From: an uncultured Pseudomonadota bacterium
Lineage (GTDB): Bacteria; Pseudomonadota; Gammaproteobacteria; Steroidobacterales; Steroidobacteraceae
NCBI GenBank assembly: GCA_963727305.1
Contig: CAVSFM010000004.1
Span: forward strand, 6,385 to 70,384
DNA length: 64,000 nt
Direction of reading: 5' to 3'
The position numbers were made by a program, and so were the translations under genes. The notes under the pieces were generated by a model. That model did no database searches. It had not been told where the DNA came from and saw only the letters and a list, made by a program, of their open reading frames with translations. Of the stretch, positions 1 to 64,000 are shown one piece after another. How positions within the stretch are numbered: the stretch's first letter is position 1; the number at the start of each line of letters is the position of its first letter.

Positions 1-312
1 CGAATGGGCCGCCCGCAACTGAGCTCGACGTTCATTCGGTTGTCGCAGGCGCCCCAGACAGAAGGAGTCTCGGCGACAAACGCATCGGAAATCTTCCTCG
101 GATAGATGGACGTTAATCGCTGACGGCTCAGGATATTGCCGTCCGAGAGCCATTACATCGAGTCCTTCAAACGGCAAGTTCAGCTACGAGTAAATGAACG
201 AGCACTGTTCCTGACCATGGCCCATGCCCGCAGCCATTGCCGCAAACAGACTGCGGCGTGCCAGCGTGCCAGCCTGTCTCTATGCGCTCGTACACTTCAG
301 CGTCAGTAAGCA

Positions 313-804
313 TCACTGCAACCTGATCGGTAGAAGCACTGCATCTCTGCCACGGTTCGGCATCTGCGTCCCCGCGTTGGAAAGGTGGAGTAGATCCACA
401 CCCTCGACGCGCATCCAGTGAAAACGGTATGACAGCCCGAGCACGAACTCCGCGTGGCTGCCGTTAATGTAGTCCTCCCGCTGCAGGTACGCCGCCTCGA
501 GGCTGGCGCAAAATGAACCGCGACAGGTGACAATCCCGCCGTGCCAGTCCCAATTAGTTTCGGTTCGAGACGTTTCGCCCCAAAGCGTCGCGCCTACAAC
601 AAGAGCGAAGTTATTGCCTTGGGGAAAGCGCACATCCAGCCCCAACACTGGAGCCAAGCCACCCGTGCCGAATGCCATCCCCGGACGCACCACGATTTCG
701 GCGGCATAAACGTGCCGCCACAGGGGAAGAAGCAGCAGCAGGATGAACGCAAAGATCAGCAACCTCTCTTTCGGGTTGTTGCTGACGATCTTCGGTAGCT
801 TCAC
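313..804 (-). CDS. PagL-like lipid A deacylase / acyloxyacyl hydrolase family outer-membrane protein
   Basis: 163-aa ORF with a hydrophobic N-terminal signal (LLIFAFILLLLLPLW). Its C-terminal HLSNAGTQMPNRG matches the catalytic His/Ser segment I recall from P. aeruginosa PagL (HYSNAGLKQPNDG). It lies in lower-GC DNA. Confidence 0.65.
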   Translation of the reverse strand: MKLPKIVSNNPKERLLIFAFILLLLLPLWRHVYAAEIVVRPGMAFGTGGLAPVLGLDVRFPQGNNFALVVGATLWGETSRTETNWDWHGGIVTCRGSFCASLEAAYLQREDYINGSHAEFVLGLSYRFHWMRVEGVDLLHLSNAGTQMPNRGRDAVLLPIRLQ

Positions 805-1003
805 AAGTCCTCGATGTCCACCGGGGGGAAACAGGTCAGGGCAAGCTGCGCAGGCGCTCTCGAAGGAGGGGCCCGAGTGTAAATCTGGGAAGCGACGCTC
901 GATGTTAGTGGACGCCGCTAGTCAACTACGAACAACTCCTGATGCGCAGCGCAATGTCGAGGATCAACATTTAATAAGCATTAAAGTATCTGGGAGATTG
1001 AAA

Positions 1004-1294
1004 ATGAAACCGCTAATGCCAGCGATAACGGTAGGATTGGTAATGGCCAGCGGGGTGTTGTTCGGTCAGCAGGAAGTTATAGTTGAGGCACCAGGGCACG
1101 TGGCGACTTCCCCGACCGGTATACCCATCGATGTGCTTACGGTGAGACATGCGGTAGGTTATAAAGATATCGACATCACCACGAACTTGGGTGCGAAAGT
1201 TCTGAAGCAGCGCATCGAGGACGCGGCTAAGGCTGCCTGCAAGGAGATCGATACCCTGTATCCGAACGAAAACGATTCTGACCAGCAGGTCTGA
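1004..1294 (+). CDS. UrcA-family exported protein (function unknown)
   Basis: Frame of ORF 743..1294. The ATG at 1004 is preceded by GGGAGA. A signal peptide (MKPLMPAITVGLVMASGVLFG) is followed by VGYKDIDITTNLGAKVLKQRIEDAAKAACKE, the V.Y.DLDL...GA..L..RI..AA...C pattern typical of UrcA-family proteins. Confidence 0.6.
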   Translation: MKPLMPAITVGLVMASGVLFGQQEVIVEAPGHVATSPTGIPIDVLTVRHAVGYKDIDITTNLGAKVLKQRIEDAAKAACKEIDTLYPNENDSDQQV

Positions 1295-1407
1295 ATGCGA
1301 AAAAACTGCGATCGATCGTGGAATGGTTCAGGCGAACGCTGCGATTGCTGCCGCTGAAAAGGCCCGTCAACAAGAAGCTCGGGGGACGGATCTACGACGG
1401 GGACGGC

Positions 1408-2065
1408 TTTCAAATCAACGTCGGCCGAACGGAGTGCGATCAATTCCCCCCGTCGAGCGCCCGTCGTAATTGCCAGCACGACGGATGCGCAGCGCGGGCT
1501 AATCCGATTTGGCACAGAGCGTTGCGATAAAGCGGTTCACTGTTGAGCCGCTGCGGGTGAACTCCTGCGGTGCGAGGGTTTGACCCGTCTTTTTGTCCTT
1601 ATGTGGCTTGCCTCGCACAAACGTCTCCGACGCGAGCACATCGCGCGCCTTGGAGATTCGGTCCGCTGTAACTTCTGCCAGCGTGAGTCCTGCGAACTGC
1701 TTCGACCACCACTCCAGATGGCGCAACCGCGTAGCACGTTCCTTCTCCCCGAACTCCGCGAGTACGGTTTCCGCATAGTCCTTCGCGAGCGCATCGAAGC
1801 TTGTTCGCCTCGCCGCGGCGTATGGGAAATGTCGCGCTTCGCGCATCGCAGCTTCGACGGAAATCGCCCAAGCCTTTGCCTCTTTCAAGTTGGGAAAATT
1901 TGCGCTCTCAGGCGCGCGTCCTTTGGGTCTCACTTGCACGCGATACGTCACCTCCTGCGTATGCGGAGAAACGATGCGCTGTATGGATGCCACTGACTTT
2001 TCTCCCACTGCACCGCGTGCAGTTGCGAGTGTTGGTGGGGCCGTTTTACTGCACCGAATGTGCAC
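1408..2065 (-). pseudogene. Degenerate tyrosine recombinase (phage-type integrase) fragment
   Basis: ORF 1499..2065 encodes an integrase-like N-terminal SAM/arm region (...LKEAKAWAISVEAAMREARHF...LRHLEWWSKQFAGLTLAEVTADRI...). The catalytic-domain start (LAITTGARRGELIALRSADVDL) is in a different frame (ORF 1159..1515). About 40 aa of the expected linker are missing, and all recognisable similarity stops near 1408. The His/Arg/Tyr part of the active site is absent. Confidence 0.7.
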
Positions 2066-2127
2066 CGAATGAAAAGCGCAATAAGGCGACTGAGACGCTG
2101 AAGTGCCTGATTTTAAAGGGTTTTAAA

Positions 2128-2200
2128 TGGGGCGTGACGGAATCGAACCGTCGACCAGCGGATTAAAAGTCCGATGCTCTACCGACTGAGCTAACGCCCC
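2128..2200 (-). tRNA. tRNA-Lys (anticodon UUU)
   Basis: The reverse complement reads GGGGCGT TA GCTC AGTCGGTA GAGC A TCGGA CTTTTAA TCCGC TGGTC GACGG TTCGATT CCGTC ACGCCCC A. This is a 73-nt cloverleaf with a 7-bp acceptor stem, GTTCGATTC T-loop and anticodon loop CT-TTT-AA. CCA is not encoded. Confidence 0.92.
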
Positions 2201-2450
2201 ACACGTGTGGGCCCGCGGGCCGATATAGGGTCCGAAAAGTCAAGGGCGCGGGCGCGGAATAGTACTACAGTCAGGGTCACCCGTTCCGCGGATGGCTGAT
2301 CCAGGCGGGTGTTCGTGGACCTGTTCTACGGCCCAGGACCATCGCACCGGGATGCGTTGACGGCGGCCGCTGCGGCAGCCTAAATTCGTTTTTAATTACA
2401 TGCGCCGGCGACCCTGAGCCTCGCGCGCAATCCCCATAAGCTGCACACAA

Positions 2451-3786
2451 ATGCTGCCCGAAGCAAGGACCGTCCTGCATACCTGGTGCCGGCAAACTGA
2501 CTGGCATGCCCCCACCATCGTCGGTGGCGAGGGTGCCCGGCTGCTGACCGCCGAAGGACAGGCGATCCTCGACATGAGCAGCCTCGCGGAATGCAGCAAC
2601 CTCGGGCATCAGCACCCGAAAGTCGTTGAGGCGATCCGCACCCAGGCCGCGAGACTGTGCTTCGTGACCAGCGCCTGGGGCGCAGAGCCACGAGCGCGCC
2701 TTGCGGAGCTGTTGCTGGAAAAGGCCGGCTTTGATGGCGGTCGCGTGTTCTTCACGCTGGGCGGTGCGGACGGCAATGAGCACGCGGTCAAGTTCGCCCG
2801 GCAGGCCTCGGGGCGGCCCCGCGGCTGGGTCATCACGCGCGACCGCTCCTATCATGGCGCAAGCTACGCCGCGATGGCGCTCTCGGGTGACACCCGAACA
2901 GCTGCGCAGGCAGATCCGGCGACCTATCGCGTCATCCACGTGCCCCCGCCCTACGCGTACCGCTGCCCTTTCAATACGACGACGGCGGATGACTGCGGGC
3001 AGGCTGCCGCCGCGCAGGTTGCGGCGACGATCGATGCGCGCGGTGCCGGCGAGGTGGCGGCGGTCCTGATGGAACCCAACGCAGGCACGAACGGCATCGT
3101 GGCCCCGAGGACTTTCTGGCCGGCGTTACGCGAGGCGACTCGCGCCCGCGGCGTCTACCTCATCGCCGACGAGGTCATGAGCGGCTTTGGACGCTGCGGC
3201 GAATGGTTCGCCTGGCAGCGCTACGGCAGCGAGAACCGCCCCGACCTGATGACACTCGCCAAGGGCCTGACCGGTGCGCACGCGCCCCTCGGCGCCGTGC
3301 TGGTCACGGCTGAGGTGGCGCGCGTGCTCGAGACGCAGACCCTCATGACCGGCCTCACTTATTCCGGGCATCCGCTCTCCTGCGCTGCCGGGGTCGCTGC
3401 AATCGAGAGTTACCAGCAGGAAAACCTGATCAGCCGCTCGCGCACGCTGGGGGCGGCTCTCTACGCGCGTCTGCGCGAACTGCAGGCGCGCCATCCGCTG
3501 ATCGGCGACGTGCGTGGCGGTGATGGCCTGTTTGCCGTGCTCGAGCTGGTGCGCGATCGCGTCAGTCGCGCAGCCGCTCGCCCCGTGGCCGGAGATGCAC
3601 CCGGGCATCAAGGCGCTGCTGCAGCAGGGAATGGCGGCCGGCGTCTCCTTCGCCGCGCGCGGCAATCTCATCCTGCTGGCGCCGCCGCTCGTGATCGGTG
3701 AGCGCGATCTGGCAAAGGGCCTCGAGGTTCTCGATGGCCTGCTGGCGAATCTGGCACGGACGTTGCGCACTGAGGGGGTCGCATGA
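2451..3786 (+). CDS. Class-III (omega) aminotransferase, PLP-dependent; apparent frameshift near 3570
   Basis: ORF 2451..3701 is aminotransferase-like up to ...DVRGGDGLFAVLELVRDRVSR, then becomes Arg/Ala-rich nonsense. The genuine C-terminus (PLAPWPEMHPGIKALLQQGMAAGVSFAARGNLILLAPPLVIGERDL) continues in the +1 frame (ORF 3514..3786). Confidence 0.8.
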
Positions 3787-5351
3787 GCTTCAAACTAACC
3801 TACGCCACCATGTTCGAGCCGCCGGCCGCGCTGCACGCCAGCTTCGAGAGCGCGGTCGCGCGCGTGCGTGAGGACCTGGGAGGTCGCTACTTCCTGTACG
3901 TAAATGGCGAAGACCGGCCCACGGAGCGCTATTTCACCAAGACCAATCCGGCGAACACCGGCGAGGTACTCGGAGAGTTTGCGGCCGCCGGACCGCAGGA
4001 TGCGGACGCGGCGCTGCAGGCCGCCAGCGCCGCGTGGCCCGCGTGGCGGCGCACCCCCATCGCCGAGCGGGCGCGGCTCATGCGGCGCGTTGCGCAGCTC
4101 ATCGAGGAACGCGTCTACGACATCGCGGCCGCGCTGTCACTGGAAGTCGGCAAGAATCGCATGGAAGCCCTCGGCGAGGCGCAGGAGAGCGCCGATTTCT
4201 TCACCCTGTACACGCAGGAATTCGAGCGCCAGCGCGGTTTCGACCACGCACTGCCGGATGACCCGCTGACGAGCCACGTTTCGCACAACCGCAGCGTCTT
4301 GAAGCCCTATGGCCCCTGGGTCGTGATCGCACCGTTCAACTTTCCGCTCGCCCTCGCGGCCGGTCCCACCGCCGCGGCGCTCATCACCGGCAACACCGTG
4401 GTCGCCAAGGGCGCCAGTGCCACGCCCTGGGCGGACCGGCTGCTGGCCGATTGCATCCGCGATGCCGGCCTGCCGCCGGGGGTCTTCAACTACCTCAGCG
4501 GTCCGGGCGCTGTCACCGGCGCGACGCTCATCGCCCACCCGCTCACCGCGGGTGTGACCTTCACCGGCTCCTATGAGGTCGGCATGGGGATCGTGCGCGC
4601 CCTGCAATCCCCGCCCTTCCCGCGTCCTTGCATCGCCGAGATGGGCGGCAAGAACGCCTGCATCGTCACCGCCGGGGCCGATCTCGAGCGGGCGGCCCTC
4701 GGCATCGTGCGCTCGGCCTACGGGATGGGTGGCCAGAAATGCTCGGCGCTCTCGCGCCTCTACGTCGAGGAGCAGGTCGCTGACGGACTCATCGAGCGGT
4801 TGCTGGCGCAGATCAGCGCCATCCGCATCGGGGACCCGGTACGACGCGAGCACTGGCTCGGCCCGGTGACCACGGCGAGCGGCTACGAGAGCTACGCCCG
4901 CTACAGTGCGCAACTGCGCGCACACGGGGCGCGCATCCTGAGCGGCGGCGAACAACTGCGGCAGGAGGGCCTGGAGCGCGGGTTCTACGTACGCCCGACG
5001 CTTGCGGAAGCGCCCCTCACGCACCCATTGTGGAAGGAGGAACTGTTCCTGCCCATCCTGATGCTGCACCGCTTCACCTCACGCGATGCAGCCATGTCGC
5101 TGGCGAACGAGTCGTCCCTGGGACTCACGGCCGGTTTCTACGGCTCAGCCGAGGAAGTCGCCTGGTTCAATGACCACATCCAGGCGGGCGTAACCTATGC
5201 CAACCGTCCGCAGGGCGCCACCACCGGGGCGTGGCCGGGCTACCAGGCCTTCGGCGGCTGGAAGGGTTCCGGCAGCACAGGCAAGGCCATCGGCTCCTTT
5301 TATTACCTGCCGCAATACCTGCACGAGCAGTCGCAGACCGTGGTCGAGTAG
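3783..5351 (+). CDS. Aldehyde dehydrogenase of the 1-pyrroline-5-carboxylate (glutamate-semialdehyde) dehydrogenase type
   Basis: 522 aa. It has the ALDH catalytic motifs EMGGKNACIV and GQKCSALSRLYV. The N-terminal extension and C-terminal GYQAFGGWKGSGSTGKA tail resemble RocA/Thermus-type P5CDH. It overlaps the upstream stop by 4 nt. Confidence 0.85.
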   Translation: MSFKLTYATMFEPPAALHASFESAVARVREDLGGRYFLYVNGEDRPTERYFTKTNPANTGEVLGEFAAAGPQDADAALQAASAAWPAWRRTPIAERARLMRRVAQLIEERVYDIAAALSLEVGKNRMEALGEAQESADFFTLYTQEFERQRGFDHALPDDPLTSHVSHNRSVLKPYGPWVVIAPFNFPLALAAGPTAAALITGNTVVAKGASATPWADRLLADCIRDAGLPPGVFNYLSGPGAVTGATLIAHPLTAGVTFTGSYEVGMGIVRALQSPPFPRPCIAEMGGKNACIVTAGADLERAALGIVRSAYGMGGQKCSALSRLYVEEQVADGLIERLLAQISAIRIGDPVRREHWLGPVTTASGYESYARYSAQLRAHGARILSGGEQLRQEGLERGFYVRPTLAEAPLTHPLWKEELFLPILMLHRFTSRDAAMSLANESSLGLTAGFYGSAEEVAWFNDHIQAGVTYANRPQGATTGAWPGYQAFGGWKGSGSTGKAIGSFYYLPQYLHEQSQTVVE

Positions 5352-5353
5352 CC

Positions 5354-6202
5354 ATGCCGCTTTTGAGCCTTGCCGATGCGATCGCCCGTCACGTGCATGA
5401 CGGCCAGAGCGTGGCGCTCGAGGGCTTCACCCACCTCATTCCCTTCGCGGCCGGTCACGAGATCATCCGCCAGCAGCGGCGCCACCTGCACCTGATCCGC
5501 ATGACGCCGGACCTGATCCACGACCAGATGATCGGCGCCGGGTGCGCCGCCCGCCTGACGTTTTCCTGGGGCGGCAATCCGGGCGTCGGCTCACTCTACC
5601 GACTGCGCGATGCCATCGAAAAAGGGTGGCCGCAGCCGCTTGCGATCACGGAACGCACGCACGCGCAGATGGCCGTGGCCTACCAGGCCGGGGCCAGCGG
5701 CCTGCCCTGCGGGATCATGCGCCACTACGGACCGACGGATCTGGATCGCGCGTGGGCCAGTGAGGCCGCGCCCCTGAGCTGTCCCTTCACCGGCGCCGCG
5801 CTGCTGGCGATCCCGGCCATCAACCCGGACGTCACGATTCTGCACGCGCAGCGCGTCGATGCGCAGGGCAACGTGCTCATCGAGGGCATCCTCGGTGCGG
5901 CACGCGAAGCGGCGCTCGCGGCCCGCACGCTGCTGGTGACGGTCGAGGAACAGGTCGAGCAGCTGCAGGCGCCGCCCAACGCCATCGTGTTGCCGCACTG
6001 GATGGTCACGGCGGTCAGTCTGGTGCCCGGGGGCGCGCATCCTTCCTACGCCGCCGGTTACTACGAGCGCGACAACCGCTTCTACGTCGCGTGGGACGAC
6101 ATCGCACGCGAGCGCGAACGGTTTCAGGCCTGGATGGGCGAGTACGTGCATGCCAGCCGTGATCATGCCGAGCTGCTGCAGCGCCTGAAGATCGCCGCAT
6201 GA
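5354..6202 (+). CDS. CoA-transferase subunit A (glutaconate/3-oxoacid CoA-transferase family I)
   Basis: ATG at 5354, 2 nt after the ALDH stop, in the frame of ORF 5231..6202. MPLLSLADAIARHVHDGQSVALEGFTHLIPFAAGHEIIRQ... is typical of GctA-like alpha subunits. Confidence 0.8.
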   Translation: MPLLSLADAIARHVHDGQSVALEGFTHLIPFAAGHEIIRQQRRHLHLIRMTPDLIHDQMIGAGCAARLTFSWGGNPGVGSLYRLRDAIEKGWPQPLAITERTHAQMAVAYQAGASGLPCGIMRHYGPTDLDRAWASEAAPLSCPFTGAALLAIPAINPDVTILHAQRVDAQGNVLIEGILGAAREAALAARTLLVTVEEQVEQLQAPPNAIVLPHWMVTAVSLVPGGAHPSYAAGYYERDNRFYVAWDDIARERERFQAWMGEYVHASRDHAELLQRLKIAA

Positions 6203-7026
6203 GCGCTCCCGGTTACACCGCCGATGAGATGATGACCGTGACGGCCGCGCGGCAGTTGCGCGACAAGGCCGTCTGCTTCGTCGGCATCGGCCTGCCGAGC
6301 GCGGCCTGCAACCTCGCGCGGCGCACGCACGCGCCGCAGCTGGTGCTGATCTATGAGTCCGGTACCGTGGGCACCCGGCCGCGGGTGCTGCCACTGTCCA
6401 TCGGCGATGGGGAACTCGCCGAGACGGCCACCGTCGTGGTGCCGCTTCCGGAGGTGTTCGCGCACTACCTGCAGCGCGGGCGCGTGGACTTCGGCTTCCT
6501 CGGCGCGGCTCAGATCGATCGCCACGGCAACCTCAACAGCACCGTGATTGGTGACTATGCGCAGCCGAAGGTGCGTCTGCCCGGCTCGGGCGGCGCACCC
6601 GAGATCGCCACACACGCGCGCGAGGTGCTGCTGATCATGAAGCAGTCCCCGCGCAGCTTCGTCCCAAGGCTGGATTTCATGACCAGCGCCGGGTACCTCG
6701 AGGGCAGCGGGGCGCGCCGCCGCGCCGGCTACCCGGGTCTCGGCCCGCGGGCGGTGATTACCGACTACGGCATCCTGCGCCCGCATCCGGAGACCGAAGA
6801 ACTCGAACTCACCGCCCTCTATCCCGGGGTGACGGTGGAGGCGGTGCGCCGGGCAACCGGCTGGCCGCTGCAGGTCGCCGCCTCCCTCGAGCAGCTGCCG
6901 CCCCCGCAGGCTGAGGATCTCAAGGTTCTGCGCGAAATGCAGGCCGCGACTGAGCGCGGCCCACAGCACGCCGGTGCGCATCCGCCTGCCCGGTGCAACG
7001 ACTTCTCCGCACTCACCCTAAGGTAA
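6199..7026 (+). CDS. CoA-transferase subunit B (catalytic-Glu ESG motif)
   Basis: 275 aa with a 4-nt overlap with subunit A. LVLIYESGTVG contains the conserved ESG glutamate of family-I CoA-transferase beta subunits. Also has GAAQIDRHGNLNST and LPGSGGAPEIA. Confidence 0.8.
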   Translation: MSAPGYTADEMMTVTAARQLRDKAVCFVGIGLPSAACNLARRTHAPQLVLIYESGTVGTRPRVLPLSIGDGELAETATVVVPLPEVFAHYLQRGRVDFGFLGAAQIDRHGNLNSTVIGDYAQPKVRLPGSGGAPEIATHAREVLLIMKQSPRSFVPRLDFMTSAGYLEGSGARRRAGYPGLGPRAVITDYGILRPHPETEELELTALYPGVTVEAVRRATGWPLQVAASLEQLPPPQAEDLKVLREMQAATERGPQHAGAHPPARCNDFSALTLR

Positions 7027-7031
7027 CCACC

Positions 7032-8357
7032 ATGGCCTCCCCGCACATCCGCACGTCGCTCCCCGGACCCAAAGCCCAGGCCCTGCTGGCGCGCGATCGC
7101 GCCGTCAGTTCGCCCTCCTATCCGCGCGACTATCCGTTCGTGATCGCCAAGGGACGCGGCGCCGAGGTCTGGGACGTCGACGGCAACCGGTTTCTCGACT
7201 TCGCTGCCGGCATCGCCGTGTGCAGCACCGGGCACGCGCATCCGGAGGTCGTGCAGGCCATCAAGAACGCCGCCGACGAGTTCCTGCACATCTCCAGTGA
7301 TTACTGGCACGAGCGCATGACCCGTCTCGGCGAGCGCATCAACGAGCTCGATCCCCTGGGTGAGCCGGTGCAGATACTGATCTGCCAGAGCGGCACCGAA
7401 TCGGTCGAGGGAGCCCTGAAGCTCGCCCGCTACGTCACCGGACGTCCCCGCTTCATCGGCTTTCTGGGCGGATTCCACGGCCGCTCCATGGGCTCGCTCA
7501 GCTTCACGGCCAGCAAGTACACCCAGCAGGCGGGCTTCTTCCCGACCATGCCCGGGGTCACGCACGTGCCTTATCCGAACCTCTATCGGCCGCTCCTGGC
7601 CGGTGCCGACCAGGGGCGCGCGGTGCTGGAGTACATCGAGAACGTGCTGTTTGCGTGCAACGTCCCCGCCAGCGAGGTCGCGGCGATCCTGGTCGAACCG
7701 ATCCAGGGTGAAGGCGGTTATCTCGTGCCGCCGGATGGGTTTCTGACCGGCCTGCGGTCCTTGTGTGACCGGCACGGGATCCTGCTCATATTCGATGAAG
7801 TGCAAAGCGGCATCGGCCGCACCGGCAAGATGTTCGCCGCCGAGCACTGGGGCGTGCGTCCGGACATCATGACCCTCGCCAAGGGCCTCGGCTCGGGTCT
7901 GCCGATCGGGCTCGTGGTCGCCAAGAAGACCATCATGGAAAAATGGAAGCGCGGCGCCCACGGCAACACCTACGGCGGCAATCCGATCTGCTGCGCGGCG
8001 GCGCTGGCGACGCTCGACCTGGTGCAGCGTGAGTACGCCGCCAATGCGGCGCAGGTCGGCGCCTACTTCCAGGGGCGGCTGCGCGAGCTGCAGAAGGAGT
8101 TCGAGTGCATCGGCGATGTCCGCGGCAAGGGCCTGATGCTCGGCGCCGAACTGATCACCGATCGCGCCAGCCGCAAGCCCGCCGCCGCGCTGTGCCAGCG
8201 CGTGCTGACCCGCGCCTACCACAACGGGCTCATCCTGCTGTCCTGCGGGACCAGCACGGTGCGCTTCATCCCGCCGCTGATGGTCAGCCGCGAGCAGGTC
8301 GATGAAGCCGTCGGCCTGCTCAAGACAGCCTTGAGCGAAGCGCTGGCGGAGAGTTGA
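7032..8357 (+). CDS. Class-III aminotransferase, 4-aminobutyrate/omega-amino-acid type (GabT-like)
   Basis: ATG at 7032 (MASPHIRTSLPGPKAQALLARD...) in the frame of ORF 6993..8357. Shows DVDGNRFLDFAAGIAVCSTGHAHPEVVQAI, FDEVQSGIGRTGKMFAAEHWGVRPDIMTLAKGLGSGLPIG (PLP lysine region) and a C-terminal SCGTSTVRFIPPL. Confidence 0.85.
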   Translation: MASPHIRTSLPGPKAQALLARDRAVSSPSYPRDYPFVIAKGRGAEVWDVDGNRFLDFAAGIAVCSTGHAHPEVVQAIKNAADEFLHISSDYWHERMTRLGERINELDPLGEPVQILICQSGTESVEGALKLARYVTGRPRFIGFLGGFHGRSMGSLSFTASKYTQQAGFFPTMPGVTHVPYPNLYRPLLAGADQGRAVLEYIENVLFACNVPASEVAAILVEPIQGEGGYLVPPDGFLTGLRSLCDRHGILLIFDEVQSGIGRTGKMFAAEHWGVRPDIMTLAKGLGSGLPIGLVVAKKTIMEKWKRGAHGNTYGGNPICCAAALATLDLVQREYAANAAQVGAYFQGRLRELQKEFECIGDVRGKGLMLGAELITDRASRKPAAALCQRVLTRAYHNGLILLSCGTSTVRFIPPLMVSREQVDEAVGLLKTALSEALAES

Positions 8358-9709
8358 CTCAGCCCACCGCGGCCGCGCCGGCCGCCAAGCGTGCGCTGGG
8401 GTTCTGGATGGCCACCGCACTGGTGGTCGGCAACATCATTGGTGCCGGGATCTTTGTCATGCCCGCGGCGCTGGCGCCGTTCGGGCTCAATGCACTGACC
8501 GGCTGGCTGGTTACCGTTGCCGGCTGTGCGTGCCTTGCGATCGCCTTCGCCGATCTGGCGCGACGCTTTCCGCACGATGACGGTCCGTATGCGTACACAC
8601 AGCGCGCCTTCGGGCCCGCCGCGGCGTTCATCGTCATGTGGTGCTACTGGGTGTCGGTGTGGGTGGCGAATGCGGCGATCGCGATCGGCGTCGTCGGCTA
8701 CGTCATGTTCTTTGTTCCCGCCCTCGCCGCCAGCACGGTACTGCCACCGCTGCTCGCACTCGCACTCGTGTGGGTCTTCGTCCTCATCAACCTGCGCGGC
8801 GTGCGCACGGCCGGCTGGGTGCAGGTGCTTACGACCCTGCTCAAGCTCGTGCCGCAGGCCGCCGTCGTGCTGCTCGGCGTCACGCTGCTGCTGACCCATC
8901 CGCACGTCTATAAGGAGCACCTGCCGCCCAATCCGGCCTCCTGGCGCGAGGTCGCGAGCGTCAGCTCGATCGCGCTGTTCGCCATGCTCGGCCTCGAATG
9001 CGCCACGATCCCGGCGGCGCGCGTGCGCGACCCGCAGCGCACGATCCCGCGCGCCACGCTCGCCGGCACGCTGATCGCCGCAGTCATCTACATCTGCATC
9101 TCGGTCGTTCCCATGTTCCTGATACCGCAGCACGAGCTCGCCGCTTCCAATGCGCCGTTCGCGGATCTGTTCGCCCAGCGGCTCGGCGGCAACTGGGGCG
9201 CCCTCCTGGCGGCGTTCGTCGCCATCAGCGGCCTTGGAGCGCTCAATGGCTGGACGCTGGTCATCGGGGAAGTCACCCAGACCATGGCCAAGCACCGCGG
9301 TTTCCCGCCGGCGCTGGCGCGGGAAAATGCACACGCCGCCCCGGCGCGCGCCTTCATCTTCACCGGGATCGTCACGAGCATCATGCTGCTGTGCAACTAC
9401 GTGGGCTCGGTGGCCCAGATGTTCGTCTTCCTGAGCCTGATCGCCACGAATCTGACGCTGCCGCTGTATCTGGTCGATGCGCTGGCGGTGCTGCGGCTGA
9501 AGAACGTGCCCGGCGCAGCGCGCGTGCCGGCGCTGCTGCGCGGTGCCGCGGCGATTCTTGCCGCGCTCTACTGCGGCTGGATCCTCTATGGCGTCGAGGC
9601 ACGCCCGCTCCTGGCGGGGGTCGGCTTCGGGCTCGCGGGGGTACCGGTTTATCTTTGGTCGCTGCGCCGGGAGAAACGGGCGCTGGCTGCCACGGGCACC
9701 CTCACCTAG
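8354..9709 (+). CDS. APC-superfamily permease of the basic amino acid/polyamine antiporter (APA; AdiC/CadB/PotE-like) type
   Basis: 451 aa with a TTG start overlapping the upstream stop. About 12 hydrophobic segments. [18 protein letters not shown] and [12 protein letters not shown] align well with my recollection of AdiC (MVSGNIMGSGVFLLPANLA, GSYAYARRCFGP). Confidence 0.8.
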
Positions 9710-10392
9710 CCGCCGGGACTCCGGTAGCGCGTCGGGTCCGCGACGCCGGCTTGCGCAAAACCGGCGCGCCGCAGGCGGCAGGAATCGCAGCGCCCGCAGG
9801 CGCGGCCCTCGGCGTCGGCCTGGTAGCAGGACACGGTCTGCGCATAATCCACCCCCAGACGCACGCCCTCGCGGATGATCTGCGCCTTGGTCCAGCGAAT
9901 CAGCGGCGCATGCACGCGCGCGGGCGCGCCCTCGACGCCCGCCCGGGTGGCCAGGGCCGCCAGCGCCTCGAACGCCGCGATGAACTCGGGTCGACAGTCC
10001 GGGTAGCCACTGGAGTCCAGCACGTTGACGCCGATGAAGAGGTCGCGCGCCTGCAGCACCTCGGCCCAGCCGAGCGCGAGCGCGAGCATCATCGTGTTGC
10101 GCGCCGGGACGTAGGTGACCGGGATTCCCGCCGTGGGCGTCTCGGGCACCGCGATCGCGCGGTCGGTGAGCGCCGAGCCGCCGATTCCCGCCAGGTCCAC
10201 CTGCATGATGCGGTGCTCACACACCCGCAGCGCGGCGGCGACGCGGCGCGCGGCCTCAAGCTCGGCCACGTGGCGCTGGCCATAGTCGACCGACAGTGCG
10301 TGGCAGGCGAAGCCCTGCGCCGCGGCGATCGCGAGCGCGGTGGCGGAATCCAGGCCACCGGAGAGCAGTACCACGGCGCGCGCGTCGCTCAT
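9706..10392 (-). CDS. queC: 7-cyano-7-deazaguanine synthase
   Basis: [28 protein letters not shown]...DYGQRH carries the SGGxDS PP-loop. The C-terminal [10 protein letters not shown] is the Zn cluster. ATG at 10392 overlaps the queE stop (ATGA). Confidence 0.93.
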
Positions 10393-11036
10393 TTCCCGGG
10401 CACGTTGCCCCACAGGTACTTGTGGAGCTGGATCTGGAAGCGCACCGGCAAGCGGTCCGCGAGGATCCAGTCAGCGAGCTCGCGCGCCGCGAGTTCCTCG
10501 TGACTGGGCGAGAAGAGGACCGTGCAGCGCTGCGACAGCTGCAGCGCCTGCAGCTGCGCGCGGCTCCACTCGTAGTCGTGGCGCCCGCAGATCACGAATT
10601 TCACCAGGTCGTGGGCGTTGAGCCGCTCGAGCTCCTGGTAGCGGTTACGCCGCTCCTCGCCGGAGCCGGGGGTCTTCACGTCCACGACCTTGATGACGCG
10701 TGGATCCACCTCATCCAGCGCCATGGCGCCGCTGGTCTCGAGCGACACCCGCAGACCCTCGTCGCATAAGCGCCTCAGCAGCACCGTGCAGGCGCGCTGC
10801 GCCAGGGGCTCCCCACCCGTGACGCACACGTGGCGCGTACCGAATTCGCGCACGCGCCCGAGAATCGCCTCCAGCTCCCACCATTCACCGCCGTGGAAGG
10901 CATAGGCGGTATCGCAGTACTGGCAGCGCAACGGACAACCCGTGAGGCGGATGAACACCGTGGGCAGGCCCACGGTGTCCGCTTCGCCTTGCAGCGAATG
11001 GAAGATCTCGGTGATCTTGAGTCGCGTCGCGCTCAC
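10389..11036 (-). CDS. queE: 7-carboxy-7-deazaguanine synthase (radical SAM)
   Basis: GTG at 11036 gives (M)[42 protein letters not shown] with the CxxxCxxC radical-SAM cluster. About 215 aa, the usual size. The longer ORF to 11231 would overlap cpoB. Confidence 0.9.
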
Positions 11037-11056
11037 TGCGCGCCCCGTTGCGTCGC

Positions 11057-11845
11057 TTACTGTTCGGGAATGCGCTTGAGACGGTCCGCGGCCAGTTTCG
11101 CGGATTCGGTCCCCGGGTACTTCTTGGTCACGTCGGTCAGGGTCGCCTTGGCGGCCGGGTACTGCTTTTGCGCATACTGGGCGTAGCCGAGCTTCAGCAG
11201 CGCATCCGGTGCCTTGCGCGAATCCGGCCATTTCTTCAGCACGGTGCGGAACGATCCCCCCGCCGCCTCGTAGTCGTGGTTCACGTAGTACGCCTCCCCC
11301 AGCCAGTACTGAGCGTTCTCGGCCAGCGGGCTGTTGGGGTAGGTGGTGAGGAATTCCTTGAATCCCGCGATCGCGAGCGAATAGCTCCCCGCCTTCAGCG
11401 CATCGAAGGCCTGCGCGTACACCGCCTGCTCCGTCGATGAGGGCCCATTGTCCGCCGGCGCCGTTGCACCCGCCGCCGCAGCCGTGGTTCCGGCAGCCGC
11501 CCCGGCGGCGCTGCCCGCCGCGGCACCCCCGCCCCCACCGGGCGCCGCAACCGTGCCGTTACCCCCCAGTCGCTTGTCGAGATCCGCGTACAGATCCCGC
11601 TGTTGCTTCGCCAGGGCCTCGTTACTGTGCTCGAGTTCCTCGATGCGACCCTGCAGCTCGCGCAGCGACGCCTGGTTCTCGTCCACGTGTTGCGCCAGGG
11701 TCACCTGGTTCGCGACGCTGCGCTCGAGCCGCTCGACGCGCGCCTCGAGTTCGTTCTGCTTCACCTGAACCGGGTCCTCCTCCGGCGGCGTGCTGGCACA
11801 GCCGATCAGCAGGAGAGTGACACACGCGGGTAAGACTGCTCGCAT
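11057..11845 (-). CDS. cpoB: Cell-division coordinator CpoB (YbgF), Tol-Pal associated
   Basis: Lipobox-like N-terminus, a coiled coil (LEARVERLERSVANQ...LQGRIEELEH), an Ala/Gly linker and C-terminal TPR repeats (YAQAFDALKAGSYSLAIAGFKEFLTTYPNSPLAENAQYWLGEAYY). Confidence 0.9.
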   Translation of the reverse strand: MRAVLPACVTLLLIGCASTPPEEDPVQVKQNELEARVERLERSVANQVTLAQHVDENQASLRELQGRIEELEHSNEALAKQQRDLYADLDKRLGGNGTVAAPGGGGGAAAGSAAGAAAGTTAAAAGATAPADNGPSSTEQAVYAQAFDALKAGSYSLAIAGFKEFLTTYPNSPLAENAQYWLGEAYYVNHDYEAAGGSFRTVLKKWPDSRKAPDALLKLGYAQYAQKQYPAAKATLTDVTKKYPGTESAKLAADRLKRIPEQ

Positions 11846-11860
11846 CGGCTGTCCCTGTCC

Positions 11861-12439
11861 TTACGGCTTCACGGCGCCGGTTGGCAGCGCCAGATAAACG
11901 ATCTCGACGCGGCGGTTCTTCGCCCAGGCGGCCTCATCGTGTCCGGAAACCGCCGGACGCTCCGCACCGTAGCTCACGGTGGAAATCTGCGCATCGGTCG
12001 CACCCTGCAGCAGCAGGGAGCGCCGCACCGCCTGCGCCCGGCGTTCACCCAGGCCGATGTTGTATTCGCGCGAGCCGCGCTCATCGGTATGGCCCTCGAG
12101 CCGCACGCGGGTGCCCTGGTGGCTGGCGAGGTACTTGGCGTGCGCGGCGACCACATCGGTGCCCGACCCGGTGATCTCGCTGCTGTCAAAATCGAAGTAC
12201 ACGACACGTGTCGCCAGCAGCCCCCCCTTGGGTCCGGCAGCCTCGTCGTCGGCGTTCGCACCCGCGGCGCCATTGGCACCGGCGGCGCCGCTCTCGGCCG
12301 CTCCGCCCGACTCCTGCGCGCTTCCGGCTGCCGCGGACGGCTTGGGTTTCTTGCTGGCGCAGCCGCCAAGTGCCAGCGCCGCCGCCACCAGCAGTACGAC
12401 CAACGTGCGCTGCATTGATGATTTCTCCGCCATTTCCAC
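11861..12439 (-). CDS. pal: Peptidoglycan-associated lipoprotein Pal (OmpA-like domain)
   Basis: Lipobox LALGGCAS. OmpA-family core VYFDFDSSEITG...LEGHTDERGSREYNIGLGERRAQAV. The start could instead be the internal ATG at 12415 (MQRTLVVLL). Confidence 0.92.
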   Translation of the reverse strand: MEMAEKSSMQRTLVVLLVAAALALGGCASKKPKPSAAAGSAQESGGAAESGAAGANGAAGANADDEAAGPKGGLLATRVVYFDFDSSEITGSGTDVVAAHAKYLASHQGTRVRLEGHTDERGSREYNIGLGERRAQAVRRSLLLQGATDAQISTVSYGAERPAVSGHDEAAWAKNRRVEIVYLALPTGAVKP

Positions 12440-12467
12440 AATCCTCCGCCTTGGTATTGCGCGCCTG

Positions 12468-13799
12468 TCAGGGAATGAATGGTCCCCAGGCCGGTTCGCG
12501 AATCTCCCCTTCCGAGGCCTTGAGCCGCAGGCCGGTCAGGCCATCGGTCGAGACGGTCGCCAGCTCACCGCGTCCGCCCTCGCGCTCGGAATAGATAAGT
12601 GTAGCTCCATTGGGCGCGAAACTCGGCGATTCATCGAGTCGCCCGTGCGAAAGCGTGCGCATCGATCCGCTGGCCAGCTCCTGGACCGCGATGCGGTAAT
12701 TGCCTTTATCCAGCGTGACCATGCCCAGGAGCGTCCCGTCGGGGGAAATCCGCGGGCGCGCGCAGTAGGTACAACCGAAGGTGATGCGCTTGGGCCGCGC
12801 CCCGGGCTGGACCCCGATCTGGTAGATCTGCGGCGAACCGGCGCGGTCGGAGGTGAAGTACAGCGAGCGCCCGTCCGGGGCCCACTCCGGCTCGGTGTCG
12901 ATGGCCGGGTCGTCGGTGATCTTGGTGAGCGCCTGGGTCGTCAGATCGAGCACATAGATGTCGAGGTTGCCAGCGCTCGCGCCGAGCGTCAGGGCCAGGC
13001 GCTTGCCGTCGGGTGACCACACGGGCGCGCCGTTCACTCCGGCGCGCGCCGAGACCAGCCGCCGCTCGCCGGTGCGCACCAGCTGCACGTACACGGCGGA
13101 GTGCTTGCTTTCAAAGGACACGTACGCGAGCCACTGCCCGTCGGGTGACCAGGACGGCGACATGATCGGGTAGCGGTATTCGAGGATACGCTGCTGGTTG
13201 GCCCCGTCGGCGTCGGCGACCAGCAGGCGGAAGGTTTGTGCCGGGGGCTCGCCGTCGACGGCCACGTAGGCGATGCGCGTGGCAAACGCGCCGCGTACGC
13301 CGAGGATCTTCTGGTAGATCACATCGCTGGTGCGATGTGCCGCGTTGCGCAGCGCGCTGGCGCTGCCGGTGAAGCGCTGTCCCGCCAGACGCGAGCCGGT
13401 GAGCGTGTTGATGAGGTCGAAGTCGACCGCGAAGCCGCCACCGTCCATCGCGCTCACGCGCCCCACCACGACGTAGTCGCTGCCGACCGCCTTCCAGGCC
13501 GCCGTCGCCACCTCCTCGACGCGTGCCGGCGTGGCCGGCATGCGCTCCTGCGGCAGGGCCTTGAATCGCCCGCTGCCCTCAAGGTCATGCTGGATGACGC
13601 TGGCGACGTCGACCGGGACCTCGGCCGCGCCGTGCGCGAAGGGCACGATGGCGATCGGGACCGGATCGCGCACCCCGGAGGTGACTTCGATCTCCAGCGC
13701 CGCGTGCGCCGCAGGGCACAGCAGCAGCAACACCAGCGCCGCAACGGCGCCGCGGCAACCCGGCAGCCTGGCGAGCGGGGAATTTTCGTGTAAACGCAT
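12468..13799 (-). CDS. tolB: Tol-Pal system beta-propeller protein TolB
   Basis: 443 aa. Signal peptide, a TolB N-domain, then repeated SPDG/APDG propeller blades (SPSWSPDGQWLAYVSF, PVWSPDGKRLALT, EWAPDGRSLYFTSDR, PRISPDGTLL, SFAPNGATLIY). Confidence 0.95.
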   Translation of the reverse strand: MRLHENSPLARLPGCRGAVAALVLLLLCPAAHAALEIEVTSGVRDPVPIAIVPFAHGAAEVPVDVASVIQHDLEGSGRFKALPQERMPATPARVEEVATAAWKAVGSDYVVVGRVSAMDGGGFAVDFDLINTLTGSRLAGQRFTGSASALRNAAHRTSDVIYQKILGVRGAFATRIAYVAVDGEPPAQTFRLLVADADGANQQRILEYRYPIMSPSWSPDGQWLAYVSFESKHSAVYVQLVRTGERRLVSARAGVNGAPVWSPDGKRLALTLGASAGNLDIYVLDLTTQALTKITDDPAIDTEPEWAPDGRSLYFTSDRAGSPQIYQIGVQPGARPKRITFGCTYCARPRISPDGTLLGMVTLDKGNYRIAVQELASGSMRTLSHGRLDESPSFAPNGATLIYSEREGGRGELATVSTDGLTGLRLKASEGEIREPAWGPFIP

Positions 13800-13801
13800 G
13801 C

Positions 13802-14617
13802 TTAGTCCGGCTTAAAGTTGATCTTGAGGTTGCGCTCGAAGAGCGCCGGGTCCGGCGGCGGCGGCAGGGGGGAGGCGCGATAGACGGCCGCCTCGATCGA
13901 CTCGCGCACCGCCTGGTCCCCGTTGCACTCGCCAATACTCACTTGGGTCACTTCGCCTCCGGGCACCTGGGTCACATTCAACACGCATTCTATTCCGGCA
14001 CGGGCGGTCGGCGGTCGCAGCCACGCACGACTGATCTTGGCAGTGATCTGTGCCTGCCAGTTGGCCAGCGCCGGTCCGCTGCGCGCCACGTGCTCCTCGG
14101 CGGCGAGGCTGCGCTTGAGTTCCGACTCCAGATCGCTCTGCTCCTTGGCGTCCGCGGCATGCTGTGCCGCCTGCGCCGCTTCCTGCGCCTTGCGCTCGGC
14201 TTCGGCCTTGCGGCGTTCGTCCGCCTTGCGCTGCTCCTCGAGCTTTTGCCGCGCCGCCTCCTCCGCTGCCGCACGCTCCGCAGCCTGCTCTTCCCGCGCC
14301 GCCTGCACCCGTTGCTCCTGGCGCTCCGCCTCGCGCTGCGCCAGTTCCTCCGGCGTCGGCTGCGGCGGGGGCGGGGGCGGAGGCGGGGGCTGCGCCGGCG
14401 GCGGGGGCGGGGCAACCGCGGCCGGCGGCTGCGGCGCCGGGCGCTGCCCCTCGCGCAGCGCGCGCGCATCGACGACCGTGGCCTCGATGGCCAGCGTCGG
14501 TTTCGGGCGCGCCGGGTGGCGGAACAACAGCCAGCCGTACACCAGCGCGGCCAGCAGCGCCGCATGCAGCAGCACCGAGAGGGCTAAGGAAATCCAGTGG
14601 TCACTCCGGCGCGGCAT
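13802..14617 (-). CDS. tolA: Tol-Pal system protein TolA
   Basis: N-terminal TM anchor (WISLALSVLLHAALLAALVYGWLLF), a poly-Pro tract, a long Ala/Glu/Lys/Arg helical domain and a C-terminal TolA/TonB-like globular domain. Confidence 0.9.
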   Translation of the reverse strand: MPRRSDHWISLALSVLLHAALLAALVYGWLLFRHPARPKPTLAIEATVVDARALREGQRPAPQPPAAVAPPPPPAQPPPPPPPPPQPTPEELAQREAERQEQRVQAAREEQAAERAAAEEAARQKLEEQRKADERRKAEAERKAQEAAQAAQHAADAKEQSDLESELKRSLAAEEHVARSGPALANWQAQITAKISRAWLRPPTARAGIECVLNVTQVPGGEVTQVSIGECNGDQAVRESIEAAVYRASPLPPPPDPALFERNLKINFKPD

Positions 14618-14629
14618 CGGGCGTGCGCA

Positions 14630-15067
14630 TCAGGTCCCCGGAGCCCGCGGCGGTGGCTCGGTGATGAAGCCGATCTTGCGCGCACCGGCCTGCTGCAACA
14701 CGACCATCGCCTGCACTACGCGCCCATACGCCACCGCGTTGTCGGCCTTCACCAGCACCTGTGTCTCGGGTTCGCGCCGCAGCACCGCCGCGGCGCGCGC
14801 CGCCACGGTGTGCTCATCCAGCACCGCCTGTGGGTTGCCCCCGACGTTCAGGTACAGGTGTCCGGCGCGGTCGACGGAGAGCACCAGGGGTTGGAGTCGC
14901 TGCGCCTCCAGAGGTTCCGCGGCCGCCCTCGGCAGATCGACCTTGACGCCCTGTGTCAGAAGCGGGGCCGTTATCATGAAGATGATCAACAGCACCAACA
15001 TAACATCGATGTAGGGCACGACATTGATCTCGCCCATCAATCGCCGTCCGCGCGCGGTCTGTGGCAT
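14630..15067 (-). CDS. tolR: Tol-Pal system protein TolR (ExbD/TolR family)
   Basis: ATG at 15067 (MPQTARGRRLMGEINVVPYIDVMLVLLIIFMITAPLL), 4 nt after the tolQ stop. The conserved TM carries the Asp (YIDVMLVLL). Confidence 0.9.
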   Translation of the reverse strand: MPQTARGRRLMGEINVVPYIDVMLVLLIIFMITAPLLTQGVKVDLPRAAAEPLEAQRLQPLVLSVDRAGHLYLNVGGNPQAVLDEHTVAARAAAVLRREPETQVLVKADNAVAYGRVVQAMVVLQQAGARKIGFITEPPPRAPGT

Positions 15068-15071
15068 GGCT

Positions 15072-15770
15072 TCAGCGCTCCGCGGCCGCCGCCGGGGTGC
15101 CGCTGCGGCCGGCGTGCCGCTGCAGAATGGTCGAGAACTCCTCGATGAAGGCATCGAAGCGCAGCTCCAGGCGCGACACCTGGTCGGCGAAGCGGTTGTA
15201 GCCGACCACGGCAGGAATCGCCGCGAACAGCCCGATGGCGGTGGCGACCAGTGCTTCGGAGATGCCCGGCGCCACCATGGCGAGCGTGGCCTGCTGCACG
15301 TTTCCCAGGCCCGAAAAGGCGCTCATGATGCCCCAGACGGTACCGAACAGTCCGACGTACGGACTGGTGCTGCCGACGGTGGCGAGTGTCGCGAGGCCGT
15401 GCTCGAGCCGGTCGATCTCCTTGAGCTGCGCCACGCGCATGGCGCGCCGCGCCCCCTCGAGCAGCTGATCCGGTGGCGCTGCGCCCTGGCGCAGCCGGGC
15501 GAACTCGCGAAAGCCGAACTCGAAGATGCCGGCGAGGCCCGTCGCGCCGCCGGCCGACTCGATCGAGCGGTACAGCTGCGCCAGATCGTCCCCTGACCAG
15601 AAGCGGCTCTCGAAGCGATCGGCCTCGCGCTGCACACGGCCGATCACGCGGTTCTTCTTGAAGATGATGGCCCAGGAACTGAGCGACGCGAGCAGCAGGA
15701 TGGCGATGACGCCCTGCACCGGCACGCTCGCCTGCGCGATCAGGCGCAGAATTGACAGCTGGTCACCCAT
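15072..15770 (-). CDS. tolQ: Tol-Pal system protein TolQ (MotA/TolQ/ExbB family)
   Basis: ATG at 15770 ([39 protein letters not shown]...). The TSPYVGLFGTVWGIM signature is present. The start overlaps the ybgC stop by 1 nt (TAATG). Confidence 0.92.
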   Translation of the reverse strand: MGDQLSILRLIAQASVPVQGVIAILLLASLSSWAIIFKKNRVIGRVQREADRFESRFWSGDDLAQLYRSIESAGGATGLAGIFEFGFREFARLRQGAAPPDQLLEGARRAMRVAQLKEIDRLEHGLATLATVGSTSPYVGLFGTVWGIMSAFSGLGNVQQATLAMVAPGISEALVATAIGLFAAIPAVVGYNRFADQVSRLELRFDAFIEEFSTILQRHAGRSGTPAAAAER

Positions 15771-16185
15771 TAACTTCCCGCCTCCGCGCTCAGCAAATCG
15801 ATCAGAAAATCCGGCAGCCGCCTCGGCCGCAGGCTGTGGGCGTCCAGGCACGCCACCCGCACGCTCGCCTCCAGCAGCAACCGCGGCGTCGTACCGGTGC
15901 GCCGGATGCTCTGCAGGAAGCGCAGCGAGGCGGGCCCCTCGGCCTGCGGACGGCAGGAGATCTGCAGCTCATCGTCCAGGCGCGCCGGCGCGCGGTAATC
16001 GACCTGCAGGCTCACCACCGTGAAGAGAATGCCCGGCTCGCGTGCCAGCAGCCCCTGCGAGTGCCCGTGCGCGCGCAGCCACTCGGTGCGGGCGCGCTCA
16101 AGGTAGCGCAGGTAGTTGGCATAGTAGACGATCGCGCCGCCGTCCGTGTCCTCCCAGTAAACGCGTGCCGGCCATACAAATTCAC

Positions 16186-16189
<4 letters not shown>
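15770..16189 (-). CDS. ybgC: Tol-Pal-associated acyl-CoA thioesterase YbgC (4HBT hot-dog fold)
   Basis: 139 aa. [30 protein letters not shown] is the classic YbgC N-terminus with the catalytic Asp. Confidence 0.9.
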
Positions 16190-17226
<1,037 letters not shown>

Positions 17227-17238
17227 GGTCGTTTCGAT

Positions 17239-17829
17239 CTACTCCCGCACCGCGCCCTGCAGGGCGCGGCGGATCAGTTCCTCGGTGGAATGTGTACCGG
17301 TCCCGGCGCCTTTGAGCAAGCGCGTGGCCTCCCCCGGGCGGTACCCGAGCGCCACCAGGGCGGCGTAGGCTTCGGCCTCGGGACTGCCGGTGTCGCCGGC
17401 CCCCGGGGCACCGGTCGTCAGCTCCGGTGCCGCGAGCCGATCGCGCATCTCCACGATCAGCCGCTCGGCGGTCTTGCGCCCGACGCCGGGAATGCGCGTG
17501 AGGGCGGCGACGTCCTGGGACTGCACGCACTGCTGAAACTCGCTCACGCTGATGCCCGAAAGCAGGCCGAGCGCAATCTTCGGGCCCACCCCCGAGACCT
17601 TGATGAGGCTGCGGAACAGCCGACGCTCCGCCTCGCTCCCAAAGCCGTAGAGCACGTGCGCGTCCTCGCGCACGACCAGATGCGTCAGCAGCTGCACCTC
17701 GGCACCGATCGCCGGCAGGTGAAAGAACGTCGACATCGGCGCTTCGATCTCATAGCCGATGCCGCCGACCTCGACGGTCAGCTGCGGCGGAGACTTTGCA
17801 CTGATACGTCCACGCACTGACCCGATCAT
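17239..17829 (-). CDS. ruvA: Holliday junction DNA-binding protein RuvA
   Basis: 196 aa. MIGSVRGRI...VEVGGIGYEI and HhH motifs (LIKVSGVGPKIAL, LTRIPGVGRKTAERL). Confidence 0.96.
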   Translation of the reverse strand: MIGSVRGRISAKSPPQLTVEVGGIGYEIEAPMSTFFHLPAIGAEVQLLTHLVVREDAHVLYGFGSEAERRLFRSLIKVSGVGPKIALGLLSGISVSEFQQCVQSQDVAALTRIPGVGRKTAERLIVEMRDRLAAPELTTGAPGAGDTGSPEAEAYAALVALGYRPGEATRLLKGAGTGTHSTEELIRRALQGAVRE

Positions 17830-18338
17830 CGCCCACCCTGCGAGACAGCCGTGGCGGCGGCCGCGGCCAGCACCGCCAGTGAGCGCGCATGGGCGTGGCA
17901 GATGGCCACCGCGAGCGCATCCGCCGCATCCGCGCCGGGGCGCTCACTGAGGGCCAGCAGCGCACGGATCATGTGCGCCACCTGGAATTTCTCCGCCGAT
18001 CCGGAGCCCACCACCGCCAGCTTGATGGCGCGCGGCGCGTACTCGAACACCGGCACGCCGGGCGGTATGGCGCACAGCGCCGCGCCGCGCGCCTGGCCGA
18101 GCTTGAGCGCGCTGTCGACATTGCGGTTGACGAACACGCGCTCGACCGCGACTTCCGCCGGCGCGTGCTCGGACAGCAGCCGCTGCAGGCCCTCGAAAAT
18201 CAGGCGCAGCCGCGCGGTCGGCGCGGCGCCGGCGACGTTCAGGCAGCCGTGCGCGAGGGCCACCAGCTGGTTGCCGCGGCTCTCGATGAGTCCAAACCCG
18301 GTGCGGCGCGAGCCGGGGTCGATGCCGAGAATGCGCAC
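17826..18338 (-). CDS. ruvC: Crossover junction endodeoxyribonuclease RuvC
   Basis: GTG at 18338 gives (M)RILGIDPGSRRTGFGLIE, the canonical RuvC N-terminus, and about 170 aa. The stop overlaps the ruvA ATG (ATGA). The longer ORF to 18452 would overlap yebC. Confidence 0.9.
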   Translation of the reverse strand: MRILGIDPGSRRTGFGLIESRGNQLVALAHGCLNVAGAAPTARLRLIFEGLQRLLSEHAPAEVAVERVFVNRNVDSALKLGQARGAALCAIPPGVPVFEYAPRAIKLAVVGSGSAEKFQVAHMIRALLALSERPGADAADALAVAICHAHARSLAVLAAAAATAVSQGGR

Positions 18339-18378
18339 GGTCGCGGCGGTGCTGACGCGCGCGCTCGTCGCATCCGGC

Positions 18379-18975
18379 TCAAAGCCGCGCCAGGACCTCG
18401 TCCGATATCTCGACATTCGAATATACGTCCCGTACTTCGTCCAGGCCCTCAAGTGCCGCGAGCAGCCGCATCATCCGCTCGGCGCTCTCGCCACTGAGCT
18501 CCAGCGCGGTGGCAGCGCGCTGCGTCACCTCGGCGGTCGCCGGCGCAAAGCCGCAATGCGTGAGGACCGCGCACACGGTGTCAAACTCAAACGGGTCGGC
18601 CAGGACTTCGACCGAGTGATCGGCGCTGGGCACGACATCCTCCGCGCCCGCCTCGAGCGCCACGCGCATCAGCGCCTCCTCGTCCGTGCCGGGCGGATAG
18701 GTCATGAGCCCGACGGTGTTGAACAGGTAGCTGACCGAGCCGTCGGCCCCGAGACTGCCGCCGTGCTGGGCAAAAGCGCGCCGCACCTCGGTGCGCACCC
18801 GTCCCCCGTCATCCGTCAGGCAGTCCACCATCACGGCCGCACCCCCCGGCCCGTAACCCTCATAGCGGATGCGTTGCAGCCCCTGGGCCGCCGGACGCGC
18901 ACGCTCGCGGTCACGGCGGCGCGATTGCACGCTCTCACGGCGCTGGATGTTAGCCCACTTGCTATGTCCGGCCAT
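18379..18975 (-). CDS. yebC: YebC/PmpR-family protein, unusually short (198 aa; most of the N-terminal helical domain is missing)
   Basis: Starts with the canonical MAGHSKWANIQ and later shows IRYEGYGPGGAAVMVDCLTDD and the C-terminal domains. Only ~24 non-conserved Arg-rich residues link KWANI to IRYEGYG, where family members I know have ~70. Confidence 0.8.
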   Translation of the reverse strand: MAGHSKWANIQRRESVQSRRRDRERARPAAQGLQRIRYEGYGPGGAAVMVDCLTDDGGRVRTEVRRAFAQHGGSLGADGSVSYLFNTVGLMTYPPGTDEEALMRVALEAGAEDVVPSADHSVEVLADPFEFDTVCAVLTHCGFAPATAEVTQRAATALELSGESAERMMRLLAALEGLDEVRDVYSNVEISDEVLARL

Positions 18976-19073
18976 GCTGGAAGCCGCCGTAAAAACAGTC
19001 GCGTATGATAGCGGTAATCCTGCGCGAACAACACGTTGCGCGCCATTCCTGCCTCCGAAAGAGGCCTTCGAGC

Positions 19074-21197
19074 ATGGAAACGACCCTCCCCTGCCCGCCC
19101 GCCATCCGCGCTGCCCTCGCCGCTGCGCGCACGCGCCTGGAAGCGCAGGGCGCGGGGAGCGAACTGGCGCAGGCCGCGGAGGCCGCCGGCATCATCGGCG
19201 GCCTCACCGAGAACATCGAGCTCGCGGAGGCGCTGCTCGCGCACGCCGCGCTCACGACCGGGTCGCTCACCAGCGAGCAGTGCTCGGCTGCCCTCGGGGC
19301 CTCATCGGCGCAGATCACCGCGGCGCTGGTGCGGCTGGGGAACCTCGGCCTGCCACGCGACTGGTCTCCCGCGCGCGGACTCGATACCCGCCAGACGCAG
19401 ACGCTGCGCAAGATGCTGCTCGCCGTGGTCAGCGACCCGCGCCTGATTCTGGCCCGCCTCGCCGAGGAGCTCGTGGCGCTGCGCCATGCCCGCCAGCTCA
19501 GTGCCGCGGAGCGCGCGCGCCGCGCCCTGGAGGCGCGCGCCATCTATGCGCCGCTGGCCAACCGCCTGGGCGTGTGGCAGCTGAAATGGGAGCTCGAGGA
19601 CCTCGCGTTCCGCTATCTGGAGGCGGACGAATACCGCCGGGTCGCCGCCGCGCTGAACGAACGCCGCGCCGACCGCGAGCGCTACATCGAGCTGGTGTGC
19701 GAGGAGCTGCGCGCGCTGCTGCAGGCGGCCGGCGTCAGCGCCGAGGTTTACGGGCGACCGAAGCACATCTACAGCATCTACCGCAAGATGCAGCGCAAGC
19801 AGCTCGATTTCTCGCAGCTGTTCGACGTGCGCGCGGTGCGCGTGGTGGTGGACTCGATACCGCAGTGCTACGCCGCGCTCGGGGTGGTGCATGGTCGCTG
19901 GCCCTACATCCCGGGCGAGTTCGACGATTACATCGCCACGCCCAAGGGCAACGGCTATCGCTCGATCCACACCGCCGTCATCGGTCCGCAATCACGCAGC
20001 GTCGAGGTGCAGATCCGTACCCGCGAGATGCACGAGCACGCCGAGCTCGGCGTCGCCGCACACTGGACCTACAAGGAAGGCGGCCCGCGCGATGCGCAGT
20101 ACCAGCGCAAGATCGAGTGGGTGCGCCGGTTGCTTGAGCCCGGCGATGCCGGCGGCACCGATGCCGACCGCGATCTCATCGAGGGCATGCGCGTCGAGCT
20201 GTTCGAGGACCGGGTGTACGTGCTCACGCCCAAGGGCGAGGTGATCGACCTGGTGCGCGGGGCGACCCCGCTTGATTTTGCCTACCAGGTGCATACCTCG
20301 CTCGGTCACCGCTGTCGCGGCGCCAAGGTCAACGGACGCATCGTGCCGCTCACCTACCCGCTGGTGAACGGCGAGATCGTCGAGATCATCACCGCCAAGC
20401 AGGAAGCCCCGAGCCGTGACTGGCTCGCCCCCGAGCAGGGCTACCTCGTCTCGGCCCGCAACCGCAGCAAGGTGCGCGCCTGGTTCCGCAAGCAGGACGC
20501 CGGGGACAACCGCAGCGCCGGCCGCGAGATCGCAGAGCGGGAGCTCGCGCGCATCGGGGTCAGGCCCGAGCAGTTCGCCGCGCTCGCCCAGGAGCTCAAG
20601 GCGCGTGACACGGAGCGCCTGTACGAGCTCGTCGGCGAGGGCGAACTCACCGTCACGCAGCTGCTGCAGGCGGCGGGCCGATTGTTTGAGCCGCCGCCAC
20701 GCACGCTGGTACGTGCGGCCCGGGCGCCGGTCAAGCGCCGGCGCGGCTCACCGGTGGAAATCGAGGGCGTCGGCGATCTGCCGATTACGCTCGCGCGCTG
20801 CTGCGCACCGCTGCGCCCGCAGCCGATCACCGGCTACGTCACCCTCGGGCGCGGGGTCACCGTGCACCGCAGTGACTGCGCGAGCCTTGCACGCATGGGG
20901 GCACTCAAGCCCGAGCGGCTGCTGAAGGTGGAATGGGCGAACGCCGCGGACCAGCAGGGGTTGAACGTGGTGCTCGCCATCAGCGCCTATGACCGTCGCG
21001 GGCTGCTGCGCGACCTCACCGAGGTACTGGCGCTCGAGCGACTGTCGATCGATGCGGCCAGCACGCGCACCGACCACGACACCGCACTGGCGCACTTTGC
21101 GCTCACCGTGGCGGTGCGCGACCTCGAGCAGCTGGCGCGCGTGCTGCGCCGCCTCGGTGCCGTAGCCAACGTGATCGAGGCGCGCCGGCGGCGCTAG
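19074..21197 (+). CDS. relA: GTP pyrophosphokinase RelA ((p)ppGpp synthetase I)
   Basis: ATG at 19074 (METTLPC...) in the frame of ORF 19005..21197. Synthetase core GRPKHIYSIYRKMQRK...DVRAVRVVV...YIATPKGNGYRSIHTAV...VEVQIRTREMHEHAELGVAAHW, plus TGS and ACT regions. The N-terminal HD region is degenerate, as in RelA rather than SpoT. Confidence 0.92.
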   Translation: METTLPCPPAIRAALAAARTRLEAQGAGSELAQAAEAAGIIGGLTENIELAEALLAHAALTTGSLTSEQCSAALGASSAQITAALVRLGNLGLPRDWSPARGLDTRQTQTLRKMLLAVVSDPRLILARLAEELVALRHARQLSAAERARRALEARAIYAPLANRLGVWQLKWELEDLAFRYLEADEYRRVAAALNERRADRERYIELVCEELRALLQAAGVSAEVYGRPKHIYSIYRKMQRKQLDFSQLFDVRAVRVVVDSIPQCYAALGVVHGRWPYIPGEFDDYIATPKGNGYRSIHTAVIGPQSRSVEVQIRTREMHEHAELGVAAHWTYKEGGPRDAQYQRKIEWVRRLLEPGDAGGTDADRDLIEGMRVELFEDRVYVLTPKGEVIDLVRGATPLDFAYQVHTSLGHRCRGAKVNGRIVPLTYPLVNGEIVEIITAKQEAPSRDWLAPEQGYLVSARNRSKVRAWFRKQDAGDNRSAGREIAERELARIGVRPEQFAALAQELKARDTERLYELVGEGELTVTQLLQAAGRLFEPPPRTLVRAARAPVKRRRGSPVEIEGVGDLPITLARCCAPLRPQPITGYVTLGRGVTVHRSDCASLARMGALKPERLLKVEWANAADQQGLNVVLAISAYDRRGLLRDLTEVLALERLSIDAASTRTDHDTALAHFALTVAVRDLEQLARVLRRLGAVANVIEARRRR

Positions 21198-22648
21198 CGA
21201 TTGAGTGAATCGATCGAGCGCTTGTCGGCGTTGAGGGCCGCCTCGTGCACCGCTTCCGCAAGCGTCGGGTGCGCGTGGATGGTGCGTTGCAGGTCCTCGC
21301 TGCTGGCCGAGTACTCCATCGCCAGGACCGCCTCGGCGATCAGTTCGCCGGCGAGCGCACCAATGATGTGCACCCCGAGGATCTCATCATCGTCACGCGC
21401 CGCGACGAGCTTGGCGAAGCCGCCGGACTGTTCCAGGGCGCGCGCGCGTCCGCTGGCCAGAAACGGAAACACCCCGACCTTGTAGTCGCGGCCGCTCGCC
21501 TTCACCTGCTCCTCGGTGAGTCCCACCCAGGCGATCTCGGGGGCGGTGTAGATGACCGAGGGGATGACCTTGTAGTTCATCTCCCCGAAACGGCCGGCGA
21601 TCAGGTCGGCGACCATGACGCCCTCTTCCTTGCCCTTGTGCGCCAGCATCGGTCCGCGCACGCAGTCCCCGACCGCCCAGACGCCCTCGGCGCCGGTGCG
21701 ACAGTGCTCATCCACCTGGATGAAGCCGCGCTCATCGAGCTCAACCCCCGTGCCCGAGGCCAAGAGGTCCTTGGTGTACGCGCGGCGGCCGATGGCGACC
21801 ACCACGCGATCGACCGTGAGACGCTGCTCGCCCTTGGCGTCGCTGTAAATGACCTCCACTGCCGCGCCCGCGGGCGCAGCGCCGGTTACCTTGGCGCCCA
21901 GGCGAATGTCCAGTCCCTGCTTCTTGAATTGCCGCAGCGCTTCCTTCGCGACCTGCTGATCGGCAATGGTCAGAAACTCCGGCAGCGCCTCGAGCATCAC
22001 CACCTGCGAACCCAGGCGTCGCCACACGCTGCCGAGCTCCAGGCCGATGACGCCGGCGCCGATGACGGCCAGGCGCTTGGGCACGGTCTCGAAGTCGAGC
22101 GCCCCCCAGGAATCCACGATCTCGGGCGCCTTGAACGGGGCGCTGCGCAGTTCGATCGGCGTGGAACCGGGGGCGAGAATCACCTGCCGGCCGCTGAGCG
22201 TGCGGCGCGTGCCATCGTGGGCCGTGAATTCCACCTGCCGTCCCGCGAGCAGCCGTCCGTGTCCCTGCAGCGGGGTGACGCCGGCGGCCTTAAAGAGCGC
22301 GAGGATCCCCTGCGTCATGGCGCGCACGATGCCCGCCTTGCGCTTCTGCATCTGCGCAAGGTCAAGCGTCGCCGAGGCCACCTTGATGCCGTGGACGGCG
22401 AACTCCTCCTGCACGCGGTGATACAGCTCGCTGGACTCGAGCAGCGCCTTGGAGGGAATGCACCCGGCATTCAGGCAGGTGCCGCCAAAGGCGGCCGTGC
22501 CGTCGCGGTTCTTCCACTCATCGATGCAGGCCACCGTGAGGCCGTTCTGCGCGGCGCGGATGGCGGCCGGGTAGCCCGCCGGGCCGCCGCCGATCACGAT
22601 GACGTCGAACTGCTCAGCCGAAGCCGGCGATTTACTCTCATTAGGCAT
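21194..22648 (-). CDS. lpdA: Dihydrolipoyl dehydrogenase (E3)
   Basis: ATG at 22648 (MPNESKSPASAEQFDVIVIGGGPAGYPAAIRAAQ). Redox-active GGTCLNAGCIPSK and C-terminal HAHPTLAEAVHEAAL. Confidence 0.95.
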   Translation of the reverse strand: MPNESKSPASAEQFDVIVIGGGPAGYPAAIRAAQNGLTVACIDEWKNRDGTAAFGGTCLNAGCIPSKALLESSELYHRVQEEFAVHGIKVASATLDLAQMQKRKAGIVRAMTQGILALFKAAGVTPLQGHGRLLAGRQVEFTAHDGTRRTLSGRQVILAPGSTPIELRSAPFKAPEIVDSWGALDFETVPKRLAVIGAGVIGLELGSVWRRLGSQVVMLEALPEFLTIADQQVAKEALRQFKKQGLDIRLGAKVTGAAPAGAAVEVIYSDAKGEQRLTVDRVVVAIGRRAYTKDLLASGTGVELDERGFIQVDEHCRTGAEGVWAVGDCVRGPMLAHKGKEEGVMVADLIAGRFGEMNYKVIPSVIYTAPEIAWVGLTEEQVKASGRDYKVGVFPFLASGRARALEQSGGFAKLVAARDDDEILGVHIIGALAGELIAEAVLAMEYSASSEDLQRTIHAHPTLAEAVHEAALNADKRSIDSLNR

Positions 22649-22896
22649 CGCTTGAGTACCGAAATCTCGGGGCTCGGGACAGTAACACAAGAAATAAGCG
22701 GAAACGGAAGCCGCGCCGGAGGGCCCGGATTAACCCACGGGCTCGGCAGCGCCCAACGCATGCGGCTTAAGACCTCGTCGTCGCCTGGGTGCTGACGCTG
22801 CCCGCTGCGATCATCCTCTCGGGCACGCTCTACTGGATCTTCCGGCACGTCTTTTAGACGGCAGACCGGGCCGCGGCGCGCGGGCGCGTCCGGGGG

Positions 22897-24120
22897 TCAG
22901 ATACCGAGCAGCATGCGGCCCGGGTCCTCGAGCGCATCCTTGATGGCAACGAGGAACTGCACCGCCTCGCGCCCGTCGATGATGCGGTGATCGTAGGTCA
23001 CCGCCAGGTACATCATCGGGCGCACCGCGACCTGCCCGTCGACCACCATCGGACGCTCCTGGATCTTGTGCATGCCGAGGATGGCGCTCTGCGGCGCATT
23101 CACGATCGGCGTCGACATGAGTGAGCCGAACACCCCGCCGTTGGTGACGGTGAACGTGCCGCCGGTCAGGTCCTCGATGGCGAGCGTGCCGTCGCGCGCC
23201 TTCTTCGCGAAGTCGCCCACTTCCTTCTCGATGGCCGCGAAGCTCTTGGCGTCCGCATCCCGCACGATCGGCACGATCAGCCCGCGGTCGGTGGAGACCG
23301 CGACGCCGATGTCGTAATACTCGTGGTAGATGATGTCGTTCCCGTCGACCGAGGCGTTCAGGACCGGGTAGCGCTTGAGCGCCTCGATCGCCGCCTTGAC
23401 GAAGAAGGACATGAAGCCGAGCTTGACGCCGTGTTCCTTCTCGAAGCGCTCCTTGTAGCGCGCACGCAGTTCCTGGATCGCCGACAGGTCGACTTCATTG
23501 AAGGTGGTGAGCAGCGCCTGCGAGGACTGCGCCTCGAGCAGCCGCTGCGCGATGCGCGCGCGCAGGCGCGTCATCGGCACGCGCTGCTCGGCGCGCGCGC
23601 CGCCGGGGGCGGCACGTGCGGCGACCGGGCGGGGCCGCCGCTGCCGGTGCTGGCGTCGCGGCAGGCTGCTTCCCCAGATAGTCGACGACATCCGATTTGG
23701 TCAGCCGCCCGTCGCGCCCCGAGGCCGGAATGCTCGCCGGGTTCAGCCGGTTCTCTTCCACCAGGCGCCGGACCGACGGACTTAAGCGCCCCTGGTCCTT
23801 GCCGTCCGCGGGCGGCGTGGCCCTGGGCGCCACCTTGGGCGCCACCGGCGCGGCTGCGCCGGCGGCGGCCTGCGCCGGGGCCGCCGCGCCTTCCTCGATG
23901 ATCGCCAGCACCTGGCCGCTGGTCACGACCGCGCCGCTTTGCACCCGGATCTCGCGCACCACGCCGTTGGCCGGCGCCGGGACCTCCAGCACCACCTTGT
24001 CGGTCTCGAGGTCGGCGAGGTTCTCATCACGGGCGATCGGATCGCCGGGCTGCTTGTGCCAGGCCACCAGGGTCGCGTCCGCGACCGATTCGGGCAGCTG
24101 CGGGACACGGATCTCGGTGC

Positions 24121-24124
<4 letters not shown>
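22897..24124 (-). CDS. sucB: Dihydrolipoyllysine-residue succinyltransferase (2-oxoglutarate dehydrogenase E2); apparent frameshift near 23630 in the Ala/Pro linker
   Basis: The lipoyl domain ([16 protein letters not shown]) and E3-binding domain ([16 protein letters not shown]) are in ORF 23495..24124. The catalytic domain ([15 protein letters not shown]...[13 protein letters not shown]) is in ORF 22897..23691 in another frame. The junction lies in GC-rich linker DNA containing short G runs. Confidence 0.88.
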
Positions 24125-26995
<2,871 letters not shown>

Positions 26996-27031
26996 TGCGG
27001 GAAAAAAGCGCTGGCAGGCCAATAGTTTAGC

Positions 27032-27066
27032 GAAAAAGCGCGCGCGGCGGAAAAACCGCCGGCGCC
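27032..27066 (-). terminator. Possible rho-independent terminator downstream of the DUF5658 gene
   Basis: On the minus strand, a CGGCGG-TTTTT-CCGCCG hairpin (27045-27061) is extendable with one bulge and is followed by ...GCGCTTTTTCG. Confidence 0.4.
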
Positions 27067-27073
27067 CCGGGAC

Positions 27074-27610
27074 TTAGATGAGGTCGAGGAGGCTGATTTC
27101 GTAGGTGATGAGCGCGCCGTAAATCCCGAGTACCAGATACAGGAACACCCCCACGGGGATGCTGCCGAAGGCGCGCAGCCGCGCCAGCTGCGTCAGCAGC
27201 AGCACCCCGCCGGCGGTCAGCACCACCTTCACCAGCGCGAACGTGAGGGCGGAATGCCCCACCAGGGGGGCCATGAGCGGGTTCGCCTCCACCGCAATGC
27301 CGCGCTCGACGAGTACCAGCGTCAGGAGCGCATCGGTGCAGGAGCCGATGACGATCAGCATCGAAACCGCGAGCCACTGCGGATGGTGCCAGTCCACGGC
27401 GCTGACGCCGCGCTCATCGGCGCGCCGCGGTCCGCGACGGCGGGGACGCAGGCTCCCATGGAAGAGCGCGCGCAGCACACTGGAGCGGCGCTCGGTGAGT
27501 CGGCGTTCCGGAAGTCCCGCCCGGGCACGGGGGGATTTCGGGCCTTGTGCATCCATGGACACCGGCGCTCTTCTTTTTCGGTACCGCCGGGCGGGCGGCT
27601 TCCGGACCAT
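27074..27610 (-). CDS. DUF5658-like small membrane protein with an Arg-rich N-terminal tail
   Basis: The C-terminal ~100 aa form 3-4 hydrophobic helices containing VEANPLMAPL, the motif I associate with DUF5658. The N-terminal ~75 aa are highly basic (RRYRKRR, RPRRRGPRR). The start codon is uncertain. Confidence 0.5.
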   Translation of the reverse strand: MVRKPPARRYRKRRAPVSMDAQGPKSPRARAGLPERRLTERRSSVLRALFHGSLRPRRRGPRRADERGVSAVDWHHPQWLAVSMLIVIGSCTDALLTLVLVERGIAVEANPLMAPLVGHSALTFALVKVVLTAGGVLLLTQLARLRAFGSIPVGVFLYLVLGIYGALITYEISLLDLI

Positions 27611-27733
27611 TGTAGCGGTGCCTCACGCGACCGCCGTCGCGGCAAACGTGACGCAGTTCACAGTCGGCCCGGAGCGGCCCACGATTCAACTTATGACGTA
27701 CGCCGGCCTACTCATATATATGATGCCCGGCGC

Positions 27734-29107
27734 ATGTCCCTCGTAAGCGAGTCGCACGCCCTGCCCGACGGGCTGCCCCCGCCGCGTCGCTACTGGGCCA
27801 TCGCGGCGATCATCCTGGCGCTCGCGATGTCAGTGCTCGACAGCACGATCGTCAACATCGCGCTGCCCTCGATCACCCGCGATTTTGCCGTCACGCCTGC
27901 GGCCTCGATCTGGGTGGTCAACGCCTATCAGCTGGCGATCCTCATCCTGCTGCTGCCGCTCGCCTCCCTCGGGGAGATTGTCGGCTACCGGCGAGTCTCC
28001 CAGTCCGGCCTGGCCCTGTTCACCCTCGCCTCGCTCGCCTGCGCGCTCGCCCCGACGCTGCTCACGCTGAGCATCGCACGCGTGATTCAGGGAATCGGCG
28101 CCGCCGGCATCATGAGCGTGAACGCTGCGCTGGTGCGCTTCACCTATCCACAGCGCTCCCTGGGACGGGCCATCGGGATCAACGCCTTCGCGGTCGCGGT
28201 CTCCGCGGCGCTCGGCCCCACCATTGCCTCGGCCGTCCTGGCCGTGGCGCACTGGCGCTGGCTCTTCGGCATCAACGTGCCGATCGGCCTGGTGACGCTC
28301 CTGATCGCGCTGCGGGCGCTGCCGGAGTCGGAGCGCTCGCACCGGCCATTGAATTACGTGGGGGCCCTCCTGTACGCCGGAGCCTTCGGGCTCACGCTGA
28401 GCGGCCTGCAGGCGCTGGCGCATCACGCGGCCACGCCACTCGCACTGGCACAGATCGGCGTCGGGATCCTGCTCGGCTGGCTCCTCACGCACCACGAGCG
28501 CAGCCGCAGCGCCCCGCTGCTGCCGTTCGATCTGCTGGCGCGCCCGATCTTCACGCTCTCGATCGCAACCTCGGTCTGCAGCTTCATGGCGCAGATGAGT
28601 GCGCTGGTGTCGCTCCCGTTCGAGATCCAGCGTCTGGGTCACAGTGTCGTGGCCACGGGGCTCTTCATGACGCCCTGGCCCGTGGCGCTGGCGCTGGCGG
28701 CCCCGCTCGCCGGGCGGCTGGCGGACCGTTATCCGGCCGGGATCCTCGGCGGCTTCGGCCTGCTGCTGCTGACGATCGGTCTGCTGCTGCTGGCCCGCTT
28801 CCCGGCCGGGGGCAGCGGCTTCGGCTTCGTGTGGCGCATGGCACTGTGCGGGCTGGGATTCGGATTTTTCCAGTCGCCCAACAACCGCACTATCATGGCC
28901 TCCGCGCCGCGGGCGCGCAGCGGTGCGGCCGGAGGCATGCTGGGTACGGCGCGCCTGGCCGGCCAGACCCTGGGCGCGGCGAGTGTGGCGATCCTGTTTC
29001 GCGCCTATGGCGCCGCGGGCTCGAACTTTGCGCTGTACCTGGCGGCGCTGCTCGCCTTGGCCGGCGCCGGCATCAGTTTCGGGCGGCTGAAGCACGTGCC
29101 ACCCTGA
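27734..29107 (+). CDS. MFS transporter (drug:H+ antiporter-like)
   Basis: ATG at 27734 ([13 protein letters not shown]...) in the frame of ORF 27254..29107. [18 protein letters not shown] and [10 protein letters not shown] are typical of MFS motif regions. Multiple TM segments. Confidence 0.85.
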
Positions 29108-29121
29108 CAGGAGCGTCCCGT

Positions 29122-29610
29122 ATGAGTAGCAACACAGCAGGCGCACCGGCCCCGGTGAAACCACCCTTCACGCTGGCGTCGGCCACCACCAAGGTGCGCA
29201 TGGCCGAGGACGCCTGGAACAGCCGTGACCCGGAGCGGGTCGCGCTCGCCTACAGCGAGGACAGCCAGTGGCGCAACCGCGCCGAGTTCCTGCAGGGGCG
29301 TGTGGCCATCCGCGAGTTTCTGCGGCGCAAATGGGCGCGCGAACTCGACTACCGGCTGATCAAGGAGATCTGGGCGTTCGGGGATGAGCGCATCGCCGTG
29401 CGCTTCGCGTACGAGTGGCACGATGACTCGGGCCACTGGTTCCGCTCGTACGGCAACGAGAACTGGGAATTCGATGCGGCCGGACTCATGCGCCGGCGGC
29501 ACGCCTCGATCAACGACCTGCCGATCAGCGAGGGCGAGCGCAAGTACCACTGGAGCGCACCGGGGGCGCGACCCGCCGGCCATCCGGGCTTGAGCGAGCT
29601 CGGCCTCTAG
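29122..29610 (+). CDS. DUF1348-family (NTF2/SnoaL-like fold) protein
   Basis: ATG at 29122 preceded by [39 protein letters not shown]...[29 protein letters not shown] is a near-textbook DUF1348 sequence. Confidence 0.8.
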
Positions 29611-29637
29611 GCCAGGGGCCGACCGCGCGCCTGGCGC

Positions 29638-30489
29638 TTAGCCGAGCGCGCTCTTGAACAGCACCAGCAGGCGCGCCCAGGCGTGCTCGGCCTGCTCGGG
29701 GTTGTAGACCTGGGAGTCCGGCGGACACCAGCCATGCATGGTGCCGGGATACACCTCGATTTCCGCCGGCAGGTGTGCGGCGGCGAACGCCGTGCGCAGC
29801 ACGTTCTTGGTCTCCGGCTCCTTCTGGTCATCGTTGGCGGCGATCGCGAACAGGTAATGCGCCTTGAGCTTCGGGATGAGCAGGTGCGGACTGTCGGGCT
29901 TGTCCGTGACCAGACCCCCGCCGTGAAACGAAGCGCCCGCGCCCACGCGCGCCGCAACCGCAGCGGCTGTGCGCACGGTCAGCGGACCGCCCATGCAGTA
30001 GCCGGTCGTGCCGACCTTCTTTTTCTTGTCCACCGCCGCCTGTGCGTCGAGCCACGCCACGAACGCTTTGGCGTCCGTGAACGCAGTCTCCTGGGTGAGT
30101 GAGCCCATGAGCGCCATGAGGGCCGAACGCGTCGCCGCGTCGTTGAAGTCCGGGTGCTCCGGCGCCGTCGGCGCCTTCTTCTGCCGGTAGAAGGGATTGA
30201 CCACCAGCACCGCATAGCCGGATTCCGCCAGGCGACGGCCCATCTGACGAAACGCCGGACGCAGTCCGAAGATGTCCGGCCAGATGAGTACGCCCGGGTG
30301 CGTCCCCTGGGCCGGATACACGAAGTAGGCGTCCGCGGTGCCGTCAGGCGTCTTGACCTCGACCTCGGCTTCGATCACCTCGACCGCCGCCGCCACCGCG
30401 GGCAGCAGCGAGAGCACGCCGGCGCCGACGGCCAGGGCACCAAACTGCCGTCGCGACAGCGCGCCGGACTTCAGCTGGTACTCGGTCAT
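29638..30489 (-). CDS. Dienelactone hydrolase family protein with a Tat-type signal
   Basis: ATG at 30489 (MTEYQLKSGALSRRQFGALAVGAGV...). The alpha/beta-hydrolase nucleophile elbow is TGYCMGG. Also IWPDIFGL and FHGG motifs. Confidence 0.8.
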   Translation of the reverse strand: MTEYQLKSGALSRRQFGALAVGAGVLSLLPAVAAAVEVIEAEVEVKTPDGTADAYFVYPAQGTHPGVLIWPDIFGLRPAFRQMGRRLAESGYAVLVVNPFYRQKKAPTAPEHPDFNDAATRSALMALMGSLTQETAFTDAKAFVAWLDAQAAVDKKKKVGTTGYCMGGPLTVRTAAAVAARVGAGASFHGGGLVTDKPDSPHLLIPKLKAHYLFAIAANDDQKEPETKNVLRTAFAAAHLPAEIEVYPGTMHGWCPPDSQVYNPEQAEHAWARLLVLFKSALG

Positions 30490-30793
30490 TGCATCAAACG
30501 CGTCCTGATCACACACGGTGGCCTCCAGTCGGGTGTCGGGAAGGTGCACGCAGCTCCTGCGGCTGCCGCGCGGCATGTTGCCCTGCCCGCCGCAAGCCCC
30601 GCAAGGGAAGCGCGCCGGCGCGCTCCCCTGGCGACGCCGGGCGGCACGGCCGCATTTGTGACTCGTTTGGAACCGATGCCGCACCATGCGGTGACCGCGC
30701 AATGCCTAGACTTCCTGCAAGGCAACATCCCATGAGCAGGAGGTCGGTGATGTCCGGGAGCTGGAAACGAGCGGTGCGCGCGCGAGGGTCCCG

Positions 30794-32235
30794 TTGAGCT
30801 CGGCGGAGCACACCATCGCCATCGTTGGCACGGGCTTCTGTGGCACCGTGCTCGCCCGGGAACTCCTGCGCCGCGCACCGGATCGGCCGCTGCGGGTACT
30901 GCTCGTCGGCCGGGAAGCGCCGGGCCGTGGCATCGCCTACGCCGGCATCGCCACCCCTACCTGCTCAACGTACCCGCCGGCCGCATGTCGGCGAGTACGG
31001 CGGATCCTGAGGAGTTTGTGCGCTTTGCCCGCACGGTGCGCCCGCAGGCAACGGGCGACGATTACCTGCCGCGCGCACTGTACGGCGACTATCTCGAGGC
31101 CACCCTCGCTCACGCCGCACGGCGGTGCGCGCCGCAGGTCCGGCTCGAGTGCGTCCGCGCGGACGTGATCGCCCTGGATGGAATGCGCCGCAGTTCACCT
31201 GTGCGGCTGCACTTGGGCGATGGCGCGCAGCTGCAGGCCGATAGCGTGGTGCTGGCATTGGGGAACCCGCCCCCCGCACCGCTCCCCGGGACGCAATCGT
31301 TAGGCGACTGTTCGCGCTACATCGCGGACCCCTGGGCGACGGAGCCCACCGTGCGCGCGGGAGAAACGGTGCTGCTCATCGGGAGCGGCCTGACGATGGC
31401 CGACGTGGTGCTCGCCGGCAGCGCCACCGGCCGCCGCGCACCCACGTTTCATGCGCTCTCGCGTCGCGGCCTGCTGCCGGCGCAGCAGACACGATTGCCG
31501 CCCTGCGCCGCGAAGGAAGATCGACGGGCGCTGTTGCTGGCGGCCTCCGGGTCGCTGCGGCAGCTGTGGCGCACGGTGCGGGCGCTGTCACAGGAACTTG
31601 ACGCGCAGGGCGGCGACTGGCGCGAAGCGGTGGCGCTGGCGCGCGCGCTGGCGCCGCGCCTGTGGCAGCGGCTCGGCGCACCCGAGCGCCGGCGCTTCCT
31701 GCGGCACGTGCGTCCCTACTGGGACCTGCACCGGCATCGGCTGCCCGAGAGCAGCGCGGCGGCGCTGCGTGAGCTGCGGCGCGCGGGGCATCTGCAGGTC
31801 CACGCCGGCAGGCTGCTCAGCCTCGAGCGCGCCGGGCGCCAGATCCGCGCGCTGTGGCAGCCTCGATCCCGGGTGGCCCCGCAGATGCTCCTGGTCGATC
31901 GGGTGATCAACTGCACCGGACCGGACTACGACCCGCGGCGCACCGCCGACCGGCTGCTGCGCTCGCTGATCGCGCAGGGCGTGGCGGTTCCGGATCCGCT
32001 CGGCCTGGGACTCGCCACCGGTGCGCACGGTGCCCTCATGAGCGCCAGCGGCAGCGCGGCCGATCGGATTTTCTATCTCGGCCCGCTGCTGCGTGCCACG
32101 CACTGGGAAACCACGGCGGTCGCGGAACTGCGCGAACATGCCGAACAGCTGGCGCAGCGCCTGCTGCCGGTACCGTGCGCGCAGCGCATACACGCGGCGC
32201 CCCCGCGCCTCGGCGTTGAGCGACTGCGCGCGTAA
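30794..32235 (+). CDS. FAD/NAD(P)-binding protein (FAD-NAD(P)-binding domain family); apparent frameshift near 30950
   Basis: The Rossmann N-terminus IAIVGTGFCGTVLA...GRGIAY is in ORF 30794..31168. The family motif HPYLLNVPAGRMSA and the rest of the protein are in ORF 30985..32235. Restoring one C in a C-run at about 30951 joins them as AGIAHPYLLNVPAGRMS. Confidence 0.7.
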
Positions 32236-32576
32236 GAGGCCGTCTCATGCCCTGCGGGCATGCATACAGAAGCAACCGGTGTTGGCGCCGTGCGCGCGGT
32301 TCGCGGTACGGTTTGCGCGGACGTCGTGGCGCGCGAGCCATCCGGGTGAGTTGGATGACCCCCTCGTTCGATTTTCCGTGCGCTCGCGCGCCACGAATGT
32401 CCACCAAGATCACCCCGGCCTCGCTGACACTGCGCCGAAGAGCGCCCTGACGTAACGCGCGCCGTCAGGCGCGCCCCCCAAAGCTCCTGCGGCCCCGTCT
32501 TTCCTGACACCCTGCTCCGCTGCGGCCGAATTGCGTAAGATCGGCCATCGCAGCCGCCTTGCCGTGAGCGCGGCCA

Positions 32577-33188
32577 ATGTTGGGAAATGTAACTATGCCT
32601 GCGGAGCTCAGCGAGTTTCTGCTGCTGGTGAGTGCCGTGCTGGTGCTGGCGGCGTTCTTCGCGCGCCGGCTCATGCGCCGGCGTGAGCGCGCGGCGCTCG
32701 GGAACGTCGCTGCGATCGTCCTCGCCGCGGCGGGCATTGCGCTCGCCGGATGGGTGGGGTGGTTACATTTCGCACCGCCTCTGGCAGCCGTGCCGCCGCC
32801 GCCGAGCGTGGTCGACTCCGCCGCCGAAGCGGCGCCGCTCGCTCACGCGGAGCCGGTGCCGACGGCGATCGCCGCCCTGCAGGAATGTACGCCAGGCACG
32901 CCGCCCGCCGCGGCGCCTGATGGCAGCAAGGCGTCACTCGAGCAGATGGTCGCCGCGCGCACCGCCTTCCAGCAATACGATGCCGCGACCAATACGTTCA
33001 CCCAGTGCGTGGACCAGACGATCGAGCGCGTGATCAAGCAGTTCCCGCAGGCCTCGGCCGCGGACCTGGAAACACTCAATAAGCTGCGCAACGGCGCCCA
33101 CAATACCGCCATCGAGCAGGAACAGGCCTCCGCCGATCAGCTGAACGCGCAGGTGCGCGCCTTCAAGGCGAAGCACCCGGGCCCCTGA
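32577..33188 (+). CDS. Hypothetical membrane-anchored protein (2 TM, Pro/Ala linker, helical C-domain)
   Basis: 203-aa ORF with coding-like composition and two hydrophobic helices. I recognise no family. Confidence 0.45.
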   Translation: MLGNVTMPAELSEFLLLVSAVLVLAAFFARRLMRRRERAALGNVAAIVLAAAGIALAGWVGWLHFAPPLAAVPPPPSVVDSAAEAAPLAHAEPVPTAIAALQECTPGTPPAAAPDGSKASLEQMVAARTAFQQYDAATNTFTQCVDQTIERVIKQFPQASAADLETLNKLRNGAHNTAIEQEQASADQLNAQVRAFKAKHPGP

Positions 33189-33277
33189 GCCTCATCGGGC
33201 GCGCCCGGACCTCAGCACGCGGCCATGGGGAGGGCTGGCTTCGCCGCGCCCCGGCGCTGCGGCCGCCGCCGCTGAGC

Positions 33278-34060
33278 TCAGAAGGGCTCCCGGTACGGCC
33301 GCAGGTCCAGTTCGTGCGTCCAGGCGCTGCGGGGCTGGCGATGCAGCTGCCAGTAGGTCTCGGCGATGGCCTGCGGACTCAGGAGGCCGTCCGCTGCCGC
33401 GGCGGTGGCGCGCTGCGGGGCGCTGGCACGCAGTTGCTCGCCGTCGATGCCGCCGTCGATCACGATATGCGCCACATGCACCCCCTGCGGCCCGTACTCG
33501 CGCGCACAGCTCTGGGCCAGCGAGCGCAGAGCCGCCTTCGCGGCCGCAAACGCGACGAACGGACCCCGTCCACGCAGTGAGGCGCTGGCACCGGTAAACA
33601 GCAGGCTGCCGCCCCCGGCTGCGAGCAGCCGCGGGAGCGCTGCGCGCGCGAACAGGAATCCGGCGTAGGCGCTGCCGCGCCAGGTCGTCTCGAATTGCTC
33701 CGGCGTCAGCTCCAGGGGCGTTCCGCGCACCATGTTGCCCGCGTTGAAGATCGCCGCCCGCAGCGTGCCCAGCCGCGCAACTTCCGTCGCCAGACGGCCC
33801 GCATCCGCGGGCGAGCTGATATCCCCGGCGAGCGGGTGCGCCTGCGCGCCCGCGGCGACGATCTCGGCGCTCAGCGCGCGCAGACGCTCGGGACTGCGCG
33901 CCGTGAGCACCGTGAGCAGACCCTCCTGCGCGAAGCGGCGCGCGAGGGCGGCACCAAGGCCTGCGGATGCGCCCACGCCTGCGATCCAGGCGAGTTCGCG
34001 TGGTGGGCTTTCGGATGCTGGGTTTGCGAATGCCATAAGCGGGTCCTTGCTCGCGGTCAA
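33278..34060 (-). CDS. SDR-family oxidoreductase
   Basis: GVGASAGLGAALARRF (glycine-rich dinucleotide motif), NAG, and YAAAKAALRSL-like catalytic region (FAAAKAAL). The start could be the internal ATG (MAFANP). Confidence 0.8.
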   Translation of the reverse strand: MTASKDPLMAFANPASESPPRELAWIAGVGASAGLGAALARRFAQEGLLTVLTARSPERLRALSAEIVAAGAQAHPLAGDISSPADAGRLATEVARLGTLRAAIFNAGNMVRGTPLELTPEQFETTWRGSAYAGFLFARAALPRLLAAGGGSLLFTGASASLRGRGPFVAFAAAKAALRSLAQSCAREYGPQGVHVAHIVIDGGIDGEQLRASAPQRATAAAADGLLSPQAIAETYWQLHRQPRSAWTHELDLRPYREPF

Positions 34061-34207
34061 CCAGGCGCGCGCGGCCGGCCGCGCCCTGCTGCAAGCTTAT
34101 GCCATCCACGCCCCGTCGCCGCGGCGCTGCCAAGAACGTGGGAGAGGGTTCTCTTCCGCCCGAGAGAGCGCGCGCGCGGAACGGCTGCAGCGTAGCCGCG
34201 CTGCGGC

Positions 34208-34872
34208 TCACCAGCGCGAGCCGATTCCCACGTAGATTGCGTGCGGCATGACACTGAGGATGATCGGTGACTTTGACTCGGTTCTGTCGTGCATCAGCCA
34301 GCCCATGCCGGTTCCCAGCGCAAAGCCGGCGATGACATCCGTCTGCCAATGCGCCTGCAGCTTCAGGCGCCCGATCGCGTCGTACACGGGCAGCAGTTCG
34401 AGCGCATAGACCGACGGGTGTTCGGGGCCGTATTCCAATACCACCGGCGTGATAATGGAGCTGACCGCCGTAACCTCCCCGCTCGGGAAGCTCTCGTTAC
34501 CGTTGTCCCTTGAACCACAGGTTGGGGTCGTTGTTGCTGTCGATGGGACGTACGCGCGAGAAGGTGACCTTCATGACCTGAGCCACGATGCCCGCCGCGA
34601 CGGACGAATCGATCGAGGTCCACAGCGTATGTCCGAAGCGCGTGTCCCCGCCCTCCCATAAGCCACCGATCACCTCCCCGCCGATCAGGCCGTATTCGAG
34701 GATCTGCTGGTAGCTGCGTTTCCACGGGCCGCTGTCATCGTAAGTCCACTCGTGGTCAATGCCCGCACGGCAGTCGCGGGCGCCGATCAGGAACCACGAG
34801 CGCGCCGGCGGCGAGGGCGTGCAGGGGACGCTTCAGGCCCGGGTACCGGTGCGCGGCGCGGGGGGCGGACAT
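34208..34872 (-). pseudogene. PAP2-family (acid/lipid phosphatase) membrane protein split over three frames (shifts near 34795 and 34500)
   Basis: My own translation gives three pieces. Frame a is MSAPRAAHRYPGLKRPLHALAAGALV. Frame b is WFLIGARDCRAGIDHEWTYDDSGPWKRSYQQ...KVTFSRVRP (PAP2 motif 1, KxxxxxxRP). Frame c (ORF 34208..34444 and upstream) is NESFPSGEVTAV...RLKLQAHWQTDVIAG (motif 3, HxxxD). In motif 2 (SFPSGE), Glu replaces the usual His. Confidence 0.6.
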
Positions 34873-34922
34873 GTGCCTGACGCCTCAGGATGAACGGACA
34901 AAATCAGCATAAGTGCCCCGTG

Positions 34923-34939
34923 CTTAAGGCAGAATTAAG
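34923..34939. promoter_or_regulatory. PmrA/BasR-box-like direct repeat (CTTAAG-N5-ATTAAG) in the divergent PAP2 / response-regulator promoter region
   Basis: The sequence tgCTTAAGgcagaATTAAGc lies 51 nt upstream of the PAP2 ATG (34872) and 41 nt upstream of the regulator ATG (34981). The enterobacterial PmrA box is YTTAAK-N5-YTTAAK. I saw no second copy of the tandem motif elsewhere in the window. Confidence 0.4.
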
Positions 34940-34980
34940 CGGCCCGATGCTGCAATCGGGGCCACGTGACGGGGGGCCCG

Positions 34981-35649
34981 ATGCGAATCCTCTTGGTCGA
35001 AGACGATCAGTTGCTCGGCGAGGCCATCCGCGACGGACTGCGGCAGGACGGCTGCGTGGTCGACTGGGTGCAGGACAGTGGCGGCGCGCTCGCGGCCCTG
35101 TCGACCTCCCGCTTCAGCGCCGTGGTGCTGGACCTGGGGCTGCCGGCCGGCGACGGGCTGGGGGTGCTGCGCTGGCTGCGTCAGAGCGGCCGCTCGACGC
35201 CGGTGGTGATCGCCACGGCGCGTGACCGCGTCGCTGATCGCATTGCCGGGCTCGACGCCGGTGCCGATGACTACCTGATCAAGCCGTTCGATATCGAGGA
35301 GTTGGCCGCGCGGCTGCGGGCCATCACCCGGCGCGTGGACGGCTGCCTCGAATCGCAGCTGGCCGTCGGCGATGTGGTGCTCGACCTGCGGCAGCGGGTG
35401 GTGACCTACCAGGGTGCTCCGGCTGCGCTCACGGCGCGCGAATATGCCGTCGTGGAACTGCTGATGCGCAAAGTCGGCTGTCTCGTCACCCGCGCCGAGA
35501 TCGAAGGAGAAATCTATGGCTTCGAGGATGACATCGCCAGCAACGCGATCGAGGTCCATATCCACAACCTGCGCCGCAAGCTTGGTAGCGCCTTCATCAC
35601 CAACCTCAAAGGTCGCGGCTACCGGATCGAGCCCACCTCGCAGCCCTGA
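34981..35649 (+). CDS. OmpR/PhoB-family response regulator (PmrA/QseB-like)
   Basis: MRILLVEDDQLLGEAIRDGL..., phospho-acceptor VVLDLGLPAGDG, ADDYLIKPFDIEEL, and a winged-helix C-terminus (LTAREYAVVELL...IEVHIHNLRRKLG...GRGYRI). The ORF also allows a GTG start at 34966. Confidence 0.9.
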   Translation: MRILLVEDDQLLGEAIRDGLRQDGCVVDWVQDSGGALAALSTSRFSAVVLDLGLPAGDGLGVLRWLRQSGRSTPVVIATARDRVADRIAGLDAGADDYLIKPFDIEELAARLRAITRRVDGCLESQLAVGDVVLDLRQRVVTYQGAPAALTAREYAVVELLMRKVGCLVTRAEIEGEIYGFEDDIASNAIEVHIHNLRRKLGSAFITNLKGRGYRIEPTSQP

Positions 35650-35674
35650 GCGACCCTGGTCCCTGCGCCGGCGC

Positions 35675-37030
35675 ATGGCCGTTGCCGCGGCGGCGGCCGC
35701 GTGCGCGGTGTTTCTGCTCCTGGGTGCCCTGGTCTATCGCGCCGTCGCCACCAGCACCGCCATGCAGTTCGATGAGCTGCTGCAGCAGCAGGCGGCGCTC
35801 GCCCTGCGTTATGCCGACCACGAGTACGAGGAGGGCGAGACCAGCGTGGTGCCGCCATCGCCGTACGATCAGCCCGAACTGATGCCCTTCGAGGTCGTCT
35901 ACCAGCTCACGACACGCGCGAACAAGCTGGTCTACCGTTCGGCCGGCGCCCCACAGGCACCGCTCGGCAGCGGACTCGATACCGCCGGGTACTCCAACGT
36001 CACGCTGAACGGCGAGGCGTGGCGTGTCTACTCGCTGGCTTCGGGCTCAACACCGCTCCTGATCCACATGGCCGAGCCGCTCAAGTACCGCAACGCACTC
36101 CTGGCGCGCACGCTGCGGGCGGTGGCGCTGCCGCTGTGTGCCGCGCTGGCGCTGCTCACGATCCTGATCGCCCTCGTGACCGAGCGCGCCTTCCGCCCCG
36201 TGCGGCGCATCGCGGCAGACCTGGCGGGTCGCGGTGCCGGGGACCTGTCGGCAGTCAATACGGCAGAAATGCCCGTCGAGACACACGCCCTCGGAGTCGC
36301 GTTGAACGGGCTGCTGGCGCGGCATGCCGAGGTGCTGGCACGGGAGCGGCGCTTCACCGCCGATGCCGCGCATGAGCTGCGCACTCCGCTGGCCGCGCTG
36401 CGCGCACAGGCGCAGGTCGCCGCCCGGGCCACCAGCACCGCGGAGACCCGTCATGCTCTGGAGAAGCTGCAAACCAATATCGACCGCACGACGCACCTGA
36501 TGAGCCAGCTGCTGTCCCTGGCACGCATCGAGCCCGGCGCCTGCGAGGCGGCCTCGCAGGCCACCCCGGCGAAGATGATCGTGGACCTGGTGCTCGAGGA
36601 CCTCGCCCCCGCGGTGCGCGAGCGTAAGGTGACCCTGGCGGTGCCTGAGTGCCCGCAGGTGCTGCCCGGATCCCCTGAGCTGCTGTACCTGTTGATCCGC
36701 AACCTGCTCGAGAACTCCATCCGCAACGTGCCGCCGGGCGGGCACGTGGGCCTGGAGATCCGCGGCACGGCCCGGGGCATCCTCTTGCAGGTCGTGGACG
36801 ATGGCCCGGGGATCCCGCCCGCCGAGCGCACGCGCGTGTTCGAGCGCTTCTACCGCGTCGCGGGCAGCGCCACGGGGGGCAGCGGGCTCGGGCTCTCGAT
36901 CGTGCAACGCATCGTCGAGATCCTTTCCGGCACCATCGAGCTGTCGGCGCCCGCCGGCGGCAGCGGCCTGGCCGTGACGATCAGCCTGCCGCCGGCAGCC
37001 GTGGGCGTGCCGACCCCGTCAGCCGCGTAA
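35675..37030 (+). CDS. Sensor histidine kinase (PmrB/QseC-like)
   Basis: ATG at 35675 in the frame of ORF 35516..37030. Two TM segments flank a periplasmic loop. H-box FTADAAHELRTPLAAL, N-box LLIRNLLENSIRN and G-boxes VDDGPGIP / GGSGLGLSIV. Confidence 0.9.
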   Translation: MAVAAAAAACAVFLLLGALVYRAVATSTAMQFDELLQQQAALALRYADHEYEEGETSVVPPSPYDQPELMPFEVVYQLTTRANKLVYRSAGAPQAPLGSGLDTAGYSNVTLNGEAWRVYSLASGSTPLLIHMAEPLKYRNALLARTLRAVALPLCAALALLTILIALVTERAFRPVRRIAADLAGRGAGDLSAVNTAEMPVETHALGVALNGLLARHAEVLARERRFTADAAHELRTPLAALRAQAQVAARATSTAETRHALEKLQTNIDRTTHLMSQLLSLARIEPGACEAASQATPAKMIVDLVLEDLAPAVRERKVTLAVPECPQVLPGSPELLYLLIRNLLENSIRNVPPGGHVGLEIRGTARGILLQVVDDGPGIPPAERTRVFERFYRVAGSATGGSGLGLSIVQRIVEILSGTIELSAPAGGSGLAVTISLPPAAVGVPTPSAA

Positions 37031-37073
37031 GTCGCGCGCTGCCGACCAGTCGCGCGCTCTGCCGCACCCGTGC

Positions 37074-37646
37074 CTAGCCCTCGGACTTCGGCGAGATCTT
37101 GAACTTCTGGCCGCCGACGGTCGCCTGGTACATCGCGCCGCCCTTGACGATCGTGAACACGGACAGGCCTCGGTAGTATTCACCGGCGGTCGTGGCGTCC
37201 TTCTTGCCCCCGCTGGCTCCCGCGCTGGCACCGGTCGTGCCGACCCCCGCCCCGGCCGCAGCCGTTATCGCGACGGCGCTGACATCCGCGCCGAACTCAA
37301 AATTGCCCTTGGTGAATTCATTGAAGGCACGCGCGTCCTCGAAGAAGATGATCTCGCTGTAAGCCTGACCGCCGAGCTGAAAGCCGACGCTCAGCTGCGT
37401 GACCGAAGCGTCCTGCACCCACTTGCCGTGTTCATACACGCGACCGGCCCCGTAGGCGCCCCCGACCACGAAGCCGCCCTTGCCGATGGTTGGAAAGACC
37501 GCATAGCCATAGGCACTCTTGAAGTAGCCGGCACTTTGTCCGGCGTTCTTAAAGAGATCGACGGTGTCACTGTAGGAGTCCGCCCAGCTGGCACCACTGC
37601 CCAGCACCATCAACGAAGACACCAAAAATCCGGCCAGACCCTTCAT
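37074..37646 (-). CDS. SYLF (DUF500/Ysc84-like) lipid-binding domain protein, exported
   Basis: 190 aa. Signal peptide, then AYGYAVFPTIGKGGFVVGGAYGAGRVYEHGKW...SVGFQLGGQAYSEIIFFED...FEFGADVSAVA, characteristic of bacterial SYLF proteins. Confidence 0.75.
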   Translation of the reverse strand: MKGLAGFLVSSLMVLGSGASWADSYSDTVDLFKNAGQSAGYFKSAYGYAVFPTIGKGGFVVGGAYGAGRVYEHGKWVQDASVTQLSVGFQLGGQAYSEIIFFEDARAFNEFTKGNFEFGADVSAVAITAAAGAGVGTTGASAGASGGKKDATTAGEYYRGLSVFTIVKGGAMYQATVGGQKFKISPKSEG

Positions 37647-38299
37647 GATTCAACTCCTACGTTGGACTGCATTGTGATGGCGACGCGCGGCCCGCGGCAG
37701 CAGCGCCCCGCCCGCGGGCAGTATGCACGCGCCCGCGAAAACTATGTGCACGGCTTACCCTTGAGCGTCATTGCGCCGTTCTTCGGGCAGCGCAACGAAA
37801 TCTGAGCGCACCATTCCTGACCGTCAGGCTAGTGAACGCGCTCGCCGCAGGCTATCCGCATCAGTGCCTATTGCGCCGTTGCTACGACGGGACTCACGCG
37901 ACCCGCGTGCGCGACTCTGGCGGGCCAGGCACCGCCTCAGGCACTCATGCGGCGCGCGGGGCCCGCGCGCACCAGCGACGACGCGGCCTGCGAGGTGCGC
38001 CAGGGCCGCGCGTGCGTAGCCAGGTCCCGGAGCGGGCGGGGAGTGTCCGTGAGCCCGGCGCGCGGGCGCATCAGGGGTTCGACGCGCCGTCGGTCGAATT
38101 TATTCACGATTGTTCGCGGAAGAACACCAGCCGGAAATATACTGGGTTCGGTGGTCGCTTTGGCCGTCGGTCGGCGGCTGCGTCCGTACCCGAAGGACGG
38201 CGATTCAGGAGCTCTTAAGGGTCCTGTCGCGCACACTAAGGCAGCTGAACTGATCGTCCTGCGACGAAGCGAGAGGCCTTCCTTGACCAGTCAGATTCC

Positions 38300-39169
38300 A
38301 TGAGTCGCGCAACGGACCAGGCGTTCCCGCCCCCGGCGGAAAGCAGCGGCTATTCCTGGCCGCGGCGGCTGCTGCGCTCGGTGCGCTTCGGGATTGCCCG
38401 CCTGAGCTCACTGGACGGCTACGTCAGCGCCCCGGCCGCACCCTTTGCGGCGACCTTCGTGGGGCCGGCCCGCGACGTGATCACCCGCCATATCTACCGC
38501 TTCGGAGCGCACGAACCGGTGATCACCGGCTATGTCATGGAGCACGTGCGGCTGGCGGACGGCGATGTCGCCCTGGATATCGGTGCCAACATCGGCTGGT
38601 ACAGCGTGCTTCTGAGCCGGCTGAGCAGCCCCGGGGCGCACATCTACGCATTCGAGCCGGACGTTGAGACGTTCGTGCTCCTGCAGCGCAACCTGCATGG
38701 CAATGGCGTCACCAACGTGACCGCGATCAACTGTGCGCTGGGGGCCGAGCCCGGCGTCGGGCAGCTGCGCCGCTACAAGCACAGCAACAACGGCCGGCAC
38801 TCCCTGCTGGGAGGAACAGCCGGTCGCGACATGCTGGCGGTGCGCATCGAAACGCTCGCCGCGTTCTGGCAGGAGCACCAGCTGGCCTCGCGGCCACTGC
38901 GCTTCATGAAGGTCGACGTCGAGGGTTTCGAGTACTTCGTGCTGCGCGGCGCCGGTGAGCTGCTCGCCCGCTGTGCCTGCCTGATCCTCGAGTACTCGCC
39001 TGAGGGTCTGCAGTGCGCCGGGCTGGATCCCTCGGTTCTGACCGGACTGCTGCGAGCGACGGGCCTGACGTTGCAGGTCTTCACGGCCAACGGACTGATG
39101 CCCATCAGCGTCGATGCCCTCGCGCAGCTGCACTCACAGCACGACCTGGTCCTGACCCCCGGACATTGA
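38300..39169 (+). CDS. FkbM-family SAM-dependent methyltransferase
   Basis: The SAM motif ALDIGANIGWYSVLL...IYAFEPDVETFVLLQRNL...NCALGAEPG...MKVDVEGFEYFVLRGA is the FkbM-family pattern. Confidence 0.8.
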   Translation: MSRATDQAFPPPAESSGYSWPRRLLRSVRFGIARLSSLDGYVSAPAAPFAATFVGPARDVITRHIYRFGAHEPVITGYVMEHVRLADGDVALDIGANIGWYSVLLSRLSSPGAHIYAFEPDVETFVLLQRNLHGNGVTNVTAINCALGAEPGVGQLRRYKHSNNGRHSLLGGTAGRDMLAVRIETLAAFWQEHQLASRPLRFMKVDVEGFEYFVLRGAGELLARCACLILEYSPEGLQCAGLDPSVLTGLLRATGLTLQVFTANGLMPISVDALAQLHSQHDLVLTPGH

Positions 39170-39310
39170 CACGCCCTTCCCCCTGCCGGCACTCTCGCGC
39201 GGCGTTCCCGGCTTCGGTTGGCCCAAGGTCTTATTGGCAGTGGGAGCCACTTGTGAAATAAGCGAGCCGGAGGCGTTTTAATGCGCATCACCCTACCTCA
39301 GGAATCCGCC

Positions 39311-39902
39311 ATGCGACATCTGACCCGAACTCTCGCTGCGGCATCGGCCGCCGCCCTGCTCAGCGCAGCCGTGCTGGCCCAGCACACCGCCCGCCGCCGC
39401 GGCACCCACGGATGCGGGAGGGCTGTCCTCCAGTCTCGGGTTGTACGTCTTCCCGGCCAAGAATCAGACGGCGCAAACGCAATCCAACGACGAGGCCGCG
39501 TGTTTTGGCTGGGCCAAGACGCGCACCGGCATCGACCCCATGGCGATCAAGCCCCAGACCGCCGCCGCCCCCCAGCAGGCCGCCACGACCTCCCCCTCCG
39601 ACGCCGGCAAGGGCGCAGTCGCAGGCGGTGCGGTGAAGGGCGCCGTCGTCGGTACGGCGATCGGTGCGATTGCCGGAGACACGGGCAAGGGCGCGGCGAT
39701 CGGCGCAACCGCGGGTACGGTCGCCGGGGTACGCGGAAAGCGCCAGGCCCAATCTCAGGCCGCGGCGAATCAGCAGCAGCAACAGGCCGCGGCTGAGCAG
39801 GCCGCGGCGCAAGCGGCCGCGGCCTCGGTCGCCCAGCAGAAGGCCGATTACAACAAGGCGTTCTCCGCGTGCATGGAAGGCAAGGGCTATACGATCAAGT
39901 GA
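39311..39902 (+). CDS. Exported glycine-zipper protein; apparent frameshift near 39390
   Basis: The signal peptide MRHLTRTLAAASAAALLSAAVLAQ is in the frame of ORF 39281..39796. The mature part (...LYVFPAKNQTAQTQSNDEAACFGWAK...GAVAGGAVKGAVVGTAIGAIAGDTGKGAAIGATAGTVAG...ACMEGKGYTIK) is in ORF 39441..39902. Confidence 0.6.
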
Positions 39903-40060
39903 CCGTCGTCCGCCCTCACCGAGGCATGCACCACGGCTCCGATCTGGCGGCTCGCGGGCCTGGCTTCACCACGTGACCCGAACACTCGCCGCGGCGCCCT
40001 AGCCGTGGGCGCCCAAGGACCGCCCGTCATTCCCGCTGCGCCGCCTCGCCGAGGCCGCGT

Positions 40061-41397
40061 GTGAGGGTCTGCGTCTCCCCTGCCGTGCGCCTGCTGGCCT
40101 TGATCCTGGTCGTGCCGCTCGCGGGCTGCACGCTGTACGACAAGTACAGTCCCTCCCAGCGCGCCGCCCGCAAGCAGGTCCAGCAGTTGCAGAGCCTGCA
40201 GCTGGCGGTCATGAGCTTTGCCGATGAGTACGTCGCCCGCACGGGCGAGGCCATCACGCGCTTCCAGGGGCAGACCGAAAACCCCGAGGACCGGCTGCTC
40301 ACGCAGGACTGGCGCGTCCAGCAGGCCACGTCGGCCTACACGATCGCCAGTGGACCGAGCCCGGTCACCAATGCCCTCGACATGGTGGTGCTGGCGTCTT
40401 TGAGCCGCATGCGGCTCGAGGACCACTGGGTGGTGGAGCGGTTTGGCCCGCGGCTCAAGCCGCTGCAGGAGACTTACCGCAGGGTCGAGGCGGAGGCCTG
40501 GCAGATCGTGGACGGCGTCCTGACCGAAGAACAGTCCCGGCGCCTGAAGGAGATCATGGCCCAGTGGCGCGCGAGTCATCCCGAGGTGCAGGGAGTGGCG
40601 TACGTGCATTTCCAGGAGTTCGCCGATTCCCTGGGGCGGCGCCGGGAGCCGGCGATCAGGCTCAGGGCGGAAGTTTATTTTCCATGCTGGGAATTGATCC
40701 TTTCTCCTCCCTGGATCCCGCCGTGCGCGAAATCACCCAGAGCCGCGCCCTGGCCGAGCGCACGATCTATTACCTGCAGCGCGCGCCCACGCTGCTCGAC
40801 ATGCAGGTCGTGCGCCTCACCTATCAATTTGCCGTGATGCCCGAGAGCAAGGCGCTGCTGGCCGACGCCCAGCGGGTCTCACTCCTCGGCAGTGCGTCGG
40901 ACCAGCTCGTCCAGACGCTGCCCGCGATGCTTGACCGGCAGCGCGAGGCGCTCCTGGCGCAGCTGGTGGGGGTCCTGAAGGAGCAAAGCGCCACGGTGAG
41001 CGCACTGACGACCAATCTGCGCTCGACGCTGGAGGCCGGGACCGAGACGGCGAATGCCGTGCACGGGACACTGGACGTTGTCGAGCGCATCACCGGGCAG
41101 TTTGCCGGCAAGCCCGCGACGCCGGCGGCCGAGAAAGGCCCCCCGTTCGACATCCGCAACTACACCGAGATGCTGCGCGAGGCCACCACGGCGAGTCGCG
41201 AGCTCGATGCGCTCGCCGCGCGCACCGACTCGTTGCTGCCGGTGCTGCGGGTCGCCAGCCAGGACACCGCCAACCGCGTCAACGGGATTCTCAATCATCT
41301 GTTCTGGCTGGCCGTGCTCCTGATTCTCGTGGCAACGGCTGCGGTGCTCCTGGGCGCGCTGGCCTATCGCCGGCTCAGCAGGCGGGGCGCGCCCTAG
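40061..41397 (+). CDS. Hypothetical lipoprotein (~445 aa) with a C-terminal TM helix; apparent frameshift near 40640
   Basis: GTG start with lipobox VVPLAGC (ORF 40061..40837). Coding-like sequence continues in ORF 40564..41397 from ...GGSLFSMLGIDPFSSLDPAVREI to LFWLAVLLILVATAAVLLGALAY. I recognise no family. Confidence 0.55.
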
Positions 41398-41401
41398 CAT
41401 C

Positions 41402-43219
41402 GTGCGGCACGCTGGCAGAGCAACACTGTGCGCGGCGTCTGCTGCGCTGCTGCACGCGGGACTGGCTCTGGGCGCCGGGACCCTCCCGGGCGTGGCGCAG
41501 GCCCCCGCCGATGCGCTGTACCTCAACGGTTACATCTACACGGTCGATGCACACGATCGCGTGGCCGAGGCACTCGCGGTGCGTGACGGACGCATCCTCT
41601 ACGTCGGCACGAGCGCCGCTGCGCGCGCGCTCGCCGGGCCCTCGACGCACACCATCGAGCTGAACGGCCGCATGCTGATGCCGGGACTCGTGGACGGGCA
41701 CATGCACCCGCTCGAAGGCGGCACGGTGCTCATGAAATGCAACCTCAACTATGAGCGCCTCACGGTTGCGCAGATGCAGGCCCGCATCCAGGCGTGCCTG
41801 GATGCCACGCGGGCCGGTGAGCCGGATCGGTGGCTCGAGGTCACGAGCTGGTTCCGCGAAGCGATGCTGCCGAGCGGGGTACCGGTGACGCGTGCGACGC
41901 TCGATGCGCTCAAGACCCACCGCCCGATCTACGTCATGTCCTCCTTCGGTCACACGGCGCTGGTCAACACGCGCGCGCTCAAGCTCGCCGGGATCGACGC
42001 CGCCACTGCCGATCCCCTCGGCGGCCGCATCGACCACGAGGCTTCTCATGCGCCTTCCGGGATCCTCGAGGACACCGCCTCCGACCTCGTGAGCACGCAC
42101 ATCCCCAAGCCCACCGCTGCCCAGAACGCGAAGGCGGCGCGCGCCGCACTGGCGGCGATGCGCGCCCAGGGAATCACCAGCTTCCTCGACGCCGACACGT
42201 TTCCGCAGTCCCTCGCCGCCTTCGCCGCCGCCGAGCGTGCCGGCGCCTTAAGCGCCCGCGCTCACTTCGCGCTGCATATCGGTCCTGAGGAGGCCGCCGA
42301 TCCCAGAGCGGCCATTGCCCGTGTGCGCCGGCTCGCACAGCGCTACGACCAGGGCAAGGCGCAGCCGACGCCCACTCTGGCGGTGCACAACATCAAGCTC
42401 TACATGGATGGAATCATTACCGCCCCGGCGCTCACCGGGGCGATGCTGGAACCGTACTTCGTGAACAGCGGCACCGAGGCGCAGCCGGCGTGGCGGCCGG
42501 GCGAGGATCGCGGGCCGGCCGTGTACTTCCCGCCGCCCGCCCTGGCGGCGATGCTGATCGAGGGGGCGCGCGCGCACCTCGAGCCGCACATGCATGCCGA
42601 CGGCGATCGCGCCGTGCGCGCGGCGCTGGATGGGATCGCGGCGCTGCGGCGCGAATTCCCGGGCAGCGCCATCCGCGCCGCGATCGCGCACGATGAGATC
42701 GTCAGTCCCGCGGACTTCCCGCGATTCGGTGAACTCGAGGCGATCCCGGTGCTCTCGTTCCAGTGGGAGAAGCGCGCGCCGGATACCGTAGAGGGCGAGC
42801 TCGGCTATCTCGGACCGGAACGCTACCGCTATATCGAGCCGGCGGGTTATCTCGCCCGGGCCGGCGCGCTGATCGCTTACGGGAGCGACTGGCCGATCGA
42901 TCCTCTGAACGAGTGGTTCGCGCTGAAGGTGGCCGTGACCCGCGAGAATGACCCGGCGGCGGGCGCGGCGTACGCGGGCCGGCTGGGGACGGATCCGGGT
43001 CTCACGGTGGCGCAGGCCGTGCGCGCCATCACCGCCAGCGCCGCCTACGAACTGCACGCCGAGACGGAAGTGGGCTCCCTCGAAGCCGGCAAGCTCGCCG
43101 ACTTCATCGTGCTCGATCGCAACATCCTGCAGGTGCCGCCGGCACAGATTGCGGACGTGAAGGTGCTGCTCACGGTGGTCGGCGGACGTGCCGTTTACGA
43201 GGCGCCGGCGTCGAACTGA
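41402..43219 (+). CDS. Exported amidohydrolase-family metallo-hydrolase (YtcJ/Amidohydro_3-like)
   Basis: 605 aa. Signal peptide, then LYLNGYIYTVDAHDRVAEALAVRDGRILYVG...LMPGLVDGHMHPLEGG (HxH metal site), HMHADGDRAV, and C-terminal GSDWPIDPLNEW...GSLEAGKLADFIVLDRN. Confidence 0.85.
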   Translation: MRHAGRATLCAASAALLHAGLALGAGTLPGVAQAPADALYLNGYIYTVDAHDRVAEALAVRDGRILYVGTSAAARALAGPSTHTIELNGRMLMPGLVDGHMHPLEGGTVLMKCNLNYERLTVAQMQARIQACLDATRAGEPDRWLEVTSWFREAMLPSGVPVTRATLDALKTHRPIYVMSSFGHTALVNTRALKLAGIDAATADPLGGRIDHEASHAPSGILEDTASDLVSTHIPKPTAAQNAKAARAALAAMRAQGITSFLDADTFPQSLAAFAAAERAGALSARAHFALHIGPEEAADPRAAIARVRRLAQRYDQGKAQPTPTLAVHNIKLYMDGIITAPALTGAMLEPYFVNSGTEAQPAWRPGEDRGPAVYFPPPALAAMLIEGARAHLEPHMHADGDRAVRAALDGIAALRREFPGSAIRAAIAHDEIVSPADFPRFGELEAIPVLSFQWEKRAPDTVEGELGYLGPERYRYIEPAGYLARAGALIAYGSDWPIDPLNEWFALKVAVTRENDPAAGAAYAGRLGTDPGLTVAQAVRAITASAAYELHAETEVGSLEAGKLADFIVLDRNILQVPPAQIADVKVLLTVVGGRAVYEAPASN

Positions 43220-43305
43220 TCCGGCCGGCGCGCGCCATGGCCGGGAAACCCCAGGCACCGCCGGGCGCACCTCAAGGTGCGGCCGGCGGCGCACTTGCGG
43301 GCCAG

Positions 43306-43890
43306 CTAGTGAGACGGATCCACGCTGATCGCCACGGCCTCGCTCAGTGCCACGTCGACCTGATCCCCGGATTTCAGTCCGGCGATGAACGTGCGTCCCT
43401 CGCTGGAGTGCACGGCCGCGGTGTCCACGGTGCCGTCCTGGCGCATGAACGTGACGGTGTTTTCGTCCTTGTCGACGCTCTGGATCGTCACGGTTTCCAC
43501 CACGGTGGTATCCATGCTGGCGGCAGGACGCTCACCCGGCAGAGACCGGGAGGCGCCCAGGGCCATCGTCTGCGGGATCGGCGCTGCGCCCTTCGGGGTC
43601 AGCTGCGCCGCGATTGCCGTGTAGTAGGTCACCGTCACCGTGTCGCCTACCTTGATCTGGCTGAAGTTGCGCACATCAGGACCGGCGCGCAGCCAGGTGG
43701 ACCCCTGGGCGGTATGCAGCTTGAGGAGGCGGGTCACCGGCTCGGCGACTTCCACCGTCGCGGTCGCATGGCGCGTAACGTCGTGGTACATCGGCTGCGG
43801 CGGCGGCGGGGGCGAATGGGCACAGGCGGCGAGATACAGCGCAGCGAACGCTGCGAGAAAGAACCGCCCTGAGGGCTGATAACAATGCAT
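43306..43890 (-). CDS. Hypothetical lipoprotein
   Basis: 194 aa. Lipobox-like LYLAACA, poly-Pro, then beta-rich sequence. No recognisable family. Confidence 0.5.
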   Translation of the reverse strand: MHCYQPSGRFFLAAFAALYLAACAHSPPPPPQPMYHDVTRHATATVEVAEPVTRLLKLHTAQGSTWLRAGPDVRNFSQIKVGDTVTVTYYTAIAAQLTPKGAAPIPQTMALGASRSLPGERPAASMDTTVVETVTIQSVDKDENTVTFMRQDGTVDTAAVHSSEGRTFIAGLKSGDQVDVALSEAVAISVDPSH

Positions 43891-44405
43891 GCGGAAACTC
43901 CATGTCGCGGCGGCTCGGAAGGAGCTGCCTGCCCGAATAGTCTAGCGGGTCTGGAGGGCACGGGTACGGGCAGTGGGACCAAGGTCCACTGGCGCCTGCG
44001 AGGACCATCAAGCAGGGTCAACCTGCGGAACACCGCCACACGGTGCACAGTGACCTGCGATGGGTCATCGGCGGACAATTCGTGGCGGAGATTTTTTCTA
44101 GACTGCCGTTGGCGTCCGAAGAGCGCTGCAGGAATCCGGCAGACACGCTCCGACAACAACCGAACCGAACGCCTATCTGAGGAATCATTTCCAAATTCAT
44201 CGGCCAATGGCTGCAGAGCTGCAGGGAATTCCCGCCGCGCCAGAAGCCGGGAAGCTTCAACCTCGACCGCGTCATGGAAGAAGTGACACGCGGAGCTGGC
44301 GAGTGACGCTTGGGCACGCGGTGTGCCGCGCAGGGTGTCCCGCGTGCGCCACGGCGAAGCTGCCGGTTGTGTTACTTTTGCGGCACTGAAAGCCAGGAGC
44401 GAGCC

Positions 44406-46268
44406 ATGAAGCGTGTGTTGCCCCTACTGATCGCCCTGACGCTGGTCGCCGCGTGCGCACGACAGACCCCGCCCGCCGCCCAAAGCGCCGCTCCGGCAGC
44501 CCCCGCCACGGTTGCTCCGAGCCTGCCGCCCCCGAATCCGCTGCGCAACGCCTACTTCGGGGATCTGCACCTGCACAGCAGCTACTCGATGGATGCGTTC
44601 GCGATGAGCACGCGAACCACCCCGGAAGATGCCTTCCGCTACGCCAGGGGCGAGAGCGTCGAGTACTTCGGTCAGCCGCAGAAACGCATGGCGCCGCTCG
44701 ATTTTCTGGCGCTGACCGATCACGCCGAGTACCTGGGTGTCGTGCGGCAGACGATCGATCCGAACGGTCCGTATGCCCATACGGAATGGTTCACCATGAT
44801 GACCAGCAAGGACCCGAAGGTCTCGGCGGAGGCCTTCAAGAAGCTGATCGGGTCGACCATCGTGAATAAGCCGATGCCCGAGTTCTCCGACCCTGCGACG
44901 CTGCATACGGCGTGGGCCCAGTACGCCGCGGTCGCCGAGAAATACAACGAACCGGGCAAGTTCACCGCCTTTGTCGGCTTCGAGTGGACGTCGGCTCCGG
45001 AATTCCAGAACCTGCATCGCTGCGTCATTTTCGCCGACAGCGGCCCGGACATGCCCTACACGTCCTTTGACTCGCAGAACCCGGAGGACCTGTGGCGTTA
45101 CCTGCAGACGCAGCGGCAGGCAGGGCACGAGGTGATTGCGGTGCCCCATAACAGCAACGCGAGCAATGGGCTGATGTTCAACGTCAAGGACATGTCGGGC
45201 CGGCCCCTCACGCGCGATTACGCCGAGCGGCGCATGGCCAACGAGCCGCTGGTGGAAATCATTCAGGGCAAGGGCCAGAGCGACACGAGCCCGGAGCTCT
45301 CGCCCAATGACGAGTTCGCGCGCTTCGAGATGTGGAAGTACCTGATCGGGACCAGTACGCCCATGAAGTCGGCCACCGGCAGCTACATCCGTCAGGCCTA
45401 TGGGGTCGGACAGGCGCTCCAGGAGAAGCTGGGCGTCAATCCGTTCAAGTACGGCATCGAGGCGGGGACTGACTTTCATTCCGGCCTGTCCTCCACGGAG
45501 GCCAGCAACTACCCCGGCTCGCACGGCAATCAGGACAGCGATCCCAGTCTGGCGAAGAAGGTCATCACGGATACGACCTCCATCGGCGGCGAGCCCCCGA
45601 CATCACTGGGCTCGGGCGGTCTGACCGGGGTATGGGCCGAGGAAAACACCCGCGCCGCGCTGTTTGCGGCCATGAAACGCAAGGAGACCTTTGGCACCTC
45701 GGGCGTGCGCATCAAGGTGCGGATGTTCGCCGGCTGGGACTACCCACAGGATCTGACCAAGAACGCCGACTGGGTCAAGACGGCGTACGCGCAGGGCGTG
45801 CCCATGGGTGGGGACCTGCCGCCGCATGCGGGCGCCGCGCGTCCGACCTTCGTGGTCGCAGCCATCAAGGACCCCAACAGCGGCAATCTCGACCGCATCC
45901 AGATCATCAAGGTCTGGACCAAGCACGGCGTCAGCCACGAACAGGTCTTCGACGTGGTCTGGAGCGGAGACCGCAAGCCCGATCCGAAGTCCGGCAAGGT
46001 GCCACCGGTGGGCAGCACGGTCGACGTGAAAACGGCGACCTATACCAACTCGATCGGCAGCCCGGAACTGAGCGGTCAGTGGGTGGACACGAGCTTCGAC
46101 CCTGCCGCGCATGCGACCTACTACGCACGCGTGCTCGAGATCCCGACGCCGCGCTGGTCGACGTACTGGGCGGCGAAGCTGCAGGTGGCTCCGAATCGCG
46201 AGCAGCCGACGACGGTGCAGCAGCGCGCCTGGACTTCGCCGATCTGGTTCACCCCCGCAGCGCCCTAG
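44406..46268 (+). CDS. DUF3604-family lipoprotein (PHP-like metal-dependent hydrolase fold suspected)
   Basis: ATG at 44406 preceded by AGGAGC. Lipobox LTLVAAC. AYFGDLHLHSSYSMDAF (HxH), LALTDHAEYLG, FVGFEWTS, AVPHNSNASNG, AGTDFHSG and the C-terminal ARVLEIPTPRWSTY...TSPIWFTP together match my memory of DUF3604 proteins. Confidence 0.8.
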   Translation: MKRVLPLLIALTLVAACARQTPPAAQSAAPAAPATVAPSLPPPNPLRNAYFGDLHLHSSYSMDAFAMSTRTTPEDAFRYARGESVEYFGQPQKRMAPLDFLALTDHAEYLGVVRQTIDPNGPYAHTEWFTMMTSKDPKVSAEAFKKLIGSTIVNKPMPEFSDPATLHTAWAQYAAVAEKYNEPGKFTAFVGFEWTSAPEFQNLHRCVIFADSGPDMPYTSFDSQNPEDLWRYLQTQRQAGHEVIAVPHNSNASNGLMFNVKDMSGRPLTRDYAERRMANEPLVEIIQGKGQSDTSPELSPNDEFARFEMWKYLIGTSTPMKSATGSYIRQAYGVGQALQEKLGVNPFKYGIEAGTDFHSGLSSTEASNYPGSHGNQDSDPSLAKKVITDTTSIGGEPPTSLGSGGLTGVWAEENTRAALFAAMKRKETFGTSGVRIKVRMFAGWDYPQDLTKNADWVKTAYAQGVPMGGDLPPHAGAARPTFVVAAIKDPNSGNLDRIQIIKVWTKHGVSHEQVFDVVWSGDRKPDPKSGKVPPVGSTVDVKTATYTNSIGSPELSGQWVDTSFDPAAHATYYARVLEIPTPRWSTYWAAKLQVAPNREQPTTVQQRAWTSPIWFTPAAP

Positions 46269-46323
46269 GCTGGCGCCTTCTCGTCCCGGTTGTGCGCGAC
46301 GGGTCGGGGGCTGGGGAGAAGCG

Positions 46324-48227
46324 ATGATGAAATGGAGTTCGATGGTCGCCACGGCGAGTGGCGCGCTGATGCTGTTGGCGGGCTGCTCCCGGTCACCCGC
46401 ACCGCCAGCCCCCGTGGCGGCGCCGCCCGCGGCCGCATCGCCATGGCCCGGTACCGACGCCCTTCCCCGAGCGCGTCTTCTGGGGCGATGAACACGTCCA
46501 CACCGGCTGGTCCGCGGATGCCGGACTTGCCGGGACGACGCTCTCGCCCGAGGACGCCGTACGCTTCGTGCGCGGTGAGACCGTCAAGTCAAACACCGGC
46601 CAGGACGCCAAGCTCGAGGTACCCCTCGACTGGGTGGCCGTAACCGATCACAGCGATGGCATGGGCACCATCAGCGAGCTGCAGGCGGGGAACCCCGAGT
46701 TCATGTCCGACCCGAGAGCGCGCGAATGGGCAGAAGGCATGAAGAAGGGTGGCGTGGCGGCCCACGACGCCGCGATGGCGGCGGTCTCGGCGCAGTCGAA
46801 TAAGAACCTGCCCAAGGTCTTCATGGATCCGAAGTGGATGGCGTCGGCGTGGATGAAGACCATCGACATCATGGAGAAGTACAACGAGCCCGGAAAATTC
46901 ACCGCGTTCATCGCCTATGAATGGACCTCGAACGCGGGCGGGGGCAACAACCTGCACCGCAATGTCCTCTTCCGTGACAACGGCGACAAGGCCCGGCAGG
47001 TACTGCCCCTGACGACCTTCCAGACCGAGGACCCGGCCGGACTCTGGGAATGGATGGCGGCCTACGAGGCCAAGACCGGCGGCAAGCTGCTGGCGATCCC
47101 GCACAACGGCAATCTCTCGAACGGTCGCATGTTCGAGGAGCGCCAGTTCGACGGCAAGGCCATGACGCGTGAATGGGCCGAAACGCGCGCCCGCTGGGAG
47201 CCGCTGTTCGAGTACTACCAGTACAAGGGCTCAAGCGAGGCGCACCCGTCACTGTCAACGACCGACGAGTTCGCCAATTTCGAGCTGTGGGACACCGGCA
47301 ACCTCGATGGCGTCGGCAAGAAGCCTGGCATGATTGCGCACGAATAGCCCGCGAGGCGCTCAAGAACGGCATCAAGATCGAAGCGCGGCTCGGCGCCAAT
47401 CCATTCAAGTTCGGCGCCGCGGCCGGCACCGACACGCATACCGGGCTGAGCGCCCCGGTGGAGAACAATTTCTGGGGCAAGTTTCCGGCCTCGGAACCCT
47501 CCGCGCACCGCTGGAATGGCGTCTACAAGAATGAAAAGAGCGGCTACCTGCGGCGCGAGTGGACACAGTCCGCCATGGGATACACCGGGGTGTGGGCGAC
47601 GGCCAATACCCGTGAGGCCATCTGGGACGCTATGAAGCGCAAGGAGACGTACGCTTCCACCGGCCCGCGCATCACGGTGCGCTTCTTTGGCGGATATGAC
47701 TTCAGCGACGCGGACGCCAAGGCCGACACGCTCGCTGCGACCGGCTACGCCCGGGGCGTGCCGATGGGGGGCGACCTCAAGGCGCCGCCACCGGCCAGGC
47801 GCCGACCTTTCTGATCGCCGCCCTCAAAGACCCGAGCGGCGCGAACCTTGACCGTGCCCAGGTCGTGAAGGGCTGGGTCGATGCGGCCGGCACGACGCAT
47901 GAAGCGATCTACGATGTGCTCTGGAGCGATCCGGCGACACGCCGGCCGGTGCGGGGCAAGCTGCCGCCGGTGGGAGACACTGTGGACCTCGCGACCGCAA
48001 CTTATACGAACAGCATCGGCGCCGGCGAGCTGACCGGCTCCTTGAAGGAGCCGTCCTTCGATCCGGGGCAGCGTGCGTTCGACTACCTGCGGGTACTGGA
48101 GATCCCGGCGCCGCGCTGGACGGCGTATGATGCGGCCAAGTACAAAATCAAGATGACGCCGGACGTGCGCATGAAGCACCAGGAACGTGCCGTGACGTCA
48201 CCGATCTGGTACACACCAACCACCTAA
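46324..48227 (+). pseudogene. Second DUF3604-family lipoprotein, tandem paralogue, reading frame broken three times (about 46445, 47345, 47783)
   Basis: Four pieces in different frames. (1) MMKWSSMVATASGALMLLAGCS (lipobox). (2) ...RVFWGDEHVHTGWSADAG...IAYEWTS...IPHNGNLSNG...GMIAHE(stop). (3) AREALKNGIKIEARLGANPFKFGAAAGTDTHTG...GVPMGGDL. (4) ...FLIAALKDPSGANLDRAQVVKGWVD...LRVLEIPAPRWTAY...TSPIWYTP. The pieces are collinear with the upstream paralogue. Confidence 0.75.
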
Positions 48228-48300
48228 AGGGTTCCAGTCACTGAGTTTGCAGCGCGGGGCATAGCGCCTCGGTCTGCGAGCTCCTTCATGAGGTATTGGC

Positions 48301-49152
48301 TTGCGCATAAAGCAGCTGTTTCGTGAGCCGCTCCTGCACTTTCTGCTGATCGGCGTCGTTCTGTTTGCAGTCTTCGGCAAGCTCGCCGGTCCGGACAGGA
48401 CCGGCAGGCACATCGTCGTAAGCCAGGCGATGGTCGAGCAGATGGCACAGGAATTCCAGGCACGCTGGATGCGACCGCCGAGCGATCAGGAGTTGTCCGG
48501 CCTGATCGATTCCTACGTGCAGGACGAGATCCTGTACCGCCACGGCCTCTCGCTCGGTCTCGATCGCGATGACCCCGTGATCAAGCGGCGCGTGCGCCAG
48601 AAGCTCGAGCTCATGTCCGAGGAACAGAACGCGCAGGCCGCGCCAACCGATGCCGACCTGGCGGCTTACCTGCAGAAGAATCCCGCCCAGTTCCTGCGCC
48701 CGGCCACGGTCAGCTTCGAGCAGATTTTCCTCGACGCTCCCGGCGAGCAGGCGGATGTTGAGCGCGCCGTGGCTGCGACCCGCGCCGCCCTGGCACGCGG
48801 AACGGATCCGAGCAAGCTCGGCCGGGCCTCGATGCTGCCCGCCCGCGTCGCCGACGCTTCGCAGGATGAGGTGGCACGCGACTTCGGCGCCGCCTTCGCG
48901 ACGACGCTCACGAAGCTGCCGATCGATGAGTGGAGCGGGCCTGTGACCTCCGGCTTCGGGACCCACCTGGTGCGCGTGACGGCGCGAGCCGCGGCGGCGT
49001 TGCCACCGCTGAACGAGGTGCGTCCCCTGGTTGCGCGTGAGTGGGAGAATGCCCGGCGCACCCGCTCACGCGACGATGACTACCAGAAGCTGCGTCGCGA
49101 CTACGACGTCGTCATTGAAGCAAAACTTCCCGCTCCGGCCGCCGGACGCTAA
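48301..49152 (+). CDS. Membrane-anchored PpiC/parvulin-like peptidyl-prolyl isomerase family protein
   Basis: TTG start after GAGG. N-terminal TM (LLHFLLIGVVLFAVF), a chaperone-like helical region (LIDSYVQDEILYRHGLSLGLDRDDPVIKRRVRQKLE), and a C-terminal rotamase-like segment (WSGPVTSGFGTHLVRV). Confidence 0.65.
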   Translation: MRIKQLFREPLLHFLLIGVVLFAVFGKLAGPDRTGRHIVVSQAMVEQMAQEFQARWMRPPSDQELSGLIDSYVQDEILYRHGLSLGLDRDDPVIKRRVRQKLELMSEEQNAQAAPTDADLAAYLQKNPAQFLRPATVSFEQIFLDAPGEQADVERAVAATRAALARGTDPSKLGRASMLPARVADASQDEVARDFGAAFATTLTKLPIDEWSGPVTSGFGTHLVRVTARAAAALPPLNEVRPLVAREWENARRTRSRDDDYQKLRRDYDVVIEAKLPAPAAGR

Positions 49153-49162
49153 ATGGCGAGCG

Positions 49163-50155
49163 TTGCGCTGGCTGCTGCTTCTCACGCTGTGCGCGGCGCC
49201 GCTGTCCGCGCTGGCCGATGAATTCCGCCCCGCTTACCTGCAGCTGACCCAGCTCAGCGCCGATCGGTATGACGTGCTGTGGAAGCTGCCGGCGCTCGAT
49301 GAAGCGACCACGCTCAGGGTGCACCCGCAGTTTCCGGACGGCACGCGGGAGCTCACGCCGGTGCGGTCAAGTTACGCCGCAGGCACGGCGGTACAGCGCT
49401 GGCGCATCGAGGTCACGGGCGGCCTGGCTGGAAAGGCCATCGAATTCTCGGGCCTGCCCGCCACACGGCTCGACGTTCTGGTGCGCGTGCAGCGTGCCGA
49501 CGGCACGGTGCAGCTCGGTCGGGTACTGCGGCTGGAACCGCACTTCATGGTAACGGCAAGCCCCGGCTCCTTCGAGGTCGTACGGACTTACACGGTGCTC
49601 GGGATCGAGCACATCCTCACCGGATTCGACCACCTTCTCTTTGTCCTGGCCCTCGTGATTCTGGTGAAGGGACTGCGGCGCCTGATCGCCACCATCACGG
49701 CCTTCACGCTCGCCCACAGCCTGTCACTGGTCGCCGCCACCCTCGGCTGGGTCCATGTGCCGGGACCGCCGGTTGAGGCCTCCATCGCGCTTTCGATCGT
49801 CTTCGTGGCCGGCGAGATCATTCACACCAGGGACGGCCGCCCCGGGCTGACGCAACGCTATCCATGGGTCGTCGCCTTCACGTTCGGTCTGCTGCACGGG
49901 CTGGGGTTCGCCAGCGCCCTGGCGGAGGTCGGCCTGCCGCAACGGGCGATCCCGGTCGCCCTGTTCTTCTTTAACGTCGGCGTCGAGATCGGCCAGCTGC
50001 TGTTCATCGCCGCAGTCTTCACGGTTACCGCGGCAGCACGCCGGATCACGCGCCGCATCCGTGTTCCGCAACTACCCTGGCTCTGGAGGGTTCCGCCGTA
50101 CGCGATCGGCGGCATCGCGAGCTATTGGGTGCTCGAGAGAATTTCCGCGTTTTAG
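49163..50155 (+). CDS. HupE/UreJ-family membrane protein with an extra ~140-aa N-terminal periplasmic domain
   Basis: Frame of ORF 49031..50155, with a probable TTG start at 49163 (RWLLLLTLCAAPLSALA signal). The HupE signature is GIEHILTGFDHLLFVLAL, followed by five more TM helices (GLLHGLGFASAL, FNVGVEIGQLLF). Confidence 0.75.
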   Translation: MRWLLLLTLCAAPLSALADEFRPAYLQLTQLSADRYDVLWKLPALDEATTLRVHPQFPDGTRELTPVRSSYAAGTAVQRWRIEVTGGLAGKAIEFSGLPATRLDVLVRVQRADGTVQLGRVLRLEPHFMVTASPGSFEVVRTYTVLGIEHILTGFDHLLFVLALVILVKGLRRLIATITAFTLAHSLSLVAATLGWVHVPGPPVEASIALSIVFVAGEIIHTRDGRPGLTQRYPWVVAFTFGLLHGLGFASALAEVGLPQRAIPVALFFFNVGVEIGQLLFIAAVFTVTAAARRITRRIRVPQLPWLWRVPPYAIGGIASYWVLERISAF

Positions 50156-50209
50156 GGCAGTGACTCGTTTCTGCAGCGAAGCTGCCAGCGCTCGCCTAGG
50201 ATCTTGACG

Positions 50210-51239
50210 ATGGTGCGTTTAATCACCGGAGTCCTGCCATCGTTGGCGGGCGCAGTGGTGCTACTGGGCAGTGGTGCGATGCCCGCCAGGGCGGATGGGC
50301 CACGCGCAGGTTGACCCCCACCTGCCGCTGCAGGTGCTCGCCGATGTTCCCCTCGGCGGCCGTGCAACCCGCCTGGACTACGCGAGCCTCGACCCGGCTC
50401 GACACCTGATGTTCATCGCACACCTCGGCGACAGCGAGGTGATCGTCTTCGACACCCTTGCGAGGCGGGTGGTCACGCGCATTGCTGCGGTCAGTCGCGT
50501 GCACGGCGTACTCGCCATTCCGGACCTGGGCCGCGTGTACGCCTCGGCCACCGGAACTAACGAAGTCGTGGCCATCAATGCGGACACATTCAGGATCATT
50601 GGGCGCGTGCCCGGCGGCGTCTACCCGGACGGCCTGGCCTATGCGCCTGAGGCTCACAAGCTCTACGTCTCGGACGAACACGGCGGGACGGACACCGTGA
50701 TCGACGTGGCTACCAATACCCGGACCGCGACGATCCAGATCGGCGGTACCATTGGCAACACCCAGTACGACCCGCTCAGTCGCCACATCTTTGTGAATGC
50801 GCAAAGCACCGCGGAACTCGTGGAGATCGACCCGGCCCGCGATGTCATCGTTCGACGAATCCCTTTACCGGGGGCCGATGGAAATCACGGACTGCTGCTC
50901 GACCTGGAGCATCGCGCCTTTGTCGCCTGCGAGGGCAATGCTCGGTTGATTGTGGTCGACCTGCTGACCGGTAAAGCTCTCGCCGGGTTTCCGGTCGCCA
51001 AGGATCCCGACGTTCTCGCGCTCGACCCGGCCCGGCACGAGTTGTACGTCGCCGGGGAATCCGGAGTGGTATCTGTGTTCGGGCTGGGAATCGGCAGCGC
51101 CATTACCAAGATTGCCGAGGGCACCCTGGCTCCGAGCGCCCATGTGGTTGCGGTAGATCCTTCGACGCACGAAGTGTATTTCCCACTGCAGAACCTCCAT
51201 GGCGCGACGGCCTTGCGGATAACGAGGCCCATGCCCTGA
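50210..51239 (+). CDS. YncE-type beta-propeller repeat protein, exported; apparent frameshift near 50295
   Basis: The signal peptide MVRLITGVLPSLAGAVVLLGSGAMPARA is in one frame (ATG 50210). The propeller body is in ORF 50271..51239, with repeated blades (...LYVSDEHGGTDTVIDVATN..., ...IFVNAQSTAELVEIDPARD..., ...AFVACEGNARLIVVDLLTG..., ...LYVAGESGVVSVF...). Confidence 0.7.
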
Positions 51240-51275
51240 GTCCTGGATCGATACTCGAAATGGCCCCTGCGAGCC

Positions 51276-52439
51276 TCAGGCGTTGCTGGATTGCTCCAGC
51301 GGGATATCGTAACGCTCGACATAAGGTCGAAATCGCTCCGCGATCGCCGCCGCGTCCAGGCCGAATTCCTCCAGGTCGTAAGCATGTCTGCCGAACCGCC
51401 CCTTCGGGTGCGAGGCAATGTGGTCCGTCATCGCAGCCAGCGCGGGGCCGTCGAGCTCCTCGCCGAATGCCGCGTAGACGCGGCGCATCGTCCCCAGGGT
51501 GTCGCGGACGAGGTCCGCGTAATGCACATCGACGATCCGCCGCCCCGGGTCGGCGTCGCGAAACGCATCAACACTGGCAATTGAATTGGCAAGGATGTCG
51601 GTCCAGTGGTCCGCGATGTAGCGCCGGTGATCGGCATCTGAGAACGTTCGCGTCAGAGTGGTGATCAGGCTGCAAACCGAGGCGCACAGCACGACGGGGT
51701 CGCGGTGCATCAGCACCAGGCGGGCGTCGGGATAGACGGCCGTCAGCGCATCCAGGTGCAGCGCGTGGTGCGGGCTCTTGAGCGACCAGCGGCCGCGCAC
51801 GCCGCCGCTCTGCAGAACCTGCAGCACGCGCCGGTGATACTCATAGGCCGAACGATGGTCGGTCGCCTGCAGCCAGCGGCCGTAGCCGGGGACATTCGCC
51901 ATCGCCTCCCACAGCAGGCTCTTGAAATCCTGGTTCAGGACCGAGATGCACTCGGTGGGTCCATCGGGTTCCTCGCTTTGCACGAGCCGGACCCGCGGGT
52001 TTATCTGGTCCAGCATGGCCGCGGCCGCCCGGGCCGCCTCGATGCGCGGATCGGTGCGCAGCGTCGCCGGCGTGGGCGGCGGCACGCTGTCCCCGGCCTC
52101 CCAACGCAGCAGCGGGCGATGCCGTGGGTCCTTCTCCAAAAGATACGAGAGGAACGTCGTGCCGGCCCGGAAAAGGCCGATCACGACGAACGGCGCCTCG
52201 ATGTGCTCCGCGGCGATCTGCGGGTGATGCTTGAGCCAATCGGTGATCCGCAGGCGGTTGGCGAGGGATGCGAGGATCGCGCCCGGGATGACCGCCGAGC
52301 CGATCGGGTTGAGCTGCGCCTCCGCCGAGGCCGACTCACAGTAGACCTCAAGGCCTTCGCGGAAGCTGTCACCTCCGAAATCGTCGAGCCCCGTCTGTGC
52401 GCAGGCGGCGGCAATGAGGGCATCGGCTCGGATCTGCAT
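51276..52439 (-). CDS. Sulfotransferase-family protein
   Basis: ATG at 52439 (MQIRADALIAAA...). The PAPS 5'-phosphate loop is like VVIGLFRAGTTFLSYLL. KSPHHALHLDAL and LVLMHRDP are typical of the Sulfotransfer_3-type family. Confidence 0.75.
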   Translation of the reverse strand: MQIRADALIAAACAQTGLDDFGGDSFREGLEVYCESASAEAQLNPIGSAVIPGAILASLANRLRITDWLKHHPQIAAEHIEAPFVVIGLFRAGTTFLSYLLEKDPRHRPLLRWEAGDSVPPPTPATLRTDPRIEAARAAAAMLDQINPRVRLVQSEEPDGPTECISVLNQDFKSLLWEAMANVPGYGRWLQATDHRSAYEYHRRVLQVLQSGGVRGRWSLKSPHHALHLDALTAVYPDARLVLMHRDPVVLCASVCSLITTLTRTFSDADHRRYIADHWTDILANSIASVDAFRDADPGRRIVDVHYADLVRDTLGTMRRVYAAFGEELDGPALAAMTDHIASHPKGRFGRHAYDLEEFGLDAAAIAERFRPYVERYDIPLEQSSNA

Positions 52440-52727
52440 GGAGGCTCCGTTCACGTGGCGGCGATTTCGATGACGGTGCGGCCGCTCCTGCCGTACGGTA
52501 CCGGCCCGAGAGGCCGCCCGGTAGTGTCCTTCGCCCGAGGACCGCATCGTGGGAAGCTGCGCATAGCCCGGGCGATGACGTTACTCTAGTCCGGACGAAG
52601 TACATCTAAGCCGCGATGCTTGGATTTTGACCCGGCCGGTGCGCCCAGGGGGGCCGGACCGTGGAAGCGAACCGGATCTTCCGACTAATGTGCGATTTGC
52701 CCCGAAGTTGCGATGGGAGATAGCGCG

Positions 52728-53600
52728 ATGCGCCTTGCGGTTCAGATGATGCCGGGCCTGCTTGCCGCCGCCCTGATCGGCGCCACGGCATTCGCCTCGC
52801 CCGCGAGCCCTCCTGAACTGCCACCCCCGCCCAAGGTCGACGGCCCGCGCCTGTACGTATTCGATTGTGGAACTCTGGTCTACAACAAGCCGGAGGATTA
52901 CGACCTGAAGCGCGAGGAGGTCAAGGACAGCAACATGGGCGTCACCTGTTACCTGGTGGTGCACCCCAAGGGCCTGCTCATTTACGACACCGGCCTCAAT
53001 GACCGTCTGATCGGCAGGCCGCTGTACGAAAACGTCCTCGAAGGCTATGGCCAAATTAAGTTCAACACCCTGAGGGGGCAACTGGCCGACATCGGCCTCA
53101 CACCTGCCAGGGTCGATTACCTCGTGCTGTCGCACTATCACTGGGACCATGTCGGCAATGCCGCTGACTTCGCCGGCTCCACGTGGCTGGTCTACAAGGG
53201 CGACCGCGATCAGATGTTCAGCACGGCGGCGCGCGCCTATCCGTGGTTCGCGCAGTATTCAGCGCTGGAGCACAGCAAGACGAAGGTTCTCAGCGGTGAC
53301 TATGACGTTTTCGGGGACGGCACGGTGGTGGTGATCGCGACGCCGGGGCACACGGAGGGGCATTGTTCACTCCTGGTGCGCCTGAGGAATACCGGACCCG
53401 TCCTGCTCTCGGGCGACCTGTATCACTATGCGGAAGAGCGTGACCTGAAGCGCCTGCCGGACGAGGAAAAGACCACGGGAACGGTCCAGTCGCGCCAGAA
53501 GGTTGAGGAATTGCTGCAGCGGACCGGCGCGCAGCTGTGGATCGGCCACAGCATGGAGTTCTTTCGGAACGTGCGTAAGTCACCGGCGTGGTACGACTGA
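52728..53600 (+). CDS. Secreted MBL-fold hydrolase of the N-acyl-homoserine-lactonase-like family
   Basis: ATG at 52728 after GGGAG (alternative ATG at 52713). Signal peptide MRLAVQMMPGLLAAALIGATAFA. Metallo-beta-lactamase motif LSHYHWDHVGN, later TPGHTEGH and GDLYH. Confidence 0.8.
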   Translation: MRLAVQMMPGLLAAALIGATAFASPASPPELPPPPKVDGPRLYVFDCGTLVYNKPEDYDLKREEVKDSNMGVTCYLVVHPKGLLIYDTGLNDRLIGRPLYENVLEGYGQIKFNTLRGQLADIGLTPARVDYLVLSHYHWDHVGNAADFAGSTWLVYKGDRDQMFSTAARAYPWFAQYSALEHSKTKVLSGDYDVFGDGTVVVIATPGHTEGHCSLLVRLRNTGPVLLSGDLYHYAEERDLKRLPDEEKTTGTVQSRQKVEELLQRTGAQLWIGHSMEFFRNVRKSPAWYD

Positions 53601-53630
53601 CGCGCAGCGCCCAGCCGCAGCCAGGGCAGG

Positions 53631-54395
53631 CTAGAGACTGCGAATCATGCCGCCGTCGACGCGCAGGATCGAGCCGGTCACATAGCCGGCGCGTTCGCTT
53701 AAGAGAAATGCCGCCAGGGCGGCCAGCTCCTGCGGCTGCCCGTAGCGCCCCAGCGGTATGCCCTGCCGCGACTGCCGTTCGACTTCCCCGACTTCGAGGC
53801 CCTCCCGCTGCGCACGCGCCCGGTCGAGCTCCGCGACGCGGTCCGTTTCGATGCGGCCCGGCGCGACGCAGTTGACGGTGATCCCGTCCTGCGCGACCTC
53901 GTTTGCCAGGGTCTTGGCCCAGCCGACCACCGCGAGGCGCAGCGCGTTGGAGATCCCGAGATTCGGCAGGGGCTGCACGACGCCAGAGGAGACCAGCGCC
54001 AATATCCGCCCGAATCCGCGTTCCCGCATGCCCGGCAGAGCCGCGCGGGTGAGGCGCACGAAACTGAGAAACATGGCATTGAACTGGTTCGTCCAGACCT
54101 CATCGGCCACGTCCGCCACCGGACCTGGCGGCGGTCCGCCAGAATTGAGCACGAGAATATCCACGGCGGCGAGGCGCGGCGCCAGCACGGCGAGCTCATC
54201 GGCACGGCTTAGATCGCACACCTGCGCCTCGATGTGCCCGGGGCCGCAGGCGACCAGTTCCGCGAGGCGATCGGGGTGGCGTGCGATGGCAATAACCTGC
54301 GCGCCCTCGGCCGCCAGTGCCAAGGCAATTGCGCGACCGAGACCGCGCGAGGCCCCGGTGACCGCCGCGCGACGTCCCTTGAGATTTAACTCCAA
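53631..54395 (-). CDS. SDR-family oxidoreductase (FabG-like)
   Basis: 254 aa. TGASRGLGRAIALALA, NSGG, VNCVAPGRIETDR and YVTGSILRVDGG. Confidence 0.85.
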   Translation of the reverse strand: MELNLKGRRAAVTGASRGLGRAIALALAAEGAQVIAIARHPDRLAELVACGPGHIEAQVCDLSRADELAVLAPRLAAVDILVLNSGGPPPGPVADVADEVWTNQFNAMFLSFVRLTRAALPGMRERGFGRILALVSSGVVQPLPNLGISNALRLAVVGWAKTLANEVAQDGITVNCVAPGRIETDRVAELDRARAQREGLEVGEVERQSRQGIPLGRYGQPQELAALAAFLLSERAGYVTGSILRVDGGMIRSL

Positions 54396-54539
54396 GCGCC
54401 AGGCTCCTGAGCCGCGGTTCGACCGTCGCGCGAAACTTTAGCAGGAGCGGGTGCAGAACTTCCGGGTTGCCGCAGCAACTGGTTCACGGGCGTCAAGTGG
54501 CCGCCGCGCCGCTTAAGAAAGTACTTTCCGAAATCCGTC

Positions 54540-54558
54540 GCGCATGGTAATCATTGTA
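54540..54558. promoter_or_regulatory. Weak Fur-box-like 19-mer upstream of the TonB-dependent receptor
   Basis: gcgcatggtaatcattgta matches GATAATGATAATCATTATC at 13 of 19 positions by my hand alignment. It lies in the only markedly AT-rich stretch of this intergenic region, about 140 nt upstream of the receptor ATG. Confidence 0.25.
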
Positions 54559-54697
54559 CGAATTACTTTTATTTACAAAAAGCCCAGCACTGGACCGTTT
54601 CCTGGCGCCTGAAGCGACACACAATCCCGGTGTGCCAGTCTAATCAGCGCCCTGCAACGGAGCCTGCGACCACAGAAAATCCGGGGGTACTGCGCCG

Positions 54698-57323
54698 ATG
54701 AGGATCAATCCGAAGTGTGCTCGTGCAGTCGCGTCGATCCTGGGCGCCCACACAGCCGCCGCCACCTATGCGACAGCCGCCGATAATCCCTCAGACGCAT
54801 CGGCCGGTGGCATCCAGGAAGTCGTCGTCACCGCGCAGCGGCGTACGGAAAACGCGCAGGACGTGCCCATCACGATGCAGGTGTTTACCAGTGAGACCCT
54901 GCAGCAGCTGAATGTCACGACTTTCGATGACCTGATCAAGTATCTGCCCAATGTGTCGGCGGCGTCCGCGGGACCGGGTCAATCCCAGGTCTTCATGCGC
55001 GGCCTCAGCGTCGGGAGCCAAGGGACCCAATCCGGGGGCTCGATCAACGGGTTCCCAAACGTCGCGGTCTACCTGGATGACCAGTCCGGCCAGCTGCCGG
55101 GCCGAAACCTCGATGTCTACACGGCGGACATGGAGCGCGTGGAGGTTCTCGAGGGGCCGCAGGGAACATTGTTCGGCGCCGGGGCGCAGGCCGGCGTGAT
55201 CCGCTACATCACCAACAAGCCGAAGATGAACGTGACCGAGGGCAACGTTACGGCAACTTACGGAGTCACCGCGGGCGGCGACCCGAACACCGACCTGGTC
55301 GCGGTCCTGAATCTTCCGCTGATACCGGACAAGCTCGCGGTGCGGGGCGTGATCTACAACGACCGGCGCGGCGGCTACATCAACAATGTGCCGGCTACGT
55401 TCACGCGTAAGGCCAGCGATCTTGGAATCCACTATGGCAATTATCCGGACGGGTGTGGTCTCTCCCGCACTGCCTTGTCAGGTGCCCCCGGGGGCCCCGG
55501 TAATCAACAACGCCGGACTTACCGGCAACGCGATCAACCCGGTGACTTACACGGGCACCCGCGTTTCAGCTCTGTGGGATTTCACGGATGACTGGTCCGC
55601 TCTCATCACTCAGAGCTACCAAAACATCGACGCTCAAGGGGTCTTCTATCAGATGCCCAAGAGCTCAGACGGCGCGCCGCTGCCGCAGCAGTCCGTCACG
55701 CTGTTCACTCCCAACTACAATAAGGACAAGTACGAAAATACGGCTTGGACCTTCAATGGTCGATTCGGCGCTCTCAAGGCGGTCTACACCGGCTCGTACC
55801 TGGTGCGCAATGTCGATCAGATACAGGACTACACGAATTATGCGCGCGGTCTGTATGCGGACTACTACCAGTGCCACGGCGCCGAGCCGACGAAAGGCCT
55901 GGTTGCAACCTGCTATACGCCCCTATCCACCTGGACCGAGATCGAGCGCAACACGCATCAGAGTCACGAATTTCGCCTCAGTACGCCCGATGACTGGCGC
56001 CTGCGCGGCATCGTCGGCGCCTTCTGGGAGCAATTGCAGATTCAGGACCAACTGAACTGGAACTACAAGAGTCTGCCGCCCTGTACGACGACCGTCACGG
56101 CTGGATGTTTGACGAATGTGGGACCTGCGCCGGGTTCAACGTTGAACAACCCGGCTACGCGTGGGGATAACACCTCATTCTTCAATGATGTGCAGCGCGG
56201 ATACCGGCAAACAGCATTTTTCACCTCCTGGGATTACGACCTCATCCCCAAAGTGCTGACCCTCACTGCCGGCACGCGCTATTACGAGTTCGCAAACTCC
56301 GAGAGGGGCTCGGTCACGGGCAGCTTCTTTTGTTACGAGGCCGGTCCTGCGCCTTGCCTGAATTACTCGACCAGCATCGACGCCGAACACCTCCAAACGA
56401 CCGAGAGCGGCTTCAAGAGTCGCGCGAACCTGACCTGGCATTTCCTGCCGGATGCTCTCGTGTATTACACCTGGTCGCAGGGCTTCCGTCCCGGGGCTTT
56501 CAACCGACAAACTGGCTGCTACATCCAGAGCGCCGGCAATCCCGCGATCAACCTGTACTGCTCCCCGCTCCCGTACACGTCTGACAATTTGACCAACAAT
56601 GAACTCGGCTGGAAGACCGAGTTCTTCAACCGGCACTTGCAGTGGAACGGCGCTGTGTACCAGGAAAACTGGGACAACGTGCAGGTGCAGTTCTTCGACC
56701 CGGGCGTCCTCGGCAACGTCGGCTTCAACACCAATGGACCGAACTACCGGGTTCGCGGCGTGGAGACCTCGTTCATCGCCTTGCTCTATCAGGGCCTGAC
56801 GGCCCAGGGGGCGGCGGCGTGGAACAGCAGCGAGCAAACCAACTCGCCTTATCTGATTGCGAACAATCCCGCACTGCTGTCGGATCCGGCAGCCAAGGGT
56901 GAATACGGACAGCCGATACTCAGCGTGCAGAATCCCTACGGTCAGATCGGCAGTCCAAGCGCCAATTCGCCCCCGTTTCAGTTCAATCTGCGCCTGCGCT
57001 ACGAGCGCGCGATCAGCTCGTACAATGCCTTCGTGCAGGTGGGTACCACCCATACCGCGCACTCCTATACCCAATCCAGCACCAGCCCGGCTCTCTCCGC
57101 CGGCTCGGCGGTGAGCACCACTTTGATCAGGTTCGAGAATCCCGCGTATACCCAGTATGACGCATCCCTTGGTGTCGCAAAGGACGCGTGGACGGTGGAG
57201 GGCTACGCGCAAAACCTTACCAACGTGGTGACCAGTGTGTTCACATCCACCAATCAATTCGTCCCAGCCGAGACCATTACGCGGCCGCGCGTGCTGGGGG
57301 TCCGATTCGGCTTCAAATTCTGA
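54698..57323 (+). CDS. TonB-dependent outer-membrane receptor; apparent frameshift near 55455
   Basis: The signal peptide and plug (EVVVTAQRRTENAQDVPITMQVF...VEVLEGPQGTLFGAGAQAG) are in ORF 54698..55591. The barrel is in ORF 55386..57323 and ends with the terminal aromatic (RVLGVRFGFKF). Confidence 0.88.
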
Positions 57324-57330
57324 TGGGACG

Positions 57331-57360
57331 CCGCCGCGACTCGCCGCGGCGGGTTCTTTC
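57331..57360 (+). terminator. Rho-independent terminator after the TonB-dependent receptor
   Basis: CCGCCGCG-actcgc-CGCGGCGG is a perfect 8-bp GC stem (57331-57352). It is followed by GTTCTTTC and starts 8 nt after the stop codon. Confidence 0.5.
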
Positions 57361-57518
57361 CGGCGGGCTGGTGCGGCTCCGGCTAGCTGCTGCGTCTGGA
57401 ATGTGAGTCATCCAGTTCGCTGAACGAACGCGACGCGACTCGTCCGCTCCGGCTACTGACATCCGACAACATCGCTTCTACGAATCGCAGCATCCATGTG
57501 GCGCTTAAGGAGAATGCC

Positions 57519-58833
57519 GTGACGGTCAATGCCGCCGCCCTGCCGCGCTCGGAGCTGCCGTCGGTGCTTGAGCGCTGGTATGTCCTGATCGTGATGTGCC
57601 TGGTCTATGCGATCAACATCGCGGCCCGCTATGTCGTGACCACCGTGTTTGAGCCGATCCGACTCGAACTGCGCCTGACCGATGCCGGCGCGGCATTCCT
57701 GACGGGCGTTCCGATGGCCTTGTTCTACGTGGCCTTTGGAATTCCGATTGCTTGGTTCGCCGACCGTTCGAATCGGCGCAACATCGTGGCGGCGGCGCTG
57801 GTACATTTGGTCGGCGTTCACCGTGTTTTGCGGTCTGTCGCAGAACTACCTGCAATTCCTGGCGGGGCGCGTCGGCGTGGGTGTGGGCGAAGCGGGAGCC
57901 ACCCCGCCCTCCGGGTCGCTCGTCTCGGATTACTTTCCCGCAGGACGGCGGCCAATGGCCCTGTCGGTATTTGCTCTGGGCGCACCGATCGGAGCCTGGC
58001 TGGGCGCCGATTTGGCCGGCGCCGTCGCCCAGGCGTGGGGCTGGCGCGCGGCTTTTTTCGCCCTTGGGGCGCCCGGCGTCCTACTTGGCGTACTGGTCTT
58101 CTTGACCGTACGTGAGCCCGCACGCGGTCGCCTGGACGCCGCTGCGACGGGCGAAGGCAGGCCTTCGCTATTGGAGTCCCTGCGGTTCCTGTGGCGCCAG
58201 AAGGCCGCGTTCCATGTGATCATGGCCAGCGGCGTGTGTTCTCTTTGGGGTTGGGGACTTGCCTGGTGGACACCAACATTCCTCATGCGCACTTATAGTC
58301 TCAACGTGGCTCAAGCGGGAGCCATCACGGGCCGCGTGCACTTAGTCGGCGGCCTGATTGCCATGGCGGGCACGGTCTGGCTCATGTCACGGCCCCTGAT
58401 GGTTGATCCCCGTCGCGTCCTGTGGACGCTTGGGACGGTCATTGGAATCGCGACCATTCCGTCGATCCTGGCGTATTGGACGCAATCATTGTGGTTGGCA
58501 AAGCTGGCCCTGTGGATGTACATACCCGCGATCTATTTCTTCATCGGCCCCAGCATGGCCTTGGTGCTCAATTGTGCGCCCAGCAACATGCGCTCCATAT
58601 TCACCGCGTGGTCAGGACTCGTCGGCAACGTTTTTAATCTGATCGTCGCAACGCAGGCCGTCGGGTTCATGAGCGACTGGTTCGCCCGCGGCCACGCGAC
58701 CGACGCGGCTTCATTGCGCTTAGCCTTGTTGGTGCTCGCACCGACCGGGTTCTGGGCGACCTGGCATTATGTTCTGGCGGCGAGAACGGTTGTCGAGGAT
58801 GAGCAGCGCGCCGTCGGCTACGCGCCGGCGTGA
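57519..58833 (+). CDS. MFS transporter; apparent frameshift near 57795
   Basis: GTG at 57519 lies 6 nt after AAGGAG (the ORF also opens at 57498). The N-terminal helices (WYVLIVMCLVYAINIAARY...FADRSNRRNIVAAAL) are in ORF 57498..58115. The continuation (WSAFTVFCGLSQNYLQFLAGRVGVGVGEAG... to the end) is in ORF 57736..58833. Confidence 0.8.
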
Positions 58834-58897
58834 GTTCATTGGGGCCGGGCTTCGAGTCCAGTTGTGATCGGGAGCCCGCTGCCGCAGGGAGAGATCT

Positions 58898-59806
58898 TTG
58901 AAGCATCACCTGCTTAGCCTTGTCTTTGCGGCAACCGTCGCGTCCCAAGCTCATGCCGATGGCATCCGCGTGCTCAATGATGACGCGCACTTTCCCGAAG
59001 GACCTGCCTGGTATCACGGCAAACTGTATTACGTGGAGTATGACCGCAATTCGGTGACCACCTGGGACGGCAAGAAGACCGCGATATTCTGGTCGCAAAA
59101 GGGCTGCGGCCCCTCTGCAGTCTTCCCCACGGCCCACGGGGAATTCCTCACGACCTGTTATGACAGCGGCACGATCGGTCGCATCTCGGCCGAGGGCAAG
59201 GACCTGCCGCCTTACTCGCACGACAAGGACGGAAATGCTTTTGTCGGCCCGAACGATTTTGCGCCCGACCATCATGGGGGCATCTATTTCACCTGCTCCG
59301 GTACGGCACCCGGGCCTGCAATCAACGGCAAGGTCTTCTATCTCGCGGCGAACGGTACCATCACGCAGGAGGCCCGCGACGTTCACAGCGCCAACGGCGT
59401 GGCCGTCTCGAACGACGGCAAGGTCCTGTACGTTGTGGAAACCGAGGCGCACCGGCTGATTGAGTTCAACATCGGACCTGACGCGTCACTCAGCGAGCGG
59501 CGCGTATTCCTGAACCTTGATGATCTCACTGGCAATGTCGTTCACATCTACCCGGACGGCGTGAAGATCGACTCGAAGGGTCAGATCTACATCGGTCAGA
59601 ATCCCCGTGACGCGCACGCTCCCCTGGCCGGCACGATCTTCGTCGTCAACGCCGACGCAAAGCTGCTGCGCAGGCTGACGCTGCCCTCCCCTGGCGTGCC
59701 CAACCTGGCGTTCAGTCCGGACGAGAAGACCGTCTACGTCACGGCGCTCGATCAGCTCGACAAGGCGCCCTACCGCGGCAAGCTCTACGCGATCCCCAAT
59801 AACTAA
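58898..59806 (+). CDS. SMP-30/gluconolactonase/LRE-family protein, exported
   Basis: TTG start and signal peptide MKHHLLSLVFAATVASQAHA. FPEGPAWYHGKLYYVE, PNDFAPDHHGGIYFT, ANGVAVSNDGKVLYVVET and PDGVKIDSKGQIY are propeller-blade motifs of this family. Confidence 0.85.
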   Translation: MKHHLLSLVFAATVASQAHADGIRVLNDDAHFPEGPAWYHGKLYYVEYDRNSVTTWDGKKTAIFWSQKGCGPSAVFPTAHGEFLTTCYDSGTIGRISAEGKDLPPYSHDKDGNAFVGPNDFAPDHHGGIYFTCSGTAPGPAINGKVFYLAANGTITQEARDVHSANGVAVSNDGKVLYVVETEAHRLIEFNIGPDASLSERRVFLNLDDLTGNVVHIYPDGVKIDSKGQIYIGQNPRDAHAPLAGTIFVVNADAKLLRRLTLPSPGVPNLAFSPDEKTVYVTALDQLDKAPYRGKLYAIPNN

Positions 59807-59834
59807 CGAGCTGACCCCAGAAGTACACTCACCG

Positions 59835-60611
59835 ATGTCCGGCTTACTCGCAGGAAAAAACGCCGTCATCACGGGCGCGAGCTCCGGAATCGGCCGTGCG
59901 ATCGCCCTGAGTTTCGCCGCCGAGGGCGCCCGGGTCGTGATTGCAGATGTCACCTCGGAGCCCATCGAAGGTGGCGCGCCGACCGCCGAGCTCATCACCC
60001 GCGCCGGTGGCAGGGCGACATTCGAGCCGGTGGACGTCAGCCGCTGGGAGGAGATCGACTCACTCATCACCAAGCTCATCTCGGACCACGGCCGGCTCGA
60101 CATCATGGTCAACAATGCGGCCACCTATTCCGGGACTCCGCTGCTTGAAACCAGCGCAGCGCAGTGGGAGCAGGTAATGCGGGTCAATCTGACGGGCATG
60201 TTCAACGGCTGCAAGCGGGCCGTGCAGCAGATGATCACCCAGGAGCCTCAGAACGAGGTGCGCGGACGCCTGATCAACCTGGGTTCGCAGCACGGTATCG
60301 TTTCCGCACCGCAGGACACGCCGTACGGAGTCAGCAAGGCGGGCGCCATTTACCTGACAAGGCAGATTGCGGTCGACTACGCGAAGGACCTGATCGTCTG
60401 CAACTGTATCTCGCCGGGAAAGATCGTCACGGGCAAACCCGGACTGGCGATGGATCCCGCGAGGCTCGAATACGCACGGCGGCGTACGCCCTGGCCCCGG
60501 TTCGGTCGGCCGCAAGATGTCGCTAATGCGGCGGTCTTCTTAGCCAGTGACCGAGCAACGTTCATCACCGGCGCCAATCTCGTGGTCGACGGCGGTTGGC
60601 TGGCCGGGTGA
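59835..60611 (+). CDS. SDR-family oxidoreductase
   Basis: VITGASSGIGRAIALSFAAEGA, NNAA, catalytic YGVSKAG and FITGANLVVDGG. Confidence 0.88.
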   Translation: MSGLLAGKNAVITGASSGIGRAIALSFAAEGARVVIADVTSEPIEGGAPTAELITRAGGRATFEPVDVSRWEEIDSLITKLISDHGRLDIMVNNAATYSGTPLLETSAAQWEQVMRVNLTGMFNGCKRAVQQMITQEPQNEVRGRLINLGSQHGIVSAPQDTPYGVSKAGAIYLTRQIAVDYAKDLIVCNCISPGKIVTGKPGLAMDPARLEYARRRTPWPRFGRPQDVANAAVFLASDRATFITGANLVVDGGWLAG

Positions 60612-60789
60612 CGTGCACCCGCGCGCGCTTGACCGACCGCACACCAGGATGAGAAACCTCGTGCCTAACCGGCTGACCAACTGAGCATCTTGCGGACCAT
60701 GCCAAGTCGCCGACCCGAACGCCGACATTGCCCTGGCGACATCGCTGTTCGACGCGCTCAGTCGCGCGACTCGTCGTGGAGCGGGCTTC

Positions 60790-61956
60790 GTGCGTGAGAG
60801 CTACGGGCCGGGCGAGCAGGCCGCGCATGACATCATGCGCGCCGCCGCCAGGAAAATCGGTCTCGAAGTGGCGGTCGATGCGATCGGCAACCTGATGATG
60901 ACATTGCCCGGACGCGACCGCAGCGTGCCGCGCATCCTCATCGGCTCGCATCTCGACAGCGTCCCGCAGGGCGGCAATTTCGACGGCGCCGCGGGCGTTG
61001 TGGCGGGTCTGTCCGCGGTATCAGCGCTGCGGCAGGCCGGCATCGTGCCCGGGTGCGACATCGTCGTTATGGGCATTCGCGCCGAAGAGTCCGCGTGGTT
61101 CGATGTCGCCTACATCGGCAGCGCGGGCGCCTTCGGGCTGCTTGATCCGGGGTGCCTGGCGGTGCGGCGCTCGGATGACGGCCCGAGCCTCGAAGCGGCG
61201 ATCACCCAGGCCGGCTTTGACCCGGCGGCGGTCCGCGAGCGGCGCAGTCTGCTCGAGCCTGCGCAGATCAGGGCGTACCTCGAACTGCATATCGAGCAGG
61301 GTCCGACGCTTGCCGGCGTCGGGCTGCCAGCAGCCGTGGTCAGCGGGATCCGCGGCTGCAAGCGATTTCGCAACGCGCGCTGCCTGGGCGAATACGCTCA
61401 CTCGGGCGCGGTCTCCCGTGCCTTCCGGCACGATGCGGTCGCGGCCACCGTGGCGCTGCTGCATCATCTGGAGAGCGTCTGGCTGCAACAGGAGGCGGCG
61501 GGCGCGGACCTCGTCATCACCTCCGGCGAACTCTTCACCGACGCGGCGCTGCACGGTCCGAGTAAGATTGCCGGCGAAACGCGCTTCGTCATCGACGTGC
61601 GCAGCCTCTCGGAAGCCACGATGGGCGCTGTCACAGGCGAGGCGCGTGCCGCCGCCGCGCGCCTCGGGCAGGCCTATCGGGTCAGCTTCGATCTCGGTGC
61701 CACCAGCGACTCGCCTCCGGCGGTGATGGACGCGCGTCTGCGTGCCAGCTTGATGGAGCGGCTCGAGCAGCCGTTCGAGATGGCAAGCGGCGCTGGACAC
61801 GATGCGGCGGTGTTTGCCAAGCTGGGTATCCCGACGGGCATGATCTTCGTTCGCAATGAGCATGGCAGCCACAATCCCGCCGAAGCGATGCAGATCGATG
61901 ACTTCGCCATCGCCACCCAGGCACTCATCGGCCTGTTACTCGATTTCCCGCTCTGA
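60790..61956 (+). CDS. M20-family amidohydrolase of the allantoate amidohydrolase / N-carbamoyl-amino-acid hydrolase type (5' end unresolved)
   Basis: IGNLMMTLPGRD...ILIGSHLDSVPQGGNFDGAAGV, AYLELHIEQGPTL, ASGAGHDAAVF and FVRNEHGSHNPAE are diagnostic of this Zn-peptidase subfamily. Family-like sequence (ADPNADIALATSLFDALSRATRRGAGF) continues in frame upstream of the GTG at 60790 with no start codon. Confidence 0.8.
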   Translation: MRESYGPGEQAAHDIMRAAARKIGLEVAVDAIGNLMMTLPGRDRSVPRILIGSHLDSVPQGGNFDGAAGVVAGLSAVSALRQAGIVPGCDIVVMGIRAEESAWFDVAYIGSAGAFGLLDPGCLAVRRSDDGPSLEAAITQAGFDPAAVRERRSLLEPAQIRAYLELHIEQGPTLAGVGLPAAVVSGIRGCKRFRNARCLGEYAHSGAVSRAFRHDAVAATVALLHHLESVWLQQEAAGADLVITSGELFTDAALHGPSKIAGETRFVIDVRSLSEATMGAVTGEARAAAARLGQAYRVSFDLGATSDSPPAVMDARLRASLMERLEQPFEMASGAGHDAAVFAKLGIPTGMIFVRNEHGSHNPAEAMQIDDFAIATQALIGLLLDFPL

Positions 61957-61977
61957 ATCGGCCGCACGGCAGCCAGC

Positions 61978-63012
61978 ATGGCCCTGCTAATAACCGGCGC
62001 CACGGGCTTCGTGATGAGTGTCCTCGCCAGGCGTTGGCTGGAGGCCCATCCGACGGAGCGCGCTTTCGTGCTGGATGCGGCTCCTCTGGATGCCGCGGCG
62101 CGGCGCTACTTCGCCCCGGTATCCGGCCGGCTATCGGTCGTGACCGCGGACGTCACTCACCCCGCAACCTGGCACGAGGCCCTGGCCGGCAAGAACATCA
62201 CCACCATTGTCCACGGCGCCACGGTCACGCCAATATCACGCGGTACAACGGCCGAAGCGCAGCGGGAGCCGGAAGCAGAAAACCCTGGTCGGATCATCGA
62301 CGTCAACGTGATGGGAACGGTGGCAACCCTCGACTGGGCACGCACCCTGCCCGGGTTCCAGCGTTTCATATACGTAAGCTCGGGTGCCGTCTACAAACAC
62401 CACGGCCCGGATCGGCCGGGCGAACCCCTGCCCGAGGACGGCTATGTGATGCCACGCCGGCTCTACGGGATCTCGAAACTGGCCTCCGAGCTGATTACCG
62501 AGCGCTACGGGGACCTGTTCGGCCTGTCCACCGCGTCGGTGCGTCCGTCGTCAGTCTACGGAACCATGGATCGCGTGACCGCGACGCGCAACAACCGTCA
62601 TATTCCGAACCGCATCGCCCATCTGGCGCTGGAGGGAGTGAAGCGCGTGCGCGTGAACACGCTGGCTGCGGTCGGCGACTACATCCATGCGGAAGATGTC
62701 GCCGACGCCATCATTGCCTTACTGCGGGCGCCGCGCCTGCACTACAGCGCCTACAACGTCGCGGCGGGTGTCACTGCGACGGCCGGAGATCTGATCACCT
62801 GGGCCGCGGAGAAGGCCCCTGGCTTTGGGGCGGAGGTCGTCCCCAGCGAGCAGGCCGAGATCGTCATGGACCCCACGCTGACCGGCGGGATGTGGGGCGC
62901 CTACGATGTCTCGCGCATTGCCAACGACACGGGCTGGCGGCCCCGGCCGGTGCGCGAGGCACTGCACGCTTACATGGACTGGCTGGTTGCGGAGCGGGCT
63001 GCCGGCCAGTGA
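61978..63012 (+). CDS. NAD-dependent epimerase/dehydratase-family protein
   Basis: LITGATGFVMSVLARRWL (GxxGxxG), catalytic YGISKLASE, extended SDR length (344 aa). Confidence 0.85.
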   Translation: MALLITGATGFVMSVLARRWLEAHPTERAFVLDAAPLDAAARRYFAPVSGRLSVVTADVTHPATWHEALAGKNITTIVHGATVTPISRGTTAEAQREPEAENPGRIIDVNVMGTVATLDWARTLPGFQRFIYVSSGAVYKHHGPDRPGEPLPEDGYVMPRRLYGISKLASELITERYGDLFGLSTASVRPSSVYGTMDRVTATRNNRHIPNRIAHLALEGVKRVRVNTLAAVGDYIHAEDVADAIIALLRAPRLHYSAYNVAAGVTATAGDLITWAAEKAPGFGAEVVPSEQAEIVMDPTLTGGMWGAYDVSRIANDTGWRPRPVREALHAYMDWLVAERAAGQ

Positions 63013-63031
63013 CTCCGGCAAGAATACAGCC

Positions 63032-63946
63032 GTGACAGCCGAAACCTATCCCCGCGATCTGATCGGCTACGGCGCGCGTGCCCCCCACCCCCGCTGGCCG
63101 AAAGATGCGCGTGTGGCCGTTTCGATCGTGCTCAACTACGAGGAAGGCGGCGAGTCGTGCGTGCTGCACGGCGATGAGCAGTCGGAGTCGGTGCTGACAG
63201 ACCTGGGCGCCGTTGCGGCACTGCCCGGTGCGCGCAACCTCAACGTCGAGTCCATTTTTGAGTACGGCAGCCGCGTGGGTTTCTGGGAGATCATGCGCCT
63301 CCTGCAGGAACGGGGCGTGGAGGCCACCATTTACGCGGTGGGGATGGCGTTGGAGCGCAACCCCGAGGTCGCCGCGGCGATCAAGGGCAGTGGCTTCGAA
63401 GTCGCCTGTCACGGCCAGCGCTGGATTGACTACCAGTTCGTGCCTGAGGCCGTCGAGCGCGAGCACATGCGGCGCAACGTCGAAGTCATCACACGCATGA
63501 TCGGCCGCCGCCCGCTCGGCTGGTATACCGGGCGCCCCGGCCCCAACACGCGACGCTTGCTGGTCGAGCACGGCGGATTTCTGTACGACAGCGACGCGTA
63601 CAATGATGACCTGCCCTACTGGGTGCGCGTCGCCGGGCACGCGCACCTCGTCGTACCCTACAGTTTCGACACGAACGACAGCCGCCTGCAGCGTGGTGGC
63701 GACTTCAGTACGGGCGAGGAGTACTTCGTCTACAACCGCGATGCATTCGACTGGCTGTATCGGCTCGGGACCGCCGGCAGACCACGCCTGATGACGATCG
63801 GTCTGCACGGCCGGATCATTGGCCGCCCGGGTCGTATCGGTGCGCTGCAGCGGCTACTCGAGCACATCCAGTCTCACGATGGCGTCTGGCTCTGCAACCG
63901 CGCAGCTATCGCGCAGCACTGGATGACCCATTACCCGCCAAGCTGA
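63032..63946 (+). CDS. puuE: Allantoinase PuuE (polysaccharide-deacetylase fold)
   Basis: GTG at 63032 in the frame of ORF 62906..63946. YPRDLIGYGARAPHPRWPKDARVAVSIVLNYEEGGESCVLHGD...ESIFEYGSRVGFWEI...LGWYTGRPGPNTRRL...FLYDSDAYNDDLPYW...IGLHGRIIGRPGR follows the PuuE sequence as I remember it almost motif for motif. Confidence 0.85.
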   Translation: MTAETYPRDLIGYGARAPHPRWPKDARVAVSIVLNYEEGGESCVLHGDEQSESVLTDLGAVAALPGARNLNVESIFEYGSRVGFWEIMRLLQERGVEATIYAVGMALERNPEVAAAIKGSGFEVACHGQRWIDYQFVPEAVEREHMRRNVEVITRMIGRRPLGWYTGRPGPNTRRLLVEHGGFLYDSDAYNDDLPYWVRVAGHAHLVVPYSFDTNDSRLQRGGDFSTGEEYFVYNRDAFDWLYRLGTAGRPRLMTIGLHGRIIGRPGRIGALQRLLEHIQSHDGVWLCNRAAIAQHWMTHYPPS

Positions 63947-64000
63947 GCGTGAAGCCGCCCCGAGTCCTTTATCGAACGGCCAGGAAAGAGGGAATCCATG

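Follow-up and report, generated by a model that had tools for sequence, protein, structure and literature searches.

The locus at positions 43891..51239 of the window (the whole 64,000-nucleotide stretch of DNA analyzed here) is, as judged from gene content and order, one instance of a very widespread and unstudied unit in which one to five genes for DUF3604 proteins (D) are joined to a gene for a Rotamase_2 protein (R) and a gene for a HupE_UreJ_2 permease (H), in the order D-R-H. Our literature search found no paper on the D-R-H linkage. From the genomic context we propose that R and H serve to fold the Sec-exported D hydrolases and to load them with metal, a reading to which we give a probability of roughly 0.5.

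The first-pass annotation of this DNA had described a module of five plus-strand genes (g1 to g5), and while its observations were borne out in part and its interpretation was supported in part, it had missed frame breaks in the window. The gene coordinates, the motifs it had quoted and the intergenic gaps of 55, 73, 10 and 54 nt were all confirmed, and profile searches of the five proteins (Pfam, NCBIfam) returned two DUF3604 proteins, a Rotamase_2 protein, a HupE_UreJ_2 protein and a YVTN propeller. Upstream lies a 515-nt intergenic leader (43891..44405) between g1 and a divergent gene for a 194-aa lipoprotein (43306-43890, minus strand). Its length and lower GC content (~0.63, against 0.66-0.70 in the flanks on each side) had been described correctly, but it is not strictly ORF-free, spurious high-GC ORFs crossing it. 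The promoter region presumably lies within this leader; there, an Rfam search gave no match, no sigma-70-like site was found, no motif was found in common with the leaders of the orthologous loci L166, L167 and L004, and a GGCAC-N5-KTGC element at 44313-44326 was no more than expected by chance.

On the D side we surveyed 80 DUF3604 loci from GTDB species, spread over the Acidobacteriota, Bacteroidota, alpha-, beta-, gamma- and delta-proteobacteria, Gemmatimonadota, Verrucomicrobia and Hydrogenedentota, and took as informative the 49 with at least 3 kb on each side of D. R and H were present in 32 of these 49, in at least six phyla, with a median of 62 nt from R to the nearest D, and each R-H pair came with one to five copies of D. 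H was the next gene after R, in the same orientation, in 48/49 loci, and among H-centered metagenome loci R lay upstream in all of the 41 that were informative and D was present in 18 of 21. In L001, L005, L167 and L169 the stop codon of one gene touches or overlaps the start codon of the next. The adjacency of DUF3604, PpiC-like and HupE-like genes, which had been suspected for other Gammaproteobacteria, is real and strong, and extends far beyond that group.

Given that no R-H pair lies near D in 17 of the 49 informative loci, and that three R-H loci (L086, L108 and L129) have no D within 4-10 kb, the linkage of D to R-H is strong, not obligate at each locus. Such exceptions, and the fact that functional coupling rests on genomic context, favor a reading in which the three products (a hydrolase of the periplasm, an envelope chaperone of general use and an importer of metal) work by independent mechanisms and share an operon for no other reason than induction by a common condition. 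We consider this quite improbable, as the adjacency of R and H with overlapping codons is near-universal in both sets of loci, and the D-R-H order persists in at least six phyla although the surrounding genes are otherwise unrelated, a conservation typical of genes whose products are physically or functionally coupled. The proposal that a permease and a chaperone serve the PHP enzymes, which we also infer, is now backed by this conserved synteny.

The ORF of g1 (44406..46268, plus strand) is intact and encodes, as first annotated, a 620-aa DUF3604 lipoprotein (PF12228, 687 bits; lipobox LVAAC), and g2 (46324..48227, plus strand), encoding a second DUF3604 lipoprotein 43% identical to it, matches the Pfam family in three pieces (331, 186 and 189 bits). 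An N-terminal hydrophobic signal is carried by 102 of 114 DUF3604 ORFs, with a lipobox in 49 of these. The Pfam PHP model scores a DUF3604 protein below its threshold (13.7 vs 26.4 bits). The AF2 model of g1 (pLDDT 87.7, pTM 0.88) predicts a PHP-fold barrel with insertions and an Ig-like beta-sandwich at the C-terminus, and its best Foldseek matches in the PDB were the PHP-like predicted phosphoesterases BVU_3505 (3E38; E 6.4e-5) and TM0559 (2ANU), each with a probability of 1.0. The alignment with 3E38 runs over 497 columns, and therefore this protein may share the g1 layout of PHP barrel and C-terminal beta-sandwich; identities to 3E38 and 2ANU are 11-14% and the TM-scores are low (0.28 and 0.47), because DUF3604 has large insertions, and both are structures without an assigned function.

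Nine residues (D53, H55, H57, H106, E193, H204, H248, D356 and H358 in g1) are invariant across 63 sequences, and by alignment and the g1 model these HxH, H, E, H, H and DxH positions follow the PHP order, at or beside successive strands. As modeled, each D protein would have a (beta/alpha)7 barrel of the PHP type, complete with the predicted ligands of a trinuclear site, and an Ig-like domain at the C-terminus, and fold and ligand pattern support the view that both DUF3604 proteins are PHP-like. The predicted PHP-like metal site, first suggested by the N-terminal sequence, agrees with structure prediction and Foldseek, PHP proteins being the best match and the ligand order being kept. A precedent for an exported enzyme of this type is Sb-PDE of Sphingobium sp. 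TCM1, a Sec-exported PHP-domain Zn phosphodiesterase that contains Zn and some Co (PMC5460133). By its description it is like D a Sec-exported hydrolase of the PHP superfamily with conserved metal-ligand motifs, but unlike g1 it has 441 aa and belongs to PF02811, not DUF3604, and R-H partners are not reported for it (PMC5460133).

The 283-aa product of g3 (48301..49152, plus strand) combines an N-terminal membrane anchor with a periplasmic parvulin-type chaperone domain (Rotamase_2, 65.7 bits in Pfam). The profile of the R family, which numbers 1,671 proteins at E<=1e-30 in a representative library, aligns over both the chaperone and the parvulin regions of PEB4/Cbf2 (3rfw, 1.2e-10), HP0175 (5ez1, 4.4e-9), SurA (4.9e-9) and PrsA, and R further resembles PpiD, in which an N-terminal anchor carries a periplasmic body. 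R differs from these in that it has ~280 aa and its gene is always directly upstream of H; unlike the known extracytoplasmic parvulin chaperones, it lacks the first catalytic His (Gln in g3, with no conserved His there family-wide) and has, at the anchor, a conserved motif of its own, REPLLHF. The earlier description of g3 as N-terminally anchored and parvulin-like therefore stands, but not the term foldase: given that the first catalytic His is absent, "chaperone" suits the protein better than "foldase" or "isomerase".

The product of g4 (49163..50155, plus strand) consists of a signal peptide, a ZrgA/anglerase-like periplasmic beta-sandwich and a HupE/UreJ-2 permease, in agreement with its first reading as a permease of the HupE/UreJ type fused to a further periplasmic domain. 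HupE_UreJ_2 (PF13795) matches residues 143-294 in Pfam with 162 bits, far above the 34 bits obtained with PF04955, after an extra domain of ~120 aa, for which the best Foldseek matches were ZrgA structures (8ezw, 8f1b; AF2 model of g4, pLDDT 80). An HX5DH motif and other His and Glu residues are invariant in the H family, and many loci have one or two extra HupE_UreJ genes directly after H. HupE/UreJ genes sit within the gene clusters of Ni enzymes (hydrogenase, urease), where they are presumed to supply that metalloenzyme. These Ni/Co permeases and g4 belong to one superfamily with the HX5DH signature in both, but their clients are Ni enzymes matured in the cytoplasm, whereas D is Sec-exported, and unlike them H is always paired with a parvulin-type chaperone. 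As a counterpoint to metal loading, characterized HupE proteins import Ni to the cytoplasm.

The initial statement that none of the five products has an assigned role is outdated for g4, as the N-terminal domain of HupE/UreJ-2 proteins was characterized in 2025 as a metal-binding "anglerase" (PMC12537917). The RbAng-1a domain, homologous to the N-domain of H, binds Cu2+ and Ni2+, and RbAng-1a-HupE/UreJ-2 (Rhodobacteraceae PD-2; PDB 9GCE) has the architecture of g4, with a signal peptide, a periplasmic beta-sandwich and a PF13795 permease (PMC12537917). The TM domains of the two are 47% identical (hhalign probability 99.3%), each starts, in its mature form, with the motif x-E-x-R-P-A, and ZrgA is the nearest solved fold for both N-domains. 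The g4 N-domain is ~50 residues shorter than Ang-1, without its helical insert, and neither BLAST nor hhalign gave an alignment of the two; the first mature residue is Asp in the lineage of the window (ADEFRP in g4), unlike the His of the RbAng-1a type and most homologues. The genes reported next to Ang-1 (PMC12537917) are DUF4198, IndA-like and PfkB ones; DUF3604 and Rotamase_2 genes, which accompany g4, were not among them.

In the proposed scheme, the D enzymes, of which a locus has one to five, are DUF3604 proteins exported through Sec and in many cases lipidated. R would be a small, parvulin/SurA/PEB4-like chaperone of the periplasm, anchored in the inner membrane, and H a HupE/UreJ-2 permease in the same membrane that would bind metal with its N-terminal beta-sandwich on the periplasmic side. 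The apo-enzyme D would leave Sec unfolded and be held at the membrane by R, while H would supply a divalent metal (Zn, Ni, Co, Mn and Cu being candidates, a wider set than the Ni/Co type first proposed for the permease) to its active site outside the cytoplasm, and one R-H pair may serve several D paralogues. The D substrate would most likely be a phosphoester or related ester encountered in the periplasm. The logic is that of YcdX-YcdY of E. coli, reportedly described by Redelberger et al. in 2011, in which a PHP-family Zn enzyme is co-encoded with a dedicated chaperone promoting metal insertion. YcdX and YcdY are cytoplasmic and are not known to work with a permease, and YcdY, of the TorD/NarJ family, has no relation to R.

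Capture and uptake of metal by Ang-HupE/UreJ-2 proteins, as put forward in the anglerase paper (PMC12537917), would not by themselves deliver metal to a periplasmic enzyme. This published proposal, and the fact that HupE/UreJ proteins are Ni/Co transporters that import these metals (PMC2667541), speak for a different division of labor, in which D hydrolyzes a metal chelate in the periplasm (for example a metallophore or a metal-organophosphate complex), in many cases one brought in by a TonB-dependent route. The ion set free would then be bound by the N-domain of H and imported by the permease, and R would help the complex assemble. A TonB-dependent receptor-R-H-D arrangement indeed recurs in Novosphingobium, Steroidobacter and an uncultured gammaproteobacterium (L031, L054, L060, L080), and in the exceptional locus L129 the R-H pair adjoins ExbB/DUF3450 genes. 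However, a TonB receptor is nearby in only 10/85 loci, and the nearest one in the window is 3.4 kb away, past three unrelated genes. Moreover, a single R-H pair is accompanied by up to five diverged D paralogues, and many D genes occur without such a pair, which fits several clients of one maturation system better than a transporter-dedicated hydrolase. We therefore regard acquisition as unlikely, and prefer the maturation of D by R and H.

Several reading frames in the window are broken. The span of g2 (1904 nt) is not divisible by 3 and runs through frames 1>2>1>0, three frame changes, with single-base deletions at ~46435, ~46441, ~47347 and ~47785; that of g5 (50210..51239, plus strand; 1030 nt) has a +1 insertion at ~50304 that leaves signal peptide and body in separate frames. 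A 2-nt deletion puts the g4 ATG at 49153 out of frame, and we therefore used the sole in-frame start, the TTG at 49163. In contig L001, with 97.4% identical DNA, all five genes are intact, the g2 orthologue encoding 635 aa. Two genes upstream and a TonB receptor downstream in the window, the latter just beyond the extent of L001, are broken likewise. The breaks are present in the sequence as given, and sister strains do without g2 and g5, two points in favor of a real decay of both genes in this organism that would leave only g1, g3 and g4 functional. Decay is nevertheless very improbable: 4/12 genes common to the window and L001 are frame-broken, in addition to the lost ATG of g4 and the broken receptor, two strains so close show no further signs of decay, most indels fall in short C or G runs, and the related ENA "contig_N" assemblies L170 and L171 show the same type of break in other genes. 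This pattern points to long-read assembly, and the frame breaks are, on sequence comparison, most likely indel errors and not biology. The first-pass reading of g2 as a diverged tandem paralogue of g1 is upheld by its family and identity, but g2 has no continuous ORF in the window.

The conserved togetherness of D, R and H upholds part of the five-gene module, but the syntenic relatives L170, L171 and L172 lack g2, as do L166 and L167. A linked g5 occurs in L001, L170 and L172 only, while L010 and L043 carry unlinked copies; g5 is absent from L171, L166, L167 and nearly all other surveyed loci. On this distribution g2 and the propeller gene are strain-variable and outside the core unit, g2 as an additional D paralogue and g5 as a lineage-specific neighbor. 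Its product is an exported YVTN-repeat beta-propeller, YncE-like as first annotated, for although the YncE/propeller matches in Pfam are weak and the frame is broken, the YVTN repeat scores above its NCBIfam cut-off.

Five consecutive plus-strand genes, g1 to g5, are present in the window as the first-pass annotation had described them, and a profile-HMM search against Pfam gave the same families for the first four. The first, g1 (44406-46268), is matched over its full length by DUF3604 (PF12228, 687 bits against a cut-off of 20.4, profile positions 2-591), and g2 (46324-48227) by the same family in three pieces that jointly span profile positions 7-591. Rotamase_2 is found in g3 (48301-49152; PF13145, 65.7 bits against a cut-off of 27, residues 115-242), and HupE_UreJ_2 in g4 (49163-50155; PF13795, 162 bits against a cut-off of 24.5, residues 143-294), where an extra N-terminal region lies ahead of it. 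The fifth gene, g5 (50210-51239), had been called a YncE-type propeller; the generic YVTN repeat is above threshold (TIGR02276, 49.5 against 27.85), whereas the YncE models are not reached, neither the NCBIfam equivalog NF052280 (58.9 bits against 400) nor Pfam YNCE (17 against 27.1). The motifs quoted earlier agree with the sequence, as do the intergenic gaps of 55, 73, 10 and 54 nt and the 515-nt leader with its slightly lower GC.

What had been overlooked is that two of the genes, g2 and g5, are not in one frame. Their spans of 1904 and 1030 nt are not divisible by three, g2 running through frames 1>2>1>0 and g5 across two frames. The near-identical JGI contig L001 (97.4% identity over window positions 39104-54521) carries every gene intact, and relative to it g2 has single-base deletions at about 46435, 46441, 47347 and 47785, g5 has a +1 insertion at about 50304, and g4 has lost 2 nt, which puts its ATG out of frame and leaves the TTG at 49163. 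Two genes upstream of the cluster (39281-41397) are likewise broken compared with their intact copies in L001 (insertions of +1 near 39382 and of +2 near 40639). A TonB-dependent receptor at 54698-57323, 3.4 kb downstream of g5 with unrelated genes between, is split over two overlapping ORFs in different frames (Plug domain, 54698-55591; beta-barrel, 55386-57323), and the related ENA 'contig_N' assemblies L170 and L171 have similar breaks in other genes. Because L001 is intact, and because further genes of the window and related assemblies are broken alike, we infer from these alignments that the frame breaks are probably assembly indel errors; that g2 and g5 are true pseudogenes in this strain is very improbable. 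The products of g1-g5 are best read from L001.

To describe the conservation of the cluster we write D for the DUF3604 enzymes, R for the g3-type chaperone and H for the g4-type permease. A DUF3604 alignment scanned against one genome per GTDB species gave 80 loci in at least six phyla. When these were taken together with the other loci compared, an R homologue was found in 55 of 85 and an H homologue in 52 of 85, and in 48 of the 49 survey loci with both genes H comes immediately after R in the same orientation. The R-H pair stands beside DUF3604 genes, one to five in tandem, arranged as D(n)-R-H, R-H-D or divergently. Where the locus extends at least 3 kb on both sides, R-H is present in 32 of 49 cases, and the median distance from R to the nearest D is 62 nt. 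Approached from the H side, 80 metagenome loci have R upstream in all 41 informative cases and D in 18 of 21. These counts show R and H to be a nearly invariant pair with linkage to D, and they both verify and extend the co-occurrence of DUF3604, PpiC and HupE genes that the first-pass annotation had put forward. In each of three homology searches, all or nearly all of at least 8,000 candidates were significant.

The other two genes behave differently. The syntenic relatives L170, L171 and L172 lack g2, and the propeller g5 is missing from nearly all other loci, close relatives included, being essentially limited to the lineage of the window: L170 and L172 have D-R-H-g5, while L171 has D-R-H alone, as do the closest g1 orthologues beyond the lineage (85% and 81% identity). 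Since g2 and g5 are variable while D-R-H recurs, the core is D-R-H, and the five-gene module proposed earlier was a real observation, partly misread. Genes further out, namely an upstream 194-aa lipoprotein and Amidohydro_3 genes and downstream sulfotransferase, MBL and SDR genes, keep their synteny only within the immediate lineage and were rejected as members. The 194-aa lipoprotein (43306-43890, minus strand, divergent) has a proline-rich linker and no confident family, and its conservation is confined to L001, L002, L170 and L171. Three R-H loci are without D (L086, L108, L129); around R-H the genes looked at were DUF748/AsmA, a sigma factor and FtsX in L108 and ExbB/DUF3450, HAD and MFS in L129, all unrelated and none suggesting an alternative client enzyme.

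Signals for transcription were sought in and around the cluster. The leader gave no Rfam match to a riboswitch or other RNA at E<=1 (43000-52000 searched), and no sigma-70-like promoter site was found around the cluster. Terminator-like hairpins were no more frequent than in shuffled sequence and, with the promoter result, are neutral on the single transcript that had been proposed. A sigma-54-like GGCAC-N5-KTGC at 44313-44326 was dismissed as a regulatory site, being at chance level (6 sites against 2.9 +/- 2.1) and not kept in the leaders of orthologous loci. On a conjugative plasmid of S. meliloti (pCpl, L169), where D-R-H lies about 2.7 kb downstream of type IV secretion genes, the stop and start codons of the unit overlap (4-nt gene overlaps). 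Rhizobial megaplasmids carry the unit as well, a second plasmid with D-R-H being R. leguminosarum pRle248d (L168), and DUF3604 occurs on 79 PLSDB plasmids.

The earlier suggestion that DUF3604 proteins have a PHP-like metal site is borne out by structure prediction. Searches of PDB sequences with g1 and with the DUF3604 profile gave no meaningful match, and the Pfam PHP model PF02811 matches the HxH segment of g1 alone, below threshold (13.7 bits against 26.4, E 0.08); the PHP relationship was seen by fold search only. An AlphaFold2 model of g1, made from 63 sequences of both paralogue groups (pLDDT 87.7, pTM 0.88), has as its best Foldseek matches in the PDB the PHP proteins BVU_3505 (3E38; E 6.4e-5, 497 columns, prob 1.0) and TM0559 (2ANU; E 4.5e-3, prob 1.0), with EndoQ (7k30) also among the matches, and its C-terminal 140 residues resemble an Ig-like sandwich. 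The barrel is accordingly modelled as a PHP-type distorted (beta/alpha)7 fold. Residues H55/H57, H106, E193, H204, H248 and D356/H358 are invariant in the 63 sequences and lie at or next to model strands 48-53, 100-103, 186-196, 203-209, 243-248 and 350-353, giving a predicted trinuclear PHP site with HxH, H, E, H, H and DxH in the defining order.

Both g1 and g2, which are 43% identical, start with a lipoprotein signal, and in the survey 102 of 114 near-full-length DUF3604 ORFs carry a hydrophobic signal at the N-terminus, with a lipobox in 49 of these 102. These results show D to be a predicted exported PHP-fold protein with a complete ligand set in the model. There is precedent for a Sec-exported PHP hydrolase in Sb-PDE of Sphingobium TCM1, a Zn-containing phosphodiesterase (PMC5460133). 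The closest named relatives of g1 are from Acidobacteriaceae MAGs (70-78% identity). In the literature searched, the sole mention of DUF3604 was the annotation of the 622-aa Chlamydia trachomatis protein CT_425 (PMC11925237).

The third gene, g3, consists of an N-terminal anchor followed by a periplasmic body. The R family profile aligns with the extracytoplasmic chaperones PEB4/Cbf2 (1.2e-10), HP0175, SurA and PrsA, and the family is large: at E<=1e-30 it matches 1,671 representatives from a clustering at 50% identity. The first parvulin catalytic His is Gln in g3 (SFEQIFL, against LSHILI in SurA and AKHILV in PEB4), and no His is conserved at this position among the aligned R homologues; the second is retained (GFGTHLV). 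R is thus shown to be a parvulin-type chaperone with a membrane anchor and with one catalytic His missing. A REPLLHF motif at the cytoplasmic edge of the anchor (48301-48390 in g3) is strongly conserved in the family, its His being near-invariant.

None of the products had been given a role in the first-pass annotation, and for the HupE part this no longer wholly holds. HupE/UreJ-2 proteins have been described with an N-terminal periplasmic domain that starts with His1, of which one, RbAng-1a (9GCE), has been solved; its Kd is 74 nM for Cu2+ and 220 nM for Ni2+, its nearest fold is ZrgA, and such 'anglerases' are proposed to fish for metal and pass it to the permease (2025, PMC12537917). The neighbours reported for anglerase permeases do not include DUF3604 (PMC12537917). 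Transport of Ni/Co is accepted for HupE/UreJ proteins (PMC2667541).

The g4 protein has the HX5DH signature in its first TM helix (HILTGFDH), and its residues H154, D160, H161, H189, E222, H249 and E279 do not vary among 15 homologues of several phyla. In its model (pLDDT 80) residues 24-129 form a beta-sandwich, after which comes a helical membrane domain, and the best Foldseek match of the sandwich is the zinc-binding protein ZrgA (E 2.4e-4, TMt 0.62), so that the modelled N-domain has the anglerase fold, an Ig-like beta-sandwich with ZrgA as its nearest solved structure. At the sequence level the membrane domain is 47% identical to that of the RbAng-1a protein and is the only part aligned by BLASTP and hhalign; a profile search of PDB sequences found no match, and by eye the two N-domains have an xE[VIF]RPA start in common and nothing more. 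Sequence and model together show H to be a HupE/UreJ-2-type permease with a predicted metal-binding domain.

His as the first mature residue is absent in the window and in L001 (ALA/DEFRPAYL). Of 120 close homologues 115 have Asp here, and of 107 more distant ones with a readable motif 88 have His. This difference between the start region of g4 (49163-49230) and the survey loci (L006-L165) may reflect another metal preference. No link was found between the first mature residue of H (His/Asp) and the residue before HxH in D (Asp/Glu/Asn/Gln).

We propose, with a probability of about 0.5, that R and H are biogenesis factors which, once D has been exported through Sec, would fold it and provide its metal. 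The presence of several D genes per R-H pair, together with stand-alone D genes, fits many clients served by one maturation system, a pattern also seen in sulfatases and their maturases. A different reading of the linkage is metal uptake, in which D would free metal from a chelate and H would import it; TonB receptors adjoin some R-H-D loci, in keeping with this, and we regard it as unlikely, if worth keeping in mind. Less likely still is that D, R and H are co-regulated genes with no mechanistic coupling.

Within the biogenesis reading, a tentative and rather doubtful form has R-H acting as a dedicated station for metallation at the Sec side of the membrane, with R an anchored holdase and H a metal-handing channel. 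R would keep the newly translocated apo-hydrolase beside H, whose swinging periplasmic domain would hand over a specific, weakly competitive metal drawn from the cytoplasm or from local capture, and mis-metallation of the PHP site by periplasmic Zn or Cu would be prevented. There is as yet no settled account of how proteins that Sec exports unfolded come by their correct metal in the periplasm, the known solutions being cytoplasmic folding with Tat export, or bulk metal availability. If true, the station would give Sec-exported proteins their first enzyme-specific metal-insertion machinery, and would serve a large uncharacterised family of environmental hydrolases.

The D-R-H unit is a version, here with an exported enzyme, of a theme in which a metalloenzyme operon also encodes a metal permease and a chaperone of its own. 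Its linkage appears not to have been described before: the literature searched on DUF3604, PF12228, PF13795 and HupE/PpiC/PHP combinations held no description of it and no mention of the accessions PF12228 and PF13795. The unit is abundant in soil, marine and symbiotic bacteria of many phyla, tractable rhizobia included. Should R-H mature D, it would offer a testable model of how metal is loaded in the periplasm, give the newly described anglerase permeases a physiological client, and open a way into the biochemistry of DUF3604, a large hydrolase family often found near sulfatases, DUF1254/DUF1214 and TonB receptors.

Further genes recur around the unit. One or two more HupE_UreJ genes may come directly after H: in many loci a canonical one (PF04955) stands first and a divergent one next to it, both absent from the window; such loci (L010-L012, L016, L022, L025, L034, L040, L043) are acidobacterial, alpha- and beta-proteobacterial, with up to three HupE-family proteins in a row. 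In the vicinity of DUF3604 genes, TonB receptors turn up at 10 loci, DUF1254/DUF1214 proteins at 9 and sulfatases at 8 (L016, L025, L035, L037, L168 and others). Finally, a small conserved membrane protein that belongs to no Pfam family lies between D genes or before R in 13 loci.
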